This document shows, one piece after another, positions 1-59,250 of a stretch of 59,250 nucleotides of DNA. The translations under genes and the position numbers were made by a program. Under the pieces are notes generated by a model. The model saw only the letters and a program-made list of their open reading frames with translations. It had not been told where the DNA came from and searched no databases. Positions within the stretch are counted from its first letter, which is position 1. Every line of letters begins with the position of its first letter. This DNA comes from Minisyncoccota bacterium (GTDB lineage: Bacteria; Patescibacteriota; Minisyncoccia; Phycocordibacterales; UBA5272), in the NCBI GenBank assembly GCA_018061825.1, contig JAGOTK010000003.1, positions 1 through 59,250 of the forward strand, written 5' to 3'.

Positions 1-94
1 TTTTGTTAAAAATTTTCTACTATAATCATTGAGCCAATACATATATTTAATTAATTTTTAATTTTATTTTTAATAAATTGATAAGAAATACTTT

Positions 95-1444
95 TTAAAA
101 TAAATCATCTCCGGTAATACTCTGACTACGCTTGTTATAATTTATAGATTTCTTTCCAAAAAAATCTACATGCTTTGTCACTATCACCTCTTCATTAAAC
201 CAATTTGTCTCTTCTAACAACTTGCTATCTACTTCAAATATTCTTGAAAGTCCTATACTATCTAGAGAATTATTTAATCTATTTTTAACAAATTCTAAGA
301 CTGTAGTTTTTGAAAGAAAATCAAGCTCACCCGCTTCAAATATCCAGTCAACTACTTTCTTTTCAGCCCCATAAGCTTCTTCACAAGCTTTTATAATAGT
401 ATTATTATAATCTTCGTCAAACCATTCTGGATGTTCATCTCTTATAATATTTATCAAATCAATTCCAAATAATCCATGTATTTGCTCTTCTTTTGAAGTT
501 GCTTCTATAGCATTAGAAATTCCTTTAAATAAAAATCTTTTTTTATTAAATGACATTATAATTAAAAATTGAGAAAATAAAGACACATGCTCAATAAATA
601 AAGAAAAAAGAAGTACAGAAAGAGCATATTCTTTATTATCTTCACTTCTAGAATTTGCTATACTTTTATTTAAATATTTTACTCTATCCATCAAAGCTGG
701 AGTATCTTTTATTTTTGTAAATTCTTCATTTAATCCAAGTAATTCTAAAAGATGAGCATAGGCATCTGTATGTCTAACTTCACTTTCTGCAAAAGTAGAT
801 CCCACAGCTCCGATTTCTGATTTTGGCATTTTTTTATAAATATCACCCCAGAAAGTTTTTACTGCTACTTCTATCTGCGCAATAGCAAGCATAGAATTTT
901 TAATTGCATTTTTTTCTTTTTCTGAAACTTCAACTTTAAAATCTTGTATATCTTTTACAAAATTAAATTCAGTATGTACCCAATAAGAATGACGAATAGC
1001 ACTCACATATTCATAAAGCTCTGGGTATTCATATGGCTTCAAATTTATTCTTTTTGCAAAAATATCTCTTTTACGCAATTTCGCTCTCTCTTCACGATAA
1101 ATAATATAAGCTTTTGCTACTGAATGATATTCTGATGACATTAAAGCTTCTTCTACAATATCTTGAACGTCTTCAATCCAAAATGTACCATTTACAGTAT
1201 CTAAAATTTTCTTATCTATTTGATTTGGATTATTTGTGTCTGCTTCTTTTTTTGCTTTATCAAATCTTTTTTCAAGTAACTCTGCAACTTTGTCAGCTAC
1301 TTTATTTGCATCTTCTACTGAACCTACACCAATATTAGACATAGCTTTATAAATAGCATTTGCAATTTTTTCTATATCAAACTTTTGAAGACTCTCATCT
1401 CTTTTTTTTACATATTTTAAAACAGTATTTATAAAAGGGCTCAT
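95..1444 (-). CDS. nrdB: Ribonucleotide reductase radical-generating (R2, ferritin-like) subunit with N-terminal ATP-cone
   Basis: 449-aa ORF. N-terminal ~90 aa is ATP-cone-like (KRDESLQKFDIEKIANAIYKA...). R2 di-metal/radical motifs present: FAESEVRHTDAYAHLL (ExxH...Y) and SKEEQIHGLFG (ExxH). Confidence 0.85.
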   Translation of the reverse strand: MSPFINTVLKYVKKRDESLQKFDIEKIANAIYKAMSNIGVGSVEDANKVADKVAELLEKRFDKAKKEADTNNPNQIDKKILDTVNGTFWIEDVQDIVEEALMSSEYHSVAKAYIIYREERAKLRKRDIFAKRINLKPYEYPELYEYVSAIRHSYWVHTEFNFVKDIQDFKVEVSEKEKNAIKNSMLAIAQIEVAVKTFWGDIYKKMPKSEIGAVGSTFAESEVRHTDAYAHLLELLGLNEEFTKIKDTPALMDRVKYLNKSIANSRSEDNKEYALSVLLFSLFIEHVSLFSQFLIIMSFNKKRFLFKGISNAIEATSKEEQIHGLFGIDLINIIRDEHPEWFDEDYNNTIIKACEEAYGAEKKVVDWIFEAGELDFLSKTTVLEFVKNRLNNSLDSIGLSRIFEVDSKLLEETNWFNEEVIVTKHVDFFGKKSINYNKRSQSITGDDLF

Positions 1445-1639
1445 AATTTTTAAAAGATTAATTTAATAAATAAAACGAATATAAAGCAAAATCACTATAA
1501 TCATTTATATTATAAATATACTATATATATTTCTATAAACATCTTTTGAAAATAAAAAAACACACTTATTTGACATATCAAAAATATATTTTATAGAGAA
1601 AAGAAACTGACTTTTAAGCTGTCAAATATATACCCAAAA

Positions 1640-2941
1640 TTATACCCTTTTGATTTTATTTCTTAATAATTTATGATATGAAATAGCAAATCTGTGGGCT
1701 TCATTATTTGCTAAAATGATAGATTTGTTGTATCTTTCTTTTTCTAATTTTTCCACAGCAGAATCAAATAAAATCTCCCTAGCTTTATGTCTATCATTTT
1801 TGACTACAGATAGCACTTTTATTTCCTGTGAGTCTTTTTTAGATAAAATATTTTTTAATATATTTTTTGCAAATTTTAAATGAGTTTTTCCACCATCTAC
1901 CACTATCAGATTTGGATATTTCCATTCCTTATGTTTAAATCTTCTTTCCAGAATTTCTTTTAATCCTAAAAGATCATTATTTATAAATTCTTGTAATTTA
2001 AATTTTTTATAATCCTCTTTTTTAAACTCTCCTCCTTCCAATACTATCATCACTCCGACTCTACTAGTACCAGATATATGAGCAACATCATATGCTTCGA
2101 TTCTAAAATGTTCTCCGTTTTCATTTTCTAAATTATTATTTTTTATTAAAGATATTTCTCTTAAATGATTTAAAGAAAATATTTTGTCTCTAGCTTCTTT
2201 TGCTTTCTCAAAAGCATTTATTTTAGCAAACTTCTTCATTTCTTTTTCAAGATCTTCAGTTAATTTTACATTTTCACTATTTAGTATTTTTTCTATGGCA
2301 TCAAGATTTTTTTTATAATCTTTTTCAGATATTTTCCCAATACACGATCCAGGACAAAGACCTATCTGATAATTAAAACAAGGTTTTAAATTTATATTTA
2401 AAAATTCTCTCCCTTTTATTGGTTTTGGTGGTAAATCACATTTATCTCTAAAAGGAAATATTTTTCTTATTATTTTCATTATTTCTACAAGCTCCATTTT
2501 TGATACAAATGGCCCAAAAGATTTTAAGATCTTATTATCTATAATATCCCTACCTCTGATAACAAGGACTCTTGGAAAATCTTCTTTAGTAAAAACTACA
2601 AATGAATGACTCTTATCATCTTTTTCTTTAGTATTAAAAAATGGTTGAAATTCTTTTATATATTTTGATTCAAGAATTATAGCTTCTAATACAGAATTTG
2701 TTTTTAAAAAGAAAATATCTTTAGTATTTTCTATCATACTTTGTATTTTTATTCCTCTAGAATTTATTAAATCATTATTAAAATAACTACTTATTCTGTC
2801 TTTTAAAATAGTAGCTTTTCCAATATATAAAATGTCTTCTTTTTTTGGGATATTATTTTTTGATTTATTTTTTTTATCTAGAAAAAAATAAACTCCAGAA
2901 ATTTCTGGTAATTTGTACTTTTTAAATTCATCTTTCCTCAT
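1640..2941 (-). CDS. uvrC: Excinuclease ABC subunit C, short form lacking the C-terminal (HhH)2 domain
   Basis: 433 aa. GIY-YIG N-terminus (GVYFF...ILYIGKATILKDRISSYF), UVR motif (FEKAKEARDKIFSL), EndoV-like region (RIEAYDVAHISGTSRVG). Ends right after NNEAHRFAISYHKLLRNK. Confidence 0.85.
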   Translation of the reverse strand: MRKDEFKKYKLPEISGVYFFLDKKNKSKNNIPKKEDILYIGKATILKDRISSYFNNDLINSRGIKIQSMIENTKDIFFLKTNSVLEAIILESKYIKEFQPFFNTKEKDDKSHSFVVFTKEDFPRVLVIRGRDIIDNKILKSFGPFVSKMELVEIMKIIRKIFPFRDKCDLPPKPIKGREFLNINLKPCFNYQIGLCPGSCIGKISEKDYKKNLDAIEKILNSENVKLTEDLEKEMKKFAKINAFEKAKEARDKIFSLNHLREISLIKNNNLENENGEHFRIEAYDVAHISGTSRVGVMIVLEGGEFKKEDYKKFKLQEFINNDLLGLKEILERRFKHKEWKYPNLIVVDGGKTHLKFAKNILKNILSKKDSQEIKVLSVVKNDRHKAREILFDSAVEKLEKERYNKSIILANNEAHRFAISYHKLLRNKIKRV

Positions 2942-2961
2942 ATATCTATGATAACAGAAAA

Positions 2962-4164
2962 TTATTCAAATATTTTAAACTCTGTAAATATTGTCTTATA
3001 TAAATCAAAAGTATTTTTTGCTATTCTCTCTGTAATTACAAACCTAGATCCATCATGAGCTATTCTATTTCTTATTTTATGCGCTGCCCAAGCAAGATCA
3101 ATTGTGTTAAAATTTGCGACAGAAAGTCTATCAGCTATTGTGATTCCTTGATATCCCCTATCTATTAATAAGTCATTTAAAATATTGTCTGCTTCCAATA
3201 TACCAACTCTCCAAAGAGCTTCATCTTTTCCTTCACTATAATTTAAAACAATGTTCCATTTTTCTTTATATTGTTTTAAATTATTTTCAGCTTCTATATC
3301 TTTTTCTGTAATTTCATTTTTAGATTGGATTTTTATTAGATTATTTTTATTAATATTTTTATTTTTCTCAGAATAATTTAAAATATTTATTTTATTTCTT
3401 TCTAAAATTTCCAAATCTTCTTCACTTAAAGAACTTTCATCAATCGGTAAACCTATAATTCCAGCTGGAATTTCTTCGTCTTCCAGATCTTTATAATCTT
3501 TTTCATCATATTCGTCTGAAAGAAAAGAATCTTTAACATATTCTTTATGAAGACTTTTCTTTTCTTTTAATCTTTTAATTCTTTCTATTCTATTTTTTAA
3601 TTTTTCTTCTCTTTCTTTATCTTTCTTTTTTCTCTTACTTGCAAAGACTATATACAACCATTGAAAAATGCTGTAAATTAAAATTAATAATATAAAAAAA
3701 GCAAAAGTGCTAATTATGTCTGCAAAAAAAGAAAGTATTGGATTTTGAATAGAAAAATGAAGACCGTAAAACCATGGATCATTATTTACTTGACTGACAG
3801 CAAAATTAACATCAACAGGATTTGCTGCATTATAATTAGTCATGTCTCCAGAATAAGAGAGAAATTTATTATTCACATCACTTCCAAATACATGTGAGCT
3901 AATAACATCCCACCAAGATTGACTATGCGTAGAACCAAGATAAATTGAAGTAGGGCTCAAATCTGGAGAAGGGTTAGATAAAGGATTTGTAGTGCTTGCT
4001 GAAATCCAACCTCTGTTTATGAGACCGTCCCAAGTATCATATTTATGATCTACAATATAATCTTTTGGATCAATACGAAGTATCCAAAATAAAATAGCGT
4101 AGCGAATGGCAAGCAAAAAATTGTAAACGAGATTGAAAAAATAATCAAAATTTATAGAATACAT
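2962..4164 (-). CDS. Two-TM membrane protein with charged coiled-coil linker and C-terminal HEPN/DUF4145-like domain
   Basis: 400-aa ORF with hydrophobic helices near aa 10-30 and 150-175 and a KKKDKEREEKLKNRIERIKRLKEKK linker. C-terminus ...AWAAHKIRNRIAHDGS carries an Rx4H motif. Own TGATATAAT -10 at 4182-4190. Confidence 0.6.
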   Translation of the reverse strand: MYSINFDYFFNLVYNFLLAIRYAILFWILRIDPKDYIVDHKYDTWDGLINRGWISASTTNPLSNPSPDLSPTSIYLGSTHSQSWWDVISSHVFGSDVNNKFLSYSGDMTNYNAANPVDVNFAVSQVNNDPWFYGLHFSIQNPILSFFADIISTFAFFILLILIYSIFQWLYIVFASKRKKKDKEREEKLKNRIERIKRLKEKKSLHKEYVKDSFLSDEYDEKDYKDLEDEEIPAGIIGLPIDESSLSEEDLEILERNKINILNYSEKNKNINKNNLIKIQSKNEITEKDIEAENNLKQYKEKWNIVLNYSEGKDEALWRVGILEADNILNDLLIDRGYQGITIADRLSVANFNTIDLAWAAHKIRNRIAHDGSRFVITERIAKNTFDLYKTIFTEFKIFE

Positions 4165-4181
4165 GAATTATATATAATAAA

Positions 4182-4190
4182 ATTATATCA
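4182..4190 (-). promoter_or_regulatory. Extended -10 TGATATAAT, 17 nt before the ATG of the 400-aa gene
   Basis: Plus-strand attatatca. Confidence 0.5.
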
Positions 4191-4212
4191 CGAAGAAAAC
4201 TGATAATATTTT

Positions 4213-5673
4213 TTATTTTTGTATAATAGCTTCTATTTCTTTTGCTATTTTAAAGAGTTTTTTATCCTCATAAATATCTCCTATAAGCTGAATTCCTATT
4301 GGTAAACTATTTTGATTTACATCTTCCTTTTTCTTTGTTGGAATAGATATTGAAGGTGAAGAAATTATATTTGCTGGTACTGTAAAAATATCTGCCAAAT
4401 ACATTGAAAGAGGATCGCTCTTTTCTCCGAATTTCCATGGGAATATTGGTGAGGTTGGAGTCATTATCATATCGACATCTTTAAAGCTTTTTTGAAATTC
4501 TTGTCTTAAAACTTCTCTTGCTATGACAGCTTTATTATAAAAAGCATCAAAATATCCCGCAGAAAGAATATATGTACCTAAAAGAATTCTTCTTCTTACT
4601 TCATCACCAAATCCAGCAGTACGAGAATTTATAAAATTCTCTATTGTATTTTTTCCAGGTATTGAAAGACCGTAGCGTACACCATCATATCTACCCATAT
4701 TTGAAGATACTTCAGCGGGACAAATCACATAATAAATAGCTAAAGCTTTATCAATGTTAGGCAAATCAACTTCTACTATTTCATAACCAGCATTTTTAAT
4801 TTTCTCTTTTTGATTTTCAAAGTCTTCTAAAATTTCTTTTGCTATACCTTTTTTAATTTCTTCATTATTTAAAATTTTTGGAATACCTATTTTCTTTTTA
4901 ATATTTATTTCTTTATTTCTAAAATCATCTTTTAGACTTGTTGCGTCTTTTGTGTCGTGAAAAGATATTAAATCAAAAAATGCTTCAGCATCTTCTACGG
5001 TGTTTGCAAATGGACCAATTTGATCAAGTGATGAGCCCATAGCCATTAGTCCATATCTTGATACCAATCCATAAGATGGCTTATATCCTACAAGATTACA
5101 AAATGCAGCTGGAAGACGAATAGAGCCTCCCGTATCAGATCCAAGAGAAATTGGCGCTGCATCGTATGCTACAGATGCTGCTGATCCACCAGACGATCCA
5201 CCAGGTACTCTAGAAATATCTATTGGATTCTTTGTGACTCCATACGCAGAATTTTCTGTACTTGACCCCATTGCAAATTCATCCATGTTGGCACGTGCCA
5301 AAATAATAGCTCCCGCTTCTTTTATTTTTGCGACAACTGATGAATCATAAGTTGCTATATAATTTTCAAGCATCTTTGAACCAGCAGAAGCTATTTCTCC
5401 TTCTACTAAAATATTGTCTTTTAATATTATTGGAACTCCTGTAAACAAATTTCCCCTTCCTTCATCAATCATTTTTTGTGCATTTTCTATTTGATCGTTG
5501 ATAAATTTTTCTGAAAACAAACCTAAAATAGAATTTATATTTTCCTCTTCACTTAAATCTTTATTTACTCTCTTTTCGTGATTTTTAATTATCTCTATAG
5601 ATTCGTTTACTATATCTCTTACAGATTTTTCTTTTGAGATTAATTCTTTGTGTATTTCTTTTAATGTCTTCAT
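4213..5673 (-). CDS. gatA: Asp/Glu-tRNA(Asn/Gln) amidotransferase subunit A
   Basis: 486 aa. Amidase signature GGSSGGSAASVA and typical GatA ends. Confidence 0.95.
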   Translation of the reverse strand: MKTLKEIHKELISKEKSVRDIVNESIEIIKNHEKRVNKDLSEEENINSILGLFSEKFINDQIENAQKMIDEGRGNLFTGVPIILKDNILVEGEIASAGSKMLENYIATYDSSVVAKIKEAGAIILARANMDEFAMGSSTENSAYGVTKNPIDISRVPGGSSGGSAASVAYDAAPISLGSDTGGSIRLPAAFCNLVGYKPSYGLVSRYGLMAMGSSLDQIGPFANTVEDAEAFFDLISFHDTKDATSLKDDFRNKEINIKKKIGIPKILNNEEIKKGIAKEILEDFENQKEKIKNAGYEIVEVDLPNIDKALAIYYVICPAEVSSNMGRYDGVRYGLSIPGKNTIENFINSRTAGFGDEVRRRILLGTYILSAGYFDAFYNKAVIAREVLRQEFQKSFKDVDMIMTPTSPIFPWKFGEKSDPLSMYLADIFTVPANIISSPSISIPTKKKEDVNQNSLPIGIQLIGDIYEDKKLFKIAKEIEAIIQK

Positions 5674-5687
5674 AGATTTATTTAAAA

Positions 5688-6017
5688 TTATTTTTTGATC
5701 ACTTTACTTACTTTTACAAAATCGTCTTTTGTGTCTGGAGCATTGGCTAAAAGTTTTTCAGTATATCCTCTTCCTTCATTAAGGATAATGTCTTCACGCA
5801 TTTCATTTTTATTAAAAGAATTTAAAAATTGATTTCCATATGACTCTCCACCTGATGATTCAATACCTCCGGCCGCCATTTCTGAAACTTGACCAACATA
5901 ATTTAAAATCTCTTTCATTTCTGTTAGAAATTTTTCTTTCTCTTCTTCTGTTAAAGATAATCTAGAAAGCATTGCTACATTTTCTAGATCTTTTTTTGTA
6001 AATTCTATATTAGACAT
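5688..6017 (-). CDS. gatC: Asp/Glu-tRNA amidotransferase subunit C
   Basis: 109 aa, directly upstream of gatA. VAMLSRLSLTEEEKEKF... is typical of GatC. Confidence 0.8.
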   Translation of the reverse strand: MSNIEFTKKDLENVAMLSRLSLTEEEKEKFLTEMKEILNYVGQVSEMAAGGIESSGGESYGNQFLNSFNKNEMREDIILNEGRGYTEKLLANAPDTKDDFVKVSKVIKK

Positions 6018-6035
6018 ATATCTTGTTATTAAAGT

Positions 6036-6044
6036 ATTCTATCA
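6036..6044 (-). promoter_or_regulatory. Extended -10 TGATAGAAT upstream of gatC
   Basis: Plus-strand attctatca; 18 nt to the ATG. Confidence 0.45.
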
Positions 6045-6081
6045 AAAAATACTAATTTTCTCAAATAAATTTTTTAAACAT

Positions 6082-8250
<2,169 letters not shown>

Positions 8251-8283
8251 TTAAAGCAATTTAAGACACTTTAAAAAGTTAAA

Positions 8284-9009
8284 TTAATAAGAAAATTCAA
8301 ATATAGATCTACTGACTCTTGCTCTATTCTTACTATTACAACTTGAATATCCTGTAGAAATAATGCCAAAATATGCCGTAGTATCTGTAGCTACACTGTA
8401 CCTTTCTTTAGAAAATACAACCAAAGCACACTGCGACACTATATCTCCTGTATTTGGATCTTCACTTTTTATTATTAAACCTATCGTAGTAGTAGCGTGT
8501 GTACCATCTCCTGTAATGTTGTAAGAAGATAGATTATTGTCTAAATTATTTTCCACAGCTTTTGGAGTAGAGGCATAAGCACCAAAAATTTGATTGTAAG
8601 TACTATCATCACTATTACAATAAATTCCACTCGGACTAGTGATACCTGTCTTGTTTATGACAGTACTTGAAGAAAAGAAAATATTTTGACTAGCATTTGT
8701 ATTAAAATCATAAGCACCGTCACTTGTAGATGTAGAATTTAAAATCAAAGAAATGCCAAGAATATCATCTTTAAAATTTGAATCTAAATATTTTGCGCAC
8801 TCTATACCAGAATCTGCTACAGCATAAGAAGATTTACTAAGCTCTATCAGTTTTGAAAAATATATTTCTTTTGTCATTATTCTTGATACAGAAAATGATG
8901 ATATAAGTAAAATAGAAATTATAATTAAAGTAAAAGCTAATATATACCCAGACTCTACATCTCTTTTTGATCTTTTTAAAAATAAATTCATAAAATTATT
9001 ATTTTGCAT
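8284..9009 (-). CDS. Type IV pilus minor component, PilX-like (hydrophobic N-terminus without the GFTLxE motif)
   Basis: 241 aa. N-terminus ESGYILAFTLIIISILLISSF; overlaps the upstream minor pilin gene by 11 nt; last gene of the pilin block. Confidence 0.5.
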   Translation of the reverse strand: MQNNNFMNLFLKRSKRDVESGYILAFTLIIISILLISSFSVSRIMTKEIYFSKLIELSKSSYAVADSGIECAKYLDSNFKDDILGISLILNSTSTSDGAYDFNTNASQNIFFSSSTVINKTGITSPSGIYCNSDDSTYNQIFGAYASTPKAVENNLDNNLSSYNITGDGTHATTTIGLIIKSEDPNTGDIVSQCALVVFSKERYSVATDTTAYFGIISTGYSSCNSKNRARVSRSIFEFSY

Positions 9010-9703
9010 ATATATAGTCTATAACACTTACAAATCTCTGCCCCTGAATAAAAGTGCCCCCTTCTAAATAGATCACCTTAACTTCGACTTTCAAAGTATT
9101 TGCTGAGATTTTTGTAAGATTTACAGTCCTTTTAAAATTTGTACTATATCCATATGAGCAATTATAACCATCACTTTCAATAAATTTTAATGATATACAT
9201 GATGGTGAAGATGCCAATTTGTTGTTAAATAGATTTCCAGGATTATAATAAAAAGCCACATTGTCTAAATTTAAATTTGTCCTAGAATCTACATCAAGAC
9301 CTTCCATGACTGCAGCTAAAAATATTTTCCAAGCAATACTTTGTGGATTTGTATCTGGTGGAACAGATGTATTGTAATAACTTATAGGCACAGAATCTCC
9401 TAAATTAGTATCACTAGAACAATATATAGAATCTATTTGCTGAGTAGTGTAATTATAATTAATATTTAAAATAGAGCATGATAAAGCAAAATTATCTCTA
9501 TAATTTTTAAAATTTTCAAGTGTCTCTTCAGCCAAATAAGAAGCGGTTACTCTATTTCTATTTTCTCTTATCACTTTTAAAGCATTAAAGGTCAAAGATA
9601 AAGGTCCCATCACAGCAGTCATTATCAAAGCAATAGATACTAATGCTTCTATTAATGTAAATCCTTTATTATTTATTTTGTTTGTTTTCATTAAAAATTT
9701 CAT
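8999..9703 (-). CDS. Type IV minor pilin (prepilin-type N-terminal cleavage/methylation domain)
   Basis: 234 aa. Class III signal NNKGFTLIEALVSIALIMTAVMG. Confidence 0.75.
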   Translation of the reverse strand: MKFLMKTNKINNKGFTLIEALVSIALIMTAVMGPLSLTFNALKVIRENRNRVTASYLAEETLENFKNYRDNFALSCSILNINYNYTTQQIDSIYCSSDTNLGDSVPISYYNTSVPPDTNPQSIAWKIFLAAVMEGLDVDSRTNLNLDNVAFYYNPGNLFNNKLASSPSCISLKFIESDGYNCSYGYSTNFKRTVNLTKISANTLKVEVKVIYLEGGTFIQGQRFVSVIDYIYAK

Positions 9704-9706
9704 AAA

Positions 9707-10381
9707 TTAATTGTCTAATATTCTTTGTGAAGACACTACTTCTGCAGCAAATGTTGTAGTAGATACGATAATATTTTTCTGTAAATCTTTATTTAAAATA
9801 ATAATTCCAGATACAAATATTCTTACTTTTGGCTGTAGATAATCATTTACTCCTGTGCCTATTACATTAAACCAAAAAGTATCCAGCACAAGATCTTGTG
9901 TAGTGATTGGGTAAGTCACCTTAAGTGTATAAATTCCACCACTTAGATCATATTCAGCTTCATTTATTGTAGATTTATCTGTGTCTAAATAGTAAACAAC
10001 TTTTTGTGTATTAGACCCTTGTGGAGTAAATACTACAGCATTACATTCATTGTTTATACTATCACCAAATATTGTAGAAGAAGCGAAAGAATTATAATTA
10101 GAGCTAGATAAAAAATTTCCATTACTATTTATACAGCCATAATTACTACCAAATTTTATCTCACGAGACAGAGTATCCAATACTAGATTTATATTATCTA
10201 CAGCCATTCTATTGTTAGAAATTCTCTTGTAAGCTGTCTGTGAACTTAATAATACAGAAAGCCCACCGACTGCCACTATTGCAAATAAACTTGTGGCAAC
10301 AAGTAGCTCTATTAATGTAAAGCCTTTATTTATATTTAATTTTAAATAAAATTTTAAATTCATAAATCTAATTATTGACAT
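9707..10381 (-). CDS. Type IV minor pilin (prepilin-type N-terminus)
   Basis: 224 aa. NKGFTLIELLVATSLFAIVAVGG. Overlaps the upstream gene by 10 nt. Confidence 0.75.
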   Translation of the reverse strand: MSIIRFMNLKFYLKLNINKGFTLIELLVATSLFAIVAVGGLSVLLSSQTAYKRISNNRMAVDNINLVLDTLSREIKFGSNYGCINSNGNFLSSSNYNSFASSTIFGDSINNECNAVVFTPQGSNTQKVVYYLDTDKSTINEAEYDLSGGIYTLKVTYPITTQDLVLDTFWFNVIGTGVNDYLQPKVRIFVSGIIILNKDLQKNIIVSTTTFAAEVVSSQRILDN

Positions 10382-11013
10382 TTCCCATATACTGCTGAGA
10401 CTTGTCCTATTTTATATATATCTATATGTCTAACCTCTTTCACATTTACAGGAGTCAATTCTAGACAAGCATACACTATTGGTGTAGCTATACCCGCTTG
10501 ATCTATTGTAGTGGTGTAAGTCACTCCATCTGAGCTCAAAACTGAAAAATTTGCATATGATTTTGGTCTAACAAAAAAAACAGCAAGCTTTGTGGATTCA
10601 TTACTATAATTAGAACATCCATTAAGACATATTTTACCGATCTTAGTCCCATAATTTAATAATAAATCTTGTTCTGGTTTTGGGTTAGAGTTATTTAGTA
10701 ACTCACTAATAGTAAACTGTCCTTCATATTTATAAAAAGATTCTATTTTTGATGGATCAGTATTGTCAAAAAATACTCCATAGCCAATATTGTTTATATT
10801 ATTTGTAGCTGATACGAAAGTTGAAGATCTAGTCTGCATGTCTTGAAGAAATGTAGACAAATCAATAGAATCTGTAAAAAGAGAATTTTTAATCTGATTT
10901 TCTCTATATCCTGAATTAAGAGAAATAGCACTTAATATCGAAAATAAAGCTATAACCACCATTATTTCAACCAAAGTAAAGCCTTGCAATGATTTATTTT
11001 TTATAAATTTCAT
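10372..11013 (-). CDS. Type IV minor pilin (prepilin-type N-terminus)
   Basis: 213 aa. LQGFTLVEIMVVIALFSILSAI. Confidence 0.75.
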   Translation of the reverse strand: MKFIKNKSLQGFTLVEIMVVIALFSILSAISLNSGYRENQIKNSLFTDSIDLSTFLQDMQTRSSTFVSATNNINNIGYGVFFDNTDPSKIESFYKYEGQFTISELLNNSNPKPEQDLLLNYGTKIGKICLNGCSNYSNESTKLAVFFVRPKSYANFSVLSSDGVTYTTTIDQAGIATPIVYACLELTPVNVKEVRHIDIYKIGQVSAVYGKCQ

Positions 11014-11063
11014 GTTTATTATCTATATAATAACATGAAATTATATAAGAACTTTTAGGCTTA

Positions 11064-11900
11064 TTAATGAATAAAATTAGAAATTCCAAGTATATCTATA
11101 TGTAAGAATAATATTATTATAATAGACACTACTATAAAAGGAGCAAAAGGAATAGCGGATTTTTTATTATATTTTTTTGGAAGTAGATAAATTAAAAATA
11201 AAGAAATCAAAGCTCCAATCCATATAGACAATAAAAATACAGACATGCCATATATAAACCCAAGCAAATATCCTGTAGCAAAGAATAAAATAACATCGCC
11301 AAAACCTACGGCCTTACCTTTTGAAAAAAGATTTATAAAGAAAAATGGAGATGCTATCAAAATTCCAGAAAATAAATCTAAATAAAATAAAGTACTATAA
11401 CTACCATTATAAAAGCTCTGTAAATGTAAGACTTTCCACACTTCAAAAGCTATTCCTATTATTAAAAGAATTAAAGAAAAAGCAAGAGGCACTATCTTGT
11501 GTTTAAGATCATACAAAAATATTACACCAAGTGTCGTAAACAATAATGTATATAAAAATGCAAATAAGTATCCAGTAAAAATATTATAATCTAATGAGCT
11601 AACGTCAAAATATACTGATATTAAAAATTTATATGTAAGTAAAGAAAGAATACCAAAAACTATCTCTGTGTATAAATGCTTTGACCCTATTTTTGTTTTA
11701 CATTTTCTACATCTACCTTTTAAAAATATATAAGAAAATATTGGAATAAGATCAAAAAAAGAAAGCTTTTTAGAACAAGAATCACAAGTACTTCTCCCTG
11801 AAAAAAAAGATCTGATATAAAGTCTGTCTACTACTACATTTACAAAACTACCCATAGCTCCGCCAAAAAGAAAAATAAGAAAATAAAAAATAAAGTTCAT
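11064..11900 (-). CDS. pilD: Prepilin peptidase (A24 family)
   Basis: 278 aa, polytopic. Cys cluster CDSCSKK...GRCRKCKTKI and Asp motifs DLKHKIVP and GFGDVILFF. Confidence 0.85.
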   Translation of the reverse strand: MNFIFYFLIFLFGGAMGSFVNVVVDRLYIRSFFSGRSTCDSCSKKLSFFDLIPIFSYIFLKGRCRKCKTKIGSKHLYTEIVFGILSLLTYKFLISVYFDVSSLDYNIFTGYLFAFLYTLLFTTLGVIFLYDLKHKIVPLAFSLILLIIGIAFEVWKVLHLQSFYNGSYSTLFYLDLFSGILIASPFFFINLFSKGKAVGFGDVILFFATGYLLGFIYGMSVFLLSIWIGALISLFLIYLLPKKYNKKSAIPFAPFIVVSIIIILFLHIDILGISNFIH

Positions 11901-11940
11901 AAGTGTGTTTAAATTAATATTTATATTTTATCATAAAAAA

Positions 11941-11975
11941 ACAAAAGATCTCCTTTTGAGATCTTTTGTTTTTTG
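11941..11975 (-). terminator. Strong hairpin between the major pilin gene and pilD (likely attenuating terminator)
   Basis: acaaaagatctc-ctttt-gagatcttttgt flanked by A/T tracts on both sides. Confidence 0.8.
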
Positions 11976-11994
11976 AAATTAAGAAAAATTATTT

Positions 11995-12648
11995 TTATTG
12001 ATGATAATCAAGGATACAAAATGCTTTATTTGTAGCACATGTGCCATCAGAGTCTCCTACTTGACTGACTATAGCTCTACTAGCTTCACTGAAAGCTGCT
12101 GAAGTTCTAGAGTCTGCAGGCTCATGTTGACCACTAACTATAGAAGCTCCTGTACCTAAATTTATACAAGCTGCAGCGTCGAAACCTCCTGAATTATTTA
12201 CACCTTTACATTTAGCTGCCCCAGCCAAAGCACCACTCACTGTCTCTAGATGAGTCCAAAGGTGATAACCCACAACTCTAACACCACAAGATGAAGTCAA
12301 ATTACCATTACTTGCTGTATCCACAGTGCCATCTGTATATCCAACATAGTTGTAGTAACTGTTGTCAGTATTAATTGTAGAGCTTGTAGCTGTAGCTATA
12401 GGTAAAGGATCGGATTGTGTAGAAGCTAAAGCTGCTAAATCACAAGGATAATACCCATGATGACTGTCTGCGTAAAGAGTTAGTGATGAAACTAAGTTTT
12501 TCATTTCTATAACTCTTTGTCCATCACGTCCCTTTCTTCTGGCTGACTGGAAAGGTGCATAAATAATAGCTCCTAAAATACCAATGATTGCGATCACCAC
12601 GAGGAGCTCGATAAGTGTAAAGCCTTTTGTTAATTTATTTTTTTTCAT
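11995..12648 (-). CDS. pilA: Major type IV pilin
   Basis: 217 aa. TKGFTLIELLVVIAIIGILGAIIYAPF; 6 Cys in the globular part. Own extended -10 promoter and a strong hairpin terminator directly downstream. Visibly less AT-rich than its neighbours. Confidence 0.85.
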   Translation of the reverse strand: MKKNKLTKGFTLIELLVVIAIIGILGAIIYAPFQSARRKGRDGQRVIEMKNLVSSLTLYADSHHGYYPCDLAALASTQSDPLPIATATSSTINTDNSYYNYVGYTDGTVDTASNGNLTSSCGVRVVGYHLWTHLETVSGALAGAAKCKGVNNSGGFDAAACINLGTGASIVSGQHEPADSRTSAAFSEASRAIVSQVGDSDGTCATNKAFCILDYHQ

Positions 12649-12696
12649 ATGAATTTAATTAATAAAATAATTTTTCTTTTTATTAAAGATAAATAT

Positions 12697-12705
12697 ATTA
12701 TATCA
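12697..12705 (-). promoter_or_regulatory. Extended -10 TGATATAAT upstream of the major pilin
   Basis: Plus-strand attatatca; 48 nt to the ATG. Confidence 0.5.
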
Positions 12706-12764
12706 AACTATAATATACAAAAATGAAATAAGAAAAAAAACTGTGGATAATCTTTATTTTAAGA

Positions 12765-13988
12765 TTAAACAGTAGATACGACTGAGTACATAGGTATAAG
12801 TATAGCTGCAAGCAATGTAGCTACTCCTCCAGCAAGAAAAATAATAAGAGTTGGCTCTATGAGTGCTAATGCAGTGTCTATAGCAGTAGATACTTCTCTT
12901 TTATAGTAGCTCGAAAGACTTCTCAAAATAAATCCAAGCTTACCAGTCTCTTCTCCGATCTTTGTCATCTGAACTAAAATATTTGGCAAATCTTCTTCTT
13001 CATAAAAAGATTGAGACAACGATTTGCCTCCTTTCACTTTTTTTGAAACCCTTATTAAAAGATCTTGATACACTACATTGTCTACCACATCCGAAGTAAT
13101 CTCTAAGGCTCTCACTATCTGAACACCAGAAGATAACATAGTATCTAAATTATCTGTCAATCTGGATAAAAATACTTTTTTATAAAGAACACTAAAAACA
13201 GGAATCTTTAATTTAAAATAATCTAAATACTGCTTTCCAGACGGAGTCTCGCTCATATTATGTAAATAATACGCAAGCACACCTCCAACTATTAAAATAA
13301 GAACACCGTACCCTCTTACCACATTTCCAATTCCAAGGACTATCTTTGTAACTAAAGGAAGCTCGCTTCCTTGTTCAAGGAGCATTCCAGCAAATTGAGG
13401 AATAACAAAGACTATCATGGCAGTCATAACACCAATAAAAGTAATTGTCACAAACATAGGATAGACAGAAGCTTTCTTTAATTTTTGTGTAAGGTCAAAA
13501 TTCCTATCCATGTAATCAGCTAAATAATTAAAAGATTCATCGAGCTTTCCAGATTCTTCTCCAGCTTTAATCATATTTGAATAGAATGTTCCAAATATTT
13601 TGTCATATTTTCCCATAGATACTGAAATAGAAAGACCAGATTGAATATCATCTGCAATTAAATTTAAAATTCTTTTAAGCTCTGGACTTTCTGTCTCTGT
13701 TGTCACAAGTCTAAAAGCTCTGAGTGCAGATACTCCAGATTGAAAAAGTGTGGCGATCTGTTTTGAGAAAACCACTATATCTTTTTCTTCTACTTTAGGA
13801 CCGAAAAAAGGAATCTTAAATCCTGTCACAGGATTACCAAAAGTATTTTTATTTTCAAAAGGCTCTAAAGAGACTATTATCAGTTGTCTATCTTGTAATG
13901 CTCCAATCGCATCATCTTCACTAGATCCTTCTATTTTTCCTTCAGCGCGAGAGCCGTCTGGATTTATGGCTTTATACTTAAATAACAT
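12765..13988 (-). CDS. pilC: Type IV pilus platform protein (GspF/PilC family)
   Basis: 407 aa. Two T2SSF repeats and 3 TM segments. Confidence 0.9.
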   Translation of the reverse strand: MLFKYKAINPDGSRAEGKIEGSSEDDAIGALQDRQLIIVSLEPFENKNTFGNPVTGFKIPFFGPKVEEKDIVVFSKQIATLFQSGVSALRAFRLVTTETESPELKRILNLIADDIQSGLSISVSMGKYDKIFGTFYSNMIKAGEESGKLDESFNYLADYMDRNFDLTQKLKKASVYPMFVTITFIGVMTAMIVFVIPQFAGMLLEQGSELPLVTKIVLGIGNVVRGYGVLILIVGGVLAYYLHNMSETPSGKQYLDYFKLKIPVFSVLYKKVFLSRLTDNLDTMLSSGVQIVRALEITSDVVDNVVYQDLLIRVSKKVKGGKSLSQSFYEEEDLPNILVQMTKIGEETGKLGFILRSLSSYYKREVSTAIDTALALIEPTLIIFLAGGVATLLAAILIPMYSVVSTV

Positions 13989-13992
13989 AATT

Positions 13993-15051
13993 TTATATCA
14001 TTTTTTGTAAAGCCCTCGGATTCCTTGAATTAGCCATAGCCACATCAAGAGAAACTTTTCCAGCACGTACCAGATCTGCAAGATTACGATTAAAATCAAT
14101 CATTCCTTGCTCTCTACCTGTCTCTATTATAAGATCTAGCTCATGAACTCTATCATCACGAATAAGATTTCCAACTGCTACATTATTTATCAATAATTCA
14201 AAGACTGGGACCATTCCACCTGTCGTTGATGGTATTAATCTCTGAGAAAAAATTCCTATCAAAGAAGTAGATAACTGTTGACGAATTTGTCCTTGCTGTC
14301 CATTTGGAAAAGAGTCTATAATTCTATTTATTGTCTGTGATGCTGAATTTGTATGTAATGTAGATATCACAAAGTGTCCAGTTTCCGCAGCTGTGATAGC
14401 AGCTCCAATAGTCTCCAAATCTCTCATTTCTCCTAACATTATCACATCGATATCTTGTCTCAATGCTTGCTTTAAAGCAATATTAAAAGATGCAGTATCT
14501 GTCCCAACTTCTCTCTGATCTATTATAGCTTTATCATTTTCAAATATGTATTCAATAGGATCTTCTATTGTTATGATATGTTTTCTTTCTGTAGCATTTA
14601 TTTCATTGACTAAAGTTGCAAGAGTTGTTGATTTTCCTTGTCTTACAGGCCCTACTACTAAAAATAATCCTTGCTTTGCATGAGCTATCTCTGAAAGTAT
14701 GGGAGGCAAATTAAGTTCACCAAAGTTTTTTGGTTTTGGGACAAGCCTTAAAGCTATTCCAACTAAACCTTTTTCAAAATATGCATTTCCTCTCATTCTA
14801 TATTCCCCTAAATGTTCAAAAGAAAAATCTATTTCTTGTTTGAGAATAAAGTCATTAAACATTCTCTCTGACACCATAGATCTTAAAAATCCGACAGTAT
14901 CTTCCGACTTTAAAGACCCCTTATGTACAAGGGTTATCAAATCACTATTTATACGAATTGCTGGTGGAGCACCTGCAATAAGATGAAGATCACTTCCTTG
15001 CTCTTTTACTAGAGTCAAAATTAATTCGTTTAATTCACTTTTATAATCCAT
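13993..15051 (-). CDS. pilT: Type IV pilus retraction ATPase
   Basis: 352 aa. Walker A GPVRQGKSTT, Asp box IITIEDPIEY, Walker B DVIMLGEMRD, His box GHFVISTLHTN. Confidence 0.9.
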   Translation of the reverse strand: MDYKSELNELILTLVKEQGSDLHLIAGAPPAIRINSDLITLVHKGSLKSEDTVGFLRSMVSERMFNDFILKQEIDFSFEHLGEYRMRGNAYFEKGLVGIALRLVPKPKNFGELNLPPILSEIAHAKQGLFLVVGPVRQGKSTTLATLVNEINATERKHIITIEDPIEYIFENDKAIIDQREVGTDTASFNIALKQALRQDIDVIMLGEMRDLETIGAAITAAETGHFVISTLHTNSASQTINRIIDSFPNGQQGQIRQQLSTSLIGIFSQRLIPSTTGGMVPVFELLINNVAVGNLIRDDRVHELDLIIETGREQGMIDFNRNLADLVRAGKVSLDVAMANSRNPRALQKMI

Positions 15052-15095
15052 AGATTTATTTTTTATAAATAAAGAAAATCTGCACTAATAATTAG

Positions 15096-15104
15096 ATTAT
15101 AGCA
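15096..15104 (-). promoter_or_regulatory. Extended -10 TGCTATAAT upstream of pilT
   Basis: Plus-strand attatagca in the pilB-pilT gap. Confidence 0.4.
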
Positions 15105-15153
15105 TCAATTTTTAAATACAAATGAAAAAGTTATACACAAAATTTAAATAATA

Positions 15154-16950
15154 TTACAAACTGTCAACTTCTGTAAAAGGTACGATACCTTCTAAAGATT
15201 TAATTATTGCATCTTCTCTCATACTTATCATTCCTTTCTTTCTAGCTACCTGCCATATGTCATCTTCTGGCTTTCTTCCAAGAATAAGATTTTGAATCTC
15301 GTGATCTACTTCTAAAATTTCAATCACTGGCATTCTACCTTTTAATCCTGAAGGATTAGAAGAAGAAGGTACGGCATTTTTTGGATTCTTATCAAGTGGT
15401 AAATCTTTTTTATATTCATCTGCCAATGTCTTAAATGAGTCATCTATTATAGCTTTTACTCCTGGCTCATCTATTTCTTGTGCGCAGTCTGCGTCTATTT
15501 TTCTTACAAGTCTTTGAGCAATGGCTAATATAAGTGTTGGTGCTATAAGAAAAGGATCCACACCCATATCAAGAAGACGAGTAATAACACCTATAGAATT
15601 ATTTGTATGGATTGTGGAAAATACCAAGTGACCAGTAAGAGCAGCTTGGATAGCAAGCTGTGCTGTCTCAGCGTCACGAATTTCTCCAACCATTATTATG
15701 TCTGGATCTTGACGAAGAATAGAGCGAAGACCAGTAGCAAAAGTATATCCAATTTCTGGAAAGACTTGTGATTGATTCATACTTGGGATATTGTATTCTA
15801 CTGGATCCTCAAGAGATACGACATTCTTTTTTTCTCTATCCAATTCGTTAAGCATTGAATAAAGAGTAGTAGTCTTTCCAGATCCAGTAGGACCAGAAAT
15901 AAGCACTATACCGTATGGTTTTTCTAAAGAGCTTCTAATTTGAGCAAGATGAACTTTTGATAAACCTATATCTTCTAATTTTTTTACACCTCTATAACTA
16001 TCAAGTATACGGATCACGACTTTTTCTCCATAATAAGTAGGAAAAGTAGAAACACGAAAATCTATTTTATGTCCTTCATATTTTACAGAAAATCTACCGT
16101 CTTGTGGCTTTCTTTTTTCATCAAGCTTCATACCTGAAAGCACTTTTATTCTTGCTACTACTGCTGATGCTCTTGCTATAGGTATATTAAATTGAGTTAT
16201 TAAAACACCGTCCACACGATAACGTATCCTTACACGATCACCCATATTTTCTATATGTATATCTGAAGCTACATTGACAATAGCACTCTTTACGGCTATG
16301 TTAATAATTTTTGACATTGGCATAGAATCTACCAAAGACTCTGGTATGTTTTCATCTTCATCTGTAATGTCCATCAATTCATCTTTGATTTCTTGTCCTT
16401 CTTCTCTTTTATGTGTGTATTGAGGAGATGCGGATTCTCCACTTCTAGCATAACCTTCGAATCTTCTTTTAAATTCACTAAGTGATATTAAATAAATTTT
16501 ATAAGAAACACCAGCTGAAGTTAGTAAAAACTGTATAGCATCTAATACATTTTTCCTTTCAGGATCAACTACGCCTATAAGAACTTCATCATTTATATCT
16601 TTATTTTTAATAAAATCATTTTTGCCTTTATTTGATTCTGATGATGTAATTATTTTTTTATCTTTTTCATCAGACATAGACCTCATACCAAGAGGTACTG
16701 TTAAATATCTTTCAGCTTTATCTTTATCTATCATGTTGTATAGACCAGGATCAGCAAGATCTCTGTCTCCATTAAATACAGGTATACCATATATAGCATT
16801 ACGAGCAGTAAGAATAGCTACTTCAGGTACATTATGCTCAGATAATATTTCATCAATTGGAACAGGAGAAGTTTTTGCTTCTTCTTCTATAGCTTTGACC
16901 TCTAGTCCAGATAAAACATTTTGAGATGTTAAAAGATTTAATAAAATCAT
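15154..16950 (-). CDS. pilB: Type IV pilus assembly ATPase (GspE/PilB family)
   Basis: 598 aa. T2SSE_N-like N-terminus, GPTGSGKTTT, SLEDPVEY, IIMVGEIRD, GHLVFSTIHTN. Confidence 0.9.
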   Translation of the reverse strand: MILLNLLTSQNVLSGLEVKAIEEEAKTSPVPIDEILSEHNVPEVAILTARNAIYGIPVFNGDRDLADPGLYNMIDKDKAERYLTVPLGMRSMSDEKDKKIITSSESNKGKNDFIKNKDINDEVLIGVVDPERKNVLDAIQFLLTSAGVSYKIYLISLSEFKRRFEGYARSGESASPQYTHKREEGQEIKDELMDITDEDENIPESLVDSMPMSKIINIAVKSAIVNVASDIHIENMGDRVRIRYRVDGVLITQFNIPIARASAVVARIKVLSGMKLDEKRKPQDGRFSVKYEGHKIDFRVSTFPTYYGEKVVIRILDSYRGVKKLEDIGLSKVHLAQIRSSLEKPYGIVLISGPTGSGKTTTLYSMLNELDREKKNVVSLEDPVEYNIPSMNQSQVFPEIGYTFATGLRSILRQDPDIIMVGEIRDAETAQLAIQAALTGHLVFSTIHTNNSIGVITRLLDMGVDPFLIAPTLILAIAQRLVRKIDADCAQEIDEPGVKAIIDDSFKTLADEYKKDLPLDKNPKNAVPSSSNPSGLKGRMPVIEILEVDHEIQNLILGRKPEDDIWQVARKKGMISMREDAIIKSLEGIVPFTEVDSL

Positions 16951-16992
16951 AATTGATTATATTATACTACATTAAATTATATATTTTTATCT

Positions 16993-17313
16993 TTAAGGTA
17001 AAAATGGATTATTACGTCCCACTTGTTGACTTGGAGAAACATATTCAAATGCAGAATGATCTTCTTTTGCTAATTGATTATTTAAATTTAATGTAAAAGA
17101 TAAATTTTCTTTATTTATAATATCTACATCTTTTGATAATTTTGTACCCGATAAATAAGCATTAGTGGCTGAATTTGAATCACCAGGACTATCTTCAAAA
17201 AAACCTTTATATACAAAATATCCAATTATAAATAAGACTATCAAAATTATTGGAAAAATTAATTTTAATAGGCCTTTATTTTTATCTTTATTTATATTTT
17301 CATTATTATCCAT
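16993..17313 (-). CDS. Small single-TM pilus-locus protein, PilP-like (C-terminal GRNNPFLP)
   Basis: 106 aa, between the pilO-like gene and pilB. One TM; terminal RNNPF resembles the R(D/N)PF motif of PilP-type proteins. Confidence 0.4.
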   Translation of the reverse strand: MDNNENINKDKNKGLLKLIFPIILIVLFIIGYFVYKGFFEDSPGDSNSATNAYLSGTKLSKDVDIINKENLSFTLNLNNQLAKEDHSAFEYVSPSQQVGRNNPFLP

Positions 17314-17317
17314 AAAT

Positions 17318-17926
17318 TTATTTTTGTTGTTTTAAATAATAAGTTTCTACACTTACAGAATAACTGAATATACTTATTGAATTTGCATCTGGAGTAGATG
17401 AGAAATTTAAAGAAGTAACATTGAAAATACGCTCAGAATTTTCTAAATTTTTTAAGAAAAACTTTATATTTTCATAGCTCCCCTTAACATTAAAATCTAT
17501 CTTAAGAGTATTAAATTTTTTATTTAGATCATTTGAACCAGAAGTTCCATCATCTGAAAATTTTGGCTCTGTCAAAAGCATATCCGAACCTTGCATTGAT
17601 GCAATTTTAGTTAATTGATATATAGTAATTACAGGATCTACTGATGAAGGCAATATTTTATTTAAAGTTTCTATTGGTAATTTTTGTAATGCGTCATTGT
17701 AATCATTGTTAATTTTTACAATCTTATTATCATAATTTTTAGCTATAGTCATAGCACTTTCATAATCAGATTTTTCTTTTAATAAAGAAGATATATTATT
17801 TTCTGGAGAGTAGAAAGTACCCTGACCTACATACTGGGGATAAATAAAAAAATAAGAAATCGCTCCAATCAAAACAGAGAGCAGTATGTTTACATATATC
17901 TTATTTTTTATTTTTTGATTCTGCAT
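17318..17926 (-). CDS. pilO: PilO-like pilus alignment protein
   Basis: 202 aa. N-terminal TM then coiled-coil/ferredoxin-like region; assigned from position after the pilN-like gene. Confidence 0.55.
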   Translation of the reverse strand: MQNQKIKNKIYVNILLSVLIGAISYFFIYPQYVGQGTFYSPENNISSLLKEKSDYESAMTIAKNYDNKIVKINNDYNDALQKLPIETLNKILPSSVDPVITIYQLTKIASMQGSDMLLTEPKFSDDGTSGSNDLNKKFNTLKIDFNVKGSYENIKFFLKNLENSERIFNVTSLNFSSTPDANSISIFSYSVSVETYYLKQQK

Positions 17927-17935
17927 ATATTTTCT

Positions 17936-18757
17936 TTAATTATTATTTAATTTCAAAGTAGAAGTAGCCGTGGTGGTAGCTATCTGATTTGAAGATGTAG
18001 AATTAGAAAACAATTCAGCTGGAGCATTGTTTTTAAATAAAGGTCCAGAAGAATTATTATTTTTAACCGTAAGTCCATCCGTACTCTTCAAAAACTTTAA
18101 ATAGTTAGCAGTTGATATGTCAACATTAAAAGAAATATCAAAAGTCACACGATTTTCTGACAAGGCTAAAGATAAAAATTTAAAATTTAAAAAATATCCA
18201 TTCATTGGTCCAGTTCTAAAATTTGAAACTTGTCTTGATAATGCTAAATAATCTTGAGCTACTCCTGACATGTTTATAAGAACTGTAGAATTTACACTGT
18301 CTTTTTTTATACTAACCTTGTCAAAATATACATAACTAGTCTTACTTGACTCTACTACTGACTCTAAAAGAGGAAAAAGCATTCCAGAAAAATATACTCT
18401 ACTATCATTTACAGAATTTATTAACTTAATCTTTTTAGAAAGATCTCTCATTGGTTGAATATTCTTATCAAAAGTAATAATATTTGGATTATTATCTAGA
18501 TTAGCAAGAGAAGATTTTTGCAGATTTACTTTTGACGCTAAATAATTAGCATAAAAATATGATACTGCTGCTAAAAGTAATGTCAAAATAAGAGCTGAGA
18601 TTAAAAATAATTTTACAGTATCTCTCTTGTTTGTATTTCCATCATCTATAGTAGGTGTGGCGAATTCATTATACACTCCAGCTCCAGCGGCATTAAAACC
18701 ACCAGTAGCTGTACCTGATGGGATATTTGTATTGTTAATTTGACTAGCATTAAACAT
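17936..18757 (-). CDS. pilN: PilN-like pilus alignment protein
   Basis: 273 aa. Cytoplasmic N-terminus, single TM (LFLISALILTLLLAAVSYF), periplasmic domain; immediately follows pilM. Confidence 0.55.
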   Translation of the reverse strand: MFNASQINNTNIPSGTATGGFNAAGAGVYNEFATPTIDDGNTNKRDTVKLFLISALILTLLLAAVSYFYANYLASKVNLQKSSLANLDNNPNIITFDKNIQPMRDLSKKIKLINSVNDSRVYFSGMLFPLLESVVESSKTSYVYFDKVSIKKDSVNSTVLINMSGVAQDYLALSRQVSNFRTGPMNGYFLNFKFLSLALSENRVTFDISFNVDISTANYLKFLKSTDGLTVKNNNSSGPLFKNNAPAELFSNSTSSNQIATTTATSTLKLNNN

Positions 18758-18762
18758 ATATT

Positions 18763-19839
18763 TTAATTAGAAAGATTTTTCATTGCTAAACCCGCAGCTA
18801 TTGTGTATTTTCCATCTTCACTCGATAAAGCTTCTCTCATATTTGAAGGTAAAACAAAATCTGCAAACGCATCTACCAAAATAACTTCTTTATCTAAAAA
18901 TTCAGAAAGTAATTTTTTGACACCTTTTTGCAATCCTCCTCCACCACTTAAAACCACTTTTTCTATGTTTACATTATACTTTCTTTCGTGTTGAAGTAAA
19001 AGGTGTTTTATATCATCAAAAAGTGGATAACTTGCCAAAGTCATTATTTCTGCAAGATGTGGAGAAGAATTATCTCCAAGATATCCAAATATTCTTTTGG
19101 CTTCTTCTGCTACGTCTATACTTACTCCTAATATTTTAGATATTTGAGAAGTGTTGTCAAAAGATCCTTTTTGAATAATATTTGAAGCTTTAACCATTCT
19201 GTTATGTATAAATGTCACAAAAGATAATCTTCCTCCTATATCTACATGTATCATTGGTATATCTTCTTTAATTTGTCTTAAAATGGTCCTAGCTCCAGAA
19301 AGGCTTTCTATTTCAAAAGTGAAATCTTTAAAACCTAGTTTTTGAGATAAATTTGAATATTTTTGAAATATTTCATTTTTTACAGCAACTATGATCACAG
19401 TATCTTCTTTACCTAGATTTTTATCTCCTATATCTGTTCTCCAATAGCTCAATTTTACTTCAGATACTTGTACTGGCAAATATTTTCTAGCTTCAATTGG
19501 TATAAGTGTAGCTAATTCTTTATCTGAAACTTTTGGTATGCTAATAGAAGACAAAAAACAATCTTGCATGGAAATAGAAAATACAATTTTTGTCGCTGTT
19601 ATTTTACTTGCTAAAAATAAATCTCTTATTGCTGTTACTGTTTTTTCTTCACCTATATTTGTGACAGATCCAGGAGGCAATGAATTGTAAGCAGCCATTT
19701 CAAGTTCACCATAAGTCTCAAGATAGAGTTGATTGAGATCTTTTTTTACTTGTAAAACTTTTATTGAATAAGTACCAATATCAAGCCCTGCAGAGACTTG
19801 TACTATTTCTTTATCTGAATTGTTTCCAAAATTAAACAT
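18763..19839 (-). CDS. pilM: Type IV pilus actin-like ATPase
   Basis: 358 aa. GLDIGTYSIKVLQV phosphate-1 motif, ...VVLSGGGGL; first gene of the pil operon. Confidence 0.8.
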   Translation of the reverse strand: MFNFGNNSDKEIVQVSAGLDIGTYSIKVLQVKKDLNQLYLETYGELEMAAYNSLPPGSVTNIGEEKTVTAIRDLFLASKITATKIVFSISMQDCFLSSISIPKVSDKELATLIPIEARKYLPVQVSEVKLSYWRTDIGDKNLGKEDTVIIVAVKNEIFQKYSNLSQKLGFKDFTFEIESLSGARTILRQIKEDIPMIHVDIGGRLSFVTFIHNRMVKASNIIQKGSFDNTSQISKILGVSIDVAEEAKRIFGYLGDNSSPHLAEIMTLASYPLFDDIKHLLLQHERKYNVNIEKVVLSGGGGLQKGVKKLLSEFLDKEVILVDAFADFVLPSNMREALSSEDGKYTIAAGLAMKNLSN

Positions 19840-19863
19840 AATAAAAAGTATTATAATGATTAA

Positions 19864-19872
19864 ATTATATCA
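19864..19872 (-). promoter_or_regulatory. Extended -10 TGATATAAT for the pilM operon, overlapping the comFC start codon
   Basis: Plus-strand attatatca; 24 nt to the pilM ATG. A plus-strand TATAAT at 19852-19857 sits 14 nt before the comFC ATG. Confidence 0.5.
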
Positions 19873-20624
19873 TGAAAAAAATCACTGTTCATATAAATAG
19901 AGTAAAAAAAATACTATTAGATATTTTTTTTCCAGAAAGCTGTATTTGTTGTTCAGAATTTGGAGAAATGATCTGTGAAAATTGCAGAGAAGATATAAAA
20001 AAAGATAAAACAAAAAACTCTAACTTAAAAGGTATAGAATGGGTTCATAGTTTTTTAAATTATAAAAACAAGAATTTTAAAGATGTTTTATTTTCTATAA
20101 AATATCATTATGTAAAATCTGCCACCAAGTATTTAAGTCTTATATTGTATTTAGATTTTTATGAATTTATAAAAGAAAAACTTTTAATTTGCGACAAAAA
20201 AGATCTAATAATAATACCTATACCTATTTCAAAAAAAAGACTTATAGAAAGAGATTACAATCAAACTGAAATATTAATAAAAGATACTACAAAAGAAATA
20301 AAAAATAATTTAAAGCTAGACTTAGAAAATAATATCTATATAGACTTATTGATAAAAAATAAACACACTATAAAATTTGCTGAGACACATTCTTCTACAG
20401 AGAGAGAAGATTTAATAAAAAATGCTTTTATAGTAAGAGAACCTATATCTTCACTATTATTTATAAATAGCAAAAAATCTCTTGAAGAATTTTTAGAAAA
20501 TAAGACAATTATTCTTTTTGATGACATCACCACTACAGGATCAACATTTTATGAAGCGAGAAACACATTAGTAAAAGCAGGAGCTAAAAAAGAAAATATA
20601 TTTGGATATGCAATAGCGCATTAA
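19872..20624 (+). CDS. comFC: ComF family phosphoribosyltransferase-like competence protein
   Basis: 250 aa. N-terminal Cys4 (CICCSEFGEMICENC) and PRT motif IILFDDITTTGST. Confidence 0.8.
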   Translation: MKKITVHINRVKKILLDIFFPESCICCSEFGEMICENCREDIKKDKTKNSNLKGIEWVHSFLNYKNKNFKDVLFSIKYHYVKSATKYLSLILYLDFYEFIKEKLLICDKKDLIIIPIPISKKRLIERDYNQTEILIKDTTKEIKNNLKLDLENNIYIDLLIKNKHTIKFAETHSSTEREDLIKNAFIVREPISSLLFINSKKSLEEFLENKTIILFDDITTTGSTFYEARNTLVKAGAKKENIFGYAIAH

Positions 20625-20631
20625 ATTATAA
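20595..20631 (+). repeat. Direct repeat copy 1 (native 3-prime end of comFC: last 9 codons, stop, 7 nt)
   Basis: aatatatttggatatgcaatagcgcattaaattataa; matches 21619-21655 at 34/37 positions. Confidence 0.9.
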
Positions 20632-20654
20632 ATAACTAAAAATAAAGGAAATAA

Positions 20655-21614
20655 TTATTTAAACTTATCATATAAAGATTCTTCATTAAAATTAATATTG
20701 ACAGGAAACGCTGTACATAAATTACTTTTATTTTTATCTATATTATATCTAGTTCTTATCTCCTGTATTCTTATTATATCTTTATTAATGAAATCTTGAT
20801 AATCTTGATAATTTATATCATCACATTTTAAAATATCCAGACCAGACAATTTAAAATCTTTTTCTATATTAAAATTAGGTAATGAAAAATTTGCTTCTTT
20901 ATTAACTAAATTCTTATTAGCCCAAGTTATAAAATTATCTTGTGATAAATAATTTAACTCGATTGGATTATTTGATAAATATACAATATAACCATTATCC
21001 AAAACTAAATAATATAGTCTAAACATATAAGAAGTCGTTGTGGCATCGACTGCAATAAATAAAACTTTATGTGGTTTTTTAAAATCTTCAACAACTGAAC
21101 TTAAAATTGCTTGCTGTTTTAAGTTACGAGATGTATTTTGTATAGTTTCAACACGAGTTCTTGCTTCTCTATATTTAGTAAATGATGTGGTTGGGGATAG
21201 TGGAAACAAAACTAAAGGACCAAATAATATAAGAATTAATAATAAAATTGATAAATAATACCTTTTGGAAAAAAGGTATATTACAAATATTAAATTAATA
21301 AAAAATAAAGGAACTGCTATATAAATAGTAAACACTAAATTACTCATACCATAGACTGCATTCCTTATAATAAATGCATAATAAAAAGTAAAAATAAAAT
21401 CTACTGTAGTAAGAATACATAAAAATAATTTTGTACCTATTCCTAATTTTTCGCGGTATTCTTTACTATTTATTTTTTCTTTATCAAAAAGAAAAACATT
21501 ATCAATATCCTCTTGTTTCCAACCTGTATCTAAAAGTTTTTTTGTAATATCTTCTTTAGACAATCCTGCTTCTGATTCTTTTTTAATAAAATCTTTTAAT
21601 TCTTGTGTAATCAT
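20655..21614 (-). CDS. Hypothetical polytopic membrane protein (sole gene of the segment bounded by the comF-end repeats)
   Basis: 319 aa. Soluble N-terminal helical domain (ITQELKDFIKKESEAGLSKEDITKKLLDTGW), 4-5 TM helices, C-terminal soluble domain. Confidence 0.6.
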   Translation of the reverse strand: MITQELKDFIKKESEAGLSKEDITKKLLDTGWKQEDIDNVFLFDKEKINSKEYREKLGIGTKLFLCILTTVDFIFTFYYAFIIRNAVYGMSNLVFTIYIAVPLFFINLIFVIYLFSKRYYLSILLLILILFGPLVLFPLSPTTSFTKYREARTRVETIQNTSRNLKQQAILSSVVEDFKKPHKVLFIAVDATTTSYMFRLYYLVLDNGYIVYLSNNPIELNYLSQDNFITWANKNLVNKEANFSLPNFNIEKDFKLSGLDILKCDDINYQDYQDFINKDIIRIQEIRTRYNIDKNKSNLCTAFPVNINFNEESLYDKFK

Positions 21615-21618
21615 AATG

Positions 21619-21655
21619 AATATATTCGGATACGCAGTAGCGCATTAAATTATAA
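21619..21655 (+). repeat. Direct repeat copy 2 (orphan comF 3-prime end fragment)
   Basis: aatatattcggatacgcagtagcgcattaaattataa would encode NIFGYAVAH-stop. Three transitions relative to copy 1. Confidence 0.9.
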
Positions 21656-22105
21656 TTCCAATCCTTTTGAAAGCTCTTTTAATTTTACAATTACACCATT
21701 AGACATTTTAGTTTTTTCAATTTCTGAATAACCAGAATCATTTATCAATCTTTGCATAATATCTAAAAAATTATGAAATGAATCTTTGTCTTTTATCTCT
21801 CTAAATATATGAGTATTTACTGCTCCATCTTTATTTACAGAAAAGAAATCATTTTTAAAAGAAATAGAAATATCTCCACCATCACCAGCTGGTGAAATAC
21901 TAATATTTTCTATACTTTTTATCTCTGAAGTGCTTCCCATAGGATCAGAAAAAATAATAGGAGAAGAGTTTAATTTTTCATTAATTTTATTTAATAAGTT
22001 TTCTTTATTTTCTCTTTCGTTTTTAAATTCTGTGTTTCTTTGTTCTTTGATCTGTTCTCCAGTTTTCTCAATTTGATCTGTATTTTTTTTATTTAATCCT
22101 TCCAT
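21650..22105 (-). CDS. Hypothetical protein
   Basis: 151-aa ORF with a charged N-terminus. TGATATAAT -10 lies 32 nt upstream. Confidence 0.55.
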   Translation of the reverse strand: MEGLNKKNTDQIEKTGEQIKEQRNTEFKNERENKENLLNKINEKLNSSPIIFSDPMGSTSEIKSIENISISPAGDGGDISISFKNDFFSVNKDGAVNTHIFREIKDKDSFHNFLDIMQRLINDSGYSEIEKTKMSNGVIVKLKELSKGLEL

Positions 22106-22137
22106 AATATATATAATTAAAATTTATTAATAAATCA

Positions 22138-22146
22138 ATTATATCA
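22138..22146 (-). promoter_or_regulatory. Extended -10 TGATATAAT upstream of the 151-aa gene
   Basis: Plus-strand attatatca. Confidence 0.45.
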
Positions 22147-22226
22147 CTAAAAAATACTACACAATATAAGGAAAAATAAAAGTAATAAATCAAGGATTTT
22201 TAAATATTCATTAAAAATTCATTTTG

Positions 22227-22300
22227 TGCTTCCACTTGGACTTGAACCAAGGACCCCACGGATATAAGCCGTGTGCTCTAACCAACTGAGCTATGGAAGC
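22227..22300 (-). tRNA. tRNA-Ile, anticodon UAU (no encoded CCA)
   Basis: Manual fold of the reverse complement: GCTTCCA/TGGAAGC acceptor, GCTC/GAGC D-stem, CACGG-CTTATAT-CCGTG anticodon arm, CTTGG-TTCAAGT-CCAAG T-arm, discriminator A. Confidence 0.85.
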
Positions 22301-22390
22301 AAATACTATCCACATATAATAGCAAATTTTTTTTGATTTTAAAAGTGAAAAAGTTTATAATTATTTTACATAAAAAAATGATAAAAATAA

Positions 22391-22480
22391 GGAGGATTCG
22401 CATAGCGGTTTATTGCGCCACCTTGGAAAGGTGGTAACTGGGCAACTGGTTCGGGGGTTCGAATCCCCCATCCTCCGCCA
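22391..22480 (+). tRNA. tRNA-Ser, anticodon GGA (class II, long variable arm, CCA encoded)
   Basis: GGAGGAT/ATCCTCC acceptor, CCACC-TTGGAAA-GGTGG anticodon arm, variable arm with GCAA loop, GGGGG-TTCGAAT-CCCCC T-arm, GCCA end. Confidence 0.9.
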
Positions 22481-22495
22481 AAATTGAAAATCGGA

Positions 22496-22538
22496 ATTGG
22501 ACGAAGTTCGAATGTATTTCGTCCAATACACACCGCCA
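22496..22538 (+). ncRNA. T-arm-like minihelix ending in GCCA, co-transcribed downstream of tRNA-Ser
   Basis: 10-bp stem attggacgaa/ttcgtccaat with loop gttcgaatgtat (contains GTTCGAAT), then acacaccGCCA. A terminator follows at 22542-22559. Confidence 0.35.
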
Positions 22539-22541
22539 AGT

Positions 22542-22559
22542 CGTGCTAGCACGTTTTTT
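22542..22559 (+). terminator. Hairpin plus T-tract after tRNA-Ser
   Basis: cgtgctagcacg followed by tttttt. Confidence 0.55.
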
Positions 22560-22570
22560 ATTAATTATTA

Positions 22571-22969
22571 TTAATTTGTACTTAGTAAGCTACTATATTC
22601 ATTTCTGTGCTTATAAAGAAAGTATAGGTTGATAAGTAATAAAAGATTACCCATAACAGCTCCGCCAGTAAACAATCCACCATCAAGAAATGCGTGGAAG
22701 CCGACAATGTTTAAAGTCACAGGCAATATAAGTATTGCGCCAAGTGCAACTCTCTTTGTCCACAAACAAAAGAGTGTGGCAAGGCTAACGATAGCCATCA
22801 TGTACATTATGTATCCACTTGCATTCAGTATCTCAATAAAAGCAAATGCTTGTGGTGTGTTGTACAAATCTGACGTTGGTGCTGGAAAGATGCCTATCAC
22901 ACCCAATACTGGCATCAGAATTATCAAGCTAAATATCAACTTAAGTATAGTATTAAATATTTTTTTCAT
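22571..22969 (-). CDS. Four-TM membrane protein (DoxX-like topology), start moved to the internal Met
   Basis: The ORF track runs to 22993, but a TGGTATAAT -10 sits at 22992-23000. MKKIF start at 22969 therefore gives the usual ~22-nt gap. Hydrophobic throughout. Confidence 0.6.
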   Translation of the reverse strand: MKKIFNTILKLIFSLIILMPVLGVIGIFPAPTSDLYNTPQAFAFIEILNASGYIMYMMAIVSLATLFCLWTKRVALGAILILPVTLNIVGFHAFLDGGLFTGGAVMGNLLLLINLYFLYKHRNEYSSLLSTN

Positions 22970-22991
22970 AATTTTATTTATTAATAATATC

Positions 22992-23000
22992 ATTATACCA
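22992..23000 (-). promoter_or_regulatory. Extended -10 TGGTATAAT upstream of the 4-TM protein
   Basis: Plus-strand attatacca. Confidence 0.4.
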
Positions 23001-23248
23001 TTTTCAGTTTATTTTTTCTAACACTTAATCATCTTACTGCCCTCGACCCACTTACATCAAGAAGAACAAAAAAAATATACCATAATATCCTTGTAAGATC
23101 TCAAATCGTGAGTATTTAACCCACATAGTCTGCAATTTTTCTAAAAGGATTTCTGATCCAAAAATATATTCCAAAATTGTCAAGTGACTGTCAAAAAAAC
23201 GAAATCTATTTTCAAGTTATAATATACCTATTATAAAATAAAAAATAT

Positions 23249-23746
23249 ATGAAAAATTATTATGAAAGTGTAAAAAGTTTTTTTATTGAAGATAAAAGAT
23301 CAGCATTACTTTGGTTAGCTGTTCGTCTTTATGTAGGATGGCAATGGTTTTATGCAGGTTATGAAAAATTAATCTCTCATGCTTGGCTTGGAAATAATGC
23401 TGGAATTGCGGTAAAAGGATTTTTAAATGGAGCACTTACAAAGACAGAAGGAGCTCATCCAGATGTGATGGGTTGGTACGCATATCTTATTAATCATGTA
23501 TTTATTCCTATCGCTCCAGTGTTGTCATACTTAGTAGTCTTTGGAGAAATAATAATAGGAATAGCACTTATACTTGGACTTTGTACAAAAAAAGCTGCAA
23601 AAATTGGAGCATTTATGAATATAAATTATCTTTTAGCTGGGACAGTTAGTATAAATCCATTTTTACTTGTGCTACAACTCTTATTGATTAAAGCAAGTAA
23701 AGTATCTGGATGGAATGGTCTAGATAGATTTATAAAGAGAAAATAA
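23249..23746 (+). CDS. DoxX/DoxD-like membrane protein
   Basis: 165 aa. LAVRLYVGWQWFYAGYEKL...VVFGEIIIGIALILGLCTKKAAKIGAFMNINYLLAG pattern is typical of the DoxX family. Confidence 0.65.
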   Translation: MKNYYESVKSFFIEDKRSALLWLAVRLYVGWQWFYAGYEKLISHAWLGNNAGIAVKGFLNGALTKTEGAHPDVMGWYAYLINHVFIPIAPVLSYLVVFGEIIIGIALILGLCTKKAAKIGAFMNINYLLAGTVSINPFLLVLQLLLIKASKVSGWNGLDRFIKRK

Positions 23747-23798
23747 ATATAATCAATAAAAGAATTTCTTAGATTTAAATATATAAATAAAAATTAGT

Positions 23799-25124
23799 AT
23801 GAAAGATAAATATATCCTGATAGAAGAAGATGAAGAACATATAGAAATTGAAAGAGAAACCTTAATCACAAAAACAAGAAAATATTTTAATAGTATTGGA
23901 CCTGGTGTTATAACTGGCGCTGCAGATGACGATCCTTCAGGTATCGCCACTTATTCTCAAGCTGGTGCTCAGTATGGATCAAAATTGATATGGATGTCAG
24001 CTTGGACACTTCCACTTGTAGCGACAGTCCAAGAAATGTGTGCTCGTATAGCCCTTGTGACAGGTAGAGGGCTGGCTTCAAATATTAAAAAAAATTTTTC
24101 TAAAAAAATTCTATACATATCTACAATATTATTACTCATAGCAAATACTTTTAATATAGGAGCAGATATAGGAGCTATGGCAAAATCCATAGAGCTTATT
24201 TATCCAAATCTAGATTTTAATTTTTTAGTAGTTTCTATTGGTCTTTTGATTTTAGCTTTAGAAATTATAATACCTTATAAAAAATATGTTAAATATTTAA
24301 AATGGTTTGTTGTTTCTCTTTTTGCTTATATTCTCACTGGACTAATAATACATATGGATTGGGGAAATCTAATCTTTAATACTATTGTTCCACATATATC
24401 TTTCAATAAAGATGAAATAATACTTATAACAGCCATACTTGGTACAACCATTTCTCCTTATTTATTTTTTTGGCAAACTTCTGAAGAGATAGAAGAAGAG
24501 ATAGCAGAAGGTAAAAAAAATCTCAGAGAAAGAATGATAACAAATAAAGACGAGATTAAAAAAATGAGAAAAGATGTTTGGAGTGGAATGTTTATATCAA
24601 ATCTTGTGATGTTTTTTATTATCGCTGTATGTGCTAATACATTATTTATTCATGGAGTCAATAATATAACTACCGCAAGTGACGCGGCAAAAGCTCTAAC
24701 TCCTTTAGTTGGTAATTTTTCTACAATATTATTTACTATTGGAATAGTGGGTACTGGCTTACTTGCTATACCTATTCTTGCAGGATCTACAGCTTATGCG
24801 ATATCTGAGAGCTTTGGATGGAAAGAAGGTTTATATAGAAAATATAACTCTGCTCATGCTTTTTATTCTGTGATTATATTTTCTATAATTATTGGTATTG
24901 CTATTAATTTTATAAATATAAATCCAGTAAAAGCTTTAATCTATTCTGCTGTTTTAAATGGTCTAGTAGCTCCAATAATATTAATTTTTATTGTAAAAAT
25001 AAGTAGTAGTGAAAAAATAATGGGAGAATATAAAAATAATATTATTACAAAATTACTTGGTTGGCTAATAATTTTATTTATGACAATAACTGGAATATTT
25101 ACAATTTATTCGTTATTCTTTTAA
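23799..25124 (+). CDS. Nramp/SLC11-family transporter, divergent metal-site motifs
   Basis: 441 aa, ~11 TM. GPGVITGAADDDPSGIATYSQAGAQYG aligns to the Nramp TM1 motif; LGTTISPYLFFWQ aligns to TM6. Confidence 0.8.
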   Translation: MKDKYILIEEDEEHIEIERETLITKTRKYFNSIGPGVITGAADDDPSGIATYSQAGAQYGSKLIWMSAWTLPLVATVQEMCARIALVTGRGLASNIKKNFSKKILYISTILLLIANTFNIGADIGAMAKSIELIYPNLDFNFLVVSIGLLILALEIIIPYKKYVKYLKWFVVSLFAYILTGLIIHMDWGNLIFNTIVPHISFNKDEIILITAILGTTISPYLFFWQTSEEIEEEIAEGKKNLRERMITNKDEIKKMRKDVWSGMFISNLVMFFIIAVCANTLFIHGVNNITTASDAAKALTPLVGNFSTILFTIGIVGTGLLAIPILAGSTAYAISESFGWKEGLYRKYNSAHAFYSVIIFSIIIGIAINFININPVKALIYSAVLNGLVAPIILIFIVKISSSEKIMGEYKNNIITKLLGWLIILFMTITGIFTIYSLFF

Positions 25125-25154
25125 TCTGATCAATTAAAAACAATTTCATATTAT

Positions 25155-25184
25155 AAAAACCTTGAGACTTATCTCAAGGTTTTT
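25155..25184. terminator. Bidirectional hairpin terminator between convergent genes
   Basis: aaaaaccttgaga-ctta-tctcaaggttttt. Confidence 0.8.
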
Positions 25185-25202
25185 ATAATACTTTTGTATA
25201 AT

Positions 25203-26126
25203 CTATTTCTCTCCCAACAAGGCTTTCACTCTCTCATTTACTGGTGGATGAGTCATGAATATTTTACTAAACCAAGACACTTTTTCTTCGTCATTTAATT
25301 TTGCATCTTCAGCACTAAACCCCATTGGATTTACAATATACATATGCGCTGTGGCATTATTTGCATTTGTGAGAGGTTGATTAAACTTAGAAATCTTTAT
25401 AAGAGCAGAAGCTAATCCTTCTGGATATCTTGTAAGCAATGCTCCTGAAGCATCTGCTAAAAATTCTCTTTTTCTGGATATAGCAAGTTGAATAATAGTT
25501 GCAGCAATTGGGGCAAGTATTATCGCTACTATTGATAGTATCAACATAAACCCTCCTCCATTATTATCTTTATCCCTACTTCCACCCAATAATCTTGATC
25601 TAAAAAACATTTGAGATAAAAATGAAATTGCAGAAACCATAATTATAACAATAGTTGAAATCAATATGTCTCTATTTCCTATATGACTCAATTCATGCGC
25701 TACGACTCCTTCAAGCTCTGCTTTATTAAGTGTAGAAAGTAGTCCAGTAGTTGCAGCTATGGCTGCATTATTTTTATCTCTCCCTGTAGCAAAAGCATTT
25801 GGAATTGGATCATTTACTACATAAATCTTTGGCATTGGGAGTCCAGCTGTGATTGAAAGATTTTCTGCAACATTCCAAAATTCTGGATAATCATTTTTTT
25901 TAATCTCTCTTGCCCCAGCCATATGTAAAGCTATCTTGTCTGAATACCAAAAAGAAAAAAGATTTATAAGTAAAGAAAAAAATATGGCAAAATAAAAAAT
26001 ATTTACATCTTGATAATAAAAAGCAAGAGCAAATCCAATTCCTGCAAAAAGAAAGACAAAGAAAGACATATAAAGCCATGTCTTCCAAATATTTTTTGAT
26101 TGCTGTGTATAAAGTGATATTGCCAT
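25203..26126 (-). CDS. htpX: M48 zinc metalloprotease HtpX
   Basis: 307 aa. HELSHIGNRD HExxH motif, 4 TM, C-terminal ...THPPVNERV. Confidence 0.9.
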   Translation of the reverse strand: MAISLYTQQSKNIWKTWLYMSFFVFLFAGIGFALAFYYQDVNIFYFAIFFSLLINLFSFWYSDKIALHMAGAREIKKNDYPEFWNVAENLSITAGLPMPKIYVVNDPIPNAFATGRDKNNAAIAATTGLLSTLNKAELEGVVAHELSHIGNRDILISTIVIIMVSAISFLSQMFFRSRLLGGSRDKDNNGGGFMLILSIVAIILAPIAATIIQLAISRKREFLADASGALLTRYPEGLASALIKISKFNQPLTNANNATAHMYIVNPMGFSAEDAKLNDEEKVSWFSKIFMTHPPVNERVKALLGEK

Positions 26127-26171
26127 AATTTTATATTTTAAAAATATTTTTATTTTTAAAATCTTATTATC

Positions 26172-26300
26172 TTAATTTTCTGGAAAATAAACCTCTGGAT
26201 TTTGCTTCATGTAAATGATTACTATTATCATTAGAGCAATCAATACTAATAAAAGCATTGTGTTTCCTATTGATCCATAAAATTTATTCCACTTTTTCAT
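26172..26300 (-). CDS. Possible 42-aa single-TM micro-protein between lemA and htpX
   Basis: Translated by hand: MKKWNKFYGSIGNTMLLLVLIALMIIVIIYMKQNPEVYFPEN. Below the ORF-track length cutoff. Confidence 0.35.
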   Translation of the reverse strand: MKKWNKFYGSIGNTMLLLVLIALMIIVIIYMKQNPEVYFPEN

Positions 26301-26330
26301 AAGTTTATTTATTTTATTAATAATAATTTA

Positions 26331-26900
26331 TTAAAATTTTACTTCTACAGGATTTTTGGCTGCTGACTCACTCTCATCAAGCTTAAACATTTCTGCAAGT
26401 TTAAAATTAAACATTTTTGCTAAAATATTTCTTGGAAATGTCTCAATTCCTGTGTTTAAATCTGTAGCACTATTATTATAAAATCTTCTTGCTGACTGTA
26501 TCTTGTCTTCTGTATCTGTCAATTCATTTTGAAGATTATTAAAATTACTTGTAGCTTTGAGATCTGGATAATTTTCTGATAAAGCAAAAAGAGATTTTAA
26601 AGTCCCAGAAAGAGCATTTTCAGTTTTTGAAATAGCATCTTTATCTCCAGATGCTTGCGCACTCATTGCTGAATTTCTAGCTTCTATCACCTTTTCAAGT
26701 GTAGAGCTTTCAAAATTTGCAGCACCTTTTACGGTATTTATAAGATTTGGAATTAAATCATATCTTCTTTTAAGTTGAACATCAATATCCGCCCAAGCAT
26801 TTGATACTCTGTTTCTTCTGATAATAAGACCGTTATAAGACATCACTACGTAAAGTACTAAAGTTAACACCAATATTAAAAAGATTAATCCTGTTGACAT
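26331..26900 (-). CDS. lemA: LemA family protein
   Basis: 189 aa. N-terminal TM then YNGLIIRRNRVSNAWADIDVQLKRRYDLIPNLINTVKG. Confidence 0.9.
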   Translation of the reverse strand: MSTGLIFLILVLTLVLYVVMSYNGLIIRRNRVSNAWADIDVQLKRRYDLIPNLINTVKGAANFESSTLEKVIEARNSAMSAQASGDKDAISKTENALSGTLKSLFALSENYPDLKATSNFNNLQNELTDTEDKIQSARRFYNNSATDLNTGIETFPRNILAKMFNFKLAEMFKLDESESAAKNPVEVKF

Positions 26901-26921
26901 ATATTTATATTTTATATCTAT

Positions 26922-26930
26922 ATTTTAACA
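26922..26930 (-). promoter_or_regulatory. Extended -10 TGTTAAAAT upstream of lemA
   Basis: Plus-strand attttaaca; 21 nt to the ATG. Confidence 0.4.
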
Positions 26931-26962
26931 TTTTTAAAAATAAAAAACCAAAATACTTAACA

Positions 26963-26991
26963 TTGACAAATTACTTATTTTGATATATACT
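26963..26991 (+). promoter_or_regulatory. TTGACA-17-TATACT promoter
   Basis: Read directly; upstream of the 27036 ORF. Confidence 0.55.
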
Positions 26992-27035
26992 ATATATATT
27001 AAATCAGTTCTTTTTAACCTTTAAATTTTATAAAA

Positions 27036-27407
27036 ATGAGAAATTTGTTTTTAGTTTTTTTTGTTACACTTTCATCTATTGCTGTAAAAAATAGCAACAT
27101 TACTAAATCAGAACTTGCATTCTTTATTATCTTACTGGCAATATCTTCTATTCATTATTATTTATACAGGAAAATCTATACTGTCAATCTAATAAAGAAT
27201 AGATATGTATTACCTGTATATTTTATTTTTGCAATTATAAATCTACTCGGTTTTGTTTTTCTTATTCTTTTTCATATAAAGAATACTGAAAACGACTTAG
27301 ATGATTTATTTATTTTTGCAAATTTAACATTTGCTATACTAGTGATTTATTTCACTAATGGTACAATAAGCATGGCAAGATTTTACAAAGAAGCACCCGA
27401 AAAATAA
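27036..27407 (+). CDS. Hypothetical 4-TM membrane protein
   Basis: 123-aa ORF flanked by a TTGACA-17-TATACT promoter and a hairpin terminator. Confidence 0.55.
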   Translation: MRNLFLVFFVTLSSIAVKNSNITKSELAFFIILLAISSIHYYLYRKIYTVNLIKNRYVLPVYFIFAIINLLGFVFLILFHIKNTENDLDDLFIFANLTFAILVIYFTNGTISMARFYKEAPEK

Positions 27408-27420
27408 CGGGTGTTTTTTA
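27394..27420 (+). terminator. Hairpin terminator
   Basis: cacccg-aaaaataa-cgggtg then ttttttatttt. Confidence 0.7.
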
Positions 27421-27423
27421 TTT

Positions 27424-27452
27424 TTGACATATCAATAAATAGATGTTAGTAT
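27424..27452 (+). promoter_or_regulatory. TTGACA-17-(TGT)TAGTAT promoter
   Basis: Upstream of the 27496 ORF. Shares the tgttagtataaa string with 58597-58624. Confidence 0.5.
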
Positions 27453-27495
27453 AAAAAAGTAAACAAATCGTTCTTAAACAAATAAAATTTATACA

Positions 27496-28146
27496 ATGAA
27501 GAAGTTATTGTTTTTCAGCCTTATTTTAGGCTTTATTTTTTCACCTTTTCCCTTTTCCGCAAAAGGACAAGATGATACAGAAATGGCTTGGGCACAACAT
27601 GTTAAACAAGCATTAGATAATCGTCCAAGTAATCTAAATGAAAGTGAAGCTTGGGAAATATTAATTGGTAAAAAAAATGAAAGTAGCATCTACAGAAAAG
27701 AAAAAATAGAATTTAAAAATTTTTATTTTTTAAAAAGAGAATCAGTTTCAGAAAATATTTATTTAAGATCTAAAACTTCATCACTTGATGGATGGTGGTA
27801 TGAAAAAACATTATCTTTTGATCCTGGTGTATGGGAAATAAACTGGCCTTTCAGTATTTGTATTTTAGTTTCTACCATTATATTATTTTGGTCTATATTT
27901 TTTAGTAAAAATTTTTTCTTAAAACATAAACAAAATATAAAAAATCAAAACACTTTAGATCCAAACATTGTTATAGAAATAATTTTTGGTTTTACAGTTA
28001 TAGTAGAAGCGATTACAATTGTAATCTTTGGCTTTCCAAAAGATTTACATTATTTACCACTTATTTTAGCCCCTGTTGTTATGATTTTTATTGCTGTTCT
28101 TGTAAAAAATAAAAAAAGAAATATTGTAATCAATTCTAAAGAATAA
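27496..28146 (+). CDS. Hypothetical signal-peptide / multi-TM protein
   Basis: 216-aa ORF with its own promoter and terminator. Confidence 0.55.
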   Translation: MKKLLFFSLILGFIFSPFPFSAKGQDDTEMAWAQHVKQALDNRPSNLNESEAWEILIGKKNESSIYRKEKIEFKNFYFLKRESVSENIYLRSKTSSLDGWWYEKTLSFDPGVWEINWPFSICILVSTIILFWSIFFSKNFFLKHKQNIKNQNTLDPNIVIEIIFGFTVIVEAITIVIFGFPKDLHYLPLILAPVVMIFIAVLVKNKKRNIVINSKE

Positions 28147-28173
28147 TAAAATACAGAGAACATAAAAGTCTTT

Positions 28174-28210
28174 AAAAGCACCTTTGCGGAAAGGTGCTTT
28201 TTCTTTTTAT
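28174..28210 (+). terminator. Hairpin terminator
   Basis: aaaagcaccttt-gcgg-aaaggtgctttt then tcttttt. Confidence 0.8.
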
Positions 28211-28219
28211 TTACATTTT

Positions 28220-28228
28220 TGATATAAT
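28220..28228 (+). promoter_or_regulatory. Extended -10 TGATATAAT upstream of thrS
   Basis: 30 nt to the ATG. Confidence 0.5.
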
Positions 28229-28258
28229 CAAATAACAACATTAAATACTATTAAATTT

Positions 28259-30034
28259 ATGAATCAAGAAAATTTACAAAAAACACTCTCAGATAAAAGA
28301 CATACACTTGCACATGTTTTAGCTAGCGTGCTAATTGAAAAGCATCCTGATATAAAATTAACTCTTGGTCCAGCAATAGACAATGGATTTTACTATGATA
28401 TAGATTTTCTAAATGAAGAAAAACCAAATACAGAAAAAGATTTTGAAGACATCACAAATGAAATGAAATCAAAAATAAATATTGGTGGCAACTTTTCTCA
28501 TAAAGAAGTATCTAAAGAAGAAGCTTTAGAATTTTTTACTGATAATGAATACAAGACTGAGCTGATAAATGAAATATCAGAAAGAGGAGAAAAGATAACT
28601 CTATACACAATAAATTTTAATAATGGAAAAACTTTTACTGATCTTTGTCGTGGTGGACATGCTGAAGAATTAAAAGAGATTGATGCTGACAGCTTTAAAA
28701 TCACTCATATAGCTGGAGCATATTGGAGAGGAAATGAAAAAAATAAAATGCTAACTCGTGTATATGGTCTTGCTTTTGAAACAAAAGAAGAATTGATAAA
28801 TTATCAAGCAAAAATAGAAGAAGCAAAAAAGAGAGATCACAGAATATTGGGTAAAGAGCTTGGACTTTTTATATTTTCAGATCTTGTTGGCCCTGGCCTT
28901 CCTCTTTGGACTCCAAGAGGTACATTTTTAAGAAAGCAGGTTGATAATTTTGTACAAGAACTTCGTAATGAATATGGATATGGAGCTGTAGCAATCCCTC
29001 ATCTAACAAAAAAGGATTTATATATAAAATCAGGACATTGGGAAAAGTATCAAGAAGATTTGTTTAAGATAGATACTCGTGATGGACATACACTTTGTAT
29101 GAAGCCTATGAATTGTCCTCATCATGCACAGATATATGCATCTGAGCTAAGAAGCTATAAAGAATTACCAATAAGATATTCAGAAACTACCATGGTGTAT
29201 CGTGATGAACAATCTGGAGAATTAAATGGACTTTCTCGTGTGCTTTCTATCACTCAAGATGACGCACATATTTTCTGTAGAGAAAATCAATTAGAAGAAG
29301 AAATGAATAATGTCTGGAATTTAATAGAAAATTTCTATAAAAGTTTTGGATTTGAAAGTCTAACTCCTAGATTTAGCAGAAGAAATGATGATCCAAAATA
29401 TAAAGGTAATATTGAATTTTGGAATAAAGCTGAAAATGCAATTAAAAACCTTTTAACAAAAAGAGCTTCTGAAAATTTTATTGATGGTGAAGGAGAAGCT
29501 GCATTTTATGGACCAAAAATAGATTTCTTAGCAAAAGACGCAATAGGAAGAGAGCATCAAGTAGGTACAATACAAGTAGATTTTGTTCAGCCGACTAATC
29601 TTGGTCTTGAATATGTATCTGAGACTGGCACAAGAGAAATGCCTGTCATGATCCACTGTGCTGTAGCTGGAAGTCTTGAGAGATTTTTATCAGTATATAT
29701 AGAGCATACAACTGGCAATTTTCCTCTTTGGATGAGCCCTACTCAATTATCAATCATTCCAATAAATCTTGAAGCACATGGAGATTATGCAAAAGAAATT
29801 TACTCAAAATTAAAATCAAAAAAATATAGAGTAGAGCTCGAAGATAGTAAAGATGGACTTGGAAAAAAGGTTCGATATGCAAAAGAAATGAAATATCCAT
29901 ACTGGATTGTGATTGGTGATAAAGAAAAAGAAGAAAATAAAATCACTCTTGAAAGTAGATCTGGAGAAAAGTTTAATTTGAGTTTAGAAGAATTAATTGA
30001 GAAATTAGAAAAGGAGGTGGAGGAGAAAAAATAA
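28259..30034 (+). CDS. thrS: Threonyl-tRNA synthetase lacking the N-terminal TGS domain
   Basis: 591 aa. Starts at the editing-domain motif RHTLAHVLASV; DHRILGKEL; class II core; anticodon-binding C-terminus. Confidence 0.95.
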   Translation: MNQENLQKTLSDKRHTLAHVLASVLIEKHPDIKLTLGPAIDNGFYYDIDFLNEEKPNTEKDFEDITNEMKSKINIGGNFSHKEVSKEEALEFFTDNEYKTELINEISERGEKITLYTINFNNGKTFTDLCRGGHAEELKEIDADSFKITHIAGAYWRGNEKNKMLTRVYGLAFETKEELINYQAKIEEAKKRDHRILGKELGLFIFSDLVGPGLPLWTPRGTFLRKQVDNFVQELRNEYGYGAVAIPHLTKKDLYIKSGHWEKYQEDLFKIDTRDGHTLCMKPMNCPHHAQIYASELRSYKELPIRYSETTMVYRDEQSGELNGLSRVLSITQDDAHIFCRENQLEEEMNNVWNLIENFYKSFGFESLTPRFSRRNDDPKYKGNIEFWNKAENAIKNLLTKRASENFIDGEGEAAFYGPKIDFLAKDAIGREHQVGTIQVDFVQPTNLGLEYVSETGTREMPVMIHCAVAGSLERFLSVYIEHTTGNFPLWMSPTQLSIIPINLEAHGDYAKEIYSKLKSKKYRVELEDSKDGLGKKVRYAKEMKYPYWIVIGDKEKEENKITLESRSGEKFNLSLEELIEKLEKEVEEKK

Positions 30035-30056
30035 AAAATATAGAATTAAATAATAT

Positions 30057-30083
30057 AAAACTCGTGAGATAATCACGAGTTTT
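30057..30083. terminator. Bidirectional hairpin between thrS and gyrB
   Basis: aaaactcgtga-gataa-tcacgagtttt. Confidence 0.8.
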
Positions 30084-30098
30084 ATATTATTTAATTTC

Positions 30099-32273
30099 CT
30101 AATAATCAATATCTGCATCTTTGGCGTATGTTTGAATAAAAGTTTTTCTTGGACCAACTTCTTGACCCATAAGCATATCAAATACTCTACTTGCTCCTTC
30201 TGCATCACGAGCAGATACCTGCTTTAAGATTCTATTTTTTGGATCCATTGTAGTTTCCCATAATTCTTCTGGATTCATTTCTCCTAGACCTTTGTATCTT
30301 TGGATTCTAATTTTTGTCTTCTTTTTTAAAGATTCGTCTTCTTTTTTATTTTTACTTTTCTTATCTTTCTTTTCATTATTATCTACAAATCCAGCATCTT
30401 TAAGATCAGCACTCAATTCTTCATTTTCTTCTATTTCTATAGATTCATCACTTTCTTCAACTTCTTCAAGATTAACATCTCCAATGAGTGCAAATTTTTC
30501 AGCATCAGAATAGGCATAATTTGCTTTCTTTCCTTCTGTGATCTTATAGAGTGGAGGTTGAGCAATATAAATAAATCCACTATCTATCACCTCTTTATAA
30601 TACCTAAAGAAAAATGTAAGAAGCAATGTACGAATATGCTCTCCGTCTACATCGGCATCTGTTGCTATTATCACTTTATGATAACGCATCTTTTTAATAT
30701 CAAAAGTGTCACCTATTGCAGCACCCATAGCAAGGACGAGATTTTTTACTTGTTCAGATCCTAGCATTTTATCGAGTCTTGCTCTTTCCACATTTAATAT
30801 CTTTCCTCTTAATGGGAGTATAGCCTGAGTCTTTCTATCGCGTCCCATCTTTGCAGAACCTCCAGCAGAATCTCCCTCTACAATAAACAATTCTGAATCT
30901 TCAGCATTATTGCTTTGACAATCTGCAAGCTTTCCAGGAAGAGTCATCCCTTCCAATGCTCCTTTACGAAGTACAGAATCTTTGGCAGCTTTAGCAGCTT
31001 TTCTAGCACGAAGAGCAAGTAATCCTTTACTGATAATTTCTTTTGCATCTTCTGGATGCTCTTCAAGAAAATTTGTAAATGCTTCAGAGAATACAGAAGA
31101 CACTGCTGATTGAGCTTCCATACTTCCTAGTTTTGCTTTTGTTTGTCCTTCAAATTGTATCTCATGTAGCTTTACAGATACTACAGCAGTCAACCCTTCG
31201 AGCACATCATCCCCTGTTAGATTTTCATCTTTTTCTTTTAAGATATTATTTTTACGAGCATATGAATTTATAAGACGAGTAAGTGCTGTCTTAAATCCAG
31301 ACACATGTGTACCTCCTTCAGAGTTTGGAATATTATTTGCAAAGGCTACTATCTTTGTAGAAAGATCATCTACATATTGAAGAGCAATCTCTACTCCTAC
31401 ATGCTCACTTTGATCTTCTATTTTCTTTTCTACATAAAAAATATTTTTATGTACCGGTTTACTATTAAAATTATAATGAGACACTAAACTTTTAAGTCCT
31501 CCTTCAAAAAAGAAAGTAAAGCTTTTATATCCAGAAACTACACTACCATCTAAATCTTTTATATAAGTAGATTCTTCAAAATTTTTTAAAAAAGTCGAAG
31601 AAGATTTTTCATTATCAAATTCTTCATATCTACTTCGTAGATCCAATATGTTAATCTCTAGACCTTTTACAAGATATGCTTGTTGACGAAGATGAGATAC
31701 TACACGAGATAATTCATATTCTATACCCTCTTTAAAAATTTCTATATCTGGCTTAAAAGTTACTATTGTACCGTTAAATTTTGTTTTACCTATTTCTTTT
31801 ACTTTTGCTTTTGCAATTCCTTTTGAATATTCTTGTACAAAAATTTTTCCTTCAAGATGGACTTCTACTCTCGTATAAATTGAGAGAGCATTTACCACTG
31901 AAGCTCCTACTCCATGAAGTCCTCCAGATACAGCATATCCTTCACCACTAAATTTTCCTCCAGCGTGAAGAGTTGTCATGATTGTCTCAAGAGCAGACAC
32001 TTTTGTCTTTGGATGAATGCCAGTCGGAATTCCACGACCATTATCAATTACACGAATATGATTATCAGGTAAAAGTGCAACTTCAATCTTACTTGCATAG
32101 CCGTTCATAGCTTCGTCACGAGAGTTGTCGAAAATTTCCCATATCAAATGATGAAGTCCATCAGGACCAGTTGAACCAATATACATTCCAGGACGCTTAC
32201 GAACTGGCTCAAGTCCTTCAAGGACCTGAATTGAGTCTGCACCATAATTTCCCTTTTTTGTTTCTTTTGCCAT
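30099..32273 (-). CDS. gyrB: DNA gyrase subunit B with a low-complexity insertion before the QRYKGLGEM motif
   Basis: 724 aa. YGADSIQVLEGLEPVRKRPGMYIG, Toprim EGDSAGG, RYKGLGEMNPEELWETTMDP. Confidence 0.95.
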   Translation of the reverse strand: MAKETKKGNYGADSIQVLEGLEPVRKRPGMYIGSTGPDGLHHLIWEIFDNSRDEAMNGYASKIEVALLPDNHIRVIDNGRGIPTGIHPKTKVSALETIMTTLHAGGKFSGEGYAVSGGLHGVGASVVNALSIYTRVEVHLEGKIFVQEYSKGIAKAKVKEIGKTKFNGTIVTFKPDIEIFKEGIEYELSRVVSHLRQQAYLVKGLEINILDLRSRYEEFDNEKSSSTFLKNFEESTYIKDLDGSVVSGYKSFTFFFEGGLKSLVSHYNFNSKPVHKNIFYVEKKIEDQSEHVGVEIALQYVDDLSTKIVAFANNIPNSEGGTHVSGFKTALTRLINSYARKNNILKEKDENLTGDDVLEGLTAVVSVKLHEIQFEGQTKAKLGSMEAQSAVSSVFSEAFTNFLEEHPEDAKEIISKGLLALRARKAAKAAKDSVLRKGALEGMTLPGKLADCQSNNAEDSELFIVEGDSAGGSAKMGRDRKTQAILPLRGKILNVERARLDKMLGSEQVKNLVLAMGAAIGDTFDIKKMRYHKVIIATDADVDGEHIRTLLLTFFFRYYKEVIDSGFIYIAQPPLYKITEGKKANYAYSDAEKFALIGDVNLEEVEESDESIEIEENEELSADLKDAGFVDNNEKKDKKSKNKKEDESLKKKTKIRIQRYKGLGEMNPEELWETTMDPKNRILKQVSARDAEGASRVFDMLMGQEVGPRKTFIQTYAKDADIDY

Positions 32274-32444
32274 GAGTTTAAAAAATTAAAAGAAAATAAT
32301 TTTGAAAATCCTTTGCTTCAGCTGAGCGAGATTCAAAAAAATATTTTCTTTTTTAAATTGTTAATAAGAATTTTAAGTTTATTTCATTTTTAAAAACACT
32401 ATATTTTATATGTATATTATAGCATTTTTTTAAATAAATTTCAT

Positions 32445-32473
32445 TTGACAAATAAGTATTTAAGAGTTAAAAT
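32445..32473 (+). promoter_or_regulatory. TTGACA-17-TAAAAT promoter
   Basis: Upstream of the 32521 ORF. Confidence 0.5.
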
Positions 32474-32520
32474 ATGTATCAGTAACCTATTAAATTAAAT
32501 AACCATTAAATTCTTTAATC

Positions 32521-32778
32521 ATGAGAGGTCAAAAAGAGCTACACGATTTATCACAAGATAAAAATATTCTCAGCCTTTTTAGTAAGCAAGAATTATCATT
32601 ACTAGAAACAAGAGGTATGACATTAGAAGGATTTCACTTCTACAAGGAAGCTGGGATAAAAATACAAGAATGCTCAAAATGTGTTTTTTGGGGAAATCTG
32701 AGAACGTTATTCCAAATGTATGGGATGACATCTTGCGTGCCTTGTAATTTTCAAGCTAAATTGTGTAGTAAAGACTAG
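32521..32778 (+). CDS. Hypothetical small Cys-containing protein
   Basis: 85-aa ORF. TTGACA-17-TAAAAT promoter at 32445-32473; hairpin terminator at 32802-32836. Confidence 0.45.
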   Translation: MRGQKELHDLSQDKNILSLFSKQELSLLETRGMTLEGFHFYKEAGIKIQECSKCVFWGNLRTLFQMYGMTSCVPCNFQAKLCSKD

Positions 32779-32801
32779 CAAATAATTACTCACAGTAGAG
32801 T

Positions 32802-32836
32802 AAAAGAAGTTGATAAATATCAACTTCTTTTTTATT
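32802..32836. terminator. Bidirectional hairpin
   Basis: aaaagaagttgata-aa-tatcaacttctttt. Confidence 0.7.
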
Positions 32837-32843
32837 TTCAAAT

Positions 32844-35333
32844 TTATCTAATTTCAAATCCTTTATTCTTTAAAGCGTTATATACTTTTTCTGCTTCAAG
32901 ATTTACTTCTTCGTCAGTCAAAGTTTTTTCTTTATCTTGATAAATCAATCTAAATCCAAAAGATTTCTTTTTTATATTTTCTATTTCTTTTTCAAATTTA
33001 TCAAAAAGATTTACTGAGATACATAAATCAGAAATATTTTCTCTAATTATTCTTTCCAATTCTTCTTCGTTTACTTCTTCTCCCGTCCAAAAAGCTATAT
33101 CACGCACTATAAATGGCATAAGTGAAAATGATTTATATTTTACATCTTCACTTAAATCTATTTCTTCTAAATTTACAAATTCGTATTCTTCTTCAAGGTC
33201 TTTTATAATTTCATCAAAATTAATTTCAAATTTATTTTCTTTTTGTTTTTCATTTTTAGATTCTAAAATATTAATATCTTTTATTTTTAAAGCTATTTTT
33301 ATTTCTTCTAATATCTTATTTTTAATTTCAGTATAATTTTTATTTTTCTTTCCGTCATCTATCGCAATAGCAAGACTTAGCCATTCTTTTTCTTTTCCAT
33401 TTTCGTCAGTAGAAAAACAATTTCCAAATTCAAAAATTTTTATCTCACTCAAATTGAGAAGTGGTATGTTAAAAATATTTTTCTGCACAGCATCTTCTAT
33501 TCCAACAGATAATTTATTTCTTAAAAAGTTTTTATCTTGAGCAACAGATTTGATTATTTCTATATCTCCTTTATTTCGTAGAGAATATGTATATACTTCA
33601 CTAAATCCAGCTTTAAATAAAATAGTTTTTACTACATTTGTAAAATACATTCTTTTAGAAAGCTTTCCAGATCTATTTAGATTTGGAATTTCACTTTTGA
33701 TATTGTTTAATCCGTATACTCTTGCTATTTCCTCTATCAAATCTTCTTTTATTCTTAGATCAAGTCTTTCCTCTGGTATTGTGATTATAAATCTTTCTTC
33801 ATCAATACTCTCAAGAACTCGACCATATCCTACAAACTTTCCTTTTTCTAAAAATTTATCCAAAGATTCTACCTCTGTTCCTTTTTCTAATTTACTAGAT
33901 GAATGTAAAATATTATCGCCCCCTATATACATAGCAAGATGATCTATTCCTTTTTCTACTTTTTCTCCTTTATGATAATCTTTTCCTTCAAAATAAATCC
34001 CTGTTGTTTTTATCTCTCCAGTATTTATAAAAATAAAATCTCCAAATCTTAAATCTTCTTTATCTTTTATTTCTTTTCCTAGATCTTTTGTATATAAATA
34101 TTTATCTATAGAAATAGAGGGTAAATATACTCCTTCATACAAATATGACACTAGAGATGAGCAAGAAAATGCATCTGGAGCATCTTCTCTCATAGAGCTT
34201 GGATTTTTATATTTTTTACCTACGACATCTCTAATCACGCTTTCAATGTTTTCTTTTGTAGAAATATATTTATATGAAAATCCAAATCTATCAAAAATAT
34301 TTTGTACTTCTTTTTGCTTTAATTCTGTTCCTAATATTTTATTTATTTCTTTTAAAGATACAGATACTTTGTATTTCCATTTACTTAATTTTTCTTTTGG
34401 AAAATTGTCTACAATCTCGCCTATTTCTATATTTGTATTTTCATCACTCGCATATTCTTTTATTAATTTTAAAGTTTCTACCATTCCGATTTCTACAAGT
34501 TCGTCAGCTAGCTCATTTTCAAATCTTTTACTTGCGTCTGTTTTAAGATTATATTTTTGTGAAGTCTTTCTAATTAAGACAGGATTAAAATTTGCACTTT
34601 CTACAATAATATTTTTTGTAGTAGAAGAAATCCCAGAATGCTTTCCACCTTTTATTCCAGCAAGACCGAGTACATTTTTAGCGTCTGCTATCACTAAAGT
34701 TTTTTCATCAAGACTTAATTCTTTATTATCAAGTGTTGTCATCACTTCACCCTCTTTCGCAAATCTTGCTTCAAGAAATTCTGAAATTAAATCAGCATCA
34801 TATGCATGCATTGGTTTATTAAAGCTAAATTGCACATAGTTTGTGATGTCTACAATGTTATTTATACTTTTTTGCCCAATACTTTCTAGTCTGTATTTTA
34901 TAAATTCTGGACTATCTTTTACTAATATATTATTTACTTTGCACCCCATAAATCTTGTACAAGATTTACCAGTATTTGCTTCTGCAGCAATTTTTACAAA
35001 ATCAGAATCAGATTTTATAACAGAAAAATTATTTTCTAAATTTTTCTCTCCTAAGTTTCTTTCTTTCATTTTAAAACCAAAAAGTGTAGCGACTTCTTTG
35101 GCCATATAATAATGTGATAGTGCATCGTGCGCTCTATTTGGAAGAACATTTAAATCATAAATCCAATCAGTCTTTTCTGCTTTTTTATCTTCTTCTTTTT
35201 CTGCTGTTTTATTTTCTATTTCAAAATATTCTTCTACTTCAAAAGCATTAGTAGAAATAACTTTAACAAAATCCTCCCCTTTTGGAATTTTCTCTTCTAC
35301 ATATTCTTGTATCCAACTGTGTAAATATTTCAT
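32844..35333 (-). CDS. pheT: Phenylalanyl-tRNA synthetase beta subunit, no OB tRNA-binding domain, NlpC/P60-like insertion in B5
   Basis: 829 aa. B3/B4 (PMHAYDADL), B5 halves (VSVSLKEINKILG... and ...IITIPEERLDLRIKEDLIEEIARVYGLNNI) split by ~155 aa carrying FSCSSLVSYLY / DHLAMYIGG / ILHSS. Confidence 0.9.
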   Translation of the reverse strand: MKYLHSWIQEYVEEKIPKGEDFVKVISTNAFEVEEYFEIENKTAEKEEDKKAEKTDWIYDLNVLPNRAHDALSHYYMAKEVATLFGFKMKERNLGEKNLENNFSVIKSDSDFVKIAAEANTGKSCTRFMGCKVNNILVKDSPEFIKYRLESIGQKSINNIVDITNYVQFSFNKPMHAYDADLISEFLEARFAKEGEVMTTLDNKELSLDEKTLVIADAKNVLGLAGIKGGKHSGISSTTKNIIVESANFNPVLIRKTSQKYNLKTDASKRFENELADELVEIGMVETLKLIKEYASDENTNIEIGEIVDNFPKEKLSKWKYKVSVSLKEINKILGTELKQKEVQNIFDRFGFSYKYISTKENIESVIRDVVGKKYKNPSSMREDAPDAFSCSSLVSYLYEGVYLPSISIDKYLYTKDLGKEIKDKEDLRFGDFIFINTGEIKTTGIYFEGKDYHKGEKVEKGIDHLAMYIGGDNILHSSSKLEKGTEVESLDKFLEKGKFVGYGRVLESIDEERFIITIPEERLDLRIKEDLIEEIARVYGLNNIKSEIPNLNRSGKLSKRMYFTNVVKTILFKAGFSEVYTYSLRNKGDIEIIKSVAQDKNFLRNKLSVGIEDAVQKNIFNIPLLNLSEIKIFEFGNCFSTDENGKEKEWLSLAIAIDDGKKNKNYTEIKNKILEEIKIALKIKDINILESKNEKQKENKFEINFDEIIKDLEEEYEFVNLEEIDLSEDVKYKSFSLMPFIVRDIAFWTGEEVNEEELERIIRENISDLCISVNLFDKFEKEIENIKKKSFGFRLIYQDKEKTLTDEEVNLEAEKVYNALKNKGFEIR

Positions 35334-35347
35334 AAAATGATTTTAAA

Positions 35348-36112
35348 TTAAAATTGATTTACTACTCTTAAATCTCCATTATATAAAAATCTAATATCGT
35401 CTAGGCCATATTTTAGCATTGCAAGTCTATCTATACCCCCACCAAAAGCAAAGCCAGAATATTTTTTAGAATCTATACCGCAATTTTCAAGGACTTTTGG
35501 ATGGACCATTCCTGCTCCCATAATTTCTATATATCCTGTCTTTTTACAAATATTGCATCCAGCTCCATCACATTTGAAGCATCTCATAGCCACTTCAAGA
35601 CCAGGCTCTACAAATGGAAAAAATGAAGAGCGAAATACTACATCAATTTCTTTTTCAAAAAATTCTGAAAAAAATTTTTCAAGTACTCCTTTTAAATTTC
35701 CAAGAGAAATATTTTCTCCGACAAGTAATCCTTCTACTTGGTGAAATTGCGCCTCATGAGTCGCATCTGTCGCTTCATTTCTAAAAACTTTTCCTGGGAC
35801 ACATATTGCAAGTGGGAAATTTTTATTCCCAACTTCTACTTCTTTTACAAAATTTTGCATGTATCTTATCTGTACGCTTGAAGTATGAGTACGCAATACT
35901 GCTTTTCCATTTTTTTCATCTTCTTTTAATTTTAAAAAGAAAGTATCTTGCATATCACGACTTGAGTGATCTTTAGGCACATTGAGAGCGTCAAAGTTGT
36001 ACCATTCTCTCTCTAGCTCTGGACCATCAGCAATATCAAAACCCATTTCTGTAAAAATCTTAGAAATCTTGGTTGATAAAATTGTGATTGGATGAGCGTG
36101 AGCTTCTTTCAT
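35348..36112 (-). CDS. pheS: Phenylalanyl-tRNA synthetase alpha subunit, catalytic core only
   Basis: 254 aa. HPITILSTKI, FRNEATDATHEAQFHQVEG (motif 2), CFKCDGAGCNICKKTGYIEIMGAGMVHP. Confidence 0.95.
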   Translation of the reverse strand: MKEAHAHPITILSTKISKIFTEMGFDIADGPELEREWYNFDALNVPKDHSSRDMQDTFFLKLKEDEKNGKAVLRTHTSSVQIRYMQNFVKEVEVGNKNFPLAICVPGKVFRNEATDATHEAQFHQVEGLLVGENISLGNLKGVLEKFFSEFFEKEIDVVFRSSFFPFVEPGLEVAMRCFKCDGAGCNICKKTGYIEIMGAGMVHPKVLENCGIDSKKYSGFAFGGGIDRLAMLKYGLDDIRFLYNGDLRVVNQF

Positions 36113-36130
36113 ATGCTTTATAGTAAAAAA

Positions 36131-36139
36131 ATTATATCA
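36131..36139 (-). promoter_or_regulatory. Extended -10 TGATATAAT upstream of pheS
   Basis: 18 nt to the ATG. Confidence 0.5.
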
Positions 36140-36170
36140 TAAAGCCTTATTTTTAATAAATCAAAAAAAG

Positions 36171-36179
36171 TGCTAGAAT
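36171..36179 (+). promoter_or_regulatory. Extended -10 TGCTAGAAT upstream of the GT2 gene
   Basis: 42 nt to the ATG. Confidence 0.4.
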
Positions 36180-36221
36180 GTATAAAATAAAAGCCTAAAG
36201 AATAAGGCCCAAGACTTATTT

Positions 36222-37493
36222 ATGCAAATAATATTTGAATATCTTTTCTATTGTTTTAGCTTCTTGTCATTATATGTACAGATATATTTTTTAGTTGTTT
36301 TTCTTGAAAAATATAAAGAGATAAAAATACACAAAGAACCTTTAAAGCTTTTTGAAAATGATGAAGACTATCCAGGAGTGACAATCACCGTCCCAGCATA
36401 CAATGAAGGATTAAATGTAAAGAAAACTGTCGCATCTCTTCTAAAACTTAATTATCCAAAAAATAAATTATTTTTGATATTAGTTGATGATGGTAGTACA
36501 GATAATACTTGGGAAATAATGCAAGAGTATAAAGACCATCCTCAAATAAAAATATTCACAAAAGAAAATGGAGGAAAGTATACCGCTCAAAATCTTGGAC
36601 TTAAAAATACAACCACTCCATTTTTGGGATGTCTTGATTCTGATTCTGAAGTTAATGAAGAAGCTTTAAATAGAATAATCTATCATTTTAAAGATCCAAC
36701 CATAATGGCTATAGCTCCTACTATAGTCTCACATAATGAGACAAACATAGTACAAAAAGCACAAAAGATAGATTATGAACTTCAGATTTATGTAAAAAAA
36801 ATGTATGGATTTATTGATGCTATACATGTGACTCCTGGACCATTTTCTATTTTTAGAAAAGAAGTATTTGAAAAAATTGGCCCATACAAGCATGCACATC
36901 TAACAGAAGATCAAGAGATAGCCCTTCGTATGCATCAGCACAACATGCGTATAGATCATGCTCCAGATGCTTATGTATATACAAATACCCCAAAGACTGT
37001 GAAAGCTTTATACAAGCAACGCACACGCTGGATCTATGGATTTATACGTAATGCTTTAGATTACAAACATCTACTATTTAAGAAAAAATACGGAAATATT
37101 GGATTTATAACATTACCTGCTGGATTCATATCTGTATTATCTGTATTATTTTTATTTATTTTTACAGGATACAATTTATACAACTACATAAAACAAAAAT
37201 CACTCATAGTGTCTGCTGTAGGCTTTAGTATAAAAACTTCCACTATAAAAATAGATCCTTTCTTTATAAATACTTCCGCTATTCTTTTTATATCTTTAAT
37301 AGTCTACAGCTCTCTATTCTTTTCATTATTTATGGGTCACAGGATTCTTCATGGTAAAACAAAATTCAATCTCAACATTGTATGGTTCTTTATAGTTTAT
37401 GGTGCCATAGCTCCATTTTGGCTTTTAAAAGCTGTGATAAACTCTATAAGAAATTATGAGACTAGTTGGACAAAAGAGATTGATAGTAGATAA
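36222..37493 (+). CDS. Processive family-2 glycosyltransferase (PgaC/IcaA/cellulose-synthase-like)
   Basis: 423 aa. TVPAYNEG, VDDGSTDNT, LDSDS, TEDQEIALR, QRTRW; N-terminal plus 3-4 C-terminal TM helices. Confidence 0.85.
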   Translation: MQIIFEYLFYCFSFLSLYVQIYFLVVFLEKYKEIKIHKEPLKLFENDEDYPGVTITVPAYNEGLNVKKTVASLLKLNYPKNKLFLILVDDGSTDNTWEIMQEYKDHPQIKIFTKENGGKYTAQNLGLKNTTTPFLGCLDSDSEVNEEALNRIIYHFKDPTIMAIAPTIVSHNETNIVQKAQKIDYELQIYVKKMYGFIDAIHVTPGPFSIFRKEVFEKIGPYKHAHLTEDQEIALRMHQHNMRIDHAPDAYVYTNTPKTVKALYKQRTRWIYGFIRNALDYKHLLFKKKYGNIGFITLPAGFISVLSVLFLFIFTGYNLYNYIKQKSLIVSAVGFSIKTSTIKIDPFFINTSAILFISLIVYSSLFFSLFMGHRILHGKTKFNLNIVWFFIVYGAIAPFWLLKAVINSIRNYETSWTKEIDSR

Positions 37494-37548
37494 CTAGTTT
37501 TTTAAAAATATTCTGCTATAATAATTCAAAATTAACATTTAAAAACTT

Positions 37549-38256
37549 ATGCAAAAAAAGGATATTTTAAGATATATAATAGTATTTTTCATTACTTTGA
37601 CTTTATTTTTGACAGCTATATGGCTCTCATCTTTTATAAATGATTATAAGCTTAATGACATAAAAGACGTTCAAGATAAGATATCACTTGATATCTCTTC
37701 TTCTGAGACTCAATTTCAACTCTTGCAAGGCATGTCTTGTAAAGATGTTTCTGCTTCTACTCTATCTGACGCTTTAAATAATCTTGCAGAGAAAATTACT
37801 TACAGTGAACAAAATATAAAGCAGAGAGATCAAGTATCTGATTTAAAAAAATATTACAGTCTACTTGAAATAAAAGATTACCTCTTGATGCAAAAAATAA
37901 AAGAAAAATGCAACATGCCTGTGATACCAATATTTTACTTTTATACAACTTCTGAAAATTGTGCCAATTGCGTAAAAGAGTCTGCTGTACTTAGTGAGCT
38001 TCGCAATAAATATCCAGAGCTTCGTGTATATTCTTTTGATTACAATCTTGATTTATCAGCCCTAGATACTTTAAAAAAGATCTTTAAAGTTGATGACAAA
38101 AAGCTCCCTGCTATATATATAAATGACAAGCTTTATACAGGCTTTCAATCTGAAGAAGATATTTTAAAAGCTTTGCCAGAGCTAGCTAAATACGAAAAAG
38201 AAAGACTGGAAGAAGAAGCAAAAATAGCTTCGAGTACCAAAGCGAATAATAAATAA
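37549..38256 (+). CDS. Membrane-anchored thioredoxin-like protein (CxxC)
   Basis: 235 aa. N-terminal TM; FYFYTTSENCANCVKES... resembles a thioredoxin-fold active site. Confidence 0.5.
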   Translation: MQKKDILRYIIVFFITLTLFLTAIWLSSFINDYKLNDIKDVQDKISLDISSSETQFQLLQGMSCKDVSASTLSDALNNLAEKITYSEQNIKQRDQVSDLKKYYSLLEIKDYLLMQKIKEKCNMPVIPIFYFYTTSENCANCVKESAVLSELRNKYPELRVYSFDYNLDLSALDTLKKIFKVDDKKLPAIYINDKLYTGFQSEEDILKALPELAKYEKERLEEEAKIASSTKANNK

Positions 38257-38309
38257 TATATTAAATAGATAATTAATTTAATAAAAATTATTTAAATTTA
38301 GTAAAAATA

Positions 38310-38338
38310 AAAACTCCGAAATTAATCGGAGTTTTTAT
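38310..38338. terminator. Bidirectional hairpin
   Basis: aaaactccga-aattaa-tcggagtttt. Confidence 0.75.
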
Positions 38339-38342
38339 TTAT

Positions 38343-38418
38343 TGGAGCCGCTTTTCAGATTCGAACTGAAGACCTACGGTTTACAAAACCGTTGCTCTAC
38401 CAACTGAGCTAAAGCGGC
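38343..38418 (-). tRNA. tRNA-Thr, anticodon UGU (CCA encoded)
   Basis: Reverse complement: GCCGCTT/AAGCGGC acceptor, ACGGT-TTTGTAA-ACCGT anticodon arm, TTCAG-TTCGAAT-CTGAA T-arm, TCCA end. Confidence 0.9.
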
Positions 38419-38512
38419 AAACATTTTTATCTGTATAATATATCACAAAGATTTTTTTTTACAAAATCTTTAAATTTTAAGATTTTATATAAAAAACCTT
38501 TCTTTTTATAGA

Positions 38513-38935
38513 CTATTTGTTAATAGTATTTATAGAGTCATCATCTATTCTATTTTGATTTTCTTCGTCAATTTCTTTTTTATACTTCTTTAAATGAGAC
38601 CAGAAATGAGGAACTGTTTTTTTATCTCTGATTACCTCTTTTACAAATTTATCTCTACTGTTCATATATACTCTCTCAGATAAAGATGTTAACCATGCCA
38701 AAATTTGAACTCTATAGTGCAAGATCTTTTGATAATAAAGATTTACATATATAGAAAATATTATAGAAATGTATTTTAATTTTCTAAAAATAAAAATTAA
38801 AAATATTTTATGACCGTCATAATCATGATCATATTTTTCCGGATTCTTTACTAAATAAATCATTCTCATTTTTACAAGTAAAAATGAAAGGAAAAAAAAT
38901 ATAAAAGCTAAACCAAAAAAAATATAAACAAACAT
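38513..38935 (-). CDS. Hypothetical membrane protein
   Basis: 140-aa ORF, 14 nt downstream of tsf; 2-3 hydrophobic helices. Confidence 0.5.
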   Translation of the reverse strand: MFVYIFFGLAFIFFFLSFLLVKMRMIYLVKNPEKYDHDYDGHKIFLIFIFRKLKYISIIFSIYVNLYYQKILHYRVQILAWLTSLSERVYMNSRDKFVKEVIRDKKTVPHFWSHLKKYKKEIDEENQNRIDDDSINTINK

Positions 38936-38949
38936 AAAAATAAAATATA

Positions 38950-39423
38950 TTAGATTGAATATCTAACAAATCTTTTTACTTTTGTATTTTCTCCGAATTT
39001 TTGAACTGCCGCTTCGATCTTTTGTTCAATAGTTTGTGAAGGATCTTTAATAAATGCTTGCTTTAAAAGTGAAGTCTCTTCTCCCGCTTCATCTTCATTA
39101 TTTATAGATGAAGGATCCATCGCCACAACATGAAAAGCTATCTCATTTGCAAGAGCTTTAAATTCTTCATTCTTTGCTACAAAATCTGTCTCACAAGATA
39201 ATTCAACCATTGCAGCTGACATTCCTCCACCATATACATAAAATCCTACCACTCCCGCTCCAAGCTCTCTTTCAGATTTTTTAGCAGCTACTTCTTTTGC
39301 TTTTTCAGCAAGAATAGTCATAGCTTTTTCTTTATCACCGTTTGATTCATCTAAGGCTTTTTTAATCTCACCGAAAGAAAGACCTGTAGTTTCTCTTAAC
39401 TCTTTAATTAATTCAATAGACAT
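38950..39423 (-). CDS. tsf: Elongation factor Ts, short form
   Basis: 157 aa. UBA-like N-terminus IKELRETTGLSFGEIKKALDESNGDKEKA; follows rpsB. Confidence 0.85.
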   Translation of the reverse strand: MSIELIKELRETTGLSFGEIKKALDESNGDKEKAMTILAEKAKEVAAKKSERELGAGVVGFYVYGGGMSAAMVELSCETDFVAKNEEFKALANEIAFHVVAMDPSSINNEDEAGEETSLLKQAFIKDPSQTIEQKIEAAVQKFGENTKVKRFVRYSI

Positions 39424-39466
39424 ATTTTTTTATTATAAATATATTATAACTTATAATTATAAATAT

Positions 39467-40165
39467 TTATTCTTCTAGACCAGCTTTTATAATATTTAAA
39501 ATCATTCCAACTCCAGAACGAGATGAATCATTACAAATGATAGGATATTCTATTGTTGAAATATTACAATCAGTATTTGATAAAGAGACCACAGGTATAT
39601 GAGCTATTGCAGCTTCTTTTACTGGAATTTCTTCATGTTTTGAATCTACTACTACAATAGCACCTGGTAAATTATTCATACCTGAAAGACCACCAAAATT
39701 TTTTTCAAGTTTATCGATTTCTCTTTGCATTAAAAGTTGCTCTTTTTTTGTAAATTTTGACCACTCACCACTATCTTTTTCTGTAATCATAGCTTGATGT
39801 TTCTCAATACGTTTCTTAATCTGAGGAAAATTAGTAATTGATCCACCAATAAATCTATTTACAATATAGTATTCTCCGATAGAAAGAGCCATTTCTTTTA
39901 CAATTTGAACTATTTCTGGTTTTTCACCAATAAAAATAATTTTCTTTCCTTGTTCTTTTACACTTTTTAGAAAAGTAATAGCTTCTTTAATTTGTTCTTT
40001 AGTCTTATTTAAATCTATAATATCTACACCATTACTTGTATTGTGTATAAAAGATTTTGTTGATGGATGTCTGCGAGTCTTTGAATAACCATAAGCTACT
40101 CCAGCTTTAGCCATGTCTTCTATATTTGTATTTTCAATGTCTATCTTGTTTTGTATACTTGTCAT
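39467..40165 (-). CDS. rpsB: 30S ribosomal protein S2
   Basis: 232 aa. AGVAYGYSKTRRHPSTKSFI; rpsB-tsf synteny. Confidence 0.9.
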   Translation of the reverse strand: MTSIQNKIDIENTNIEDMAKAGVAYGYSKTRRHPSTKSFIHNTSNGVDIIDLNKTKEQIKEAITFLKSVKEQGKKIIFIGEKPEIVQIVKEMALSIGEYYIVNRFIGGSITNFPQIKKRIEKHQAMITEKDSGEWSKFTKKEQLLMQREIDKLEKNFGGLSGMNNLPGAIVVVDSKHEEIPVKEAAIAHIPVVSLSNTDCNISTIEYPIICNDSSRSGVGMILNIIKAGLEE

Positions 40166-40188
40166 AATAATTGTTTAAAAGTTTCTAT

Positions 40189-40217
40189 ATCTTATCAAAT
40201 TTCCTTAGAATTAGCAA
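40189..40217 (-). promoter_or_regulatory. TTGCTA-17-(TGA)TAAGAT promoter upstream of rpsB
   Basis: Read on the reverse complement. Confidence 0.45.
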
Positions 40218-40236
40218 GAGTATCCTAAATACTAAA

Positions 40237-41607
40237 TTATTTACTATACTGAGTCAAATAATCTATATTTGACTGAATTCCTGGTACTTTGGACATTACA
40301 GATTTTCCATAAGAACAATTACTTCCTCCTGTACCATAATATCTACAAGCTGCCTTAATCTGAGAAAGATAAGAAGTGGCAGCTCCTAAATCAGCCAAAT
40401 ATCTTGATGATGCAAATATAGCATCATGAGCATTCCATGGATTATATATATCAATCTCTGAAGCTACTTCTTTCCATGTAGATGGGATAAATTGCGCTGG
40501 TCCCATAGCACCACCATAGCCACCAGCTGAAGGTATAGGGCAAGATACCACTGTCTTTAATGGATCCATTCCTAAACTAGCAGTTATCTTCAAAAACACA
40601 GGAATATCCCTACTTGCTTTCATCACATTTGGAAATTTTTTTCCTGAGCTAATATTGTATCCAGCTCCTGTGGAAGTATCAGACAGATAGCATTTACCAA
40701 CATTTGCTCCGAGAGATGATTCTTGGGTTAAAATAGCCAATACAAAGGCAGCAGAAACTCCAGTCTTAACTTGTGCAGCTTTAGCATAATTTAAAGCATC
40801 ACCAAAAGATATTGCTGCCGTACTTCCTCCAGCAAATTTAAAAAGTGCTGCTTTAATTTTTGTTGCCTCAGCCTGCTTATCTGAAAGTTGTTTCTTATAC
40901 AAAACCTCTTGTCCTTTTGTTTCTTTTAAAAGAGTATTCTTTTGACTTTTTGATACAGATATCTGATCCTGTTCTACCTTTTGTTGATTTTTAAGAGCAA
41001 GTTGAGAGTCTTTGTTATTCTCAAGATCTGATTTTACTTGATTTACTTTATCTGTGGTATTTTTTATTTTAGAAACATTATTATTAATAGCATTTTGTAA
41101 ATCTCCTATTTTATTTATATCTTCAAAAAATTGAGATAAAGATTTATCGGTTAAAATAAAAGTCACAAAATTATTTGAACCATCAAATATGTTCATATTA
41201 CGAAGAGAGCCGCTTAAAGCATCTCTTTGACTTTCCATGGTATCACTCAGATTACCAAGTTCTATATTTTTATCAAGAATCTGACTACTTAATACTGTAA
41301 TATTATTATCTATCTTTTTTATTTGTAGCTGTCTTTCATTTATTTTAGCTTGTAAAATAGAAATATCACGAGATAAAGATGCCGATTGAGCTTGAGTTGT
41401 AGATATCACTTTTTGTTGCTCAGCTATTTGAGCCTCTAAAAGATTTAATTCATTTTGAAGTCTTGCTCTTGTCTCATCTATATTTTGAGCCAAAGAATCC
41501 TTAACATTAAAAGTTATTGGGAGTATTAGAATCAAAAAAATAAAAGAAGACAACAAAAAATGTCTCGCAAATTGAGTCTTGCTTTTCATATAAGTATATT
41601 TTATCAT
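40237..41607 (-). CDS. Secreted coiled-coil protein with C-terminal lytic transglycosylase (SLT/MltB-like) domain
   Basis: 456 aa. N-terminal TM/signal, ~220 aa heptad-rich region. C-terminus has LTQESSLGANVGKCY and GAMGPAQFIPSTW. Confidence 0.7.
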   Translation of the reverse strand: MIKYTYMKSKTQFARHFLLSSFIFLILILPITFNVKDSLAQNIDETRARLQNELNLLEAQIAEQQKVISTTQAQSASLSRDISILQAKINERQLQIKKIDNNITVLSSQILDKNIELGNLSDTMESQRDALSGSLRNMNIFDGSNNFVTFILTDKSLSQFFEDINKIGDLQNAINNNVSKIKNTTDKVNQVKSDLENNKDSQLALKNQQKVEQDQISVSKSQKNTLLKETKGQEVLYKKQLSDKQAEATKIKAALFKFAGGSTAAISFGDALNYAKAAQVKTGVSAAFVLAILTQESSLGANVGKCYLSDTSTGAGYNISSGKKFPNVMKASRDIPVFLKITASLGMDPLKTVVSCPIPSAGGYGGAMGPAQFIPSTWKEVASEIDIYNPWNAHDAIFASSRYLADLGAATSYLSQIKAACRYYGTGGSNCSYGKSVMSKVPGIQSNIDYLTQYSK

Positions 41608-41642
41608 AAAAAAAGCTTTAAATAATAAAAGTTAAGAAAATA

Positions 41643-41673
41643 AAAAAACATGAGATTTTATCTCATGTTTTTT
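41643..41673 (-). terminator. Hairpin terminator after rplY
   Basis: aaaaaacatgaga-tttta-tctcatgtttttt. Confidence 0.8.
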
Positions 41674-41685
41674 ATCTATTTTTTA

Positions 41686-42309
41686 TTATTCTGTAGTGTT
41701 AGTATCTTCTTCTTTCTTTCCTTTTTCTTGTACTTCGATAGTTGAGATATCACCTTCTACTGGAGCTGATAAGTCTTCTTCTTTTGCTACTGATATTGAA
41801 GCTACCACTTCTTCACCATCCATACGATAAAGAGTCACGCCTACTGGAAGCTTTAAATCTTTAGTTTTAATAATAGAATCTAAAGTGTCTAATGAAGATA
41901 TATCTACAGGTATATTGTGAGGTAAATTTGTAGCATCTCCTTCTATTTCTATTTCGTGTAATACTTTTACTAAAGTACCGCCTAGACTCTTTACAGCTTC
42001 AGAGATTCCAACAAATTCAAGATTAACACTAGTATCAATCTTTGCTCCTTTTTCTACAATATAAAAATCTACATGAATAGGAGTATTTTTAACTGGATTA
42101 TATGCAACATCTTGAATCATTGCTTGTATTTTTTTGTCTCCTATAAGCTCTATAACTGATGACTCACCTGCTTCTTTATAAATCTTACTAAAAGCTATAG
42201 CTTCTACGAATATTGGATGAGATTTTTCTTTAAGACCATAAAATACACCTTTAAGCATTCCTTCTTTTTCTTCTCCTATTGTTCTGTTTTCGAAATTAAG
42301 TGATAACAT
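41686..42309 (-). CDS. rplY: 50S ribosomal protein L25/Ctc
   Basis: 207 aa. GMLKGVFYGLKEKSHPIFV, beta-barrel region, acidic tail. Confidence 0.85.
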   Translation of the reverse strand: MLSLNFENRTIGEEKEGMLKGVFYGLKEKSHPIFVEAIAFSKIYKEAGESSVIELIGDKKIQAMIQDVAYNPVKNTPIHVDFYIVEKGAKIDTSVNLEFVGISEAVKSLGGTLVKVLHEIEIEGDATNLPHNIPVDISSLDTLDSIIKTKDLKLPVGVTLYRMDGEEVVASISVAKEEDLSAPVEGDISTIEVQEKGKKEEDTNTTE

Positions 42310-42320
42310 ATTTTTATAAA

Positions 42321-42476
42321 TTACTTTTTAGATTCTTTAAATTCAACATGCTTTCTAAGTTTTTTAGAAAATTTCTTGAAAGCCAGCTTTCTTGTTACTT
42401 GTTTTTTGTTTTTTCTTGTGTAATAAGCTTCACCTGTTTCTTTGTTAGTAAGCTTGATTAATAAATCTTGAGACAT
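42321..42476 (-). CDS. rpmG: 50S ribosomal protein L33
   Basis: Translated by hand (below ORF-track cutoff): MSQDLLIKLTNKETGEAYYTRKNKKQVTRKLAFKKFSKKLRKHVEFKESKK. Carries the YYT.KNK...KL..KKF...RKHV L33 pattern. Confidence 0.8.
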   Translation of the reverse strand: MSQDLLIKLTNKETGEAYYTRKNKKQVTRKLAFKKFSKKLRKHVEFKESKK

Positions 42477-42500
42477 AAATTTCTTTTAAATGATGAGCAA

Positions 42501-42529
42501 AATATACTATATTTTAGAAATAATTGCAA
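42501..42529 (-). promoter_or_regulatory. TTGCAA-17-TATATT promoter upstream of rpmG-rplY
   Basis: Read on the reverse complement. Confidence 0.5.
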
Positions 42530-42541
42530 ATTTTATATTTT

Positions 42542-43963
42542 TTAGAATTCCAATTTTTCTTCCAGATACTTTTTAAGATCAGATATCTTCACTCTTTCTT
42601 GCTGCATAGTATCTCTGTCACGCACTGTGACAGACTCATCATTAAGGCTATCATAATCAAAAGTTAGACAATATGGAGTACCTATTTCATCTTGTCTTCT
42701 GTATCTTTTTCCAATTGATCCAGACATATCAAATTCACAAAAGTATTTTTTAGAAAGATCTTTCCATATATTTTTTGCTGGAATACTTAATTCTTCTTTT
42801 TTCATCAAAGGCAATATCGCAAATTTTACAGGAGAAAGTCTTTTGTCTAATTTTAATACTATTCTTTCTTCTCCTTCTTTCACTTCTTCTTTTGTGTACG
42901 CATTATCAATAAACGCAAGCATCATGCGAGCAACTCCTACAGAAGTTTCTACAATATGTGGGACAAATCTTTCTTTAGTAGCTTCATCAAAATAAGATAA
43001 ATCTTTTCCTGAAAATTTTGAATGTTGAGAAAGATCCCAATCACCTCTGGCATGTATTCCTTCTAGCTCTTTAAATTCTCCACCGAGCATATTATATTTA
43101 TATTCTATATCATATGCGTCACTCGCATAATGAGCAAGTTTTTCATGCTTATACCATTTTATATTTTCTTTTTTAATTCCATATTCTAAATAAAAACTCA
43201 ATCTGTATTCTTTCCATTCATTAAAATAATTTTCTGTAGCATTTCCATCAAATGCTTTTGGATTAAAAAAATATTGCATTTCCATTTGCTCAAACTCACG
43301 AGTCCTAAACACAAATTGCTTTGTGACAATCTCATTTCTAAAAGCTTTACCAATCTGAGCTATACCAAAAGGTATTTTTGGATGTAAAGAATCTAAAGTA
43401 TTTTTGTACTCTAAATATATACCTCCACAAGTCTCAGGTCTTAAATAGACAACATTTTCTTCTGATAAAGCATCTGTAGGAGATCCTAAATTACTCTTCA
43501 CCATAAGTGAAAACACTTTTGCTTGTGTCAATTCTGCCTTACCACAATTAGAGCAAATCAACTTTTTTTCATCCCTTAATTTATCAAGCTCAGAATTTAT
43601 AAATTCAAGTGATGCTTTATCAGCATTTATATTAAATTCTTCAAGTATATGATCTGCACGAAATCTTGCTTTACAATTTTTACAATCTACTTGTGGATCA
43701 TTAAATGTATCTATGTGTCCGCTTGCTTTCCATGTTGTTGGGTGCATAAAAATACCAGAATCAAGAGAAAAAATATCTTCTCTTTCTTGAATCATACTTT
43801 TCATCCAAGCAGATTTTATATTTTGCATTAGTAAAAATCCATAATGTCCATAATCATACACACCATTCATTCCTCCATAAATCTCACTAGAAGGAAATAC
43901 AAATCCTCTACTCTTTAAAAAAGAAACTATCTCTTGCATCAAATCATTTTTTATTTCTTTCAT
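42542..43963 (-). CDS. glyQS: Glycyl-tRNA synthetase (dimeric class II type)
   Basis: 473 aa. GFVFPSSEIYGGMNGVYDYGHYG, FRNEI, anticodon-binding C-terminus. Confidence 0.95.
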   Translation of the reverse strand: MKEIKNDLMQEIVSFLKSRGFVFPSSEIYGGMNGVYDYGHYGFLLMQNIKSAWMKSMIQEREDIFSLDSGIFMHPTTWKASGHIDTFNDPQVDCKNCKARFRADHILEEFNINADKASLEFINSELDKLRDEKKLICSNCGKAELTQAKVFSLMVKSNLGSPTDALSEENVVYLRPETCGGIYLEYKNTLDSLHPKIPFGIAQIGKAFRNEIVTKQFVFRTREFEQMEMQYFFNPKAFDGNATENYFNEWKEYRLSFYLEYGIKKENIKWYKHEKLAHYASDAYDIEYKYNMLGGEFKELEGIHARGDWDLSQHSKFSGKDLSYFDEATKERFVPHIVETSVGVARMMLAFIDNAYTKEEVKEGEERIVLKLDKRLSPVKFAILPLMKKEELSIPAKNIWKDLSKKYFCEFDMSGSIGKRYRRQDEIGTPYCLTFDYDSLNDESVTVRDRDTMQQERVKISDLKKYLEEKLEF

Positions 43964-43968
43964 AAAAA

Positions 43969-44229
43969 TTAAATATTGGAATCAAAAAATTCTGTAACAA
44001 ATTTATAAATCGATCCAGCAGAAAATATTATCACTAAACCAATAAGACCCCAAAGCATATGGTTTTTACCTTTTTTAATACCTTCATCTTCGCCATTTAC
44101 TCTTGCTATCATAAAATTGACAACTCCATATAAAAACCACACAAAAGATAAAGAAGATAAAAGAAAAATAGCAGGATTTACAAACTGATCTACTAAACGA
44201 ACACCTATTGTATCAAAGCTTTCTATCAT
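43969..44229 (-). CDS. Stand-alone VirB2/TrbC-like helix-loop-helix pilin-module protein
   Basis: 86 aa. Helix AIFLLSSLSFVWFLYGVVNFMI, loop ARVNGEDEGIKKGKNHM, helix LWGLIGLVIIFSAGSIY. 5 nt upstream of glyQS. Confidence 0.6.
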   Translation of the reverse strand: MIESFDTIGVRLVDQFVNPAIFLLSSLSFVWFLYGVVNFMIARVNGEDEGIKKGKNHMLWGLIGLVIIFSAGSIYKFVTEFFDSNI

Positions 44230-44246
44230 AAATTTAATTATAAAAA

Positions 44247-44255
44247 ATTATATCA
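44247..44255 (-). promoter_or_regulatory. Extended -10 TGATATAAT upstream of the 86-aa pilin-module gene / glyQS
   Basis: 17 nt to the ATG. Confidence 0.5.
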
Positions 44256-44270
44256 CGATAATAAAAAAAC

Positions 44271-44300
44271 AAAAACATTTAGAAAAATCTAAATGTTTTT
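44271..44300 (-). terminator. Hairpin terminator
   Basis: aaaaacatttaga-aaaa-tctaaatgttttt. Confidence 0.75.
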
Positions 44301-44332
44301 GTAGTCTATATAATCTCTACATTATCAAAAAA

Positions 44333-44929
44333 TTATCTAGGCAATTTTGGCGCATTTACTTGTGCAGTTGGATTTATACCGATAGCGTCTCCAAAGAATG
44401 CAATAATTCCCCAAAGAGTGACCATTACAAATATCGCAGCCAATGAATAACCCATACCTTTTACAGCCTTTTCTCTTCCTTCTTCTTTATCTGCGTCAAC
44501 AATAAAATATCTAATAAGAAACCAAAAGAATAATACCACAGCTACTCCGAGAAGAATTGGAGGTAAAAGAGAGATTATCCCTCCCAATTGTGCTAGAAGA
44601 TTTGTAATAAATGAAAGATCTGCAGTATTACCTGATTGTCTTACTACTTTACCTTGTTGATAAGAAGCATTTCCTGCTGGGGTCCCATTTGCTGGGACTC
44701 CGTTTGCTGGGACTCCACTTACTACTGGTCTAACACCTCCAGTCTGCACATTCACTCCAACCCCTCCTGCTGCTTGGACATTTACAGATGTACCTGTCTG
44801 TGCACAACTTCCATCAGTATTATATCTAACACAAGTGACTTGGACACCTCCACCTATAATCTGTGCAGATGCAATACCTATAGATAATGCAAAAATTACT
44901 CCTGAAATAACTCCTATATATTTTTTCAT
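44333..44929 (-). CDS. Secreted Gly/Val-rich protein with C-terminal pilin-like helix-loop-helix module
   Basis: 198 aa. Signal peptide, GGVQV/GVGVNVQTGGV and GVPANGVPANGTPAG repeats. Then LLPPILLGVAVVLFFWFLIRYFIVDADKEEGREKAVKGMGYSLAAIFVMVTLWGIIAFF. Confidence 0.6.
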   Translation of the reverse strand: MKKYIGVISGVIFALSIGIASAQIIGGGVQVTCVRYNTDGSCAQTGTSVNVQAAGGVGVNVQTGGVRPVVSGVPANGVPANGTPAGNASYQQGKVVRQSGNTADLSFITNLLAQLGGIISLLPPILLGVAVVLFFWFLIRYFIVDADKEEGREKAVKGMGYSLAAIFVMVTLWGIIAFFGDAIGINPTAQVNAPKLPR

Positions 44930-44991
44930 AATGAATTTATTGATTTATAAAATAATGTAAAGACTATTTTGACTAAAATAATCATGCCTTA

Positions 44992-45000
44992 ATTATATCA
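44992..45000 (-). promoter_or_regulatory. Extended -10 TGATATAAT upstream of the 198-aa gene
   Basis: 62 nt to the ATG. Confidence 0.45.
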
Positions 45001-45049
45001 TTAAAAAAAATAAGACAAGATTCTTATACACAAATAACAAAATAAAGAA

Positions 45050-45077
45050 AAAAGCGTTGCAATAATGCAACGCTTTT
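45050..45077 (-). terminator. Hairpin terminator
   Basis: aaaagcgttgca-ataa-tgcaacgctttt. Confidence 0.8.
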
Positions 45078-45201
45078 ATTAAATAAAAAAAATAAAAAAA
45101 ATAGCCGTTAATCGACACATATTATATCAATATTGATATCGTCTGTGTAAATTACGACAGAGATATATATTAAAAATAAATGTATAAATTAACGACTAGG
45201 T

Positions 45202-45438
45202 TTAGTCTTTCTTTTTCTTTTTAAAGTAAACAATTGCTACTATCAAAAGAATGATTACTAAACCAGGACTTTTCTGTGACTGAAGGTTTAAAGCATTAGC
45301 TATAGAACCAATCACAGACCCAAGTGCTCCAAATATTGAAGCCATAGCATCCCATATAGATGGTACAAACATAATGAGCATGATCACTATTGCTACAACA
45401 CCACCTGGAATAGAGGCTGATTTTTTTTCGTCTGACAT
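45202..45438 (-). CDS. Small 2-3 TM membrane protein, independently transcribed
   Basis: 78 aa with a KKKKKD tail. TTGACA-17-TATAGT promoter at 45528-45556; terminator at 45050-45077. Confidence 0.55.
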   Translation of the reverse strand: MSDEKKSASIPGGVVAIVIMLIMFVPSIWDAMASIFGALGSVIGSIANALNLQSQKSPGLVIILLIVAIVYFKKKKKD

Positions 45439-45527
45439 AAAATAAATTTAATAGATTAAAAGAATTATAAAAAAATTCTATGTACTAGGCATTCGCCTCA
45501 ATAACAAAGAACTAAATATCTGTGTAT

Positions 45528-45556
45528 ACTATATACCAAATAAAAATATTTGTCAA
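45528..45556 (-). promoter_or_regulatory. TTGACA-17-TATAGT promoter for the 78-aa gene
   Basis: Read on the reverse complement. ~80-nt leader with a small aggc-attc-gcct hairpin. Confidence 0.55.
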
Positions 45557-45589
45557 GCGAAATAATAGAATTTATGATAAAAATAAAAT

Positions 45590-45614
45590 AAAACCCTTAT
45601 TTTATAAGGGTTTT
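45590..45614 (-). terminator. Hairpin terminator closing the SBP/pilin-like operon
   Basis: aaaacccttat-ttt-ataagggtttt. Confidence 0.8.
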
Positions 45615-45634
45615 ATTTAGTTATGTTTCATTTT

Positions 45635-46630
45635 TTACTGACAATCTTTTACTTTAATTCCTGTAATTGAAGTCTTTTGTCCTGTACTTACAGAAAGAGC
45701 TTCCCATGTATCCTTGTCAACAATACCATCATTTGGTAATCCATTTGTTTTTTGAAATGATTTTACAAAAATAGCATCTATATTTTCATAAGTTGTACCA
45801 AAAGTATCACCTAATTTGTATATATCTCTACCAAGATAAGCAGTGACACAATTTTTCTTTTTTAAAAGACCTACTAATAGTGTAAAAGCATTCCCATCTC
45901 TAGAAGCACCTGCTTTTAAATCTGATTTAGCCCCTATATTTATTACAGGATAATTTGTCTGATTTGCAAAAGGATTATCAACTATATTTCCAGTAGAATT
46001 TTTTTCTAATTTCATTTTATCTAATTCATCTGTAGTCACGCAAATACCTTTTTCCGTATCTTTAGCTTTACCGTTTGTACCTTGACACACCAATTCATCT
46101 CCACAAACATCCTTAGAATTTTTACCAGTACAAGGACTGTATTTATTAGATGCGAAATCTTTTACTAATTTTTTAGAGTTATCTTCACTTTCTGTTACTT
46201 TTTCTTTTATACCTGCTGGCGTAGTAAATGCTACAGACTGAATTTGGATATTATTATCATCTTTCATTCCTAAAAAGTCTTGCGCTAATTTTATTATTCC
46301 CCATGTTGATACCATTACAAATAATGCAATTAATCCCCACATCATAGCTTCTTTATCTTTTTGAAGTCTAGTGTCATCACCACTTGATCTATCATAAATA
46401 AATCTGACGATACCATAAAAAAATACTACAAAAGAAGCTGTCATTAAAAGAGTCGTAGCAGAAGATAGTATATTAGTTGTAATATTATTTGCAGCCTCTT
46501 TAAAATTTAAAGACCCTTGAAGTCCGTTATCTGCTCCTGAAGCAGCAAAAGAGAAGTTTATATTTATAAAAATCAAAGTAAAGACTGATGATAATATTTT
46601 TAAGAAATTTTTTAAATTATTTTTTTTCAT
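45635..46630 (-). CDS. Secreted pilin-module protein with Cys-rich head and C-terminal peptidoglycan-binding-like motif
   Basis: 331 aa. Signal peptide; module ...SFVVFFYGIVRFIYDRSSGDDTRLQKDKEAMMWGLIALFVMVSTWGII; C-terminus FVKSFQKTNGLPNDGIVDKDTWEAL. Confidence 0.65.
   Translation of the reverse strand: MKKNNLKNFLKILSSVFTLIFININFSFAASGADNGLQGSLNFKEAANNITTNILSSATTLLMTASFVVFFYGIVRFIYDRSSGDDTRLQKDKEAMMWGLIALFVMVSTWGIIKLAQDFLGMKDDNNIQIQSVAFTTPAGIKEKVTESEDNSKKLVKDFASNKYSPCTGKNSKDVCGDELVCQGTNGKAKDTEKGICVTTDELDKMKLEKNSTGNIVDNPFANQTNYPVINIGAKSDLKAGASRDGNAFTLLVGLLKKKNCVTAYLGRDIYKLGDTFGTTYENIDAIFVKSFQKTNGLPNDGIVDKDTWEALSVSTGQKTSITGIKVKDCQ
46332..46408 (-). repeat. 77-nt near-identical core shared with 47442-47518
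   Basis: aatccccacatcatagcttctttatctttttg... is identical for the first 32 nt, with about 6 mismatches overall. Confidence 0.85.
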
Positions 46631-46636
46631 AAATTT

Positions 46637-47758
46637 TTATTTATTACGATTTTCTACAAACATAATAACTGCTTTTGTAGAAGGACCCACGAGGTTATCT
46701 TCTTTTAAGAAAAATTTTGCTTGAAAATTTAAAAGTGCTTGAGTTGTTTTTCCTCCATATATACCGTCTATTCCATGAGTACCTGAGGTACCTAAATCAT
46801 ACCCTTGATCACGTAAAAAGCTTTGCAAGTCTGATACAGAGCCGTCAGAATTTGCATCTGTAGATTTTCCATTCGTCATCAGAGCAGGCCAGAAATCTAC
46901 ACTATAAAGATCCCTGTCTGGCTTTGCTCCCATATGTCTATATAATATCACTGCTTTCGTACCATATCCTACGATACCATCTTGAGCTAAAGCATTTGCT
47001 TTTTGAAAAGCTTTCACCGCTAAAGTGGTTTTTGGACCATATATACCATCTACACCATCTTTATTTGGACCAGTATTTCCTAAATAATTAGCATAGCCGT
47101 GATCTTTTAAAAATAACTGAAGCTGAGCAATCTCATTTGTACCATTTGGTGAACCCATGTCTTCTTTTAAATTATTTTGCCAAGCACGAATCTTTTCTAT
47201 ATCATATGAGCTATCAATATTACTTACAACGTCTAACTTTTTAGTAGTATCTTTTGGATCTTTAAAAACTTGATCTTTTATACCTCCTTTATTTGCATTT
47301 GAAGCTGGATCAGATTTGCTATCACAACTTCCAGCAGCACAAATCTTTGGAAGATTTATATCACCAGAGTCCCCTATTCCTAGGAATCCTTGAAACATTT
47401 TTATTATTCCCCAGACAGATATCAAAATAAACAAAGCGACCAATCCCCACATCATAGCTTCTTTATCTTTTTGTAATCTAGTCTCGTCACCACTTGATCT
47501 ATCATAAATAAATCTAACTAATCCAAATAAAAATAAAGCAAAAGCAACACTGCTAAGCAATGTCACTAAATTTCCAAATATATTTGTATTTATATTTTGT
47601 ATCAATTTTCCTGCTCCTGAAATATTGTCACCTATAAGACCGACATGATCTGTACTCTTTGTAGCTGCTGTAGAGGTAGCTCTAGCAATACCACTAATAC
47701 TAATAAAAAAAATAAAAAGTGAAACGGAAATATTTTTTGTAAGAAATTTTTTGAACAT
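46637..47758 (-). CDS. Secreted pilin-module protein with two PG_binding_1-like domains (paralog of 45635-46630)
   Basis: 373 aa. Module ...FALFLFGLVRFIYDRSSGDETRLQKDKEAMMWGLVALFILISVWGII. Two repeats of L(Q)xFLxDxGY...DGIYGxKTxxAxxxFQ. Confidence 0.65.
   Translation of the reverse strand: MFKKFLTKNISVSLFIFFISISGIARATSTAATKSTDHVGLIGDNISGAGKLIQNINTNIFGNLVTLLSSVAFALFLFGLVRFIYDRSSGDETRLQKDKEAMMWGLVALFILISVWGIIKMFQGFLGIGDSGDINLPKICAAGSCDSKSDPASNANKGGIKDQVFKDPKDTTKKLDVVSNIDSSYDIEKIRAWQNNLKEDMGSPNGTNEIAQLQLFLKDHGYANYLGNTGPNKDGVDGIYGPKTTLAVKAFQKANALAQDGIVGYGTKAVILYRHMGAKPDRDLYSVDFWPALMTNGKSTDANSDGSVSDLQSFLRDQGYDLGTSGTHGIDGIYGGKTTQALLNFQAKFFLKEDNLVGPSTKAVIMFVENRNK
47442..47518 (-). repeat. 77-nt near-identical core shared with 46332-46408
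   Basis: Same as the partner copy; encodes RFIYDRSSGD(D/E)TRLQKDKEAMMWGL. Confidence 0.85.
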
Positions 47759-47775
47759 AATTTTATATTGATAAA

Positions 47776-47784
47776 ATTATATCA
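47776..47784 (-). promoter_or_regulatory. Extended -10 TGATATAAT upstream of the 373-aa gene
   Basis: 17 nt to the ATG. Confidence 0.45.
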
Positions 47785-47792
47785 TATATAAT

Positions 47793-49211
47793 TTAGTACT
47801 TTGTACCATCTATATCAAAAGTATAATTTGCAACAATATCATTATTTTTTTTATCTATTGGTTTTAAATATAATGATAATTTTGTATAAATTTTTAATTT
47901 GTATATACCGCCAGCTTCTTTTATGTCATCTTCATATGCCTTTTCTATATCGATTGGAGAAATTTTAAAAACTGAATTATTGATTGAAAAAAGATTTTTA
48001 TTCTCAAAATCTCCAAGAGATATATTAAAACTTGTCATCTCTTTTTCTTTTCCATCATTAACTTGTGATATCTTTATAGAGCCAGTAAAATTCATTGGAT
48101 TAAAAGCATATTTATCTTTAAAACTAGGTTTTATTTCTATAATAAGATAGTCTAGATTTCCACCTAGAGAGCTACTAGTACGAAAACTAAGAACATCGTC
48201 TTTTGTATAATTTCTCTGTTCGTTACTAGTGTCAGATTTATCTTGTTGTTGCTTCGTATCATCTGTATATTTACCATTATCTGACGGCTCAGGATTATTT
48301 ATTTCTTTATCTAAAGGAATATCTTTTACGTCATTAGTATTGTTTTGCTTTTGTGTGACAGTTTGCTTTTGTGTAGCAGTTTGCTTTTGTGTAGCAGTCG
48401 ATTTAGGTGAAGAATCTGATCCTATGACATCCTGTATAGTAGCAAATACCATATTTAATAATAAAGGTGCCATAATTGAAACACCTATTCCAATAAGCAT
48501 CCATGTTGCAAATTTTTTAGCTTTTGCCAACTCCTCTGGATTACCTTCTGCTTTTACAAATCTAAATCCAGAATATATTACACCCATAGTAAGTATAGGA
48601 GCTACAATATAAGTAACTAAAAATTTAATTGTCTTTTGTATTACAGATATAAATGTTTGTTGTGGAAATAAATTTACATACTGAGTCGAAGATTGAGCAT
48701 AAGCATGATTAATAAAATTAAAATCATTAAAAGAAAATATCTTCTTTACTATATCTAAAACGTCTTTATTAAATCCAAGTGATACCAAGGCTGCAAATAC
48801 TAAACTAGCAGCTGTCACCATTATTATTATAGCTATCACGCCATTTTTTAATATCTTTTTTAATTTTTCTCTATATTCTGGAACATCTCCATAAAATGCT
48901 AAACCTACACCAGCATAAAGAGTATATCCAACTACAACTAAAATTACTCCGTATATCAATATGTCTCTTATAGGCTTAAGCATCCCAAACATATCTTGTA
49001 TAGTACACTCTTTTCCCACAGATCCATCTTCTGCTAAATGTGCACACTCAGGTACAATCCCTTTTCCGTCAGCATTTATATTTGAAATATCAGGAGCTCC
49101 ATTATTGTCTTGCGCTAAAGCTAGAGAAGACACGAGTGTAGAAAAAGAAATAGTTAAAAATAAAACTATTAAAATTTTCTGTAGGTTTTTTTTATTTAAA
49201 ATGTTTTTCAT
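47793..49211 (-). CDS. Secreted protein with two tandem pilin-like modules, TATQKQ repeat linker and C-terminal globular domain
   Basis: 472 aa. Signal peptide; GIVPECAHLAEDGSVGKEC. Module A ...YAGVGLAFYGDVPEYREKLKKILKNGVIAIII; module B ...YSGFRFVKAEGNPEELAKAKKFATWMLIGIGV. Then TATQKQTATQKQTVTQKQ. Confidence 0.65.
   Translation of the reverse strand: MKNILNKKNLQKILIVLFLTISFSTLVSSLALAQDNNGAPDISNINADGKGIVPECAHLAEDGSVGKECTIQDMFGMLKPIRDILIYGVILVVVGYTLYAGVGLAFYGDVPEYREKLKKILKNGVIAIIIMVTAASLVFAALVSLGFNKDVLDIVKKIFSFNDFNFINHAYAQSSTQYVNLFPQQTFISVIQKTIKFLVTYIVAPILTMGVIYSGFRFVKAEGNPEELAKAKKFATWMLIGIGVSIMAPLLLNMVFATIQDVIGSDSSPKSTATQKQTATQKQTVTQKQNNTNDVKDIPLDKEINNPEPSDNGKYTDDTKQQQDKSDTSNEQRNYTKDDVLSFRTSSSLGGNLDYLIIEIKPSFKDKYAFNPMNFTGSIKISQVNDGKEKEMTSFNISLGDFENKNLFSINNSVFKISPIDIEKAYEDDIKEAGGIYKLKIYTKLSLYLKPIDKKNNDIVANYTFDIDGTKY
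48345..48398 (-). repeat. 3 x 18-nt in-frame tandem repeat
   Basis: ttgcttttgtgtgacagt / ttgcttttgtgtagcagt / ttgcttttgtgtagcagt. Confidence 0.9.
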
Positions 49212-49222
49212 AAAATTTCTTA

Positions 49223-50590
49223 TTATTCTCCATCGTACACAGCTTGAAGATTATCTGTAAATTCTTTACTTGCTTCAACTGTACTTTTTTCACCATTATA
49301 TACTTCTCTTATAGCTTCTCTCATTAAAGATTCTAAATCTTGTCTATGTAAATCATAAAAGGTCTTACTGATTAATGCACTGTTTCCAAATATTTCAGCA
49401 TCCTGACCTCCTGAAGATATCTCTTCAGCAATATTAGCTTTTAATGCTGATACTGCACCTGTGGTAGATACTAAATTTTGACTAAATGGACCTGTAGCTA
49501 AAGCAATCATGATCTGATAAGCCAAACTCGTCTCACTTGCATTTGGACTTGTACGAAGCATGAATATAGTATTTAATTTTCCATATGTAGCTGATATTTT
49601 ACTACCATCAGCTTGAGGTAAATATGTATAATCAAAAGATAATTTTTGATTTGCAGATTTAACATAATAAGATTCACTAGCGTAGCCTATATAAAAAGCA
49701 AGATTACCAGAAATGAATTTAGATAAAGCATCTCCAGATTTAGGATTCCAATTATAAGTATCTTTTTGAGTATCTGAGAAATCTTTAGTAAAAGCTAAAG
49801 CTGAATTTAAAGGAGAATTACCATCATCAGTTATACTTTGGTCAACTAAAATAGTATATTTTGAAATACTGTTGCCATCCGAATCTCTTGCTATTGATTT
49901 TACAACTGGAATCTGACCTTGTTGAAATATCATTGATAAAATAATATCTGTGACATGTGGAATATTGTCATATGTACCAAAAGCTATTGTAGAAAGAGAT
50001 ATATTTTGACTATCATCTTTTTTTGTTATCTTTCTTTCATAAGTATATAAATCTCCCCATGTAGTAGGAGGATATAAAAATCCATTACTTGATAAAATAT
50101 CTTTATTATAATAAAGAACTAAAGGATCTATCGATACTGGTAAGGCTATATATCCGTAAGGAGGATATATAAGTATTGCTGCAGAATCGATAAAAGAATT
50201 TTTGTAAACAGATTCAGGAATGGTCGTTGTATTTATAGGGAAAAGTCTTGATATATTTGCGAGTGCTAAATCTACAGGACCTATTATTAAATCTGGCCCC
50301 ACACCATCTGCTAAAGCTGATGTTAATTTATTATTAAATTGATTGTAAGGAACTTCTGTATATTGCATTGAATAAGTTTTTGCTTCCTTATTAAAAGCAC
50401 TTACAAAATTAGACATACCTTCTTGTGAAAGAGTGCCCCAGACTTTGACTGTACCTGTTAGCTTTTGATTTGAAGATGAAGAATTAAAGAATGGAATCTT
50501 TCCAGAAAATCCAAGTACAGCTATGACAGTAGCAAATAAACCTAATCCAAATAATACACTTTTGAAATTTAAATATTTACTAAAGTCCAT
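49223..50590 (-). CDS. Membrane-anchored extracellular solute-binding protein (family 1, sugar-type), no cognate permease or ATPase in the window
   Basis: 455 aa. N-terminal TM; VKVWGTL...; GVGPDLIIGP; PVSIDPLVLYYNKDIL...PPTTWGDL. Confidence 0.7.
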   Translation of the reverse strand: MDFSKYLNFKSVLFGLGLFATVIAVLGFSGKIPFFNSSSSNQKLTGTVKVWGTLSQEGMSNFVSAFNKEAKTYSMQYTEVPYNQFNNKLTSALADGVGPDLIIGPVDLALANISRLFPINTTTIPESVYKNSFIDSAAILIYPPYGYIALPVSIDPLVLYYNKDILSSNGFLYPPTTWGDLYTYERKITKKDDSQNISLSTIAFGTYDNIPHVTDIILSMIFQQGQIPVVKSIARDSDGNSISKYTILVDQSITDDGNSPLNSALAFTKDFSDTQKDTYNWNPKSGDALSKFISGNLAFYIGYASESYYVKSANQKLSFDYTYLPQADGSKISATYGKLNTIFMLRTSPNASETSLAYQIMIALATGPFSQNLVSTTGAVSALKANIAEEISSGGQDAEIFGNSALISKTFYDLHRQDLESLMREAIREVYNGEKSTVEASKEFTDNLQAVYDGE

Positions 50591-50612
50591 AAATTATACT
50601 CTTAATGATATG

Positions 50613-50621
50613 ATTATATCA
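50613..50621 (-). promoter_or_regulatory. Extended -10 TGATATAAT upstream of the SBP gene
   Basis: 22 nt to the ATG. Confidence 0.5.
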
Positions 50622-50628
50622 TAAAAAT

Positions 50629-51153
50629 CTATCTATACTCCTCAACGATAAAAGCATAATGAAAATTACCCGCAGGAAAATGTTTTTTAATTCTAAAATT
50701 ATTTTTTGCAAGTATTGCTGTAATTTTTTCTTCAGGAACAATTCCAATTCTCTTATTAGACATTGGATGATCTAAATCTTTCCAGTCGATAACAAGAACA
50801 TAGCCATTTGGTTTTAAAATTCTTTTTATTTCTAAAAGGGTCTTGTCTATATCTTTTATTTCTGATAAGACGTTTGAAAGTATCACAACGTCACAAGACA
50901 AACTCTCTATTTGTATTTTGTCTTCTATGTTAGTTAATAATGTATCGATGTTTATTATATTCATTTTCTCAGCTTCACGATTTATTTTTTCTAAAATATC
51001 CCTATGAATATCCACAGCGTAAACTTTTCCTCTATCACCTACTATTTTTGATGTTATAAAAACATATGTACCTGAGCCACATCCAAAATCTGCGACAACA
51101 TCACCTTTTTTAAGTTCTAAACTTTCTACAATTTGTGAAGGAGAAATAAACAT
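50629..51153 (-). CDS. Class I SAM-dependent methyltransferase
   Basis: 174 aa. Motif I VADFGCGSG; Methyltransf_11-like spacing. Confidence 0.75.
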   Translation of the reverse strand: MFISPSQIVESLELKKGDVVADFGCGSGTYVFITSKIVGDRGKVYAVDIHRDILEKINREAEKMNIINIDTLLTNIEDKIQIESLSCDVVILSNVLSEIKDIDKTLLEIKRILKPNGYVLVIDWKDLDHPMSNKRIGIVPEEKITAILAKNNFRIKKHFPAGNFHYAFIVEEYR

Positions 51154-51173
51154 AAATATTTTTATATATAATT

Positions 51174-51182
51174 ATTTTATCA
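51174..51182 (-). promoter_or_regulatory. Extended -10 TGATAAAAT upstream of the methyltransferase
   Basis: 20 nt to the ATG. Confidence 0.4.
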
Positions 51183-51186
51183 CAAT

Positions 51187-51214
51187 AAAAAAGAACTTTT
51201 AAAAAGTTCTTTTT
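51187..51214 (-). terminator. Hairpin terminator after gyrA
   Basis: aaaaagaactt-ttaaa-aagttcttttt. Confidence 0.75.
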
Positions 51215-51222
51215 TATTGCCA

Positions 51223-53715
51223 TTATAATACCGCTAAACTTGCTACTGAATCTCCATCACGAAGCTTCATGATACGCACTCCTTGAGTTGCTCTACCTAA
51301 AGTTGGTATTGTTTTTATTTCTGTTTTTATAACTTGAGAATTTTTAGAAATTGCCAACATTTCAGATTCTTCATCGACAATGACTTTTGCAACTATCAAC
51401 TTACCAGTCTTTGGTGTCACGCTTACAGTTTTTATACCAGAACCGCCTCTTCCTTGAGTCTTGTACTCGTCTAGCTTTGTCATCTTTCCATATCCATTTT
51501 CTGTAGCGACTAAAAGCTTTGCTTTTTTTGCTAAATCTTTTTTAATAACATCACAAGATACTATATGATCTCCTTTATCAAGCTTCATTCCACGCACACC
51601 TCCTGCTTGTCTTCCCATTTCTCTCACATCATCTTCTGAAAATCTTATAGATTGTCCTTCTACGGAAGTTAATATTATATCATCACCTTTTTCTACAAAT
51701 AATGCAGACAATAACACATCTCCTTCATCAAGCTTTATAGAAATAAGTCCAGATCTACGAACATCTTTAAAGTTTTCCGCACTAGACTTTTTAATAGTAC
51801 CGTTACGAGTTATCATAGCGAGCGATAAAGTAGAATTTTTTAATTCTTTAGGCATAGGAAGAATACTTGTAACTTTCTCATCTACAGATACTTGAAGATA
51901 ATTCATAATACTTTTTCCTCTTGTAGCTCTTTTTCCTTCTGGGACTTCGTACATCTTCATTTGATATGCTTTTCCTTTATCAGTAAAGAATAATAAATCA
52001 GAATGTGTATTTGTAGTCAAAGACATTGTGATAAAATCTTCTTCTTTTGTATTTAAATCTATTACACCTACACCACCTCTTTTTTGTGTCTTAAATTCAT
52101 CTGGATCTGTACGCTTCACATATCCACCAGTAGTATATACAAGCATAGCTTCTTTTTCTGCTATCAAATCTTCTGGATTAAATTCTTTCGCTTTATATTT
52201 TACTACTTTTGTCCTTCTGTCATCTCCATATTTTTCTTTTATTTCTAAAAGTTCATCTTTTATAATTTGCAACATTTTCTTTTCACTTGCCAAAATATCA
52301 CGAAGCTCTTTTATTGAATCTTGAAGTGCTTTGAGCTCATCTTCTATTTTTTTTCTTTCAAGACCAGCAAGTCTTTGAAGTTTCATATCAAGAATAGCTT
52401 GAGCTTGAGCTGGTGAAAATTTAAATTGCTTTATAAGTTCATTATTGGCTTCTTCTACTGATTTAGATTTTCTGATCAATTTTATAATCTCATCTATATG
52501 ATCGAGTGCTTTTTTAAGACCTAATAATATATGCTCTCTATCTTCTGCTTTTTTGAGTTCAAATTCTGTTCTTCTTTTTACGACAATTTTCCTATGCTTT
52601 AAAAATTCTTCAAGTGAAGATTTTAGATTTAAAGTCTGAGGAACTCCGTCTACTAATGCTACTAAATTTACATGGAAAGTTTCTTCTAATTGAGTATGTT
52701 TATATAAATAATTTAAAACTTTTTGTGGCTCTATACCTGATTTCAAATCTATAGCAACACGAATATCTTTTGTAGATTCATCTCTTAATCCTTTTATTCC
52801 TTCTATCTTTTTTTCACGTACAAGATCTGCTATTTTTTCTATAAGAGTAGCCTTTACCACTCTATATGGTATTGAAGTTATTATTATTTGATAACTTCCA
52901 TTTTTAAGCTCTACGATATCAGCTTCACCTCTTGTCACAATTCCACCACGACCTGTAGCATATGCGTGCATAATGTCACTTTTTCCATAAATCACTCCAC
53001 CTGTTGGAAAATCTGGACCAGTCACAAGTTCACAAAGATCTTCTGTAGTCGCATCTTTATTTTCAATAAGATGTATAGATGCATTTATAAGCTCAGTTAA
53101 ATTTTGAGGAGGAATATTTGTAGCCATTCCAACAGCAATACCAAGAGTTCCATTTAAAAGAAGGTTTGGAACAGCAGTAGGAAAAACTTCCGGTTCTTTT
53201 TTTGTACCATCAAAATTTGGCTTCATATTGATAGTGTCTTTTTCTATATCACGAAGCATTTCAGAAGAAATCTTAGACATTTTTGCTTCTGTATAACGAT
53301 ACGCAGCTGCTCCATCACCATCTATTGATCCAAAGTTTCCTTGACCCCAAACTAATGGATATCTATAAGAAAATTCTTGTGCCATTTTTACCATTGCATC
53401 ATAAACTGAAGCATCTCCATGAGGATGAAAACTTCCAAGCACATCTCCAACTACAGTAGCAGATTTTCTAAACCTAGCGCTTGATGTCAATCCGTTTTGA
53501 TGCATTGAGTAAAGTATTCTTCTGTGTACAGGTTTTAATCCATCTCTAGCATCTGGAAGTGCACGATCTGTAATAACACTCATAGCATAATTGATATAGC
53601 TCTGCTTCATCTCTTTTGAAATATCAATATCTATAATTCTATGAATTGATTCTTTTATTTCTTCAATTTTATTTTCTTCTTTTCCATCTATATTTTGAGA
53701 GTCTTTTTTAGCCAT
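51223..53715 (-). CDS. gyrA: DNA gyrase subunit A
   Basis: 830 aa. [33 protein letters not shown] active-site Tyr region, C-terminal beta-pinwheel repeats. Confidence 0.95.
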
Positions 53716-53738
53716 AAAGTCTTTTAATTATTGCTTTA

Positions 53739-53747
53739 ATTATATCA
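53739..53747 (-). promoter_or_regulatory. Extended -10 TGATATAAT upstream of gyrA
   Basis: 23 nt to the ATG. Confidence 0.5.
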
Positions 53748-53776
53748 TTTTTGATAATTTGACGCAATTAAAAAAT

Positions 53777-54118
53777 TTAATTTTTATTACTTGAAGAAGC
53801 TATTGTGGTTATAACATTCTTTATATTTGAAATTTGCTCTCCAGAATCTTTAAAAAAATTTGACAATGAAGTAAGTGGAGAAACTATATTATTATTTTCA
53901 TTACTGATATCTTTTGTATCTGTAGCATAAGCTATCTCTTCTTTTGTATTTTGACTATTGCTTGGAGAAATATCTAATATACTATCTTTAAAAATAAGAA
54001 ATATTATTAATAAAGTCACAATAGAAAATATAAAAGATAAAAATAAAGCAGATTTATGTTTTGTTTTTTTATCACTTTTCCTTAAATGTTCTAAATAGTC
54101 TTTTATAAAACTAGCCAT
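53777..54118 (-). CDS. Hypothetical single-TM protein
   Basis: 113-aa ORF with one TM (ALFLSFIFSIVTLLIIFLIF). Confidence 0.45.
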   Translation of the reverse strand: MASFIKDYLEHLRKSDKKTKHKSALFLSFIFSIVTLLIIFLIFKDSILDISPSNSQNTKEEIAYATDTKDISNENNNIVSPLTSLSNFFKDSGEQISNIKNVITTIASSSNKN

Positions 54119-54123
54119 AAAAT

Positions 54124-54771
54124 TTATATTTTAAACAATATCACCTCCCCTTGTTTTTCATCTATATCTTTTCTTTTAATTGTAAGCTTTTCTATTTTTT
54201 CAATTTTAGAAATATCTGATCCAGATTCTTTTAGAAATAATTTGAGTGAAGCATCATCATAATCCATTGGTATCACAAGCTTTGGACCAAGCTTTGTAGC
54301 AAGCTTGTTTGCATCATAAGCATTAAGCATATCTTCATTTGAAGATACAGGTACAAATAATATATCAACTTCATCTATAATCTCTTTTTGCTCTGGAGAA
54401 AGATCTTCTTTAAGACATCCAAGAAAACAAATCTTCATCCCATCTACTGTCATAACATAGCTTGTGTTTTGAAGTTTTGTTTTTTCTTTTGATTTAGATT
54501 CAAGTAAAAGATTCACATAAGTACCAAATCCTTTAATAAAAATGTTTTGTACTTCATATTCACCTGGTCCAGAAACTATAAAAGGTTTTTTTTCTCCATA
54601 AGACATTGATTCTCCTCCATTGTAATCTGAAATATTAGTAGTTGTAAAGACAACATCAGCTCCATATTTATTTGTATCCAATTTTGAGTCTTTTGATACT
54701 GGGTTAAAAGATAAAACTAAATCTCCAAGTTGGATTTTAAAATGCTGTTTGTTAAAATGAGTGATAATCAT
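54124..54771 (-). CDS. MBL-fold (UPF0173-like) protein with a degenerate HxHxDH motif
   Basis: 215 aa. Overall pattern MIITHF...ADVVFTTTNISDYNG...PMDY resembles Lactamase_B_3 proteins, but the metal-binding histidines are missing. Confidence 0.4.
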   Translation of the reverse strand: MIITHFNKQHFKIQLGDLVLSFNPVSKDSKLDTNKYGADVVFTTTNISDYNGGESMSYGEKKPFIVSGPGEYEVQNIFIKGFGTYVNLLLESKSKEKTKLQNTSYVMTVDGMKICFLGCLKEDLSPEQKEIIDEVDILFVPVSSNEDMLNAYDANKLATKLGPKLVIPMDYDDASLKLFLKESGSDISKIEKIEKLTIKRKDIDEKQGEVILFKI

Positions 54772-54789
54772 AAATTTAATATTAAAATA

Positions 54790-54798
54790 ATTCTAACA
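54790..54798 (-). promoter_or_regulatory. Extended -10 TGTTAGAAT upstream of the MBL-fold gene
   Basis: 18 nt to the ATG. Confidence 0.4.
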
Positions 54799-54810
54799 TT
54801 TTTGAAGATT

Positions 54811-54847
54811 TTTTAAAAGAAAAACCCTATGCAAAACTGCAAAGGGT
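54811..54847 (-). terminator. Interrupted hairpin plus U-tract
   Basis: accct-a-tgca-aaac-tgca-a-agggt, followed on the minus strand by ttttctttt. Confidence 0.45.
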
Positions 54848-54871
54848 CTTAAAAAATACACAAAAAACAAA

Positions 54872-55399
54872 CTAAAATATATCTTCTCCTACACCTGTAA
54901 ACCAAAGCTCCGAAGGAAAATATCCTGAAGTTTCTCTCACATAACCACTAGAAACGTTGGCACCTTCTATTGTAGGAATTAAGCTAAAATTAAAAGTTAA
55001 GTGAAATAAATCTTTATCTCTAGAATACACAGAAGAATGAGGATAACTTTTAAGAAAAGATTTATCTTTATCTAACACACTTAAATGTATACTAGAAAAA
55101 GGGTCTCCTTTTAATTTATTTATTTTATACAAATCTTTCATTTCTCTTATTAAAATACCTCTGTCATTTTTAAGAGGCAGTCTAACAAAAAATAAATCTA
55201 GCTTAGTACTGATTATACTTGAAGTACAATCTAATGCATTTGGTATGGATATTTCTTTTAAATAATCTAATTTGTTAATTAGATTATTTAAATTGTCTCC
55301 TCTTGGTACATCATTTAATCGTACTGAGAATACATTTTCTCCATAAAACGATAACAGACCTACTGAAGAAGTGATCTGTTTTGTGATTACTCTTTTCAT
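54872..55399 (-). CDS. Hypothetical protein
   Basis: 175-aa ORF with no recognisable motif. Confidence 0.45.
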   Translation of the reverse strand: MKRVITKQITSSVGLLSFYGENVFSVRLNDVPRGDNLNNLINKLDYLKEISIPNALDCTSSIISTKLDLFFVRLPLKNDRGILIREMKDLYKINKLKGDPFSSIHLSVLDKDKSFLKSYPHSSVYSRDKDLFHLTFNFSLIPTIEGANVSSGYVRETSGYFPSELWFTGVGEDIF

Positions 55400-55504
55400 T
55401 GTAAAATAATTTTAATTTTGAATTAATAAGGAACGTTAATGAAATTAAATAATAACATTTAAATAAGAATTAGTCAAATCATAAAAATTTTAAATTTTTA
55501 AAAT

Positions 55505-55537
55505 AAAAAGACCAATATATTTCACATTGGTCTTTTT
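55505..55537 (-). terminator. Hairpin terminator after ftsH
   Basis: aaaaagaccaat-atatttcac-attggtcttttt. Confidence 0.75.
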
Positions 55538-55553
55538 ATAAATAATTTATGAA

Positions 55554-57479
55554 TTATTTCTTTGGCTCTATGCCGTGTAGAATTAAAATCTTTTCAAACT
55601 CTTCTCTTTCTATATTTTCTTTTTCCATCAACTCTTTTGTAATATATTCAAGAATATTTCTTTTTTCTTTAATTATATTTTTAGCAGTAGCTAAACCTTG
55701 CTCACATATCTTCTTAATCTCATCATCTACTCTATCTGCTAAATCATGACCAATAATATTTTTTGAATCAGAAAGACTTCCATAAATTACCTTCTTTTCA
55801 TCACTCTCAATAGCCATTGGACCAACTACTTTACTCATTCCATATTTCATAACCATATCACGAGCCATGCTAGTGATTTGTTGAAGATCCCCTGAAGGTC
55901 CAGTAGATACATCTCCATAAATTTCTACTTCTGCTGCATATCCTCCAAAAGCCATAGCAATATCATCTATAAAATCTTTTGTAGTTAATAGTCTCTTATC
56001 GTCAAGTGGCAACTTCCAAGTAAACCCTCCCCCATTTCCACGAGAGATAATAGAAATTTTGTGTACTGGATCTGCATTTGGAAGAAGTGAAGCAACTAGA
56101 GCATGTCCTGCTTCGTGATAAGCCGTCTTTTCTTTTTCTTTATCAGAAAGTAAGTGAGTTTTTCTTTCAGGGCCGAGCATAACTTTTTCAATACTTCTTA
56201 CAAGATCATATTGAGCAATTGATTTTCTGCCCTCTCTTGCTGCAAGTATCGCTGCCTCATTCATCACAGAAGCAAGATCTGCTCCAGAAAATCCAGGAGT
56301 CCTCTCTGCTATTATTCTTAAATTCACATCTTCTGCAAATGGTTTATTTTTTTTGTGTACATTTAAAATATCTACTCTTGACTCTCTATCTGGAAGATCT
56401 ATCATGACTCTTCTATCAAATCTTCCTGGTCTTAGTAATGCTTTGTCTAATACATCTGGCCTATTTGTAGCAGCTATTACAATTAATTTTTCATTTGGCT
56501 CAAAGCCATCCATTTCTACAAGTATTTGATTCAGGGTTTGCTCTCTTTCATCGTTTCCTCCTCCAAGACCAACTCCTCTTGCTCTACCTACGGCATCTAT
56601 CTCATCAATAAAAATGATTGCAGGACTATTTTCTTTTGCTTCTTTAAATAAATCTCTCACACGAGAAGCTCCCACTCCTACAAACATTTCTACAAATTCA
56701 CTTCCAGATAAATGATAAAAAGGTACACCAGCTTCTCCTGCTACAGCTCTGGCAAGTAAAGTTTTTCCAGTACCAGGAGCACCCATCAAAAGAAGTCCTT
56801 TTGGAATCTTTGCTCCAATATCTAAAAACTTTTTTGGACTCTTCAAAAAATCTACAACTTCTTCCAATTCTTGCTTTGCTTCTTTTGCTCCAGCTACATC
56901 TTTAAATGTGATTTTTTGTTTATCATCATTTGGATCGATCAATTTTGCTCTTGTCTGACCAAAAGAAAGAGCTTGAGTATTTGCACCTTTTACTCCTCGA
57001 AATAGCATCCATATCATTACTCCTAAAAATATAATAGGTAAAAGTAATGGGAATAAATCTGTCCAAAAAGAAAAAGATGAATCATGCTCTACTTTTATAT
57101 TTAAATTATTTATAGTAGAAGTAGATACTCCGTAATTTTGAAGCACATTTAAAAAGCTTTCATTATTTTCTTTCTTTGCAACAAGTATAGTGGTAGAAGA
57201 ATCTTCAAAAGAGACTTTACTTCCAGTAACTAAAATACTTTTTGTAGTAGAAGAATCTTCTAAATTAATTTTCTTCACTATCTCATTCATTGATACGTCT
57301 ATTTCTTTTTTATCACTCTTGTCACTAAAATATTTTGAGACACCTGAGTAGATAGAAACTAAAAGTATAAATAAAATAAAAATATTAAATAGTTGCCAAA
57401 AAATATTTTTTGGTTTTTTATTTTTATTATTACCTTTTCCTTGTGGGATTTTTATCTTTTTAAGCTTAATTTTTATCAT
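55554..57479 (-). CDS. ftsH: ATP-dependent zinc metalloprotease FtsH
   Basis: 641 aa. [30 protein letters not shown]. Confidence 0.95.
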
Positions 57480-57495
57480 ATTTTGTATTAAAGAA

Positions 57496-57504
57496 ATATT
57501 ATCA
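57496..57504 (-). promoter_or_regulatory. Extended -10 TGATAATAT upstream of ftsH
   Basis: 16 nt to the ATG. Confidence 0.4.
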
Positions 57505-57510
57505 TATTTA

Positions 57511-57519
57511 TGCTAAAAT
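57511..57519 (+). promoter_or_regulatory. Extended -10 TGCTAAAAT upstream of smpB
   Basis: 13 nt to the ATG. Confidence 0.4.
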
Positions 57520-57532
57520 TGAAATAATAATT

Positions 57533-57967
57533 ATGTCTCTAGTGGAAAATAAAAAACTACATCTAAATTATGAGGTTAAAGATAAATTCGAAGCTGGAAT
57601 CGAGCTTATTGGAAATGAAGTAAAAGCAATACGTACATCACAAGCTCAAATAGATGGAGGAAAGATTATCATCCGTGGTGGTGAAGTTTTTATCGTCGGT
57701 ATGAATGTTTCCCCTTATCAGCAAAGTAGTAAAGAAGAAAAAATAAAAAATGACCGTACAAGAAAATTACTTTTAAAGAAATCTGAAATATTAAAATTAG
57801 CGACAGAAAATGAAAAAGGGTTATCCTTAATACCGGTAAAGATTTATGATAGTCACGGAATGATCAAGCTTGAAATAGGAATCTGTAAAAGAAAAAATAA
57901 AGCAGATAAAAGAGAGACTTTAAAATTAAAAGAATTTAAAAGAGAAAAAAAAAGTATCACAAATTAA
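57533..57967 (+). CDS. smpB: SsrA-binding protein
   Basis: 144 aa. NKKLHLNYEVKDKFEAGIELIGNEVKAIR; basic C-terminal tail. Confidence 0.9.
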   Translation: MSLVENKKLHLNYEVKDKFEAGIELIGNEVKAIRTSQAQIDGGKIIIRGGEVFIVGMNVSPYQQSSKEEKIKNDRTRKLLLKKSEILKLATENEKGLSLIPVKIYDSHGMIKLEIGICKRKNKADKRETLKLKEFKREKKSITN

Positions 57968-57992
57968 AACAGCTTTACAAAAGCTGTTTTTT
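57966..57992 (+). terminator. Hairpin terminator after smpB
   Basis: aaaacagcttt-aca-aaagctgtttt then tt. Confidence 0.75.
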
Positions 57993-58012
57993 ATTATAGT
58001 ATACAAAAAGTT

Positions 58013-58489
58013 ATGACAAATCAACTTATAATGATCCGAGCTGGTGATTGTGATTCCAGAGAGATTAAAGATCCGTCATTGTCAAAAATTGGTATTTTTG
58101 AAATAAAAAGAATCTCAAAATACCTAACACAATTTGATCTTGGAGAGGCTATTGATATTTATTTTTGTAATTCTAAAAGATCACTAGAAAGTGCTCAAAT
58201 CATTAAAAATGAAATAGGAGATACAGGAAGAAATATCAGAAATTTTCTTTGTGAAGAAAAAATTTTTACAAATTATTACATGGAGGCTGATGAGTATTGG
58301 TTAGAAGAAGAAATTATCAAATCTACATCAGATACTATGATAGTAGTTGGTCATATAGAATTGATAAGATGGTTTCCCAAAACAATTGGTTTTAAAAGTA
58401 ATTATTGTAAAAATGGAGAAGGAATAATAATTCTTCAAGATGAGATTAGAGAAATTGTATTTGATGATGACAAGCATTTGAATAAATAA
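58013..58489 (+). CDS. Histidine-phosphatase (SixA-like) fold protein with RHG changed to RAG
   Basis: 158 aa. LIMIRAGDCD...PSLSKIGIFEIKRISKYL...CNSKRSLESAQII...VVGHIE. Confidence 0.5.
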   Translation: MTNQLIMIRAGDCDSREIKDPSLSKIGIFEIKRISKYLTQFDLGEAIDIYFCNSKRSLESAQIIKNEIGDTGRNIRNFLCEEKIFTNYYMEADEYWLEEEIIKSTSDTMIVVGHIELIRWFPKTIGFKSNYCKNGEGIIILQDEIREIVFDDDKHLNK

Positions 58490-58520
58490 TATTATTATTA
58501 TTTATTCAAATGCTTTTTTA
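58474..58520 (+). terminator. Long AT-rich hairpin terminator spanning the stop codon
   Basis: gcatttgaataaataat-attatt-attatttattcaaatgc then tttttta. Confidence 0.65.
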
Positions 58521-58596
58521 TTTGTAAAAATTTTTAAATTTTAAAAAATATATTAGATTTAAAAATAATTAAAAATAAAAGTATGATCTAATAGAT

Positions 58597-58624
58597 TTGA
58601 CAAATATATTTGAATTGTTAGTAT
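58597..58624 (+). promoter_or_regulatory. TTGACA-16-(TGT)TAGTAT promoter
   Basis: Upstream of the 58666 ORF. Confidence 0.5.
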
Positions 58625-58665
58625 AAATTTAGTAATCAAATTTAAATAACAATAAATTCTTTAAA

Positions 58666-59016
58666 ATGAGACAAGCTAACTTTGTTCAAGTTGAAAATGA
58701 GTACAAAATAATTCCTTTAACAAAGAATGAGACACTTGAAGGAAATAAATTATTTTTACAATTCTGTGGTTTAGATTATCAAAAAAGTGATGAGTGGATT
58801 ATTAATTGTGCTGGATATGACAGATCCTGGGAAGAGTTAATGAAAATACCAGAAAAAATAGTTTCTATTTGGGATGAAAATTCTGGAGACTACAACTCTT
58901 TAAGGTTTAGATTTAAACACATGGTATTCCATGAGTTTATGGGTAGAAAAGAAGTTTTGTATCGTAAATGTGTAGAAATTGTTAAAAAATACTTTGAATT
59001 ATTACAACATGAATAA
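58666..59016 (+). CDS. Hypothetical protein
   Basis: 116-aa ORF with its own TTGACA promoter and a downstream palindromic terminator. Confidence 0.5.
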   Translation: MRQANFVQVENEYKIIPLTKNETLEGNKLFLQFCGLDYQKSDEWIINCAGYDRSWEELMKIPEKIVSIWDENSGDYNSLRFRFKHMVFHEFMGRKEVLYRKCVEIVKKYFELLQHE

Positions 59017-59038
59017 ATTCAAAGTATTTTACAAAACA

Positions 59039-59068
59039 AAAACCTCGTTAAATTTAACGAGGTTTTTA
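59039..59068. terminator. Bidirectional palindromic terminator
   Basis: aaaaacctcgttaaa/tttaacgaggttttt. Confidence 0.75.
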
Positions 59069-59080
59069 TTTTTTAATTTA

Positions 59081-59250
<170 letters not shown>

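Follow-up and report, generated by a model that had tools for sequence, protein, structure and literature searches.

An NlpC/P60 peptidase domain nested within the B5 domain of PheT in a member of the Patescibacteria

The P60-type DL-endopeptidases, such as Acd24020 of C. difficile (7CFL), MepS/Spr of E. coli (8XUP, 2K1G), and LytE and CwlO of B. subtilis, are secreted or lipid-anchored wall hydrolases in which a Tyr precedes the catalytic Cys and two His residues follow it. The nearest precedent for a wall-type peptidase inside the cell is the YkfC type (3H41), a cytoplasmic NlpC/P60 enzyme that acts on free murein peptides. LRAT-type enzymes, which belong to the wider NlpC/P60 superfamily, make use of acyl-thioester chemistry. 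To our knowledge, bacterial aminoacyl-tRNA synthetases seldom carry unrelated enzymes.

The substrate pocket of B. cereus YkfC (BcYkfC) is described in PMC2954226. Tyr226 occupies the position of the transition-state-stabilizing Gln of papain, while Asp237 hydrogen-bonds the alpha-NH of gamma-D-Glu and has Arg255 as its partner. In gamma-D-Glu-specific NlpC/P60 enzymes, the D-Glu carboxylate is accommodated by Ser239 together with residue 257, which is small, and Trp228, two residues past Tyr226, is the conserved hydrophobic residue of the gamma-D-Glu signature. YkfC also has an SH3b domain bearing Tyr118, and its Asp256 binds the free L-Ala amine (PMC2954226).

An initial annotation of a stretch of 59,250 nucleotides of a Minisyncoccota genome (contig JAGOTK010000003.1; the whole stretch is called the window below) had claimed that an NlpC/P60-like domain is inserted in the B5 domain of PheT, the beta subunit of phenylalanyl-tRNA synthetase (PheRS). 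The features of this locus are as follows.

30099 to 32273, minus strand: gyrB, the conserved downstream neighbor (51/80 related loci)
32274 to 32843, no strand: AT-rich gap of 570 bp between pheT and gyrB, with no C39_2 gene or remnant
32844 to 35333, minus strand: pheT, 829 aa, with B1, B3/4, B5 split by the insert, CLM (B6-7), and FDX-ACB (B8), and without B2/OB
33699 to 33797, minus strand: C-terminal half of B5, residues 513-545
33798 to 34271, minus strand: nested NlpC/P60 (C40) domain, residues 355-512
33903 to 33905, minus strand: codon CAT of the third triad residue, His477
33939 to 33941, minus strand: codon CAT of the catalytic His465
34161 to 34163, minus strand: codon TGC of the catalytic Cys391, in the motif FSCSS
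34272 to 34382, minus strand: N-terminal half of B5, residues 318-354
34449 to 34961, minus strand: B3/4 editing domain, residues 125-295, with P174, H176, and E245 invariant in 50/50 relatives
35348 to 36112, minus strand: pheS, 254 aa, 15 nt upstream of pheT, class II core only, without the N-terminal coiled coil

The protein is a bacterial PheT by the presence of B3/4, B5, CLM, and FDX-ACB and by the adjacent pheS. It has the same order of B1, B3/4, B5, CLM, and anticodon-binding domain as the canonical PheRS beta subunits of S. haemolyticus (2RHS), E. coli (3PCO), and T. thermophilus (1PYS/2IY5), which likewise go with an adjacent pheS. It differs from them in that B2 is absent (residue 56 of the query aligns with chain residue 161 of 2rhs_B), that it scores 375.7 bits in two stretches with TIGR00472 (bacterial PheT), under the cut-off of 402.65, and that its B5 domain is broken by 158 residues. 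The Pfam matches comprise B3_4 (125-295), a split B5 (second stretch 506-541), CLM, FDX-ACB, and NLPC_P60. The B3/4 core ranks among the best-conserved parts of PheT in the alignment of relatives.

The insert sits in the beta-hairpin loop of B5 and consists of a lead helix (355-372), a conserved core (373-480), and a tail (481-512). In the alignment with S. haemolyticus PheT (2rhs_B), residues 353 and 513 of the query fall on chain residues 443 and 449, so that about 158 residues stand in for a loop of five. With PheTs from the same family that have no insert (ORFs near 640 aa), the alignment stops at 354/355 and restarts at 512/513. These boundaries bear out the insertion site proposed in the initial annotation, and both flanking B5 strings that it quoted are present in the pheT translation.

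The insert is an NlpC/P60 domain, as judged from profile, fold, and catalytic triad. Pfam NLPC_P60 (PF00877; cut-off 23 bits) matches the whole PheT with an E value of 3.4e-9 (37.1 bits) and the insert alone with an E value of 4.3e-11 (43.2 bits). An AF2 model of B5 plus insert (pLDDT 93.1, pTM 0.88) was compared with the PDB by Foldseek, and all 40 matches with E <= 1e-3 were NlpC/P60 enzymes, the top one being 7cfl_B (E 1.9e-9, target-normalized TM 0.84, rmsd 2.3). The model thus superposes on solved members of the family with their papain-like alpha+beta fold. 7CFL is also the best sequence match of the insert (profile E 1.9e-18), and 3H41 matches it both by fold and by profile (E 9.3e-9). 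Searches of Pfam, NCBIfam, and PDB fold matches with E <= 1e-3 linked the insert to none of the known tRNA deacylase families or folds. The profile and fold matches thus agree with the family assignment that had been made from the sequence alone.

The non-permuted order of Cys, His, and a polar third residue that characterizes the family is present. Cys391, His465, and His477, which the initial annotation had named as the candidate catalytic set, are encoded by the codons listed above, with the TGC at 34161-34163 where it had placed it, and are invariant, together with Y375, in 50/50 aligned PheTs. The three residues are kept in 19/19 genomes of the relatives' set and the triad is whole in 247 of 267 module sequences. 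Y375, which aligns with Tyr226 of BcYkfC in profile alignments, is a Tyr in 256 of the 267. Mean pairwise identity of the insert core (0.69) equals that of the B3/4 core and exceeds those of CLM (0.51) and B8 (0.54). A few embedded copies (P0111, P0212, P0190, P0246, and P0247) lack the Cys or a His and are kept all the same, and the domain can therefore persist without catalysis.

Two subtypes were distinguished by positions 390, 406, and 411, which read S,S,K in 128/267 and D,R,Q in 115/267 module sequences. The insert in the window belongs to the former (Ser390, Ser406, and Lys411), whereas P60-type endopeptidases have an Asp in front of the Cys, the Arg of a 'PR' pair, and the Gln next to it. 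The S,S,K sequences form one supported group on the module tree (SH-aLRT 98) with the protein of the window inside it, and its insert is of a derived subtype that shows a joint change at three canonical positions (D to S, R to S, and Q to K). By alignment mapping, positions 390 and 406 correspond to Asp237 and Arg255 of YkfC, both substrate-pocket positions, and this Asp-Arg part of the gamma-D-Glu signature is absent from the copy in the window. The part that corresponds to Ser239 and the small residue 257 is present, as S392 (S in 249/267) and S408 (S/T/A in 255/267). The Trp228 equivalent is missing: the Tyr is followed by K-N-P here and by K-x-G, with x variable, in the other subtype. Nor does the protein belong to the YkfC / DPP VI subfamily, as Pfam detects no SH3b domain in PheT and Ile407 takes the place of Asp256. 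No signal peptide could be read from the sequence, and unlike the wall hydrolases of the P60 type, the domain is nested in a cytoplasmic synthetase.

The same architecture occurs in 169 proteins of one library (from several sources) and in 253 cluster representatives of another, nearly all of PheT size. Most of the best 150 of these 253 have the size of a PheT and match the module around residues 330-490. Among related loci from genomes of other species, 79/80 have a PheT-sized protein bearing the module. As the patterns used in the related-loci search fit the D,R,Q subtype only, the 191 relatives that it gave undercount the fusion. The nesting is genuine and ancient, and it is widespread across this group of bacteria. 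That it might be an assembly chimera or a recent foreign insertion confined to this contig is ruled out for practical purposes by the same nesting site in 18 relatives' genomes, by the 79/80 loci and 169 proteins, by a GC content of the insert (0.281) like that of the rest of pheT (0.260), and by a reading frame that runs unbroken through the insert. In a read comparison on pheT, the matching stretches were 18-27 nt long, apart from one of 242 nt at the 3' end of the gene, and none spanned the insert. Words of pheT were found at a level of at least 0.97 in 11 sequencing runs from five studies, all of which are flagged as possible sources and hence not counted as independent. A literature search found no paper describing a peptidase nested in PheRS or PheT, in line with the initial annotation, whose author knew of none.

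The module also exists as a gene of its own, of about 150-230 aa, in which the peptidase is flanked by the two B5 halves. Such separate modules are found at unrelated loci in genomes that have a complete, insert-less PheT (G049, G383, G216, and G291). The module tree places them at three or more points within the embedded forms. Their alignment (11 separate genes and three embedded references) has the triad in 14/14 rows. The three loci that were read share no neighbor gene beside the module. B5 packs against the aminoacylation domain of the catalytic alpha subunit, according to our own mapping onto section 15 of PMC8136816, in which the name B5 is not used. Since the separate genes retain the B5 halves, their products could dock on PheS even so. 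One genome (G152), in which the beta subunit has been lost and B3/4 is absent, encodes a 379-aa monomer-type PheRS and keeps the module. A complex prediction of this PheRS with the separate module scored 0.00, which counts neither way on binding.

In 51/80 related loci, a gene of about 190 aa of the Peptidase_C39_2 family (PF13529) is found in the same orientation downstream of pheT, mostly ahead of gyrB. In 40 of these 51 loci it is the very next gene after pheT, mostly at a distance of -40 to +30 nt. Q11, C25, and H138 are invariant in this partner and D160 is nearly so. No signal peptide was found in it and it is read as cytoplasmic. In two cluster representatives (P0125 and P0136), the NlpC/P60 module is fused to a C39_2 peptidase. 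The closest described enzymes are the single-domain C39_2 cysteine peptidase of B. anthracis (3ERV) and the C39 leader peptidases (6MPZ, ComA, and PCAT1). A model of the partner (pLDDT 96.0) was nearest, by Foldseek, to double-glycine leader peptidases, namely 6mpz (E 1.4e-7), the ComA peptidase domain, and PCAT1, and it also matched the isopeptidase PeiR (8z4h). The query-normalized TM values of the top ten matches, 0.52-0.63, reflect a generic papain-like core.

Unlike these related loci, the window and its genome are without an enzyme of the C39_2 family, as are 10 of the 13 insert-bearing genomes of the genus. No C39_2 pseudogene was found at 32274-32843: tblastn with 51 partner proteins gave no match there, and ORF and Rfam scans of the pheT-gyrB gap gave nothing convincing. 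Weak matches of the partner proteins near 8.6-8.9 kb lie in a pilin-like ORF. PF13529 is equally frequent in insert-less (5/22) and insert-bearing (5/19) relatives. Neither in the 80 embedded loci nor in the three separate-gene loci were tRNA enzymes found near the module, besides pheS and a threonyl-tRNA-synthetase-like gene, the latter in 15/80 embedded loci. Two replacement roles were discarded: the insert does not replace peptidyl-tRNA hydrolase, as Pth (PF01195) is present in 40/41 relatives, including the genome of the window, and it does not replace a free-standing NlpC/P60 enzyme, as it is the sole PF00877 match in that genome and most insert-less relatives have none.

We lean towards the explanation that the insert is an autonomous, apparently active papain-like cysteine amidase of the cytoplasm that is carried by PheT and acts on a substrate of its own, not on that of the synthetase. 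That the domain is catalytically active, that it works independently of aminoacylation, and what sort of substrate it takes are what we infer here. Nested in B5, the peptidase is a cytoplasmic product that forms part of PheRS, and PheT would serve as its always-expressed carrier. In the reaction that we envisage, His465 and His477 activate Cys391 for attack on an amide bond in a small cytoplasmic peptide or conjugate, with Tyr375 placed where the transition-state-stabilizing Tyr of the family stands. The ancestral module would have had the D, R, and Q positions with the gamma-D-Glu pocket signature and would have been co-transcribed with the C39_2-type cytoplasmic cysteine peptidase, to which it became fused in some lineages. 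This co-transcription and fusion suggest a two-step trimming of peptides, for instance of murein-type stem peptides. The absence of a C39_2 gene means that such a two-peptidase route cannot operate in the genome of the window and, taken together with the changes at S390, S406, and K411, that the specificity of its copy has probably shifted. The idea that the domain acts on a cytoplasmic muropeptide, which the initial annotation had put forward, thus fits the ancestral form of the insert, but it fits the copy in the window less well because two residues of the gamma-D-Glu pocket (PMC2954226) are replaced. Neither glutamate racemase nor MurD was found in this genome.

In much of the ultra-small Patescibacteria, a protein with an essential housekeeping role bears a peptidase under strong purifying selection, which makes it almost certain that the nested domain has a function. 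Activity on murein-type or other small peptides would point to salvage in the cytoplasm of organisms that rely on hosts for their building blocks; activity on aminoacyl-tRNA would amount to a novel chemistry of editing or transfer. The difference in subtype and the missing partner offer a natural comparison pair. Mere carriage does not account for the lasting covalent nesting in PheRS over hundreds of lineages. The initial annotation had also proposed a hydrolase or acyl-transfer activity on aminoacyl- or peptidyl-tRNA, or a moonlighting module. In a tRNA-coupled role, the nested enzyme would act on a product of PheRS itself (Phe-AMP, Phe-tRNA, or mis-acylated or N-blocked aminoacyl-tRNA), either as extra proofreading or by loading the aminoacyl group on Cys391 in thioester form for transfer to an acceptor. 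We consider such a coupling rather unlikely. In its favor, the module is fused to no carrier other than PheRS, apart from the C39_2 fusions (most of the best 150 of 253 representatives and 79/80 loci are PheT-sized), the host domain B5 touches the alpha aminoacylation domain in our mapping onto section 15 of PMC8136816, the separate genes retain the B5 halves, and the genome with the monomer-type PheRS without B3/4 still has the module. The thioester chemistry of the LRAT-type relatives would also suit such a role. In its most explicit and unlikely form, the domain would be a new type of catalytic addition to a synthetase: B5 would hold Cys391 beside the alpha active site, and the aminoacyl group of Phe-AMP or (mis)acylated tRNAPhe would pass to Cys391 as a thioester, to be either hydrolyzed, as a second editing route with an unrelated fold, or handed to an amine acceptor. 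In the latter case, PheRS of these bacteria would be a tRNA-dependent aminoacyl-transferase. The D-to-S, R-to-S, and Q-to-K changes would mark a departure from gamma-D-Glu peptides. However, P174, H176, and E245 of B3/4 are invariant and Pth is present, so that the known deacylation functions are all in place. Genomes with separate modules, which lie at unrelated loci, also have complete PheTs that lack the insert, and the conserved partner is a second peptidase and not a tRNA enzyme. Moreover, the ancestral form bears the gamma-D-Glu peptide-binding signature (PMC2954226), and NlpC/P60 peptidases are the only solved structures that match with E <= 1e-3. Of the interpretation in the initial annotation, the domain and its site in B5 have stood, and the evidence from B3/4, Pth, the separate modules, and the C39_2 link leans against the tRNA-linked role.

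Two further readings, both quite improbable in our view, start from the partner gene and from the copies that have lost catalytic residues. The module and the C39-like partner might together trim a peptide made by the ribosome or remove an isopeptide-linked tag in the cytoplasm, with only the NlpC/P60 half left in the genus; the likeness of the partner model to leader peptidases and to PeiR and the adjoining or fused genes point that way. Against this, none of the genes that recur across the 80 loci encodes a precursor peptide or a transporter, the Foldseek likeness is that of a papain-like core in general, and the genome of the window has no partner. The domain might instead brace the structure of PheRS, offer it a platform for binding, or sense redox state through its thiol, with the triad kept for stability or sensing and not for turnover. 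The five copies retained without the Cys or a His and the loss of two canonical pocket residues in the S,S,K subtype are consistent with this, and a compensating surface is conceivable where the PheS coiled coil and B2 of PheT have been lost. The whole triad in 247/267 and Y375 in 256/267 sequences, an insert core as conserved as that of B3/4, and the intact triads in the alignment of the separate forms argue for catalysis instead. The insert is, moreover, also found in PheTs of 929-970 aa, and one of 933 aa (G298) retains the N-terminal region that is absent from the PheT of the window.

The window encodes a reduced phenylalanyl-tRNA synthetase in which a cysteine peptidase domain lies within the B5 domain of the beta subunit. 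The genes and the intergenic region concerned are the following:

35348..36112, minus strand: pheS, 254 aa, directly upstream of pheT
32844..35333, minus strand: pheT, 829 aa, with the Pfam domains B3_4 (residues 125-295), B5 (in two stretches), CLM, the anticodon-binding FDX-ACB and NLPC_P60
32274..32843: AT-rich pheT-gyrB gap of 570 bp, the site of a Peptidase_C39_2 gene in relatives
32521..32778, plus strand: Cys-rich 85-aa ORF, the sole ORF in this gap
gyrB: downstream neighbor of pheT

On its own, the insert (33798-34271, residues 355-512) reaches 43.2 bits for PF00877 in Pfam (cut-off 23); by sequence, the Clostridium difficile autolysin domain 7cfl is the closest relative with a solved structure. 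AlphaFold2, given 18 relatives, modeled residues 318-545 with a pLDDT of 93.1 and a pTM of 0.88. All 40 PDB matches of this model at E ≤ 1e-3 are NlpC/P60 enzymes, among them Acd24020, MepS, LytE, CwlO, YkfC-like proteins, and the diffocin hub hydrolase. Sequence and fold thus bear out the NlpC/P60 call of the initial annotation, and the catalytic codons that it proposed are in place (C391, TGC at 34161-34163; H465, CAT; H477, CAT). The boundaries within B5 were fixed by aligning PheT with that of Staphylococcus haemolyticus (2rhs_B): the alignment ends at query residue 353 (chain 443) and restarts at 513 (chain 449), so that the insert takes the place of a five-residue loop between two B5 strands. 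PheTs some 640 aa long, taken from three genomes in the same family, gave identical break points. The synthetase is otherwise pared down. PheS is reduced to the class II core and has no N-terminal coiled coil; the B2 (OB) domain is missing from PheT, query residue 56 pairing with residue 161 of 2rhs_B. In other bacteria, the coiled coil and B2/OB extend to the tRNA elbow or are similar to tRNA-binding modules.

Of 41 relatives, the window's own genome included, 19 have the insert: 13 of the 14 genomes in its genus, 2 of 10 from the family's remaining genera, and 3 of 16 from the order's remaining families. In this set it always lies in an ORF of 630-860 aa, apart from a 223-aa frame that G040 has in addition. 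When 401 genomes sampled evenly across the phylum were searched, 19 matched, with eleven frames of 929-970 aa, five of 151-217 aa, and one of 342 aa; the examined example of the largest class, the 933-aa PheT of G298, has an N-terminal region that is absent from the window PheT. Scanning 185,579 species genomes with patterns matching one subtype only gave 191 relatives, including Paceibacterota, Campbell-, Zambryski-, Yonath-, Terry-, Lloyd- and Nomurabacteria, Minisyncoccia, and "Saccharibacteria." In 79 of the best 80 of these loci, the frame that carries the module is 692-903 aa long; in the remaining locus, it is 256 aa long. The assembly error that the initial annotation had considered is excluded, since many relatives share the architecture and the GC content of the insert (0.281) is in line with that of the gene (0.260).

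In a search limited to the insert and to PheT-sized proteins, 169 of 844 candidates carried the insert. Nearly all of the 120 listed had precomputed B3_4, NLPC_P60, B5, CLM, and FDX-ACB domains; some insert-bearing proteins are named "C40 family peptidase" or "phenylalanine--tRNA ligase beta subunit-related" at NCBI. Among 1.84 billion cluster representatives, 253 matched at E ≤ 1e-3, and the best 150 mostly measure 730-840 aa, with the match at about residues 330-490. C391, H465, H477, and Y375 are invariant in 50 aligned PheTs that are 39-75 % identical to that of the window. The mean pairwise identity of the insert core (residues 373-480) is 0.69, equal to that of the B3/4 core and higher than that of CLM (0.51) or B8 (0.54). 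The insertion is an old one and is maintained by selection. No description of a synthetase-NlpC/P60 fusion was found in full-text literature covering few subscription journals, in agreement with the initial annotation, nor does one appear in the passages retrieved from a 2023 survey on papain-like peptidases.

The module also occurs as a separate gene. Such proteins of about 200-233 aa (P0127, P0139, P0147, P0157, P0185, P0208, P0253, P0122) consist of a Met and the B5 N-half, the peptidase, a strand resembling the B5 C-half, and a short tail. The Cys and both His residues are invariant in all 14 rows of an alignment (A3) of 11 separate genes and three embedded references. Four genomes (G049, G383, G216, G291) combine a separate module gene with a complete insert-less PheT, and three separate-gene neighborhoods differ (dCTP deaminase and DHFR; Mbeg1-like and YibE/F; BipA). 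G152 has the separate module, and its synthetase (L115:843-1982) is a 379-aa fusion of a PheS core with FDX-ACB, like the mitochondrial enzyme. Three 100 %-complete relatives (G152, G027, G034) are without any B3/4 domain; G034 has a 428-aa ORF whose match is restricted to PheT residues 512-821. Tandem NlpC/P60 domains were seen in unrelated proteins that are weaker matches of the insert search (nine in the 1183-aa P0170, five in P0244, three in P0248).

Among 267 module sequences, a sample weighted to relatives of the query, 128 have S,S,K at positions 390/406/411, 115 have D,R,Q, and 24 have other combinations. The window insert is of the S,S,K subtype, the three positions having changed together. 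A quick maximum-likelihood tree (92 rows, SH-aLRT support only, midpoint root) was built from a random draw of 25 S,S,K-type and 50 other embedded forms, together with every separate and fused row. Separate forms occupy at least three places among embedded ones. The S,S,K sequences group together with support (SH-aLRT 98), and this group also takes in three separate and both fused forms. In alignments, the D and R positions correspond to Asp237 and Arg255 of Bacillus cereus YkfC, in which gamma-D-Glu is bonded by Asp237, Ser239, and Tyr226 (PMC2954226). The window insert retains the Tyr (Y375), the Ser (S392), and a small residue (S408), but has Ile407 for YkfC Asp256, and its PheT lacks an SH3b domain. 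Judged from these residues, the ancestral module looks like a gamma-D-Glu peptidase, and the window copy has probably moved to another substrate. In the window's genome (536,850 bases, 92.9 % complete), neither glutamate racemase (TIGR00067) nor MurD was found above cut-off, and the only two Mur-ligase genes are MurE-like and MurF-like (contigs C5, L113:825-2141, and C7, L114:1167-2573); the peptidoglycan precursor pathway looks incomplete at this level of genome completeness. MurD is above cut-off in 5 of 15 genomes of the genus.

An autonomous cytoplasmic amidase is the favored reading of the insert, at somewhat better than even probability. A tRNA-coupled role comes second and is improbable: the link of the module to the synthetase is conspicuous, and in our reading of PMC8136816, which uses other domain names, B5 lies packed against the alpha catalytic domain, but Pth is present, the insert matches no tRNA-hydrolase fold in Pfam, NCBIfam, or the PDB, and P174, H176, and E245 of B3/4 are invariant. 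By motif, these three would be the Pro, His, and Glu that PMC8136816 counts among the conserved residues of the editing pocket in bacterial enzymes. Nothing in the evidence ties the insert to tRNA chemistry, yet the link to the synthetase stands, hence this order, with two further readings behind, both quite unlikely and equally so. One is a non-catalytic role: a few embedded copies (P0111, P0212, P0190, P0246, P0247) have an incomplete triad, with Cys replaced by Ser or His by Leu or Tyr, so that catalysis is dispensable in places where the domain persists. The other is a peptide-processing pair of the insert with a C39_2 partner.

Gene order in the best 80 loci is pheS (72), pheT, a gene of about 190 aa (51), and gyrB (51); in 40 of the 51, this gene immediately follows pheT, mostly at -40 to +30 nt from its stop. 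It encodes a Peptidase_C39_2 (E 5.5e-15) in which no signal peptide was found; across 30 aligned members, Q11, C25, and H138 do not vary and D160 hardly does. The model of this protein (pLDDT 96.0) is similar to C39 leader peptidases and a C39-like Bacillus anthracis protein, and also a pseudomurein isopeptidase and a phytochelatin-synthase-like enzyme. In two cluster representatives (P0125, P0136), the module is fused to a Peptidase_C39_2 domain. The window's 570-bp gap holds no C39_2 gene or remnant, its 85-aa ORF has no Pfam and no credible Rfam match, and PF13529 has no match anywhere in the genome; it occurs in 3 of 14 genomes of the genus, never adjoining pheT. On the other side, a family-2 glycosyltransferase gene (36222-37493, plus strand) is divergent from pheS. 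In 13 of the best 80 loci, homologues of it precede pheT by two or three genes, so the neighborhood is partly conserved on that side too. Elsewhere in the window, two adjoining ORFs of 241 and 234 aa (8284-9703, minus strand), encountered as chance tblastn matches, have N-termini like those of type IV pilins or pseudopilins.

What the first reader, a model, noticed from the sequence alone, without database searches (positions are those of the whole stretch)
43969..49211. Array of proteins built on a shared VirB2/TrbC-like helix-loop-helix pilin module with different extracellular heads and no secretion ATPase nearby
Seen in sequence: five minus-strand genes (86, 198, 331, 373 and 472 aa) each contain the same architecture, and the 472-aa protein contains it twice. 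The module is a long hydrophobic helix, a short charged loop, then a second hydrophobic helix that often begins with WG or LIG. Loop examples: ARVNGEDEGIKKGKNHM-LWGLIGL; FIVDADKEEGREKAVKGMGYSLAAI; RFIYDRSSGD(D/E)TRLQKDKEAMMWGL; FRFVKAEGNPEELAKAKKFATWMLIGI; AFYGDVPEYREKLKKILKNGVIAII. Four of the five have signal peptides. The heads differ: none (86 aa), Gly/Val-rich and GVPANG repeats (198 aa), a Cys-rich region plus one PG-binding-like motif (331 aa), two PG_binding_1-like repeats (373 aa), and a TATQKQ linker plus a ~170-aa globular C-terminus (472 aa). Established knowledge: this topology matches conjugative-type (VirB2/TrbC, so-called T4SS pilin) subunits, and small proteins of this kind are often annotated in CPR genomes without known function. 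Inference: fusing a polymerisable or membrane-hairpin module to peptidoglycan-binding heads, together with operon linkage to an orphan solute-binding protein, suggests a wall-anchored surface filament or adhesion/uptake complex. No VirB4, VirD4 or VirB6 gene is present in the window. The only assembly machinery visible is the separate type IV pilus locus 25 kb away.
Basis: partly seen in the sequence, partly recalled or inferred. Interest (0 to 1): 0.8.

Follow-up and report, generated by a model that had tools for sequence, protein, structure and literature searches.

The report
SBP-linked VirB2-like pilin gene array
An ultra-small (Patescibacteria) bacterium carries a conserved operon of one sugar-type binding protein followed by five membrane "pilin-like" hairpin proteins with different outward-facing heads; such pilin arrays are already known in this group, but this binding-protein-linked, wall-binding version has not been described.

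Summary
Five minus-strand genes (86, 198, 331, 373 and 472 aa) carry six copies of one helix-loop-helix module. All six match Pfam PF18895 (T4SS_pilin), and the 472-aa protein also weakly matches TrbC/VirB2. Two proteins add PG_binding_1 heads. The window has no VirB4, VirB6 or VirD4.

VirB2-like pilin arrays of 2-11 genes are already published for Patescibacteria (PMC12102498), and the one in S. epibionticum is essential. So the kind is known.

Three things look new:
- In 21 of 24 non-redundant loci, spanning SBP identities from 79% down to about 30%, the array directly follows a membrane-anchored orphan sugar-type solute-binding protein, in a fixed GyrA–methyltransferase–SBP–array context.
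- The paralogues are old and keep their order. Same-position copies in different genomes are 47-68% identical; different copies within a genome are 25-40%. The double pilin looks like a fusion of ancestral genes 1 and 2, and the shortest pilin is always last.
- The heads differ by lineage: PG-binding, fn3/PhoD_N-like, or orphan.

Best reading: specialised subunits of a heteromeric, wall-spanning T4SS-type pilus or stalk, built by a VirB4 machine encoded elsewhere. That machine could not be checked here. A T4SS-independent SBP-coupled envelope complex is not excluded.

The parts
50629..51153 (-). 174-aa SAM-dependent methyltransferase. It is conserved immediately upstream of the SBP. It is genomic context and may or may not belong to the system.
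   Evidence: Precomputed Pfam Methyltransf_11/25/31 hits. Homologues sit upstream of the SBP in 20 of the 21 SBP-bearing loci.
49223..50590 (-). 455-aa solute-binding protein with an N-terminal TM anchor, sugar-type (SBP_bac_1/SBP_bac_8), with no ABC permease or ATPase partner nearby. It is the first gene of the operon.
   Evidence: Pfam E 4.8e-19 and 1.1e-15, above cut-off. The best solved relatives are sugar SBPs such as GacH (E 1.5e-8). N-terminal TM segment at residues 7-32. A pilin array follows directly in 21 of 21 SBP-bearing loci, with gaps of -44 to +19 nt.
47793..49211 (-). 472-aa 'double pilin': signal peptide, two PF18895 hairpin modules (DNA 48750-49028 and 48399-48680), a TATQKQ low-complexity linker, and an orphan beta-rich C-terminal head (DNA 47796-48224).
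   Evidence: PF18895 E 5.6e-15 with two stretches; TrbC E 2.7e-4. AF2 gives two helical hairpins at pLDDT 70-87 and a low-confidence beta-rich C-terminus. Relatives are 264-296 aa and lack the head. The head has 0 hits among 1.84 billion representatives.
46637..47758 (-). 373-aa protein: signal peptide, one hairpin module (DNA 47354-47620), a disordered linker with a conserved Cys pair, and two PG_binding_1 domains.
   Evidence: PF18895 E 6e-5 and PG_binding_1 E 1.9e-23 in two copies. AF2 pLDDT 74.8: hairpin H46-89/H92-125, PG-binding domains above 90. Foldseek finds the SleB N-terminal domain and endolysin PG-binding domains. About 30 full-length orthologue clusters.
45635..46630 (-). 331-aa protein: signal peptide, one hairpin module (DNA 46244-46510), a Cys-rich region, and one PG_binding_1 domain. 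Its module is a recent paralogue of the 373-aa protein's module.
   Evidence: PF18895 E 9.6e-6 and PG_binding_1 E 1.6e-6. Module identity to the 373-aa protein is 61%. The two genes share a 169-nt repeat at 79% identity.
45586..45618 (-). Terminator-like hairpin after the 331-aa gene. It is the predicted end of the SBP–472–373–331 transcription unit.
   Evidence: 15-pair stem followed by a T-run. Gene gaps within the unit are 11, 34 and 6 nt.
45202..45438 (-). 78-aa two-TM ORF inside the array. It is not a PF18895 match. It has its own promoter-like site (45556-45528) and terminator-like site (45077-45050).
   Evidence: Homologues sit at the same position in L009 and L012 (E 8e-22 and 5e-27).
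44333..44929 (-). 198-aa protein: signal peptide, an N-terminal Gly/Val-rich GVPANG head, then one hairpin module (DNA 44354-44638). A terminator-like hairpin follows at 44302-44269.
   Evidence: PF18895 E 1.7e-4. Local module HMM E 1.8e-30. Same-position orthologues of 175-226 aa average 65% identity. Terminator-like site.
43969..44229 (-). 86-aa minimal hairpin pilin with no signal peptide and no head. It is the last gene of the array and ends 5 nt before the GlyRS start codon. It is a candidate core subunit.
   Evidence: PF18895 27.5 bits against a cut-off of 26.6. NCBIfam Mbov_0395 pilin-like family, E 4.8e-7, below cut-off. The last gene is the shortest (82-109 aa) in every complete array. 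The 'short' class is recovered in last position in distant arrays.
40237..41607 (-). 456-aa coiled-coil plus SLT_2 lytic transglycosylase. It is conserved a few genes downstream of the array in the close clade. It is genomic context and a possible VirB1-like wall-opening helper.
   Evidence: SLT_2 E 5.3e-11. Orthologues at the same position in L007, L010, L011, L013, L016-L018 and L031.

Best explanation
**What it is.** This is a chromosomal, vertically inherited operon of a Paceibacteria-type (Nomurabacteria-like) Patescibacterium. It encodes a membrane-anchored sugar-type solute-binding protein followed by five VirB2-like (PF18895) membrane hairpin proteins.

**Shown**
- Each module is two long helices joined by a conserved charged loop.
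- Signal peptides and the order of hydrophobic segments put both ends of each hairpin outside the cell and the loop inside. Every head (PG-binding, Gly-rich, orphan beta domain) is therefore extracellular.
- The paralogues are ancient and keep a fixed gene order.
- The SBP gene is almost always attached.

**Inferred**
- The proteins are specialised, non-interchangeable subunits of one heteromeric envelope structure. It would be the pilus or stalk of the Patescibacteria monoderm-type T4SS, whose VirB4/TrsD/VirB3/VirB6 genes lie elsewhere in the genome.
- The head-less 86-aa protein is the repeating core subunit.
- The double pilin, a fusion of ancestral genes 1 and 2, is a base or adaptor.
- The two PG-binding paralogues fasten the structure to the cell wall, either the cell's own or the host's.
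- The co-translated SBP works at the structure as a glycan receptor.
For: - **Family membership.** All six modules hit PF18895. 92 of 92 related modules hit PF18895 and 22 of 92 hit TrbC/VirB2, best E 8.3e-8. There are sub-threshold hits to a Mycoplasma ICE pilin-like family.
- **Hairpin structure.** AF2 models give helical hairpins at pLDDT 70-87.
- **Extracellular heads.** The PG-binding domains model at pLDDT above 90 and match solved PG-binding domains, including that of the T2SS protein EpsAB. Conserved Cys pairs lie on the predicted outside.
- **Distinct roles for the paralogues.** Same-position orthologues are 47-68% identical against 25-40% between paralogues across 6 genomes. In distant arrays the order 'dpA-like, dpB-like, middle class, short' is conserved. 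The shortest pilin is always last.
- **One operon.** Gene gaps are 11, 34 and 6 nt, with a terminator-like site after the 331-aa gene.
- **SBP linkage.** It holds in 21 of 24 loci, down to about 30% SBP identity.
- **Link to a T4SS, from the literature.** PF18895 genes lie next to virB4 in many Patescibacteria, including Nomurabacteria (Table S3 of PMC12102498). VirB4 is present in 2417 of 3035 assemblies. The pilin array inside the S. epibionticum T4SS cluster is essential (PMC10633639; PMC12857230). PF18895 genes are among the most highly expressed unknown genes in Paceibacteria that parasitise methanogens (PMC10936435).
Against: - No T4SS ATPase or channel gene lies in the 59-kb contig or within about 10 kb of the array in any of the 24 loci. 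The rest of the genome could not be searched.
- A profile of the 92 modules finds no solved VirB2/TraA/TrbC pilin by sequence (best E 0.065, a designed channel). Foldseek did not recover pilins either.
- Three of the five proteins score below the PF18895 gathering cut-off.
- Heads of 150-250 aa on most subunits are hard to fit into a tightly packed VirB2-type helical filament.
- No PF18895 protein has been shown experimentally to polymerise.
- No T4SS is known to use an SBP.
Confidence: 0.5

Rival explanations
1. A T4SS-independent envelope complex. The SBP and the five hairpin proteins form a self-contained, membrane-embedded and wall-anchored assembly for adhesion or for capturing and taking up host-derived glycans. 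The ten to twelve TM helices together would form the membrane part, with no VirB4-driven polymerisation.
For: - The SBP is followed by hairpin genes in every one of the 21 loci where it was seen, down to the weakest SBP homologue listed.
- No ABC permease or ATPase partner lies in the window or the flanks.
- The locus is fixed beside gyrA and is never near virB4.
- The number of hairpin genes is nearly constant at five.
Against: - The modules belong to a family (PF18895, related to TrbC/VirB2) whose members lie beside virB4 in more than 1100 assemblies.
- No known transporter is built from VirB2-like hairpins.
- Two arrays (L019, L021) have no adjacent SBP.
Confidence: 0.25
2. Independent surface proteins that merely share a hairpin membrane anchor. 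Tandem duplication produced a family of anchors, each displaying a different extracellular domain (for example PG-binding heads tethering membrane to wall). There is no joint complex, and the SBP linkage is only conserved synteny in a stable core-genome region.
For: - The heads are diverse and lineage-specific: PG_binding_1, fn3/PhoD_N-like (681 aa in L023), and orphan domains.
- The array sits among housekeeping genes (gyrA, glyS, rpmG, rplY, rpsB, tsf) whose order is also conserved in the close clade.
- Terminator-like sites split the array into several transcription units.
Against: - Head-less members (82-109 aa) are always present and always last.
- In distant clades most or all members have no head yet still form a five-gene set.
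- The loop residues are strongly conserved (R87, G90, D98, K99 in the 373-aa family), which is more than a passive anchor needs.
- The SBP-array junction (-44 to +19 nt) persists where the downstream synteny is lost.
Confidence: 0.15
3. A variation cassette. The paralogues are alternative major pilins used for antigenic or host-range variation. This was suggested for Patescibacteria arrays by analogy with Bartonella and Anaplasma (PMC12102498).
For: Paralogues within the array are very divergent: 10-34% identity, with one pair at 61%. This resembles the published 25% mean and 54% maximum.
Against: - Each position is conserved across genomes (47-68%) far more than paralogues resemble each other.
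- Order and class are conserved even in distant clades.
- The architectures differ qualitatively (double module, N-terminal versus C-terminal heads) rather than being variants of one subunit.
Confidence: 0.05
4. A prophage-type lysis cassette in which the two-TM proteins are holins and the PG-binding proteins are endolysins.
For: The PG_binding_1 region of the 373- and 331-aa proteins hits PHROG endolysin families, best E 1.2e-21. An SLT_2 transglycosylase lies 2.4 kb downstream.
Against: - The PHROG hits cover only the binding domain. No catalytic domain and no holin family match exist.
- There are no other phage genes.
- The locus is core, syntenic and vertically inherited across deep divergences.
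- Four of the five proteins have signal peptides.
Confidence: 0.01

Closest known systems
VirB2-like pilin arrays of Patescibacteria (Quinonero-Coronel et al. 2025, PMC12102498; the essential six-pilin array in the Southlakia epibionticum ML1 T4SS locus, Wang et al. 2023, PMC10633639; the 'Sec secreted array' of TM7x)
   Same: - Tandem genes matching PF18895.
- Low identity between paralogues.
- Sec signal peptides.
- A monoderm Patescibacteria host.
- The array is interrupted by a non-pilin gene.
   Different: - The S. epibionticum array lies inside the T4SS cluster. This one lies between gyrA and glyS, with no T4SS gene within about 10 kb.
- This one is headed by an SBP gene.
- Three members carry large heads (two of them PG-binding), and one is a covalent double pilin.
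- Neither fusions nor the SBP or gyrA linkage is mentioned in the paper, and no paper in the searched library combines these terms.
- The published arrays were most abundant in Microgenomatia and Saccharimonadia, not Paceibacteria.
TrbC/VirB2 conjugative pilins of Gram-negative T4SSs (Pfam PF04956; T-pilus and P-type pili)
   Same: - A two-helix hairpin with a short loop.
- N-out/C-out membrane topology after leader removal (established knowledge of the family).
- Weak to moderate profile similarity: 22 of 92 modules, best E 8.3e-8; the 472-aa protein at E 2.7e-4.
   Different: - Scores are below the family's gathering cut-off (21.5 against 27.9 bits).
- No sequence match to any solved pilin.
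- The loop is longer (about 15-18 residues).
- Large extracellular heads are present.
- No adjacent virB3-virB11 genes.
- The host is a monoderm.
Mbov_0395 family pilin-like conjugal transfer protein of Mycoplasma ICEs (NCBIfam NF045849)
   Same: A small two-TM protein from a monoderm or wall-less MPF-FATA-type transfer system. Four of the five proteins give E 4.8e-7 to 2.3e-5, and the 472-aa protein gives 9.5e-4.
   Different: - All scores (18.8-29.4 bits) are below the 40-bit cut-off.
- Those genes are ICE-borne and single-copy, not a chromosomal five-gene array.
- They carry no heads.
Major and minor pilin sets of type IV pili and type II secretion pseudopili (an analogy only)
   Same: A conserved, ordered set of divergent paralogues sharing one hydrophobic assembly module. 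One small abundant subunit is accompanied by several larger specialised ones.
   Different: - The fold and biogenesis are unrelated: an N-methylated single helix processed by a prepilin peptidase.
- The window has its own separate T4P locus at 8.3-19.8 kb.
Peptidoglycan-binding anchors of envelope machines, for example the PG-binding domain of the T2SS protein EpsAB/GspAB (PDB 4g54)
   Same: A PG_binding_1-type domain held on a membrane anchor next to a secretion or pilus machine. 4g54 is among the Foldseek matches of the 373-aa model.
   Different: Here the anchor is a VirB2-like hairpin. The Foldseek match is weak (E 0.48) and covers the binding domain only.
Cluster-B sugar solute-binding proteins of ABC importers (MalE/GacH type)
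   Same: SBP_bac_1 and SBP_bac_8 matches are above cut-off. The best solved relatives are sugar binders.
   Different: - No permease or ATPase genes are nearby.
- The subfamily is found, wherever its context was seen, immediately upstream of a pilin array.

Membership tests
Pfam PF18895 T4SS_pilin | Profile match at or above the curated gathering score (26.6 bits) | tested here: inconclusive
   The cut-off is met by the 86-aa (27.5 bits) and 472-aa (55.6 bits, two stretches) proteins. The 331-, 373- and 198-aa proteins fall just below it (26.0, 23.5 and 22.0 bits; E 1e-5 to 1.7e-4). All 92 related modules match at E<=0.01. A profile built from the window's six modules finds every one at E<1e-30.
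Pfam PF18895 T4SS_pilin | Two hydrophobic helices joined by a short charged loop | tested here: met
   Hydropathy segments. AF2 helical hairpins H46-89/H92-125 in the 373-aa protein, and H71-107/H111-144 plus H187-220/H225-266 in the 472-aa protein.
Patescibacteria VirB2-like pilin array (as defined in PMC12102498: 2-11 pilin genes in tandem or separated by one non-pilin gene) | At least two PF18895/VirB2-type genes in tandem or separated by one non-pilin gene, in a Patescibacteria genome | tested here: met
   Five genes carrying six modules, with one intervening 78-aa ORF. The closest genomes are titled Patescibacteria, Parcubacteria, Nomurabacteria or Elulimicrobiales.
Patescibacteria VirB2-like pilin array (as defined in PMC12102498: 2-11 pilin genes in tandem or separated by one non-pilin gene) | Low identity among the paralogues (published mean 25%, maximum 54%) | tested here: met
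   Identities are 10-34%, with one recent pair at 61%.
TrbC/VirB2 conjugative pilin (Pfam PF04956) | Profile match above the gathering score (27.9 bits) | tested here: not met
   The best score in the window is 21.5 bits, E 2.7e-4, for the second module of the 472-aa protein. 22 of 92 related modules match at E<=0.01, best 8.3e-8.
TrbC/VirB2 conjugative pilin (Pfam PF04956) | Encoded within or next to a T4SS gene cluster (virB3/virB4/virB6 and others) | tested here: not met
   None in the 59-kb window or within about 10 kb of the array in the related loci. The rest of the genome was not available.
TrbC/VirB2 conjugative pilin (Pfam PF04956) | Similarity to experimentally solved pilins (F, T and pKM101-type) | tested here: not met
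   A profile of the 92 modules against PDB sequences gives a best E of 0.065 and no pilin. Foldseek on both models recovered no pilin.
TrbC/VirB2 conjugative pilin (Pfam PF04956) | Polymerises into an extracellular filament in a VirB4-dependent way | not testable with these tools
   No multimer prediction tool was available, and no experiment can be done here.
A functional T4SS in the same genome | VirB4 ATPase, with TrsD, VirB3 and VirB6, present elsewhere in the genome | not testable with these tools
   The window is the entire contig (row P0038). The prior from the literature is VirB4 in 2417 of 3035 assemblies.
PG_binding_1 (Pfam PF01471) | Profile match above cut-off (23 bits) and the three-helix PG-binding fold | tested here: met
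   The 373-aa protein scores 82.8 bits in two copies and the 331-aa protein 28.6 bits. The AF2 domains have pLDDT above 90 and match the SleB N-terminal domain 6tci (TM-score 0.83 normalised to the target) and endolysin binding domains.
ABC-importer solute-binding protein (SBP_bac_1 / SBP_bac_8) | Profile match above cut-off | tested here: met
   69.7 and 58.8 bits against cut-offs of 27 and 26.
ABC-importer solute-binding protein (SBP_bac_1 / SBP_bac_8) | Encoded with its cognate permease and ATPase genes | tested here: not met
   No BPD_transp or ABC_tran gene lies in the window or in the flanks of the related loci.
Phage holin-endolysin lysis cassette | Holin family match plus a catalytic muralytic domain on the PG-binding protein | tested here: not met
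   PHROG hits cover only the PG-binding region. The hairpin proteins have no PHROG hit, and Pfam finds no catalytic domain.

The most novel reading that the evidence does not exclude
The invariably attached orphan sugar-type SBP and the fixed set of five VirB2-like hairpin paralogues form a previously unrecognised SBP-coupled envelope conduit of Paceibacteria. It would be a wall-spanning structure, possibly independent of VirB4, that captures host-derived glycans or wall fragments and channels them to the cell. On this reading, a conjugative-pilin fold has been turned into a nutrient-acquisition organelle.
Probability: 0.15. Interest if true: 0.85.

Novelty: new variant of a known kind. Interest (0 to 1): 0.58.

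Why it matters
How Patescibacteria obtain what they need from their hosts is an open question. What their essential T4SS and its puzzling pilin arrays do is described in the literature as completely unknown (PMC11665869).

This locus shows that in one large class (Paceibacteria/Parcubacteria) the pilin-like genes form an ancient, ordered five-member set. The set is tied to a dedicated binding protein and, in one clade, to peptidoglycan-binding heads. That offers three experimental handles:
- a soluble SBP whose ligand can be identified;
- PG-binding heads that can be tested on the cell's own sacculi and on host sacculi;
- a natural covalent pilin dimer for structural work.

It also suggests that published HMM thresholds under-count such arrays in Paceibacteria. 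Many orthologues carry only weak, faint or no precomputed PF18895 hits.

Tried and rejected
- **Solved pilin relatives.** A 92-module profile against PDB sequences gave only chance-level hits. Foldseek of the 373-aa model found only PG-binding domains. Foldseek of the low-confidence 472-aa model was uninformative.
- **Plasmid-borne relatives next to a T4SS.** tblastn of the best module against 72,556 plasmids found nothing credible.
- **C-terminal head of the 472-aa protein.**
  - It has no homologue in the word-indexed search and none in an exhaustive HMMER scan of 1.84 billion representatives.
  - The only lead is a weak collinear resemblance to the extension of a 519-aa orthologue in L014 (BLASTP E 3e-4 over 25 residues, 23% overall).
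- **VirB4 in a genome that carries this array.**
  - The related NCBI assemblies (GCA_964580245.1, GCA_030837425.1, GCA_039798205.1, GCA_037130925.1) and the UBA MAGs are absent from the stored part of the supplementary tables of PMC12102498.
  - Cluster look-ups returned no accession that could be mapped onto Table S3.
  - In that table, GW2011 Nomurabacteria genomes show a VirB6-VirB3-TrsD-VirB4-VirB2 cluster plus 'T_virB2' and 'PrgF' hits lying within three genes of each other, 50-240 genes from virB4. This may be the same array, but I could not verify it.
- **Lysis-cassette reading.** Rejected.
- **Variation-cassette reading.** Disfavoured by positional orthology.
- **Highly expressed PG-binding proteins in PMC10936435.** The one I could look up is a 693-aa protein and so looks like a different family.

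Full report
**1.

The five minus-strand ORFs have exactly the stated coordinates and lengths.
- Hydropathy shows an N-terminal hydrophobic segment plus one pair of TM helices in the 198-, 331- and 373-aa proteins. It shows two pairs in the 472-aa protein, and one pair with no signal peptide in the 86-aa protein.
- All five proteins match Pfam PF18895 'T4SS_pilin' (E 3.2e-6, 1.7e-4, 9.6e-6, 6.1e-5, 5.6e-15). The 472-aa protein matches in two separate stretches and also matches TrbC/VirB2 weakly (E 2.7e-4). Only the 86- and 472-aa proteins exceed the curated cut-off.
- NCBIfam gives sub-threshold hits to a Mycoplasma ICE 'pilin-like conjugal transfer protein' family.
- The adjacent 78-aa two-TM ORF and the SBP anchor do not hit PF18895, so the signal is not generic hydrophobicity.
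- The six modules align over about 80 residues with 10-34% identity. The 331/373 pair is 61% identical.
- PG_binding_1 occurs twice in the 373-aa protein and once in the 331-aa protein.
- Pfam scans of about 45 of the window's 55 ORFs of 120 aa or more, including every ORF of 220 aa or more, found a complete type IV pilus locus at 8.3-19.8 kb. They found no VirB4, VirB6, VirD4 or ABC transporter component.

**2. Anatomy**

- An AlphaFold2 model of the 373-aa protein, built on 38 homologues, has mean pLDDT 74.8. It shows:
  - a signal helix;
  - a helical hairpin (H46-89/H92-125, pLDDT 70-79);
  - a disordered linker;
  - two PG-binding domains with pLDDT above 90.
- Foldseek matches the PG-binding domains to the SleB N-terminal domain, to phage endolysin binding domains and to the T2SS EpsAB PG-binding domain.
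- The 472-aa model has pLDDT 55. It shows:
  - two hairpins with pLDDT 70-87;
  - a disordered TATQKQ linker;
  - a low-confidence beta-rich C-terminal domain.
- The signal peptides, the order of hydrophobic segments and the Lys/Arg-rich loops imply that both hairpin ends lie outside and the loop lies in the cytoplasm. Every head is therefore extracellular. This is an inference from the sequences and from the positive-inside rule.
- Conserved Cys pairs sit on the predicted outside.
- Gene gaps of 11, 34 and 6 nt and a strong terminator-like hairpin after the 331-aa gene indicate an SBP–472–373–331 transcription unit. The 78- and 198-aa genes are each followed by a terminator-like hairpin. The 86-aa gene ends 5 nt before the GlyRS start.

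**3. Relatives**

*The close clade*
- The 373-aa architecture (hairpin plus two PG-binding domains) recurs in about 30 protein clusters at 37-69% identity. The named ones are all Patescibacteria or Parcubacteria.
- Homologues of the 472-aa protein are 264-296 aa and cover only the double module.
- Its C-terminal head has no homologue among 1.84 billion representatives. The only lead is a weak collinear resemblance to the extension of one 519-aa orthologue.
- Gene neighbourhoods in five metagenomic or NCBI relatives show one layout: FtsH … GyrA – methyltransferase – SBP – double pilin – pilin+2×PG – pilin+1×PG – small ORFs – 175-226-aa pilin – 82-84-aa pilin – GlyRS – L33 – L25 – SLT_2 – S2 – EF-Ts.

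*More distant genomes*
- A scan of one genome per GTDB species with the double-pilin alignment gave 14 loci. All 14 have arrays of 4-6 pilin genes.
- The SBP search returned 128 homologues. Loci at 68%, 68%, 30% and about 30% SBP identity, the last being the weakest hit listed, all show GyrA–(x)–methyltransferase–SBP followed at once by a PF18895 array.

*Summary over 24 non-redundant loci*
- 21 loci have the SBP, and the first pilin gene starts -44 to +19 nt from the SBP stop.
- One further locus is cut off before the SBP position by the contig end.
- Two loci (L019, L021) have an array without an SBP.
- Arrays contain four to six genes, usually five.
- The last gene is always the shortest, at 82-109 aa.
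- No large flanking ORF is a T4SS component.

**4. The paralogues are old and specialised**

- Across six genomes of the close clade, modules at the same position are 47-68% identical on average. Different positions within a genome are 25-40% identical, and the two PG-binding paralogues 58%.
- Position-specific profiles applied to distant arrays (Taylorbacteria, Lloydbacteria, UBA6065 and others) give a consistent pattern:
  - The first gene scores as dpA/dpB-like.
  - In about half of the distant arrays a second dp-class gene follows, scoring as dpB-like by 20-40 bits.
  - The middle genes fall in the PG/N-head class.
  - The last gene usually falls in the 'short' class.
- The double pilin therefore looks like a fusion of ancestral genes 1 and 2, and the gene order predates these lineages.
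- This argues against interchangeable variant pilins and for a heteromeric assembly with fixed roles.
- Heads are lineage-specific additions:
  - PG_binding_1 in the close clade;
  - an fn3/PhoD_N-like 681-aa protein in L023;
  - orphan 375-482-aa proteins elsewhere.

**5. What is already known**

- Quinonero-Coronel et al. 2025 (PMC12102498) searched 3,035 Patescibacteria genomes. They found:
  - VirB4 in 2,417 assemblies, mostly in a Patescibacteria clade nested in the monoderm MPF-FATA class and often near dnaA;
  - VirB2-like pilins in 1,948 VirB4-positive assemblies, near virB4 in 1,135 of them;
  - 441 arrays of 2-11 pilin genes in 383 assemblies, with mean identity 25%.
- In S. epibionticum the array lies inside the T4SS cluster and is essential (PMC10633639; PMC12857230).
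- The role of this T4SS is described as completely unknown (PMC11665869).
- PF18895 genes are among the most highly expressed unknown genes in Paceibacteria that parasitise methanogens (PMC10936435).
- The array as a kind is therefore known. PMC12102498 mentions no pilin fusions, no SBP and no gyrA linkage. No paper in the library combines these terms.

**6. Explanation**

*Best-supported reading (confidence about 0.5)*
- The proteins are specialised subunits of the pilus or stalk of the Patescibacteria T4SS, which is encoded elsewhere.
- The 86-aa protein would be the core subunit and the double pilin a base or adaptor.
- The PG-binding paralogues would be wall fasteners, and the SBP a co-expressed receptor.

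*What is shown and what is inferred*
- Shown:
  - family membership;
  - hairpin and head architecture;
  - operon structure;
  - deep conservation;
  - positional orthology;
  - the SBP linkage.
- Inferred:
  - polymerisation;
  - dependence on VirB4;
  - the role of each paralogue;
  - what the SBP binds.

*Against this reading*
- No T4SS gene lies near any of the 24 arrays.
- There is no detectable similarity to solved pilins.
- Bulky heads are hard to fit into a VirB2-type filament.

*Rivals*
- A T4SS-independent SBP-coupled envelope or uptake complex (0.25).
- Unrelated surface proteins sharing a hairpin anchor (0.15).
- A variation cassette (0.05).
- A lysis cassette (0.01; PHROG hits cover only the PG-binding domain).

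**7. Limits**

- The window is an entire contig, so the rest of the genome could not be searched.
- The relatives' assemblies are not in the stored part of the published tables.
- Table S3 of PMC12102498 shows a pattern in GW2011 Nomurabacteria genomes. They carry a VirB6-VirB3-TrsD-VirB4-VirB2 cluster plus 'T_virB2' and 'PrgF' hits lying within three genes of each other, 50-240 genes from virB4. This is compatible with the present array coexisting with a T4SS, but I could not verify that it is the same locus.

**8. Verdict**

- This is a new variant of a known kind: a VirB2-like pilin array.
- Its distinguishing features are:
  - a dedicated orphan SBP;
  - a fixed housekeeping location;
  - ancient ordered paralogues;
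  - a fused double pilin;
  - peptidoglycan-binding and orphan heads.
- Interest is moderate to good, because it offers concrete handles on an open question rather than a new category of system.

Noticed in passing
window 32844-35333 (-): The PheRS beta subunit (829 aa) carries an NlpC/P60 match at residues 386-453 (37.1 bits against a cut-off of 23), between its B3_4 and B5 domains. A cell-wall peptidase-type domain inside a tRNA synthetase subunit is unusual.
   Followed up: no
window 22226-22300 (-): A tRNA-Ile with anticodon TAT (UAU). Most bacteria instead read AUA with a lysidine-modified CAU tRNA (the comparison is from my own knowledge).
   Followed up: no
window 8284-19839 (-): A complete type IV pilus locus: PilM, PilO, a 598-aa PilB-type and a 352-aa PilT-type ATPase, PilC, a prepilin peptidase and four N_methyl pilins. 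Two ORFs in it have no Pfam hit (8284-9009 and 17936-18757).
   Followed up: partly
window 40237-41607 (-): A 456-aa protein with a long EnvC/SMC-like coiled coil fused to an SLT_2 lytic transglycosylase. It is conserved a few genes downstream of the array in the close clade and could act as a VirB1-like wall opener.
   Followed up: partly
window 45202-45438 (-): A 78-aa two-TM ORF with a poly-Lys tail inside the array. It has its own promoter-like and terminator-like sites and is conserved at the same position in L009 and L012. Relatives have other small unannotated ORFs (62-120 aa) in this gap.
   Followed up: partly
L001-L006 (Logan contigs of the same organism); window 47376-47544 and 46266-46434: Five of the six independent short-read contigs shown end about 315 nt into the 373-aa gene. 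That point lies inside a 169-nt repeat (79% identity) shared with the 331-aa gene. This suggests assembly breaks or strain variation at the duplicated module.
   Followed up: no
L023 7864-9909 (+); L017 391-4062 (+); L018 424-3738 (+); L019 3-4907 (-): In L023 a 681-aa fn3/PhoD_N/Pur_ac_phosph_N-like protein with a pilin module sits between the SBP and the short pilins. Several loci have 1100-1635-aa surface proteins with a Peptidase_S74 (endosialidase chaperone) domain just upstream of the gyrA-array region.
   Followed up: partly
L022 7078-8378 (+): The array-linked SBP is split into two ORFs (181 and 239 aa) in this MAG. This is either a pseudogene or a sequencing frameshift.
   Followed up: no
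window 2962-4164 (-), 20655-21614 (-), 37549-38256 (+): ORFs of 400, 319 and 235 aa with no Pfam match at the E-value thresholds used (0.001-0.01).
   Followed up: no
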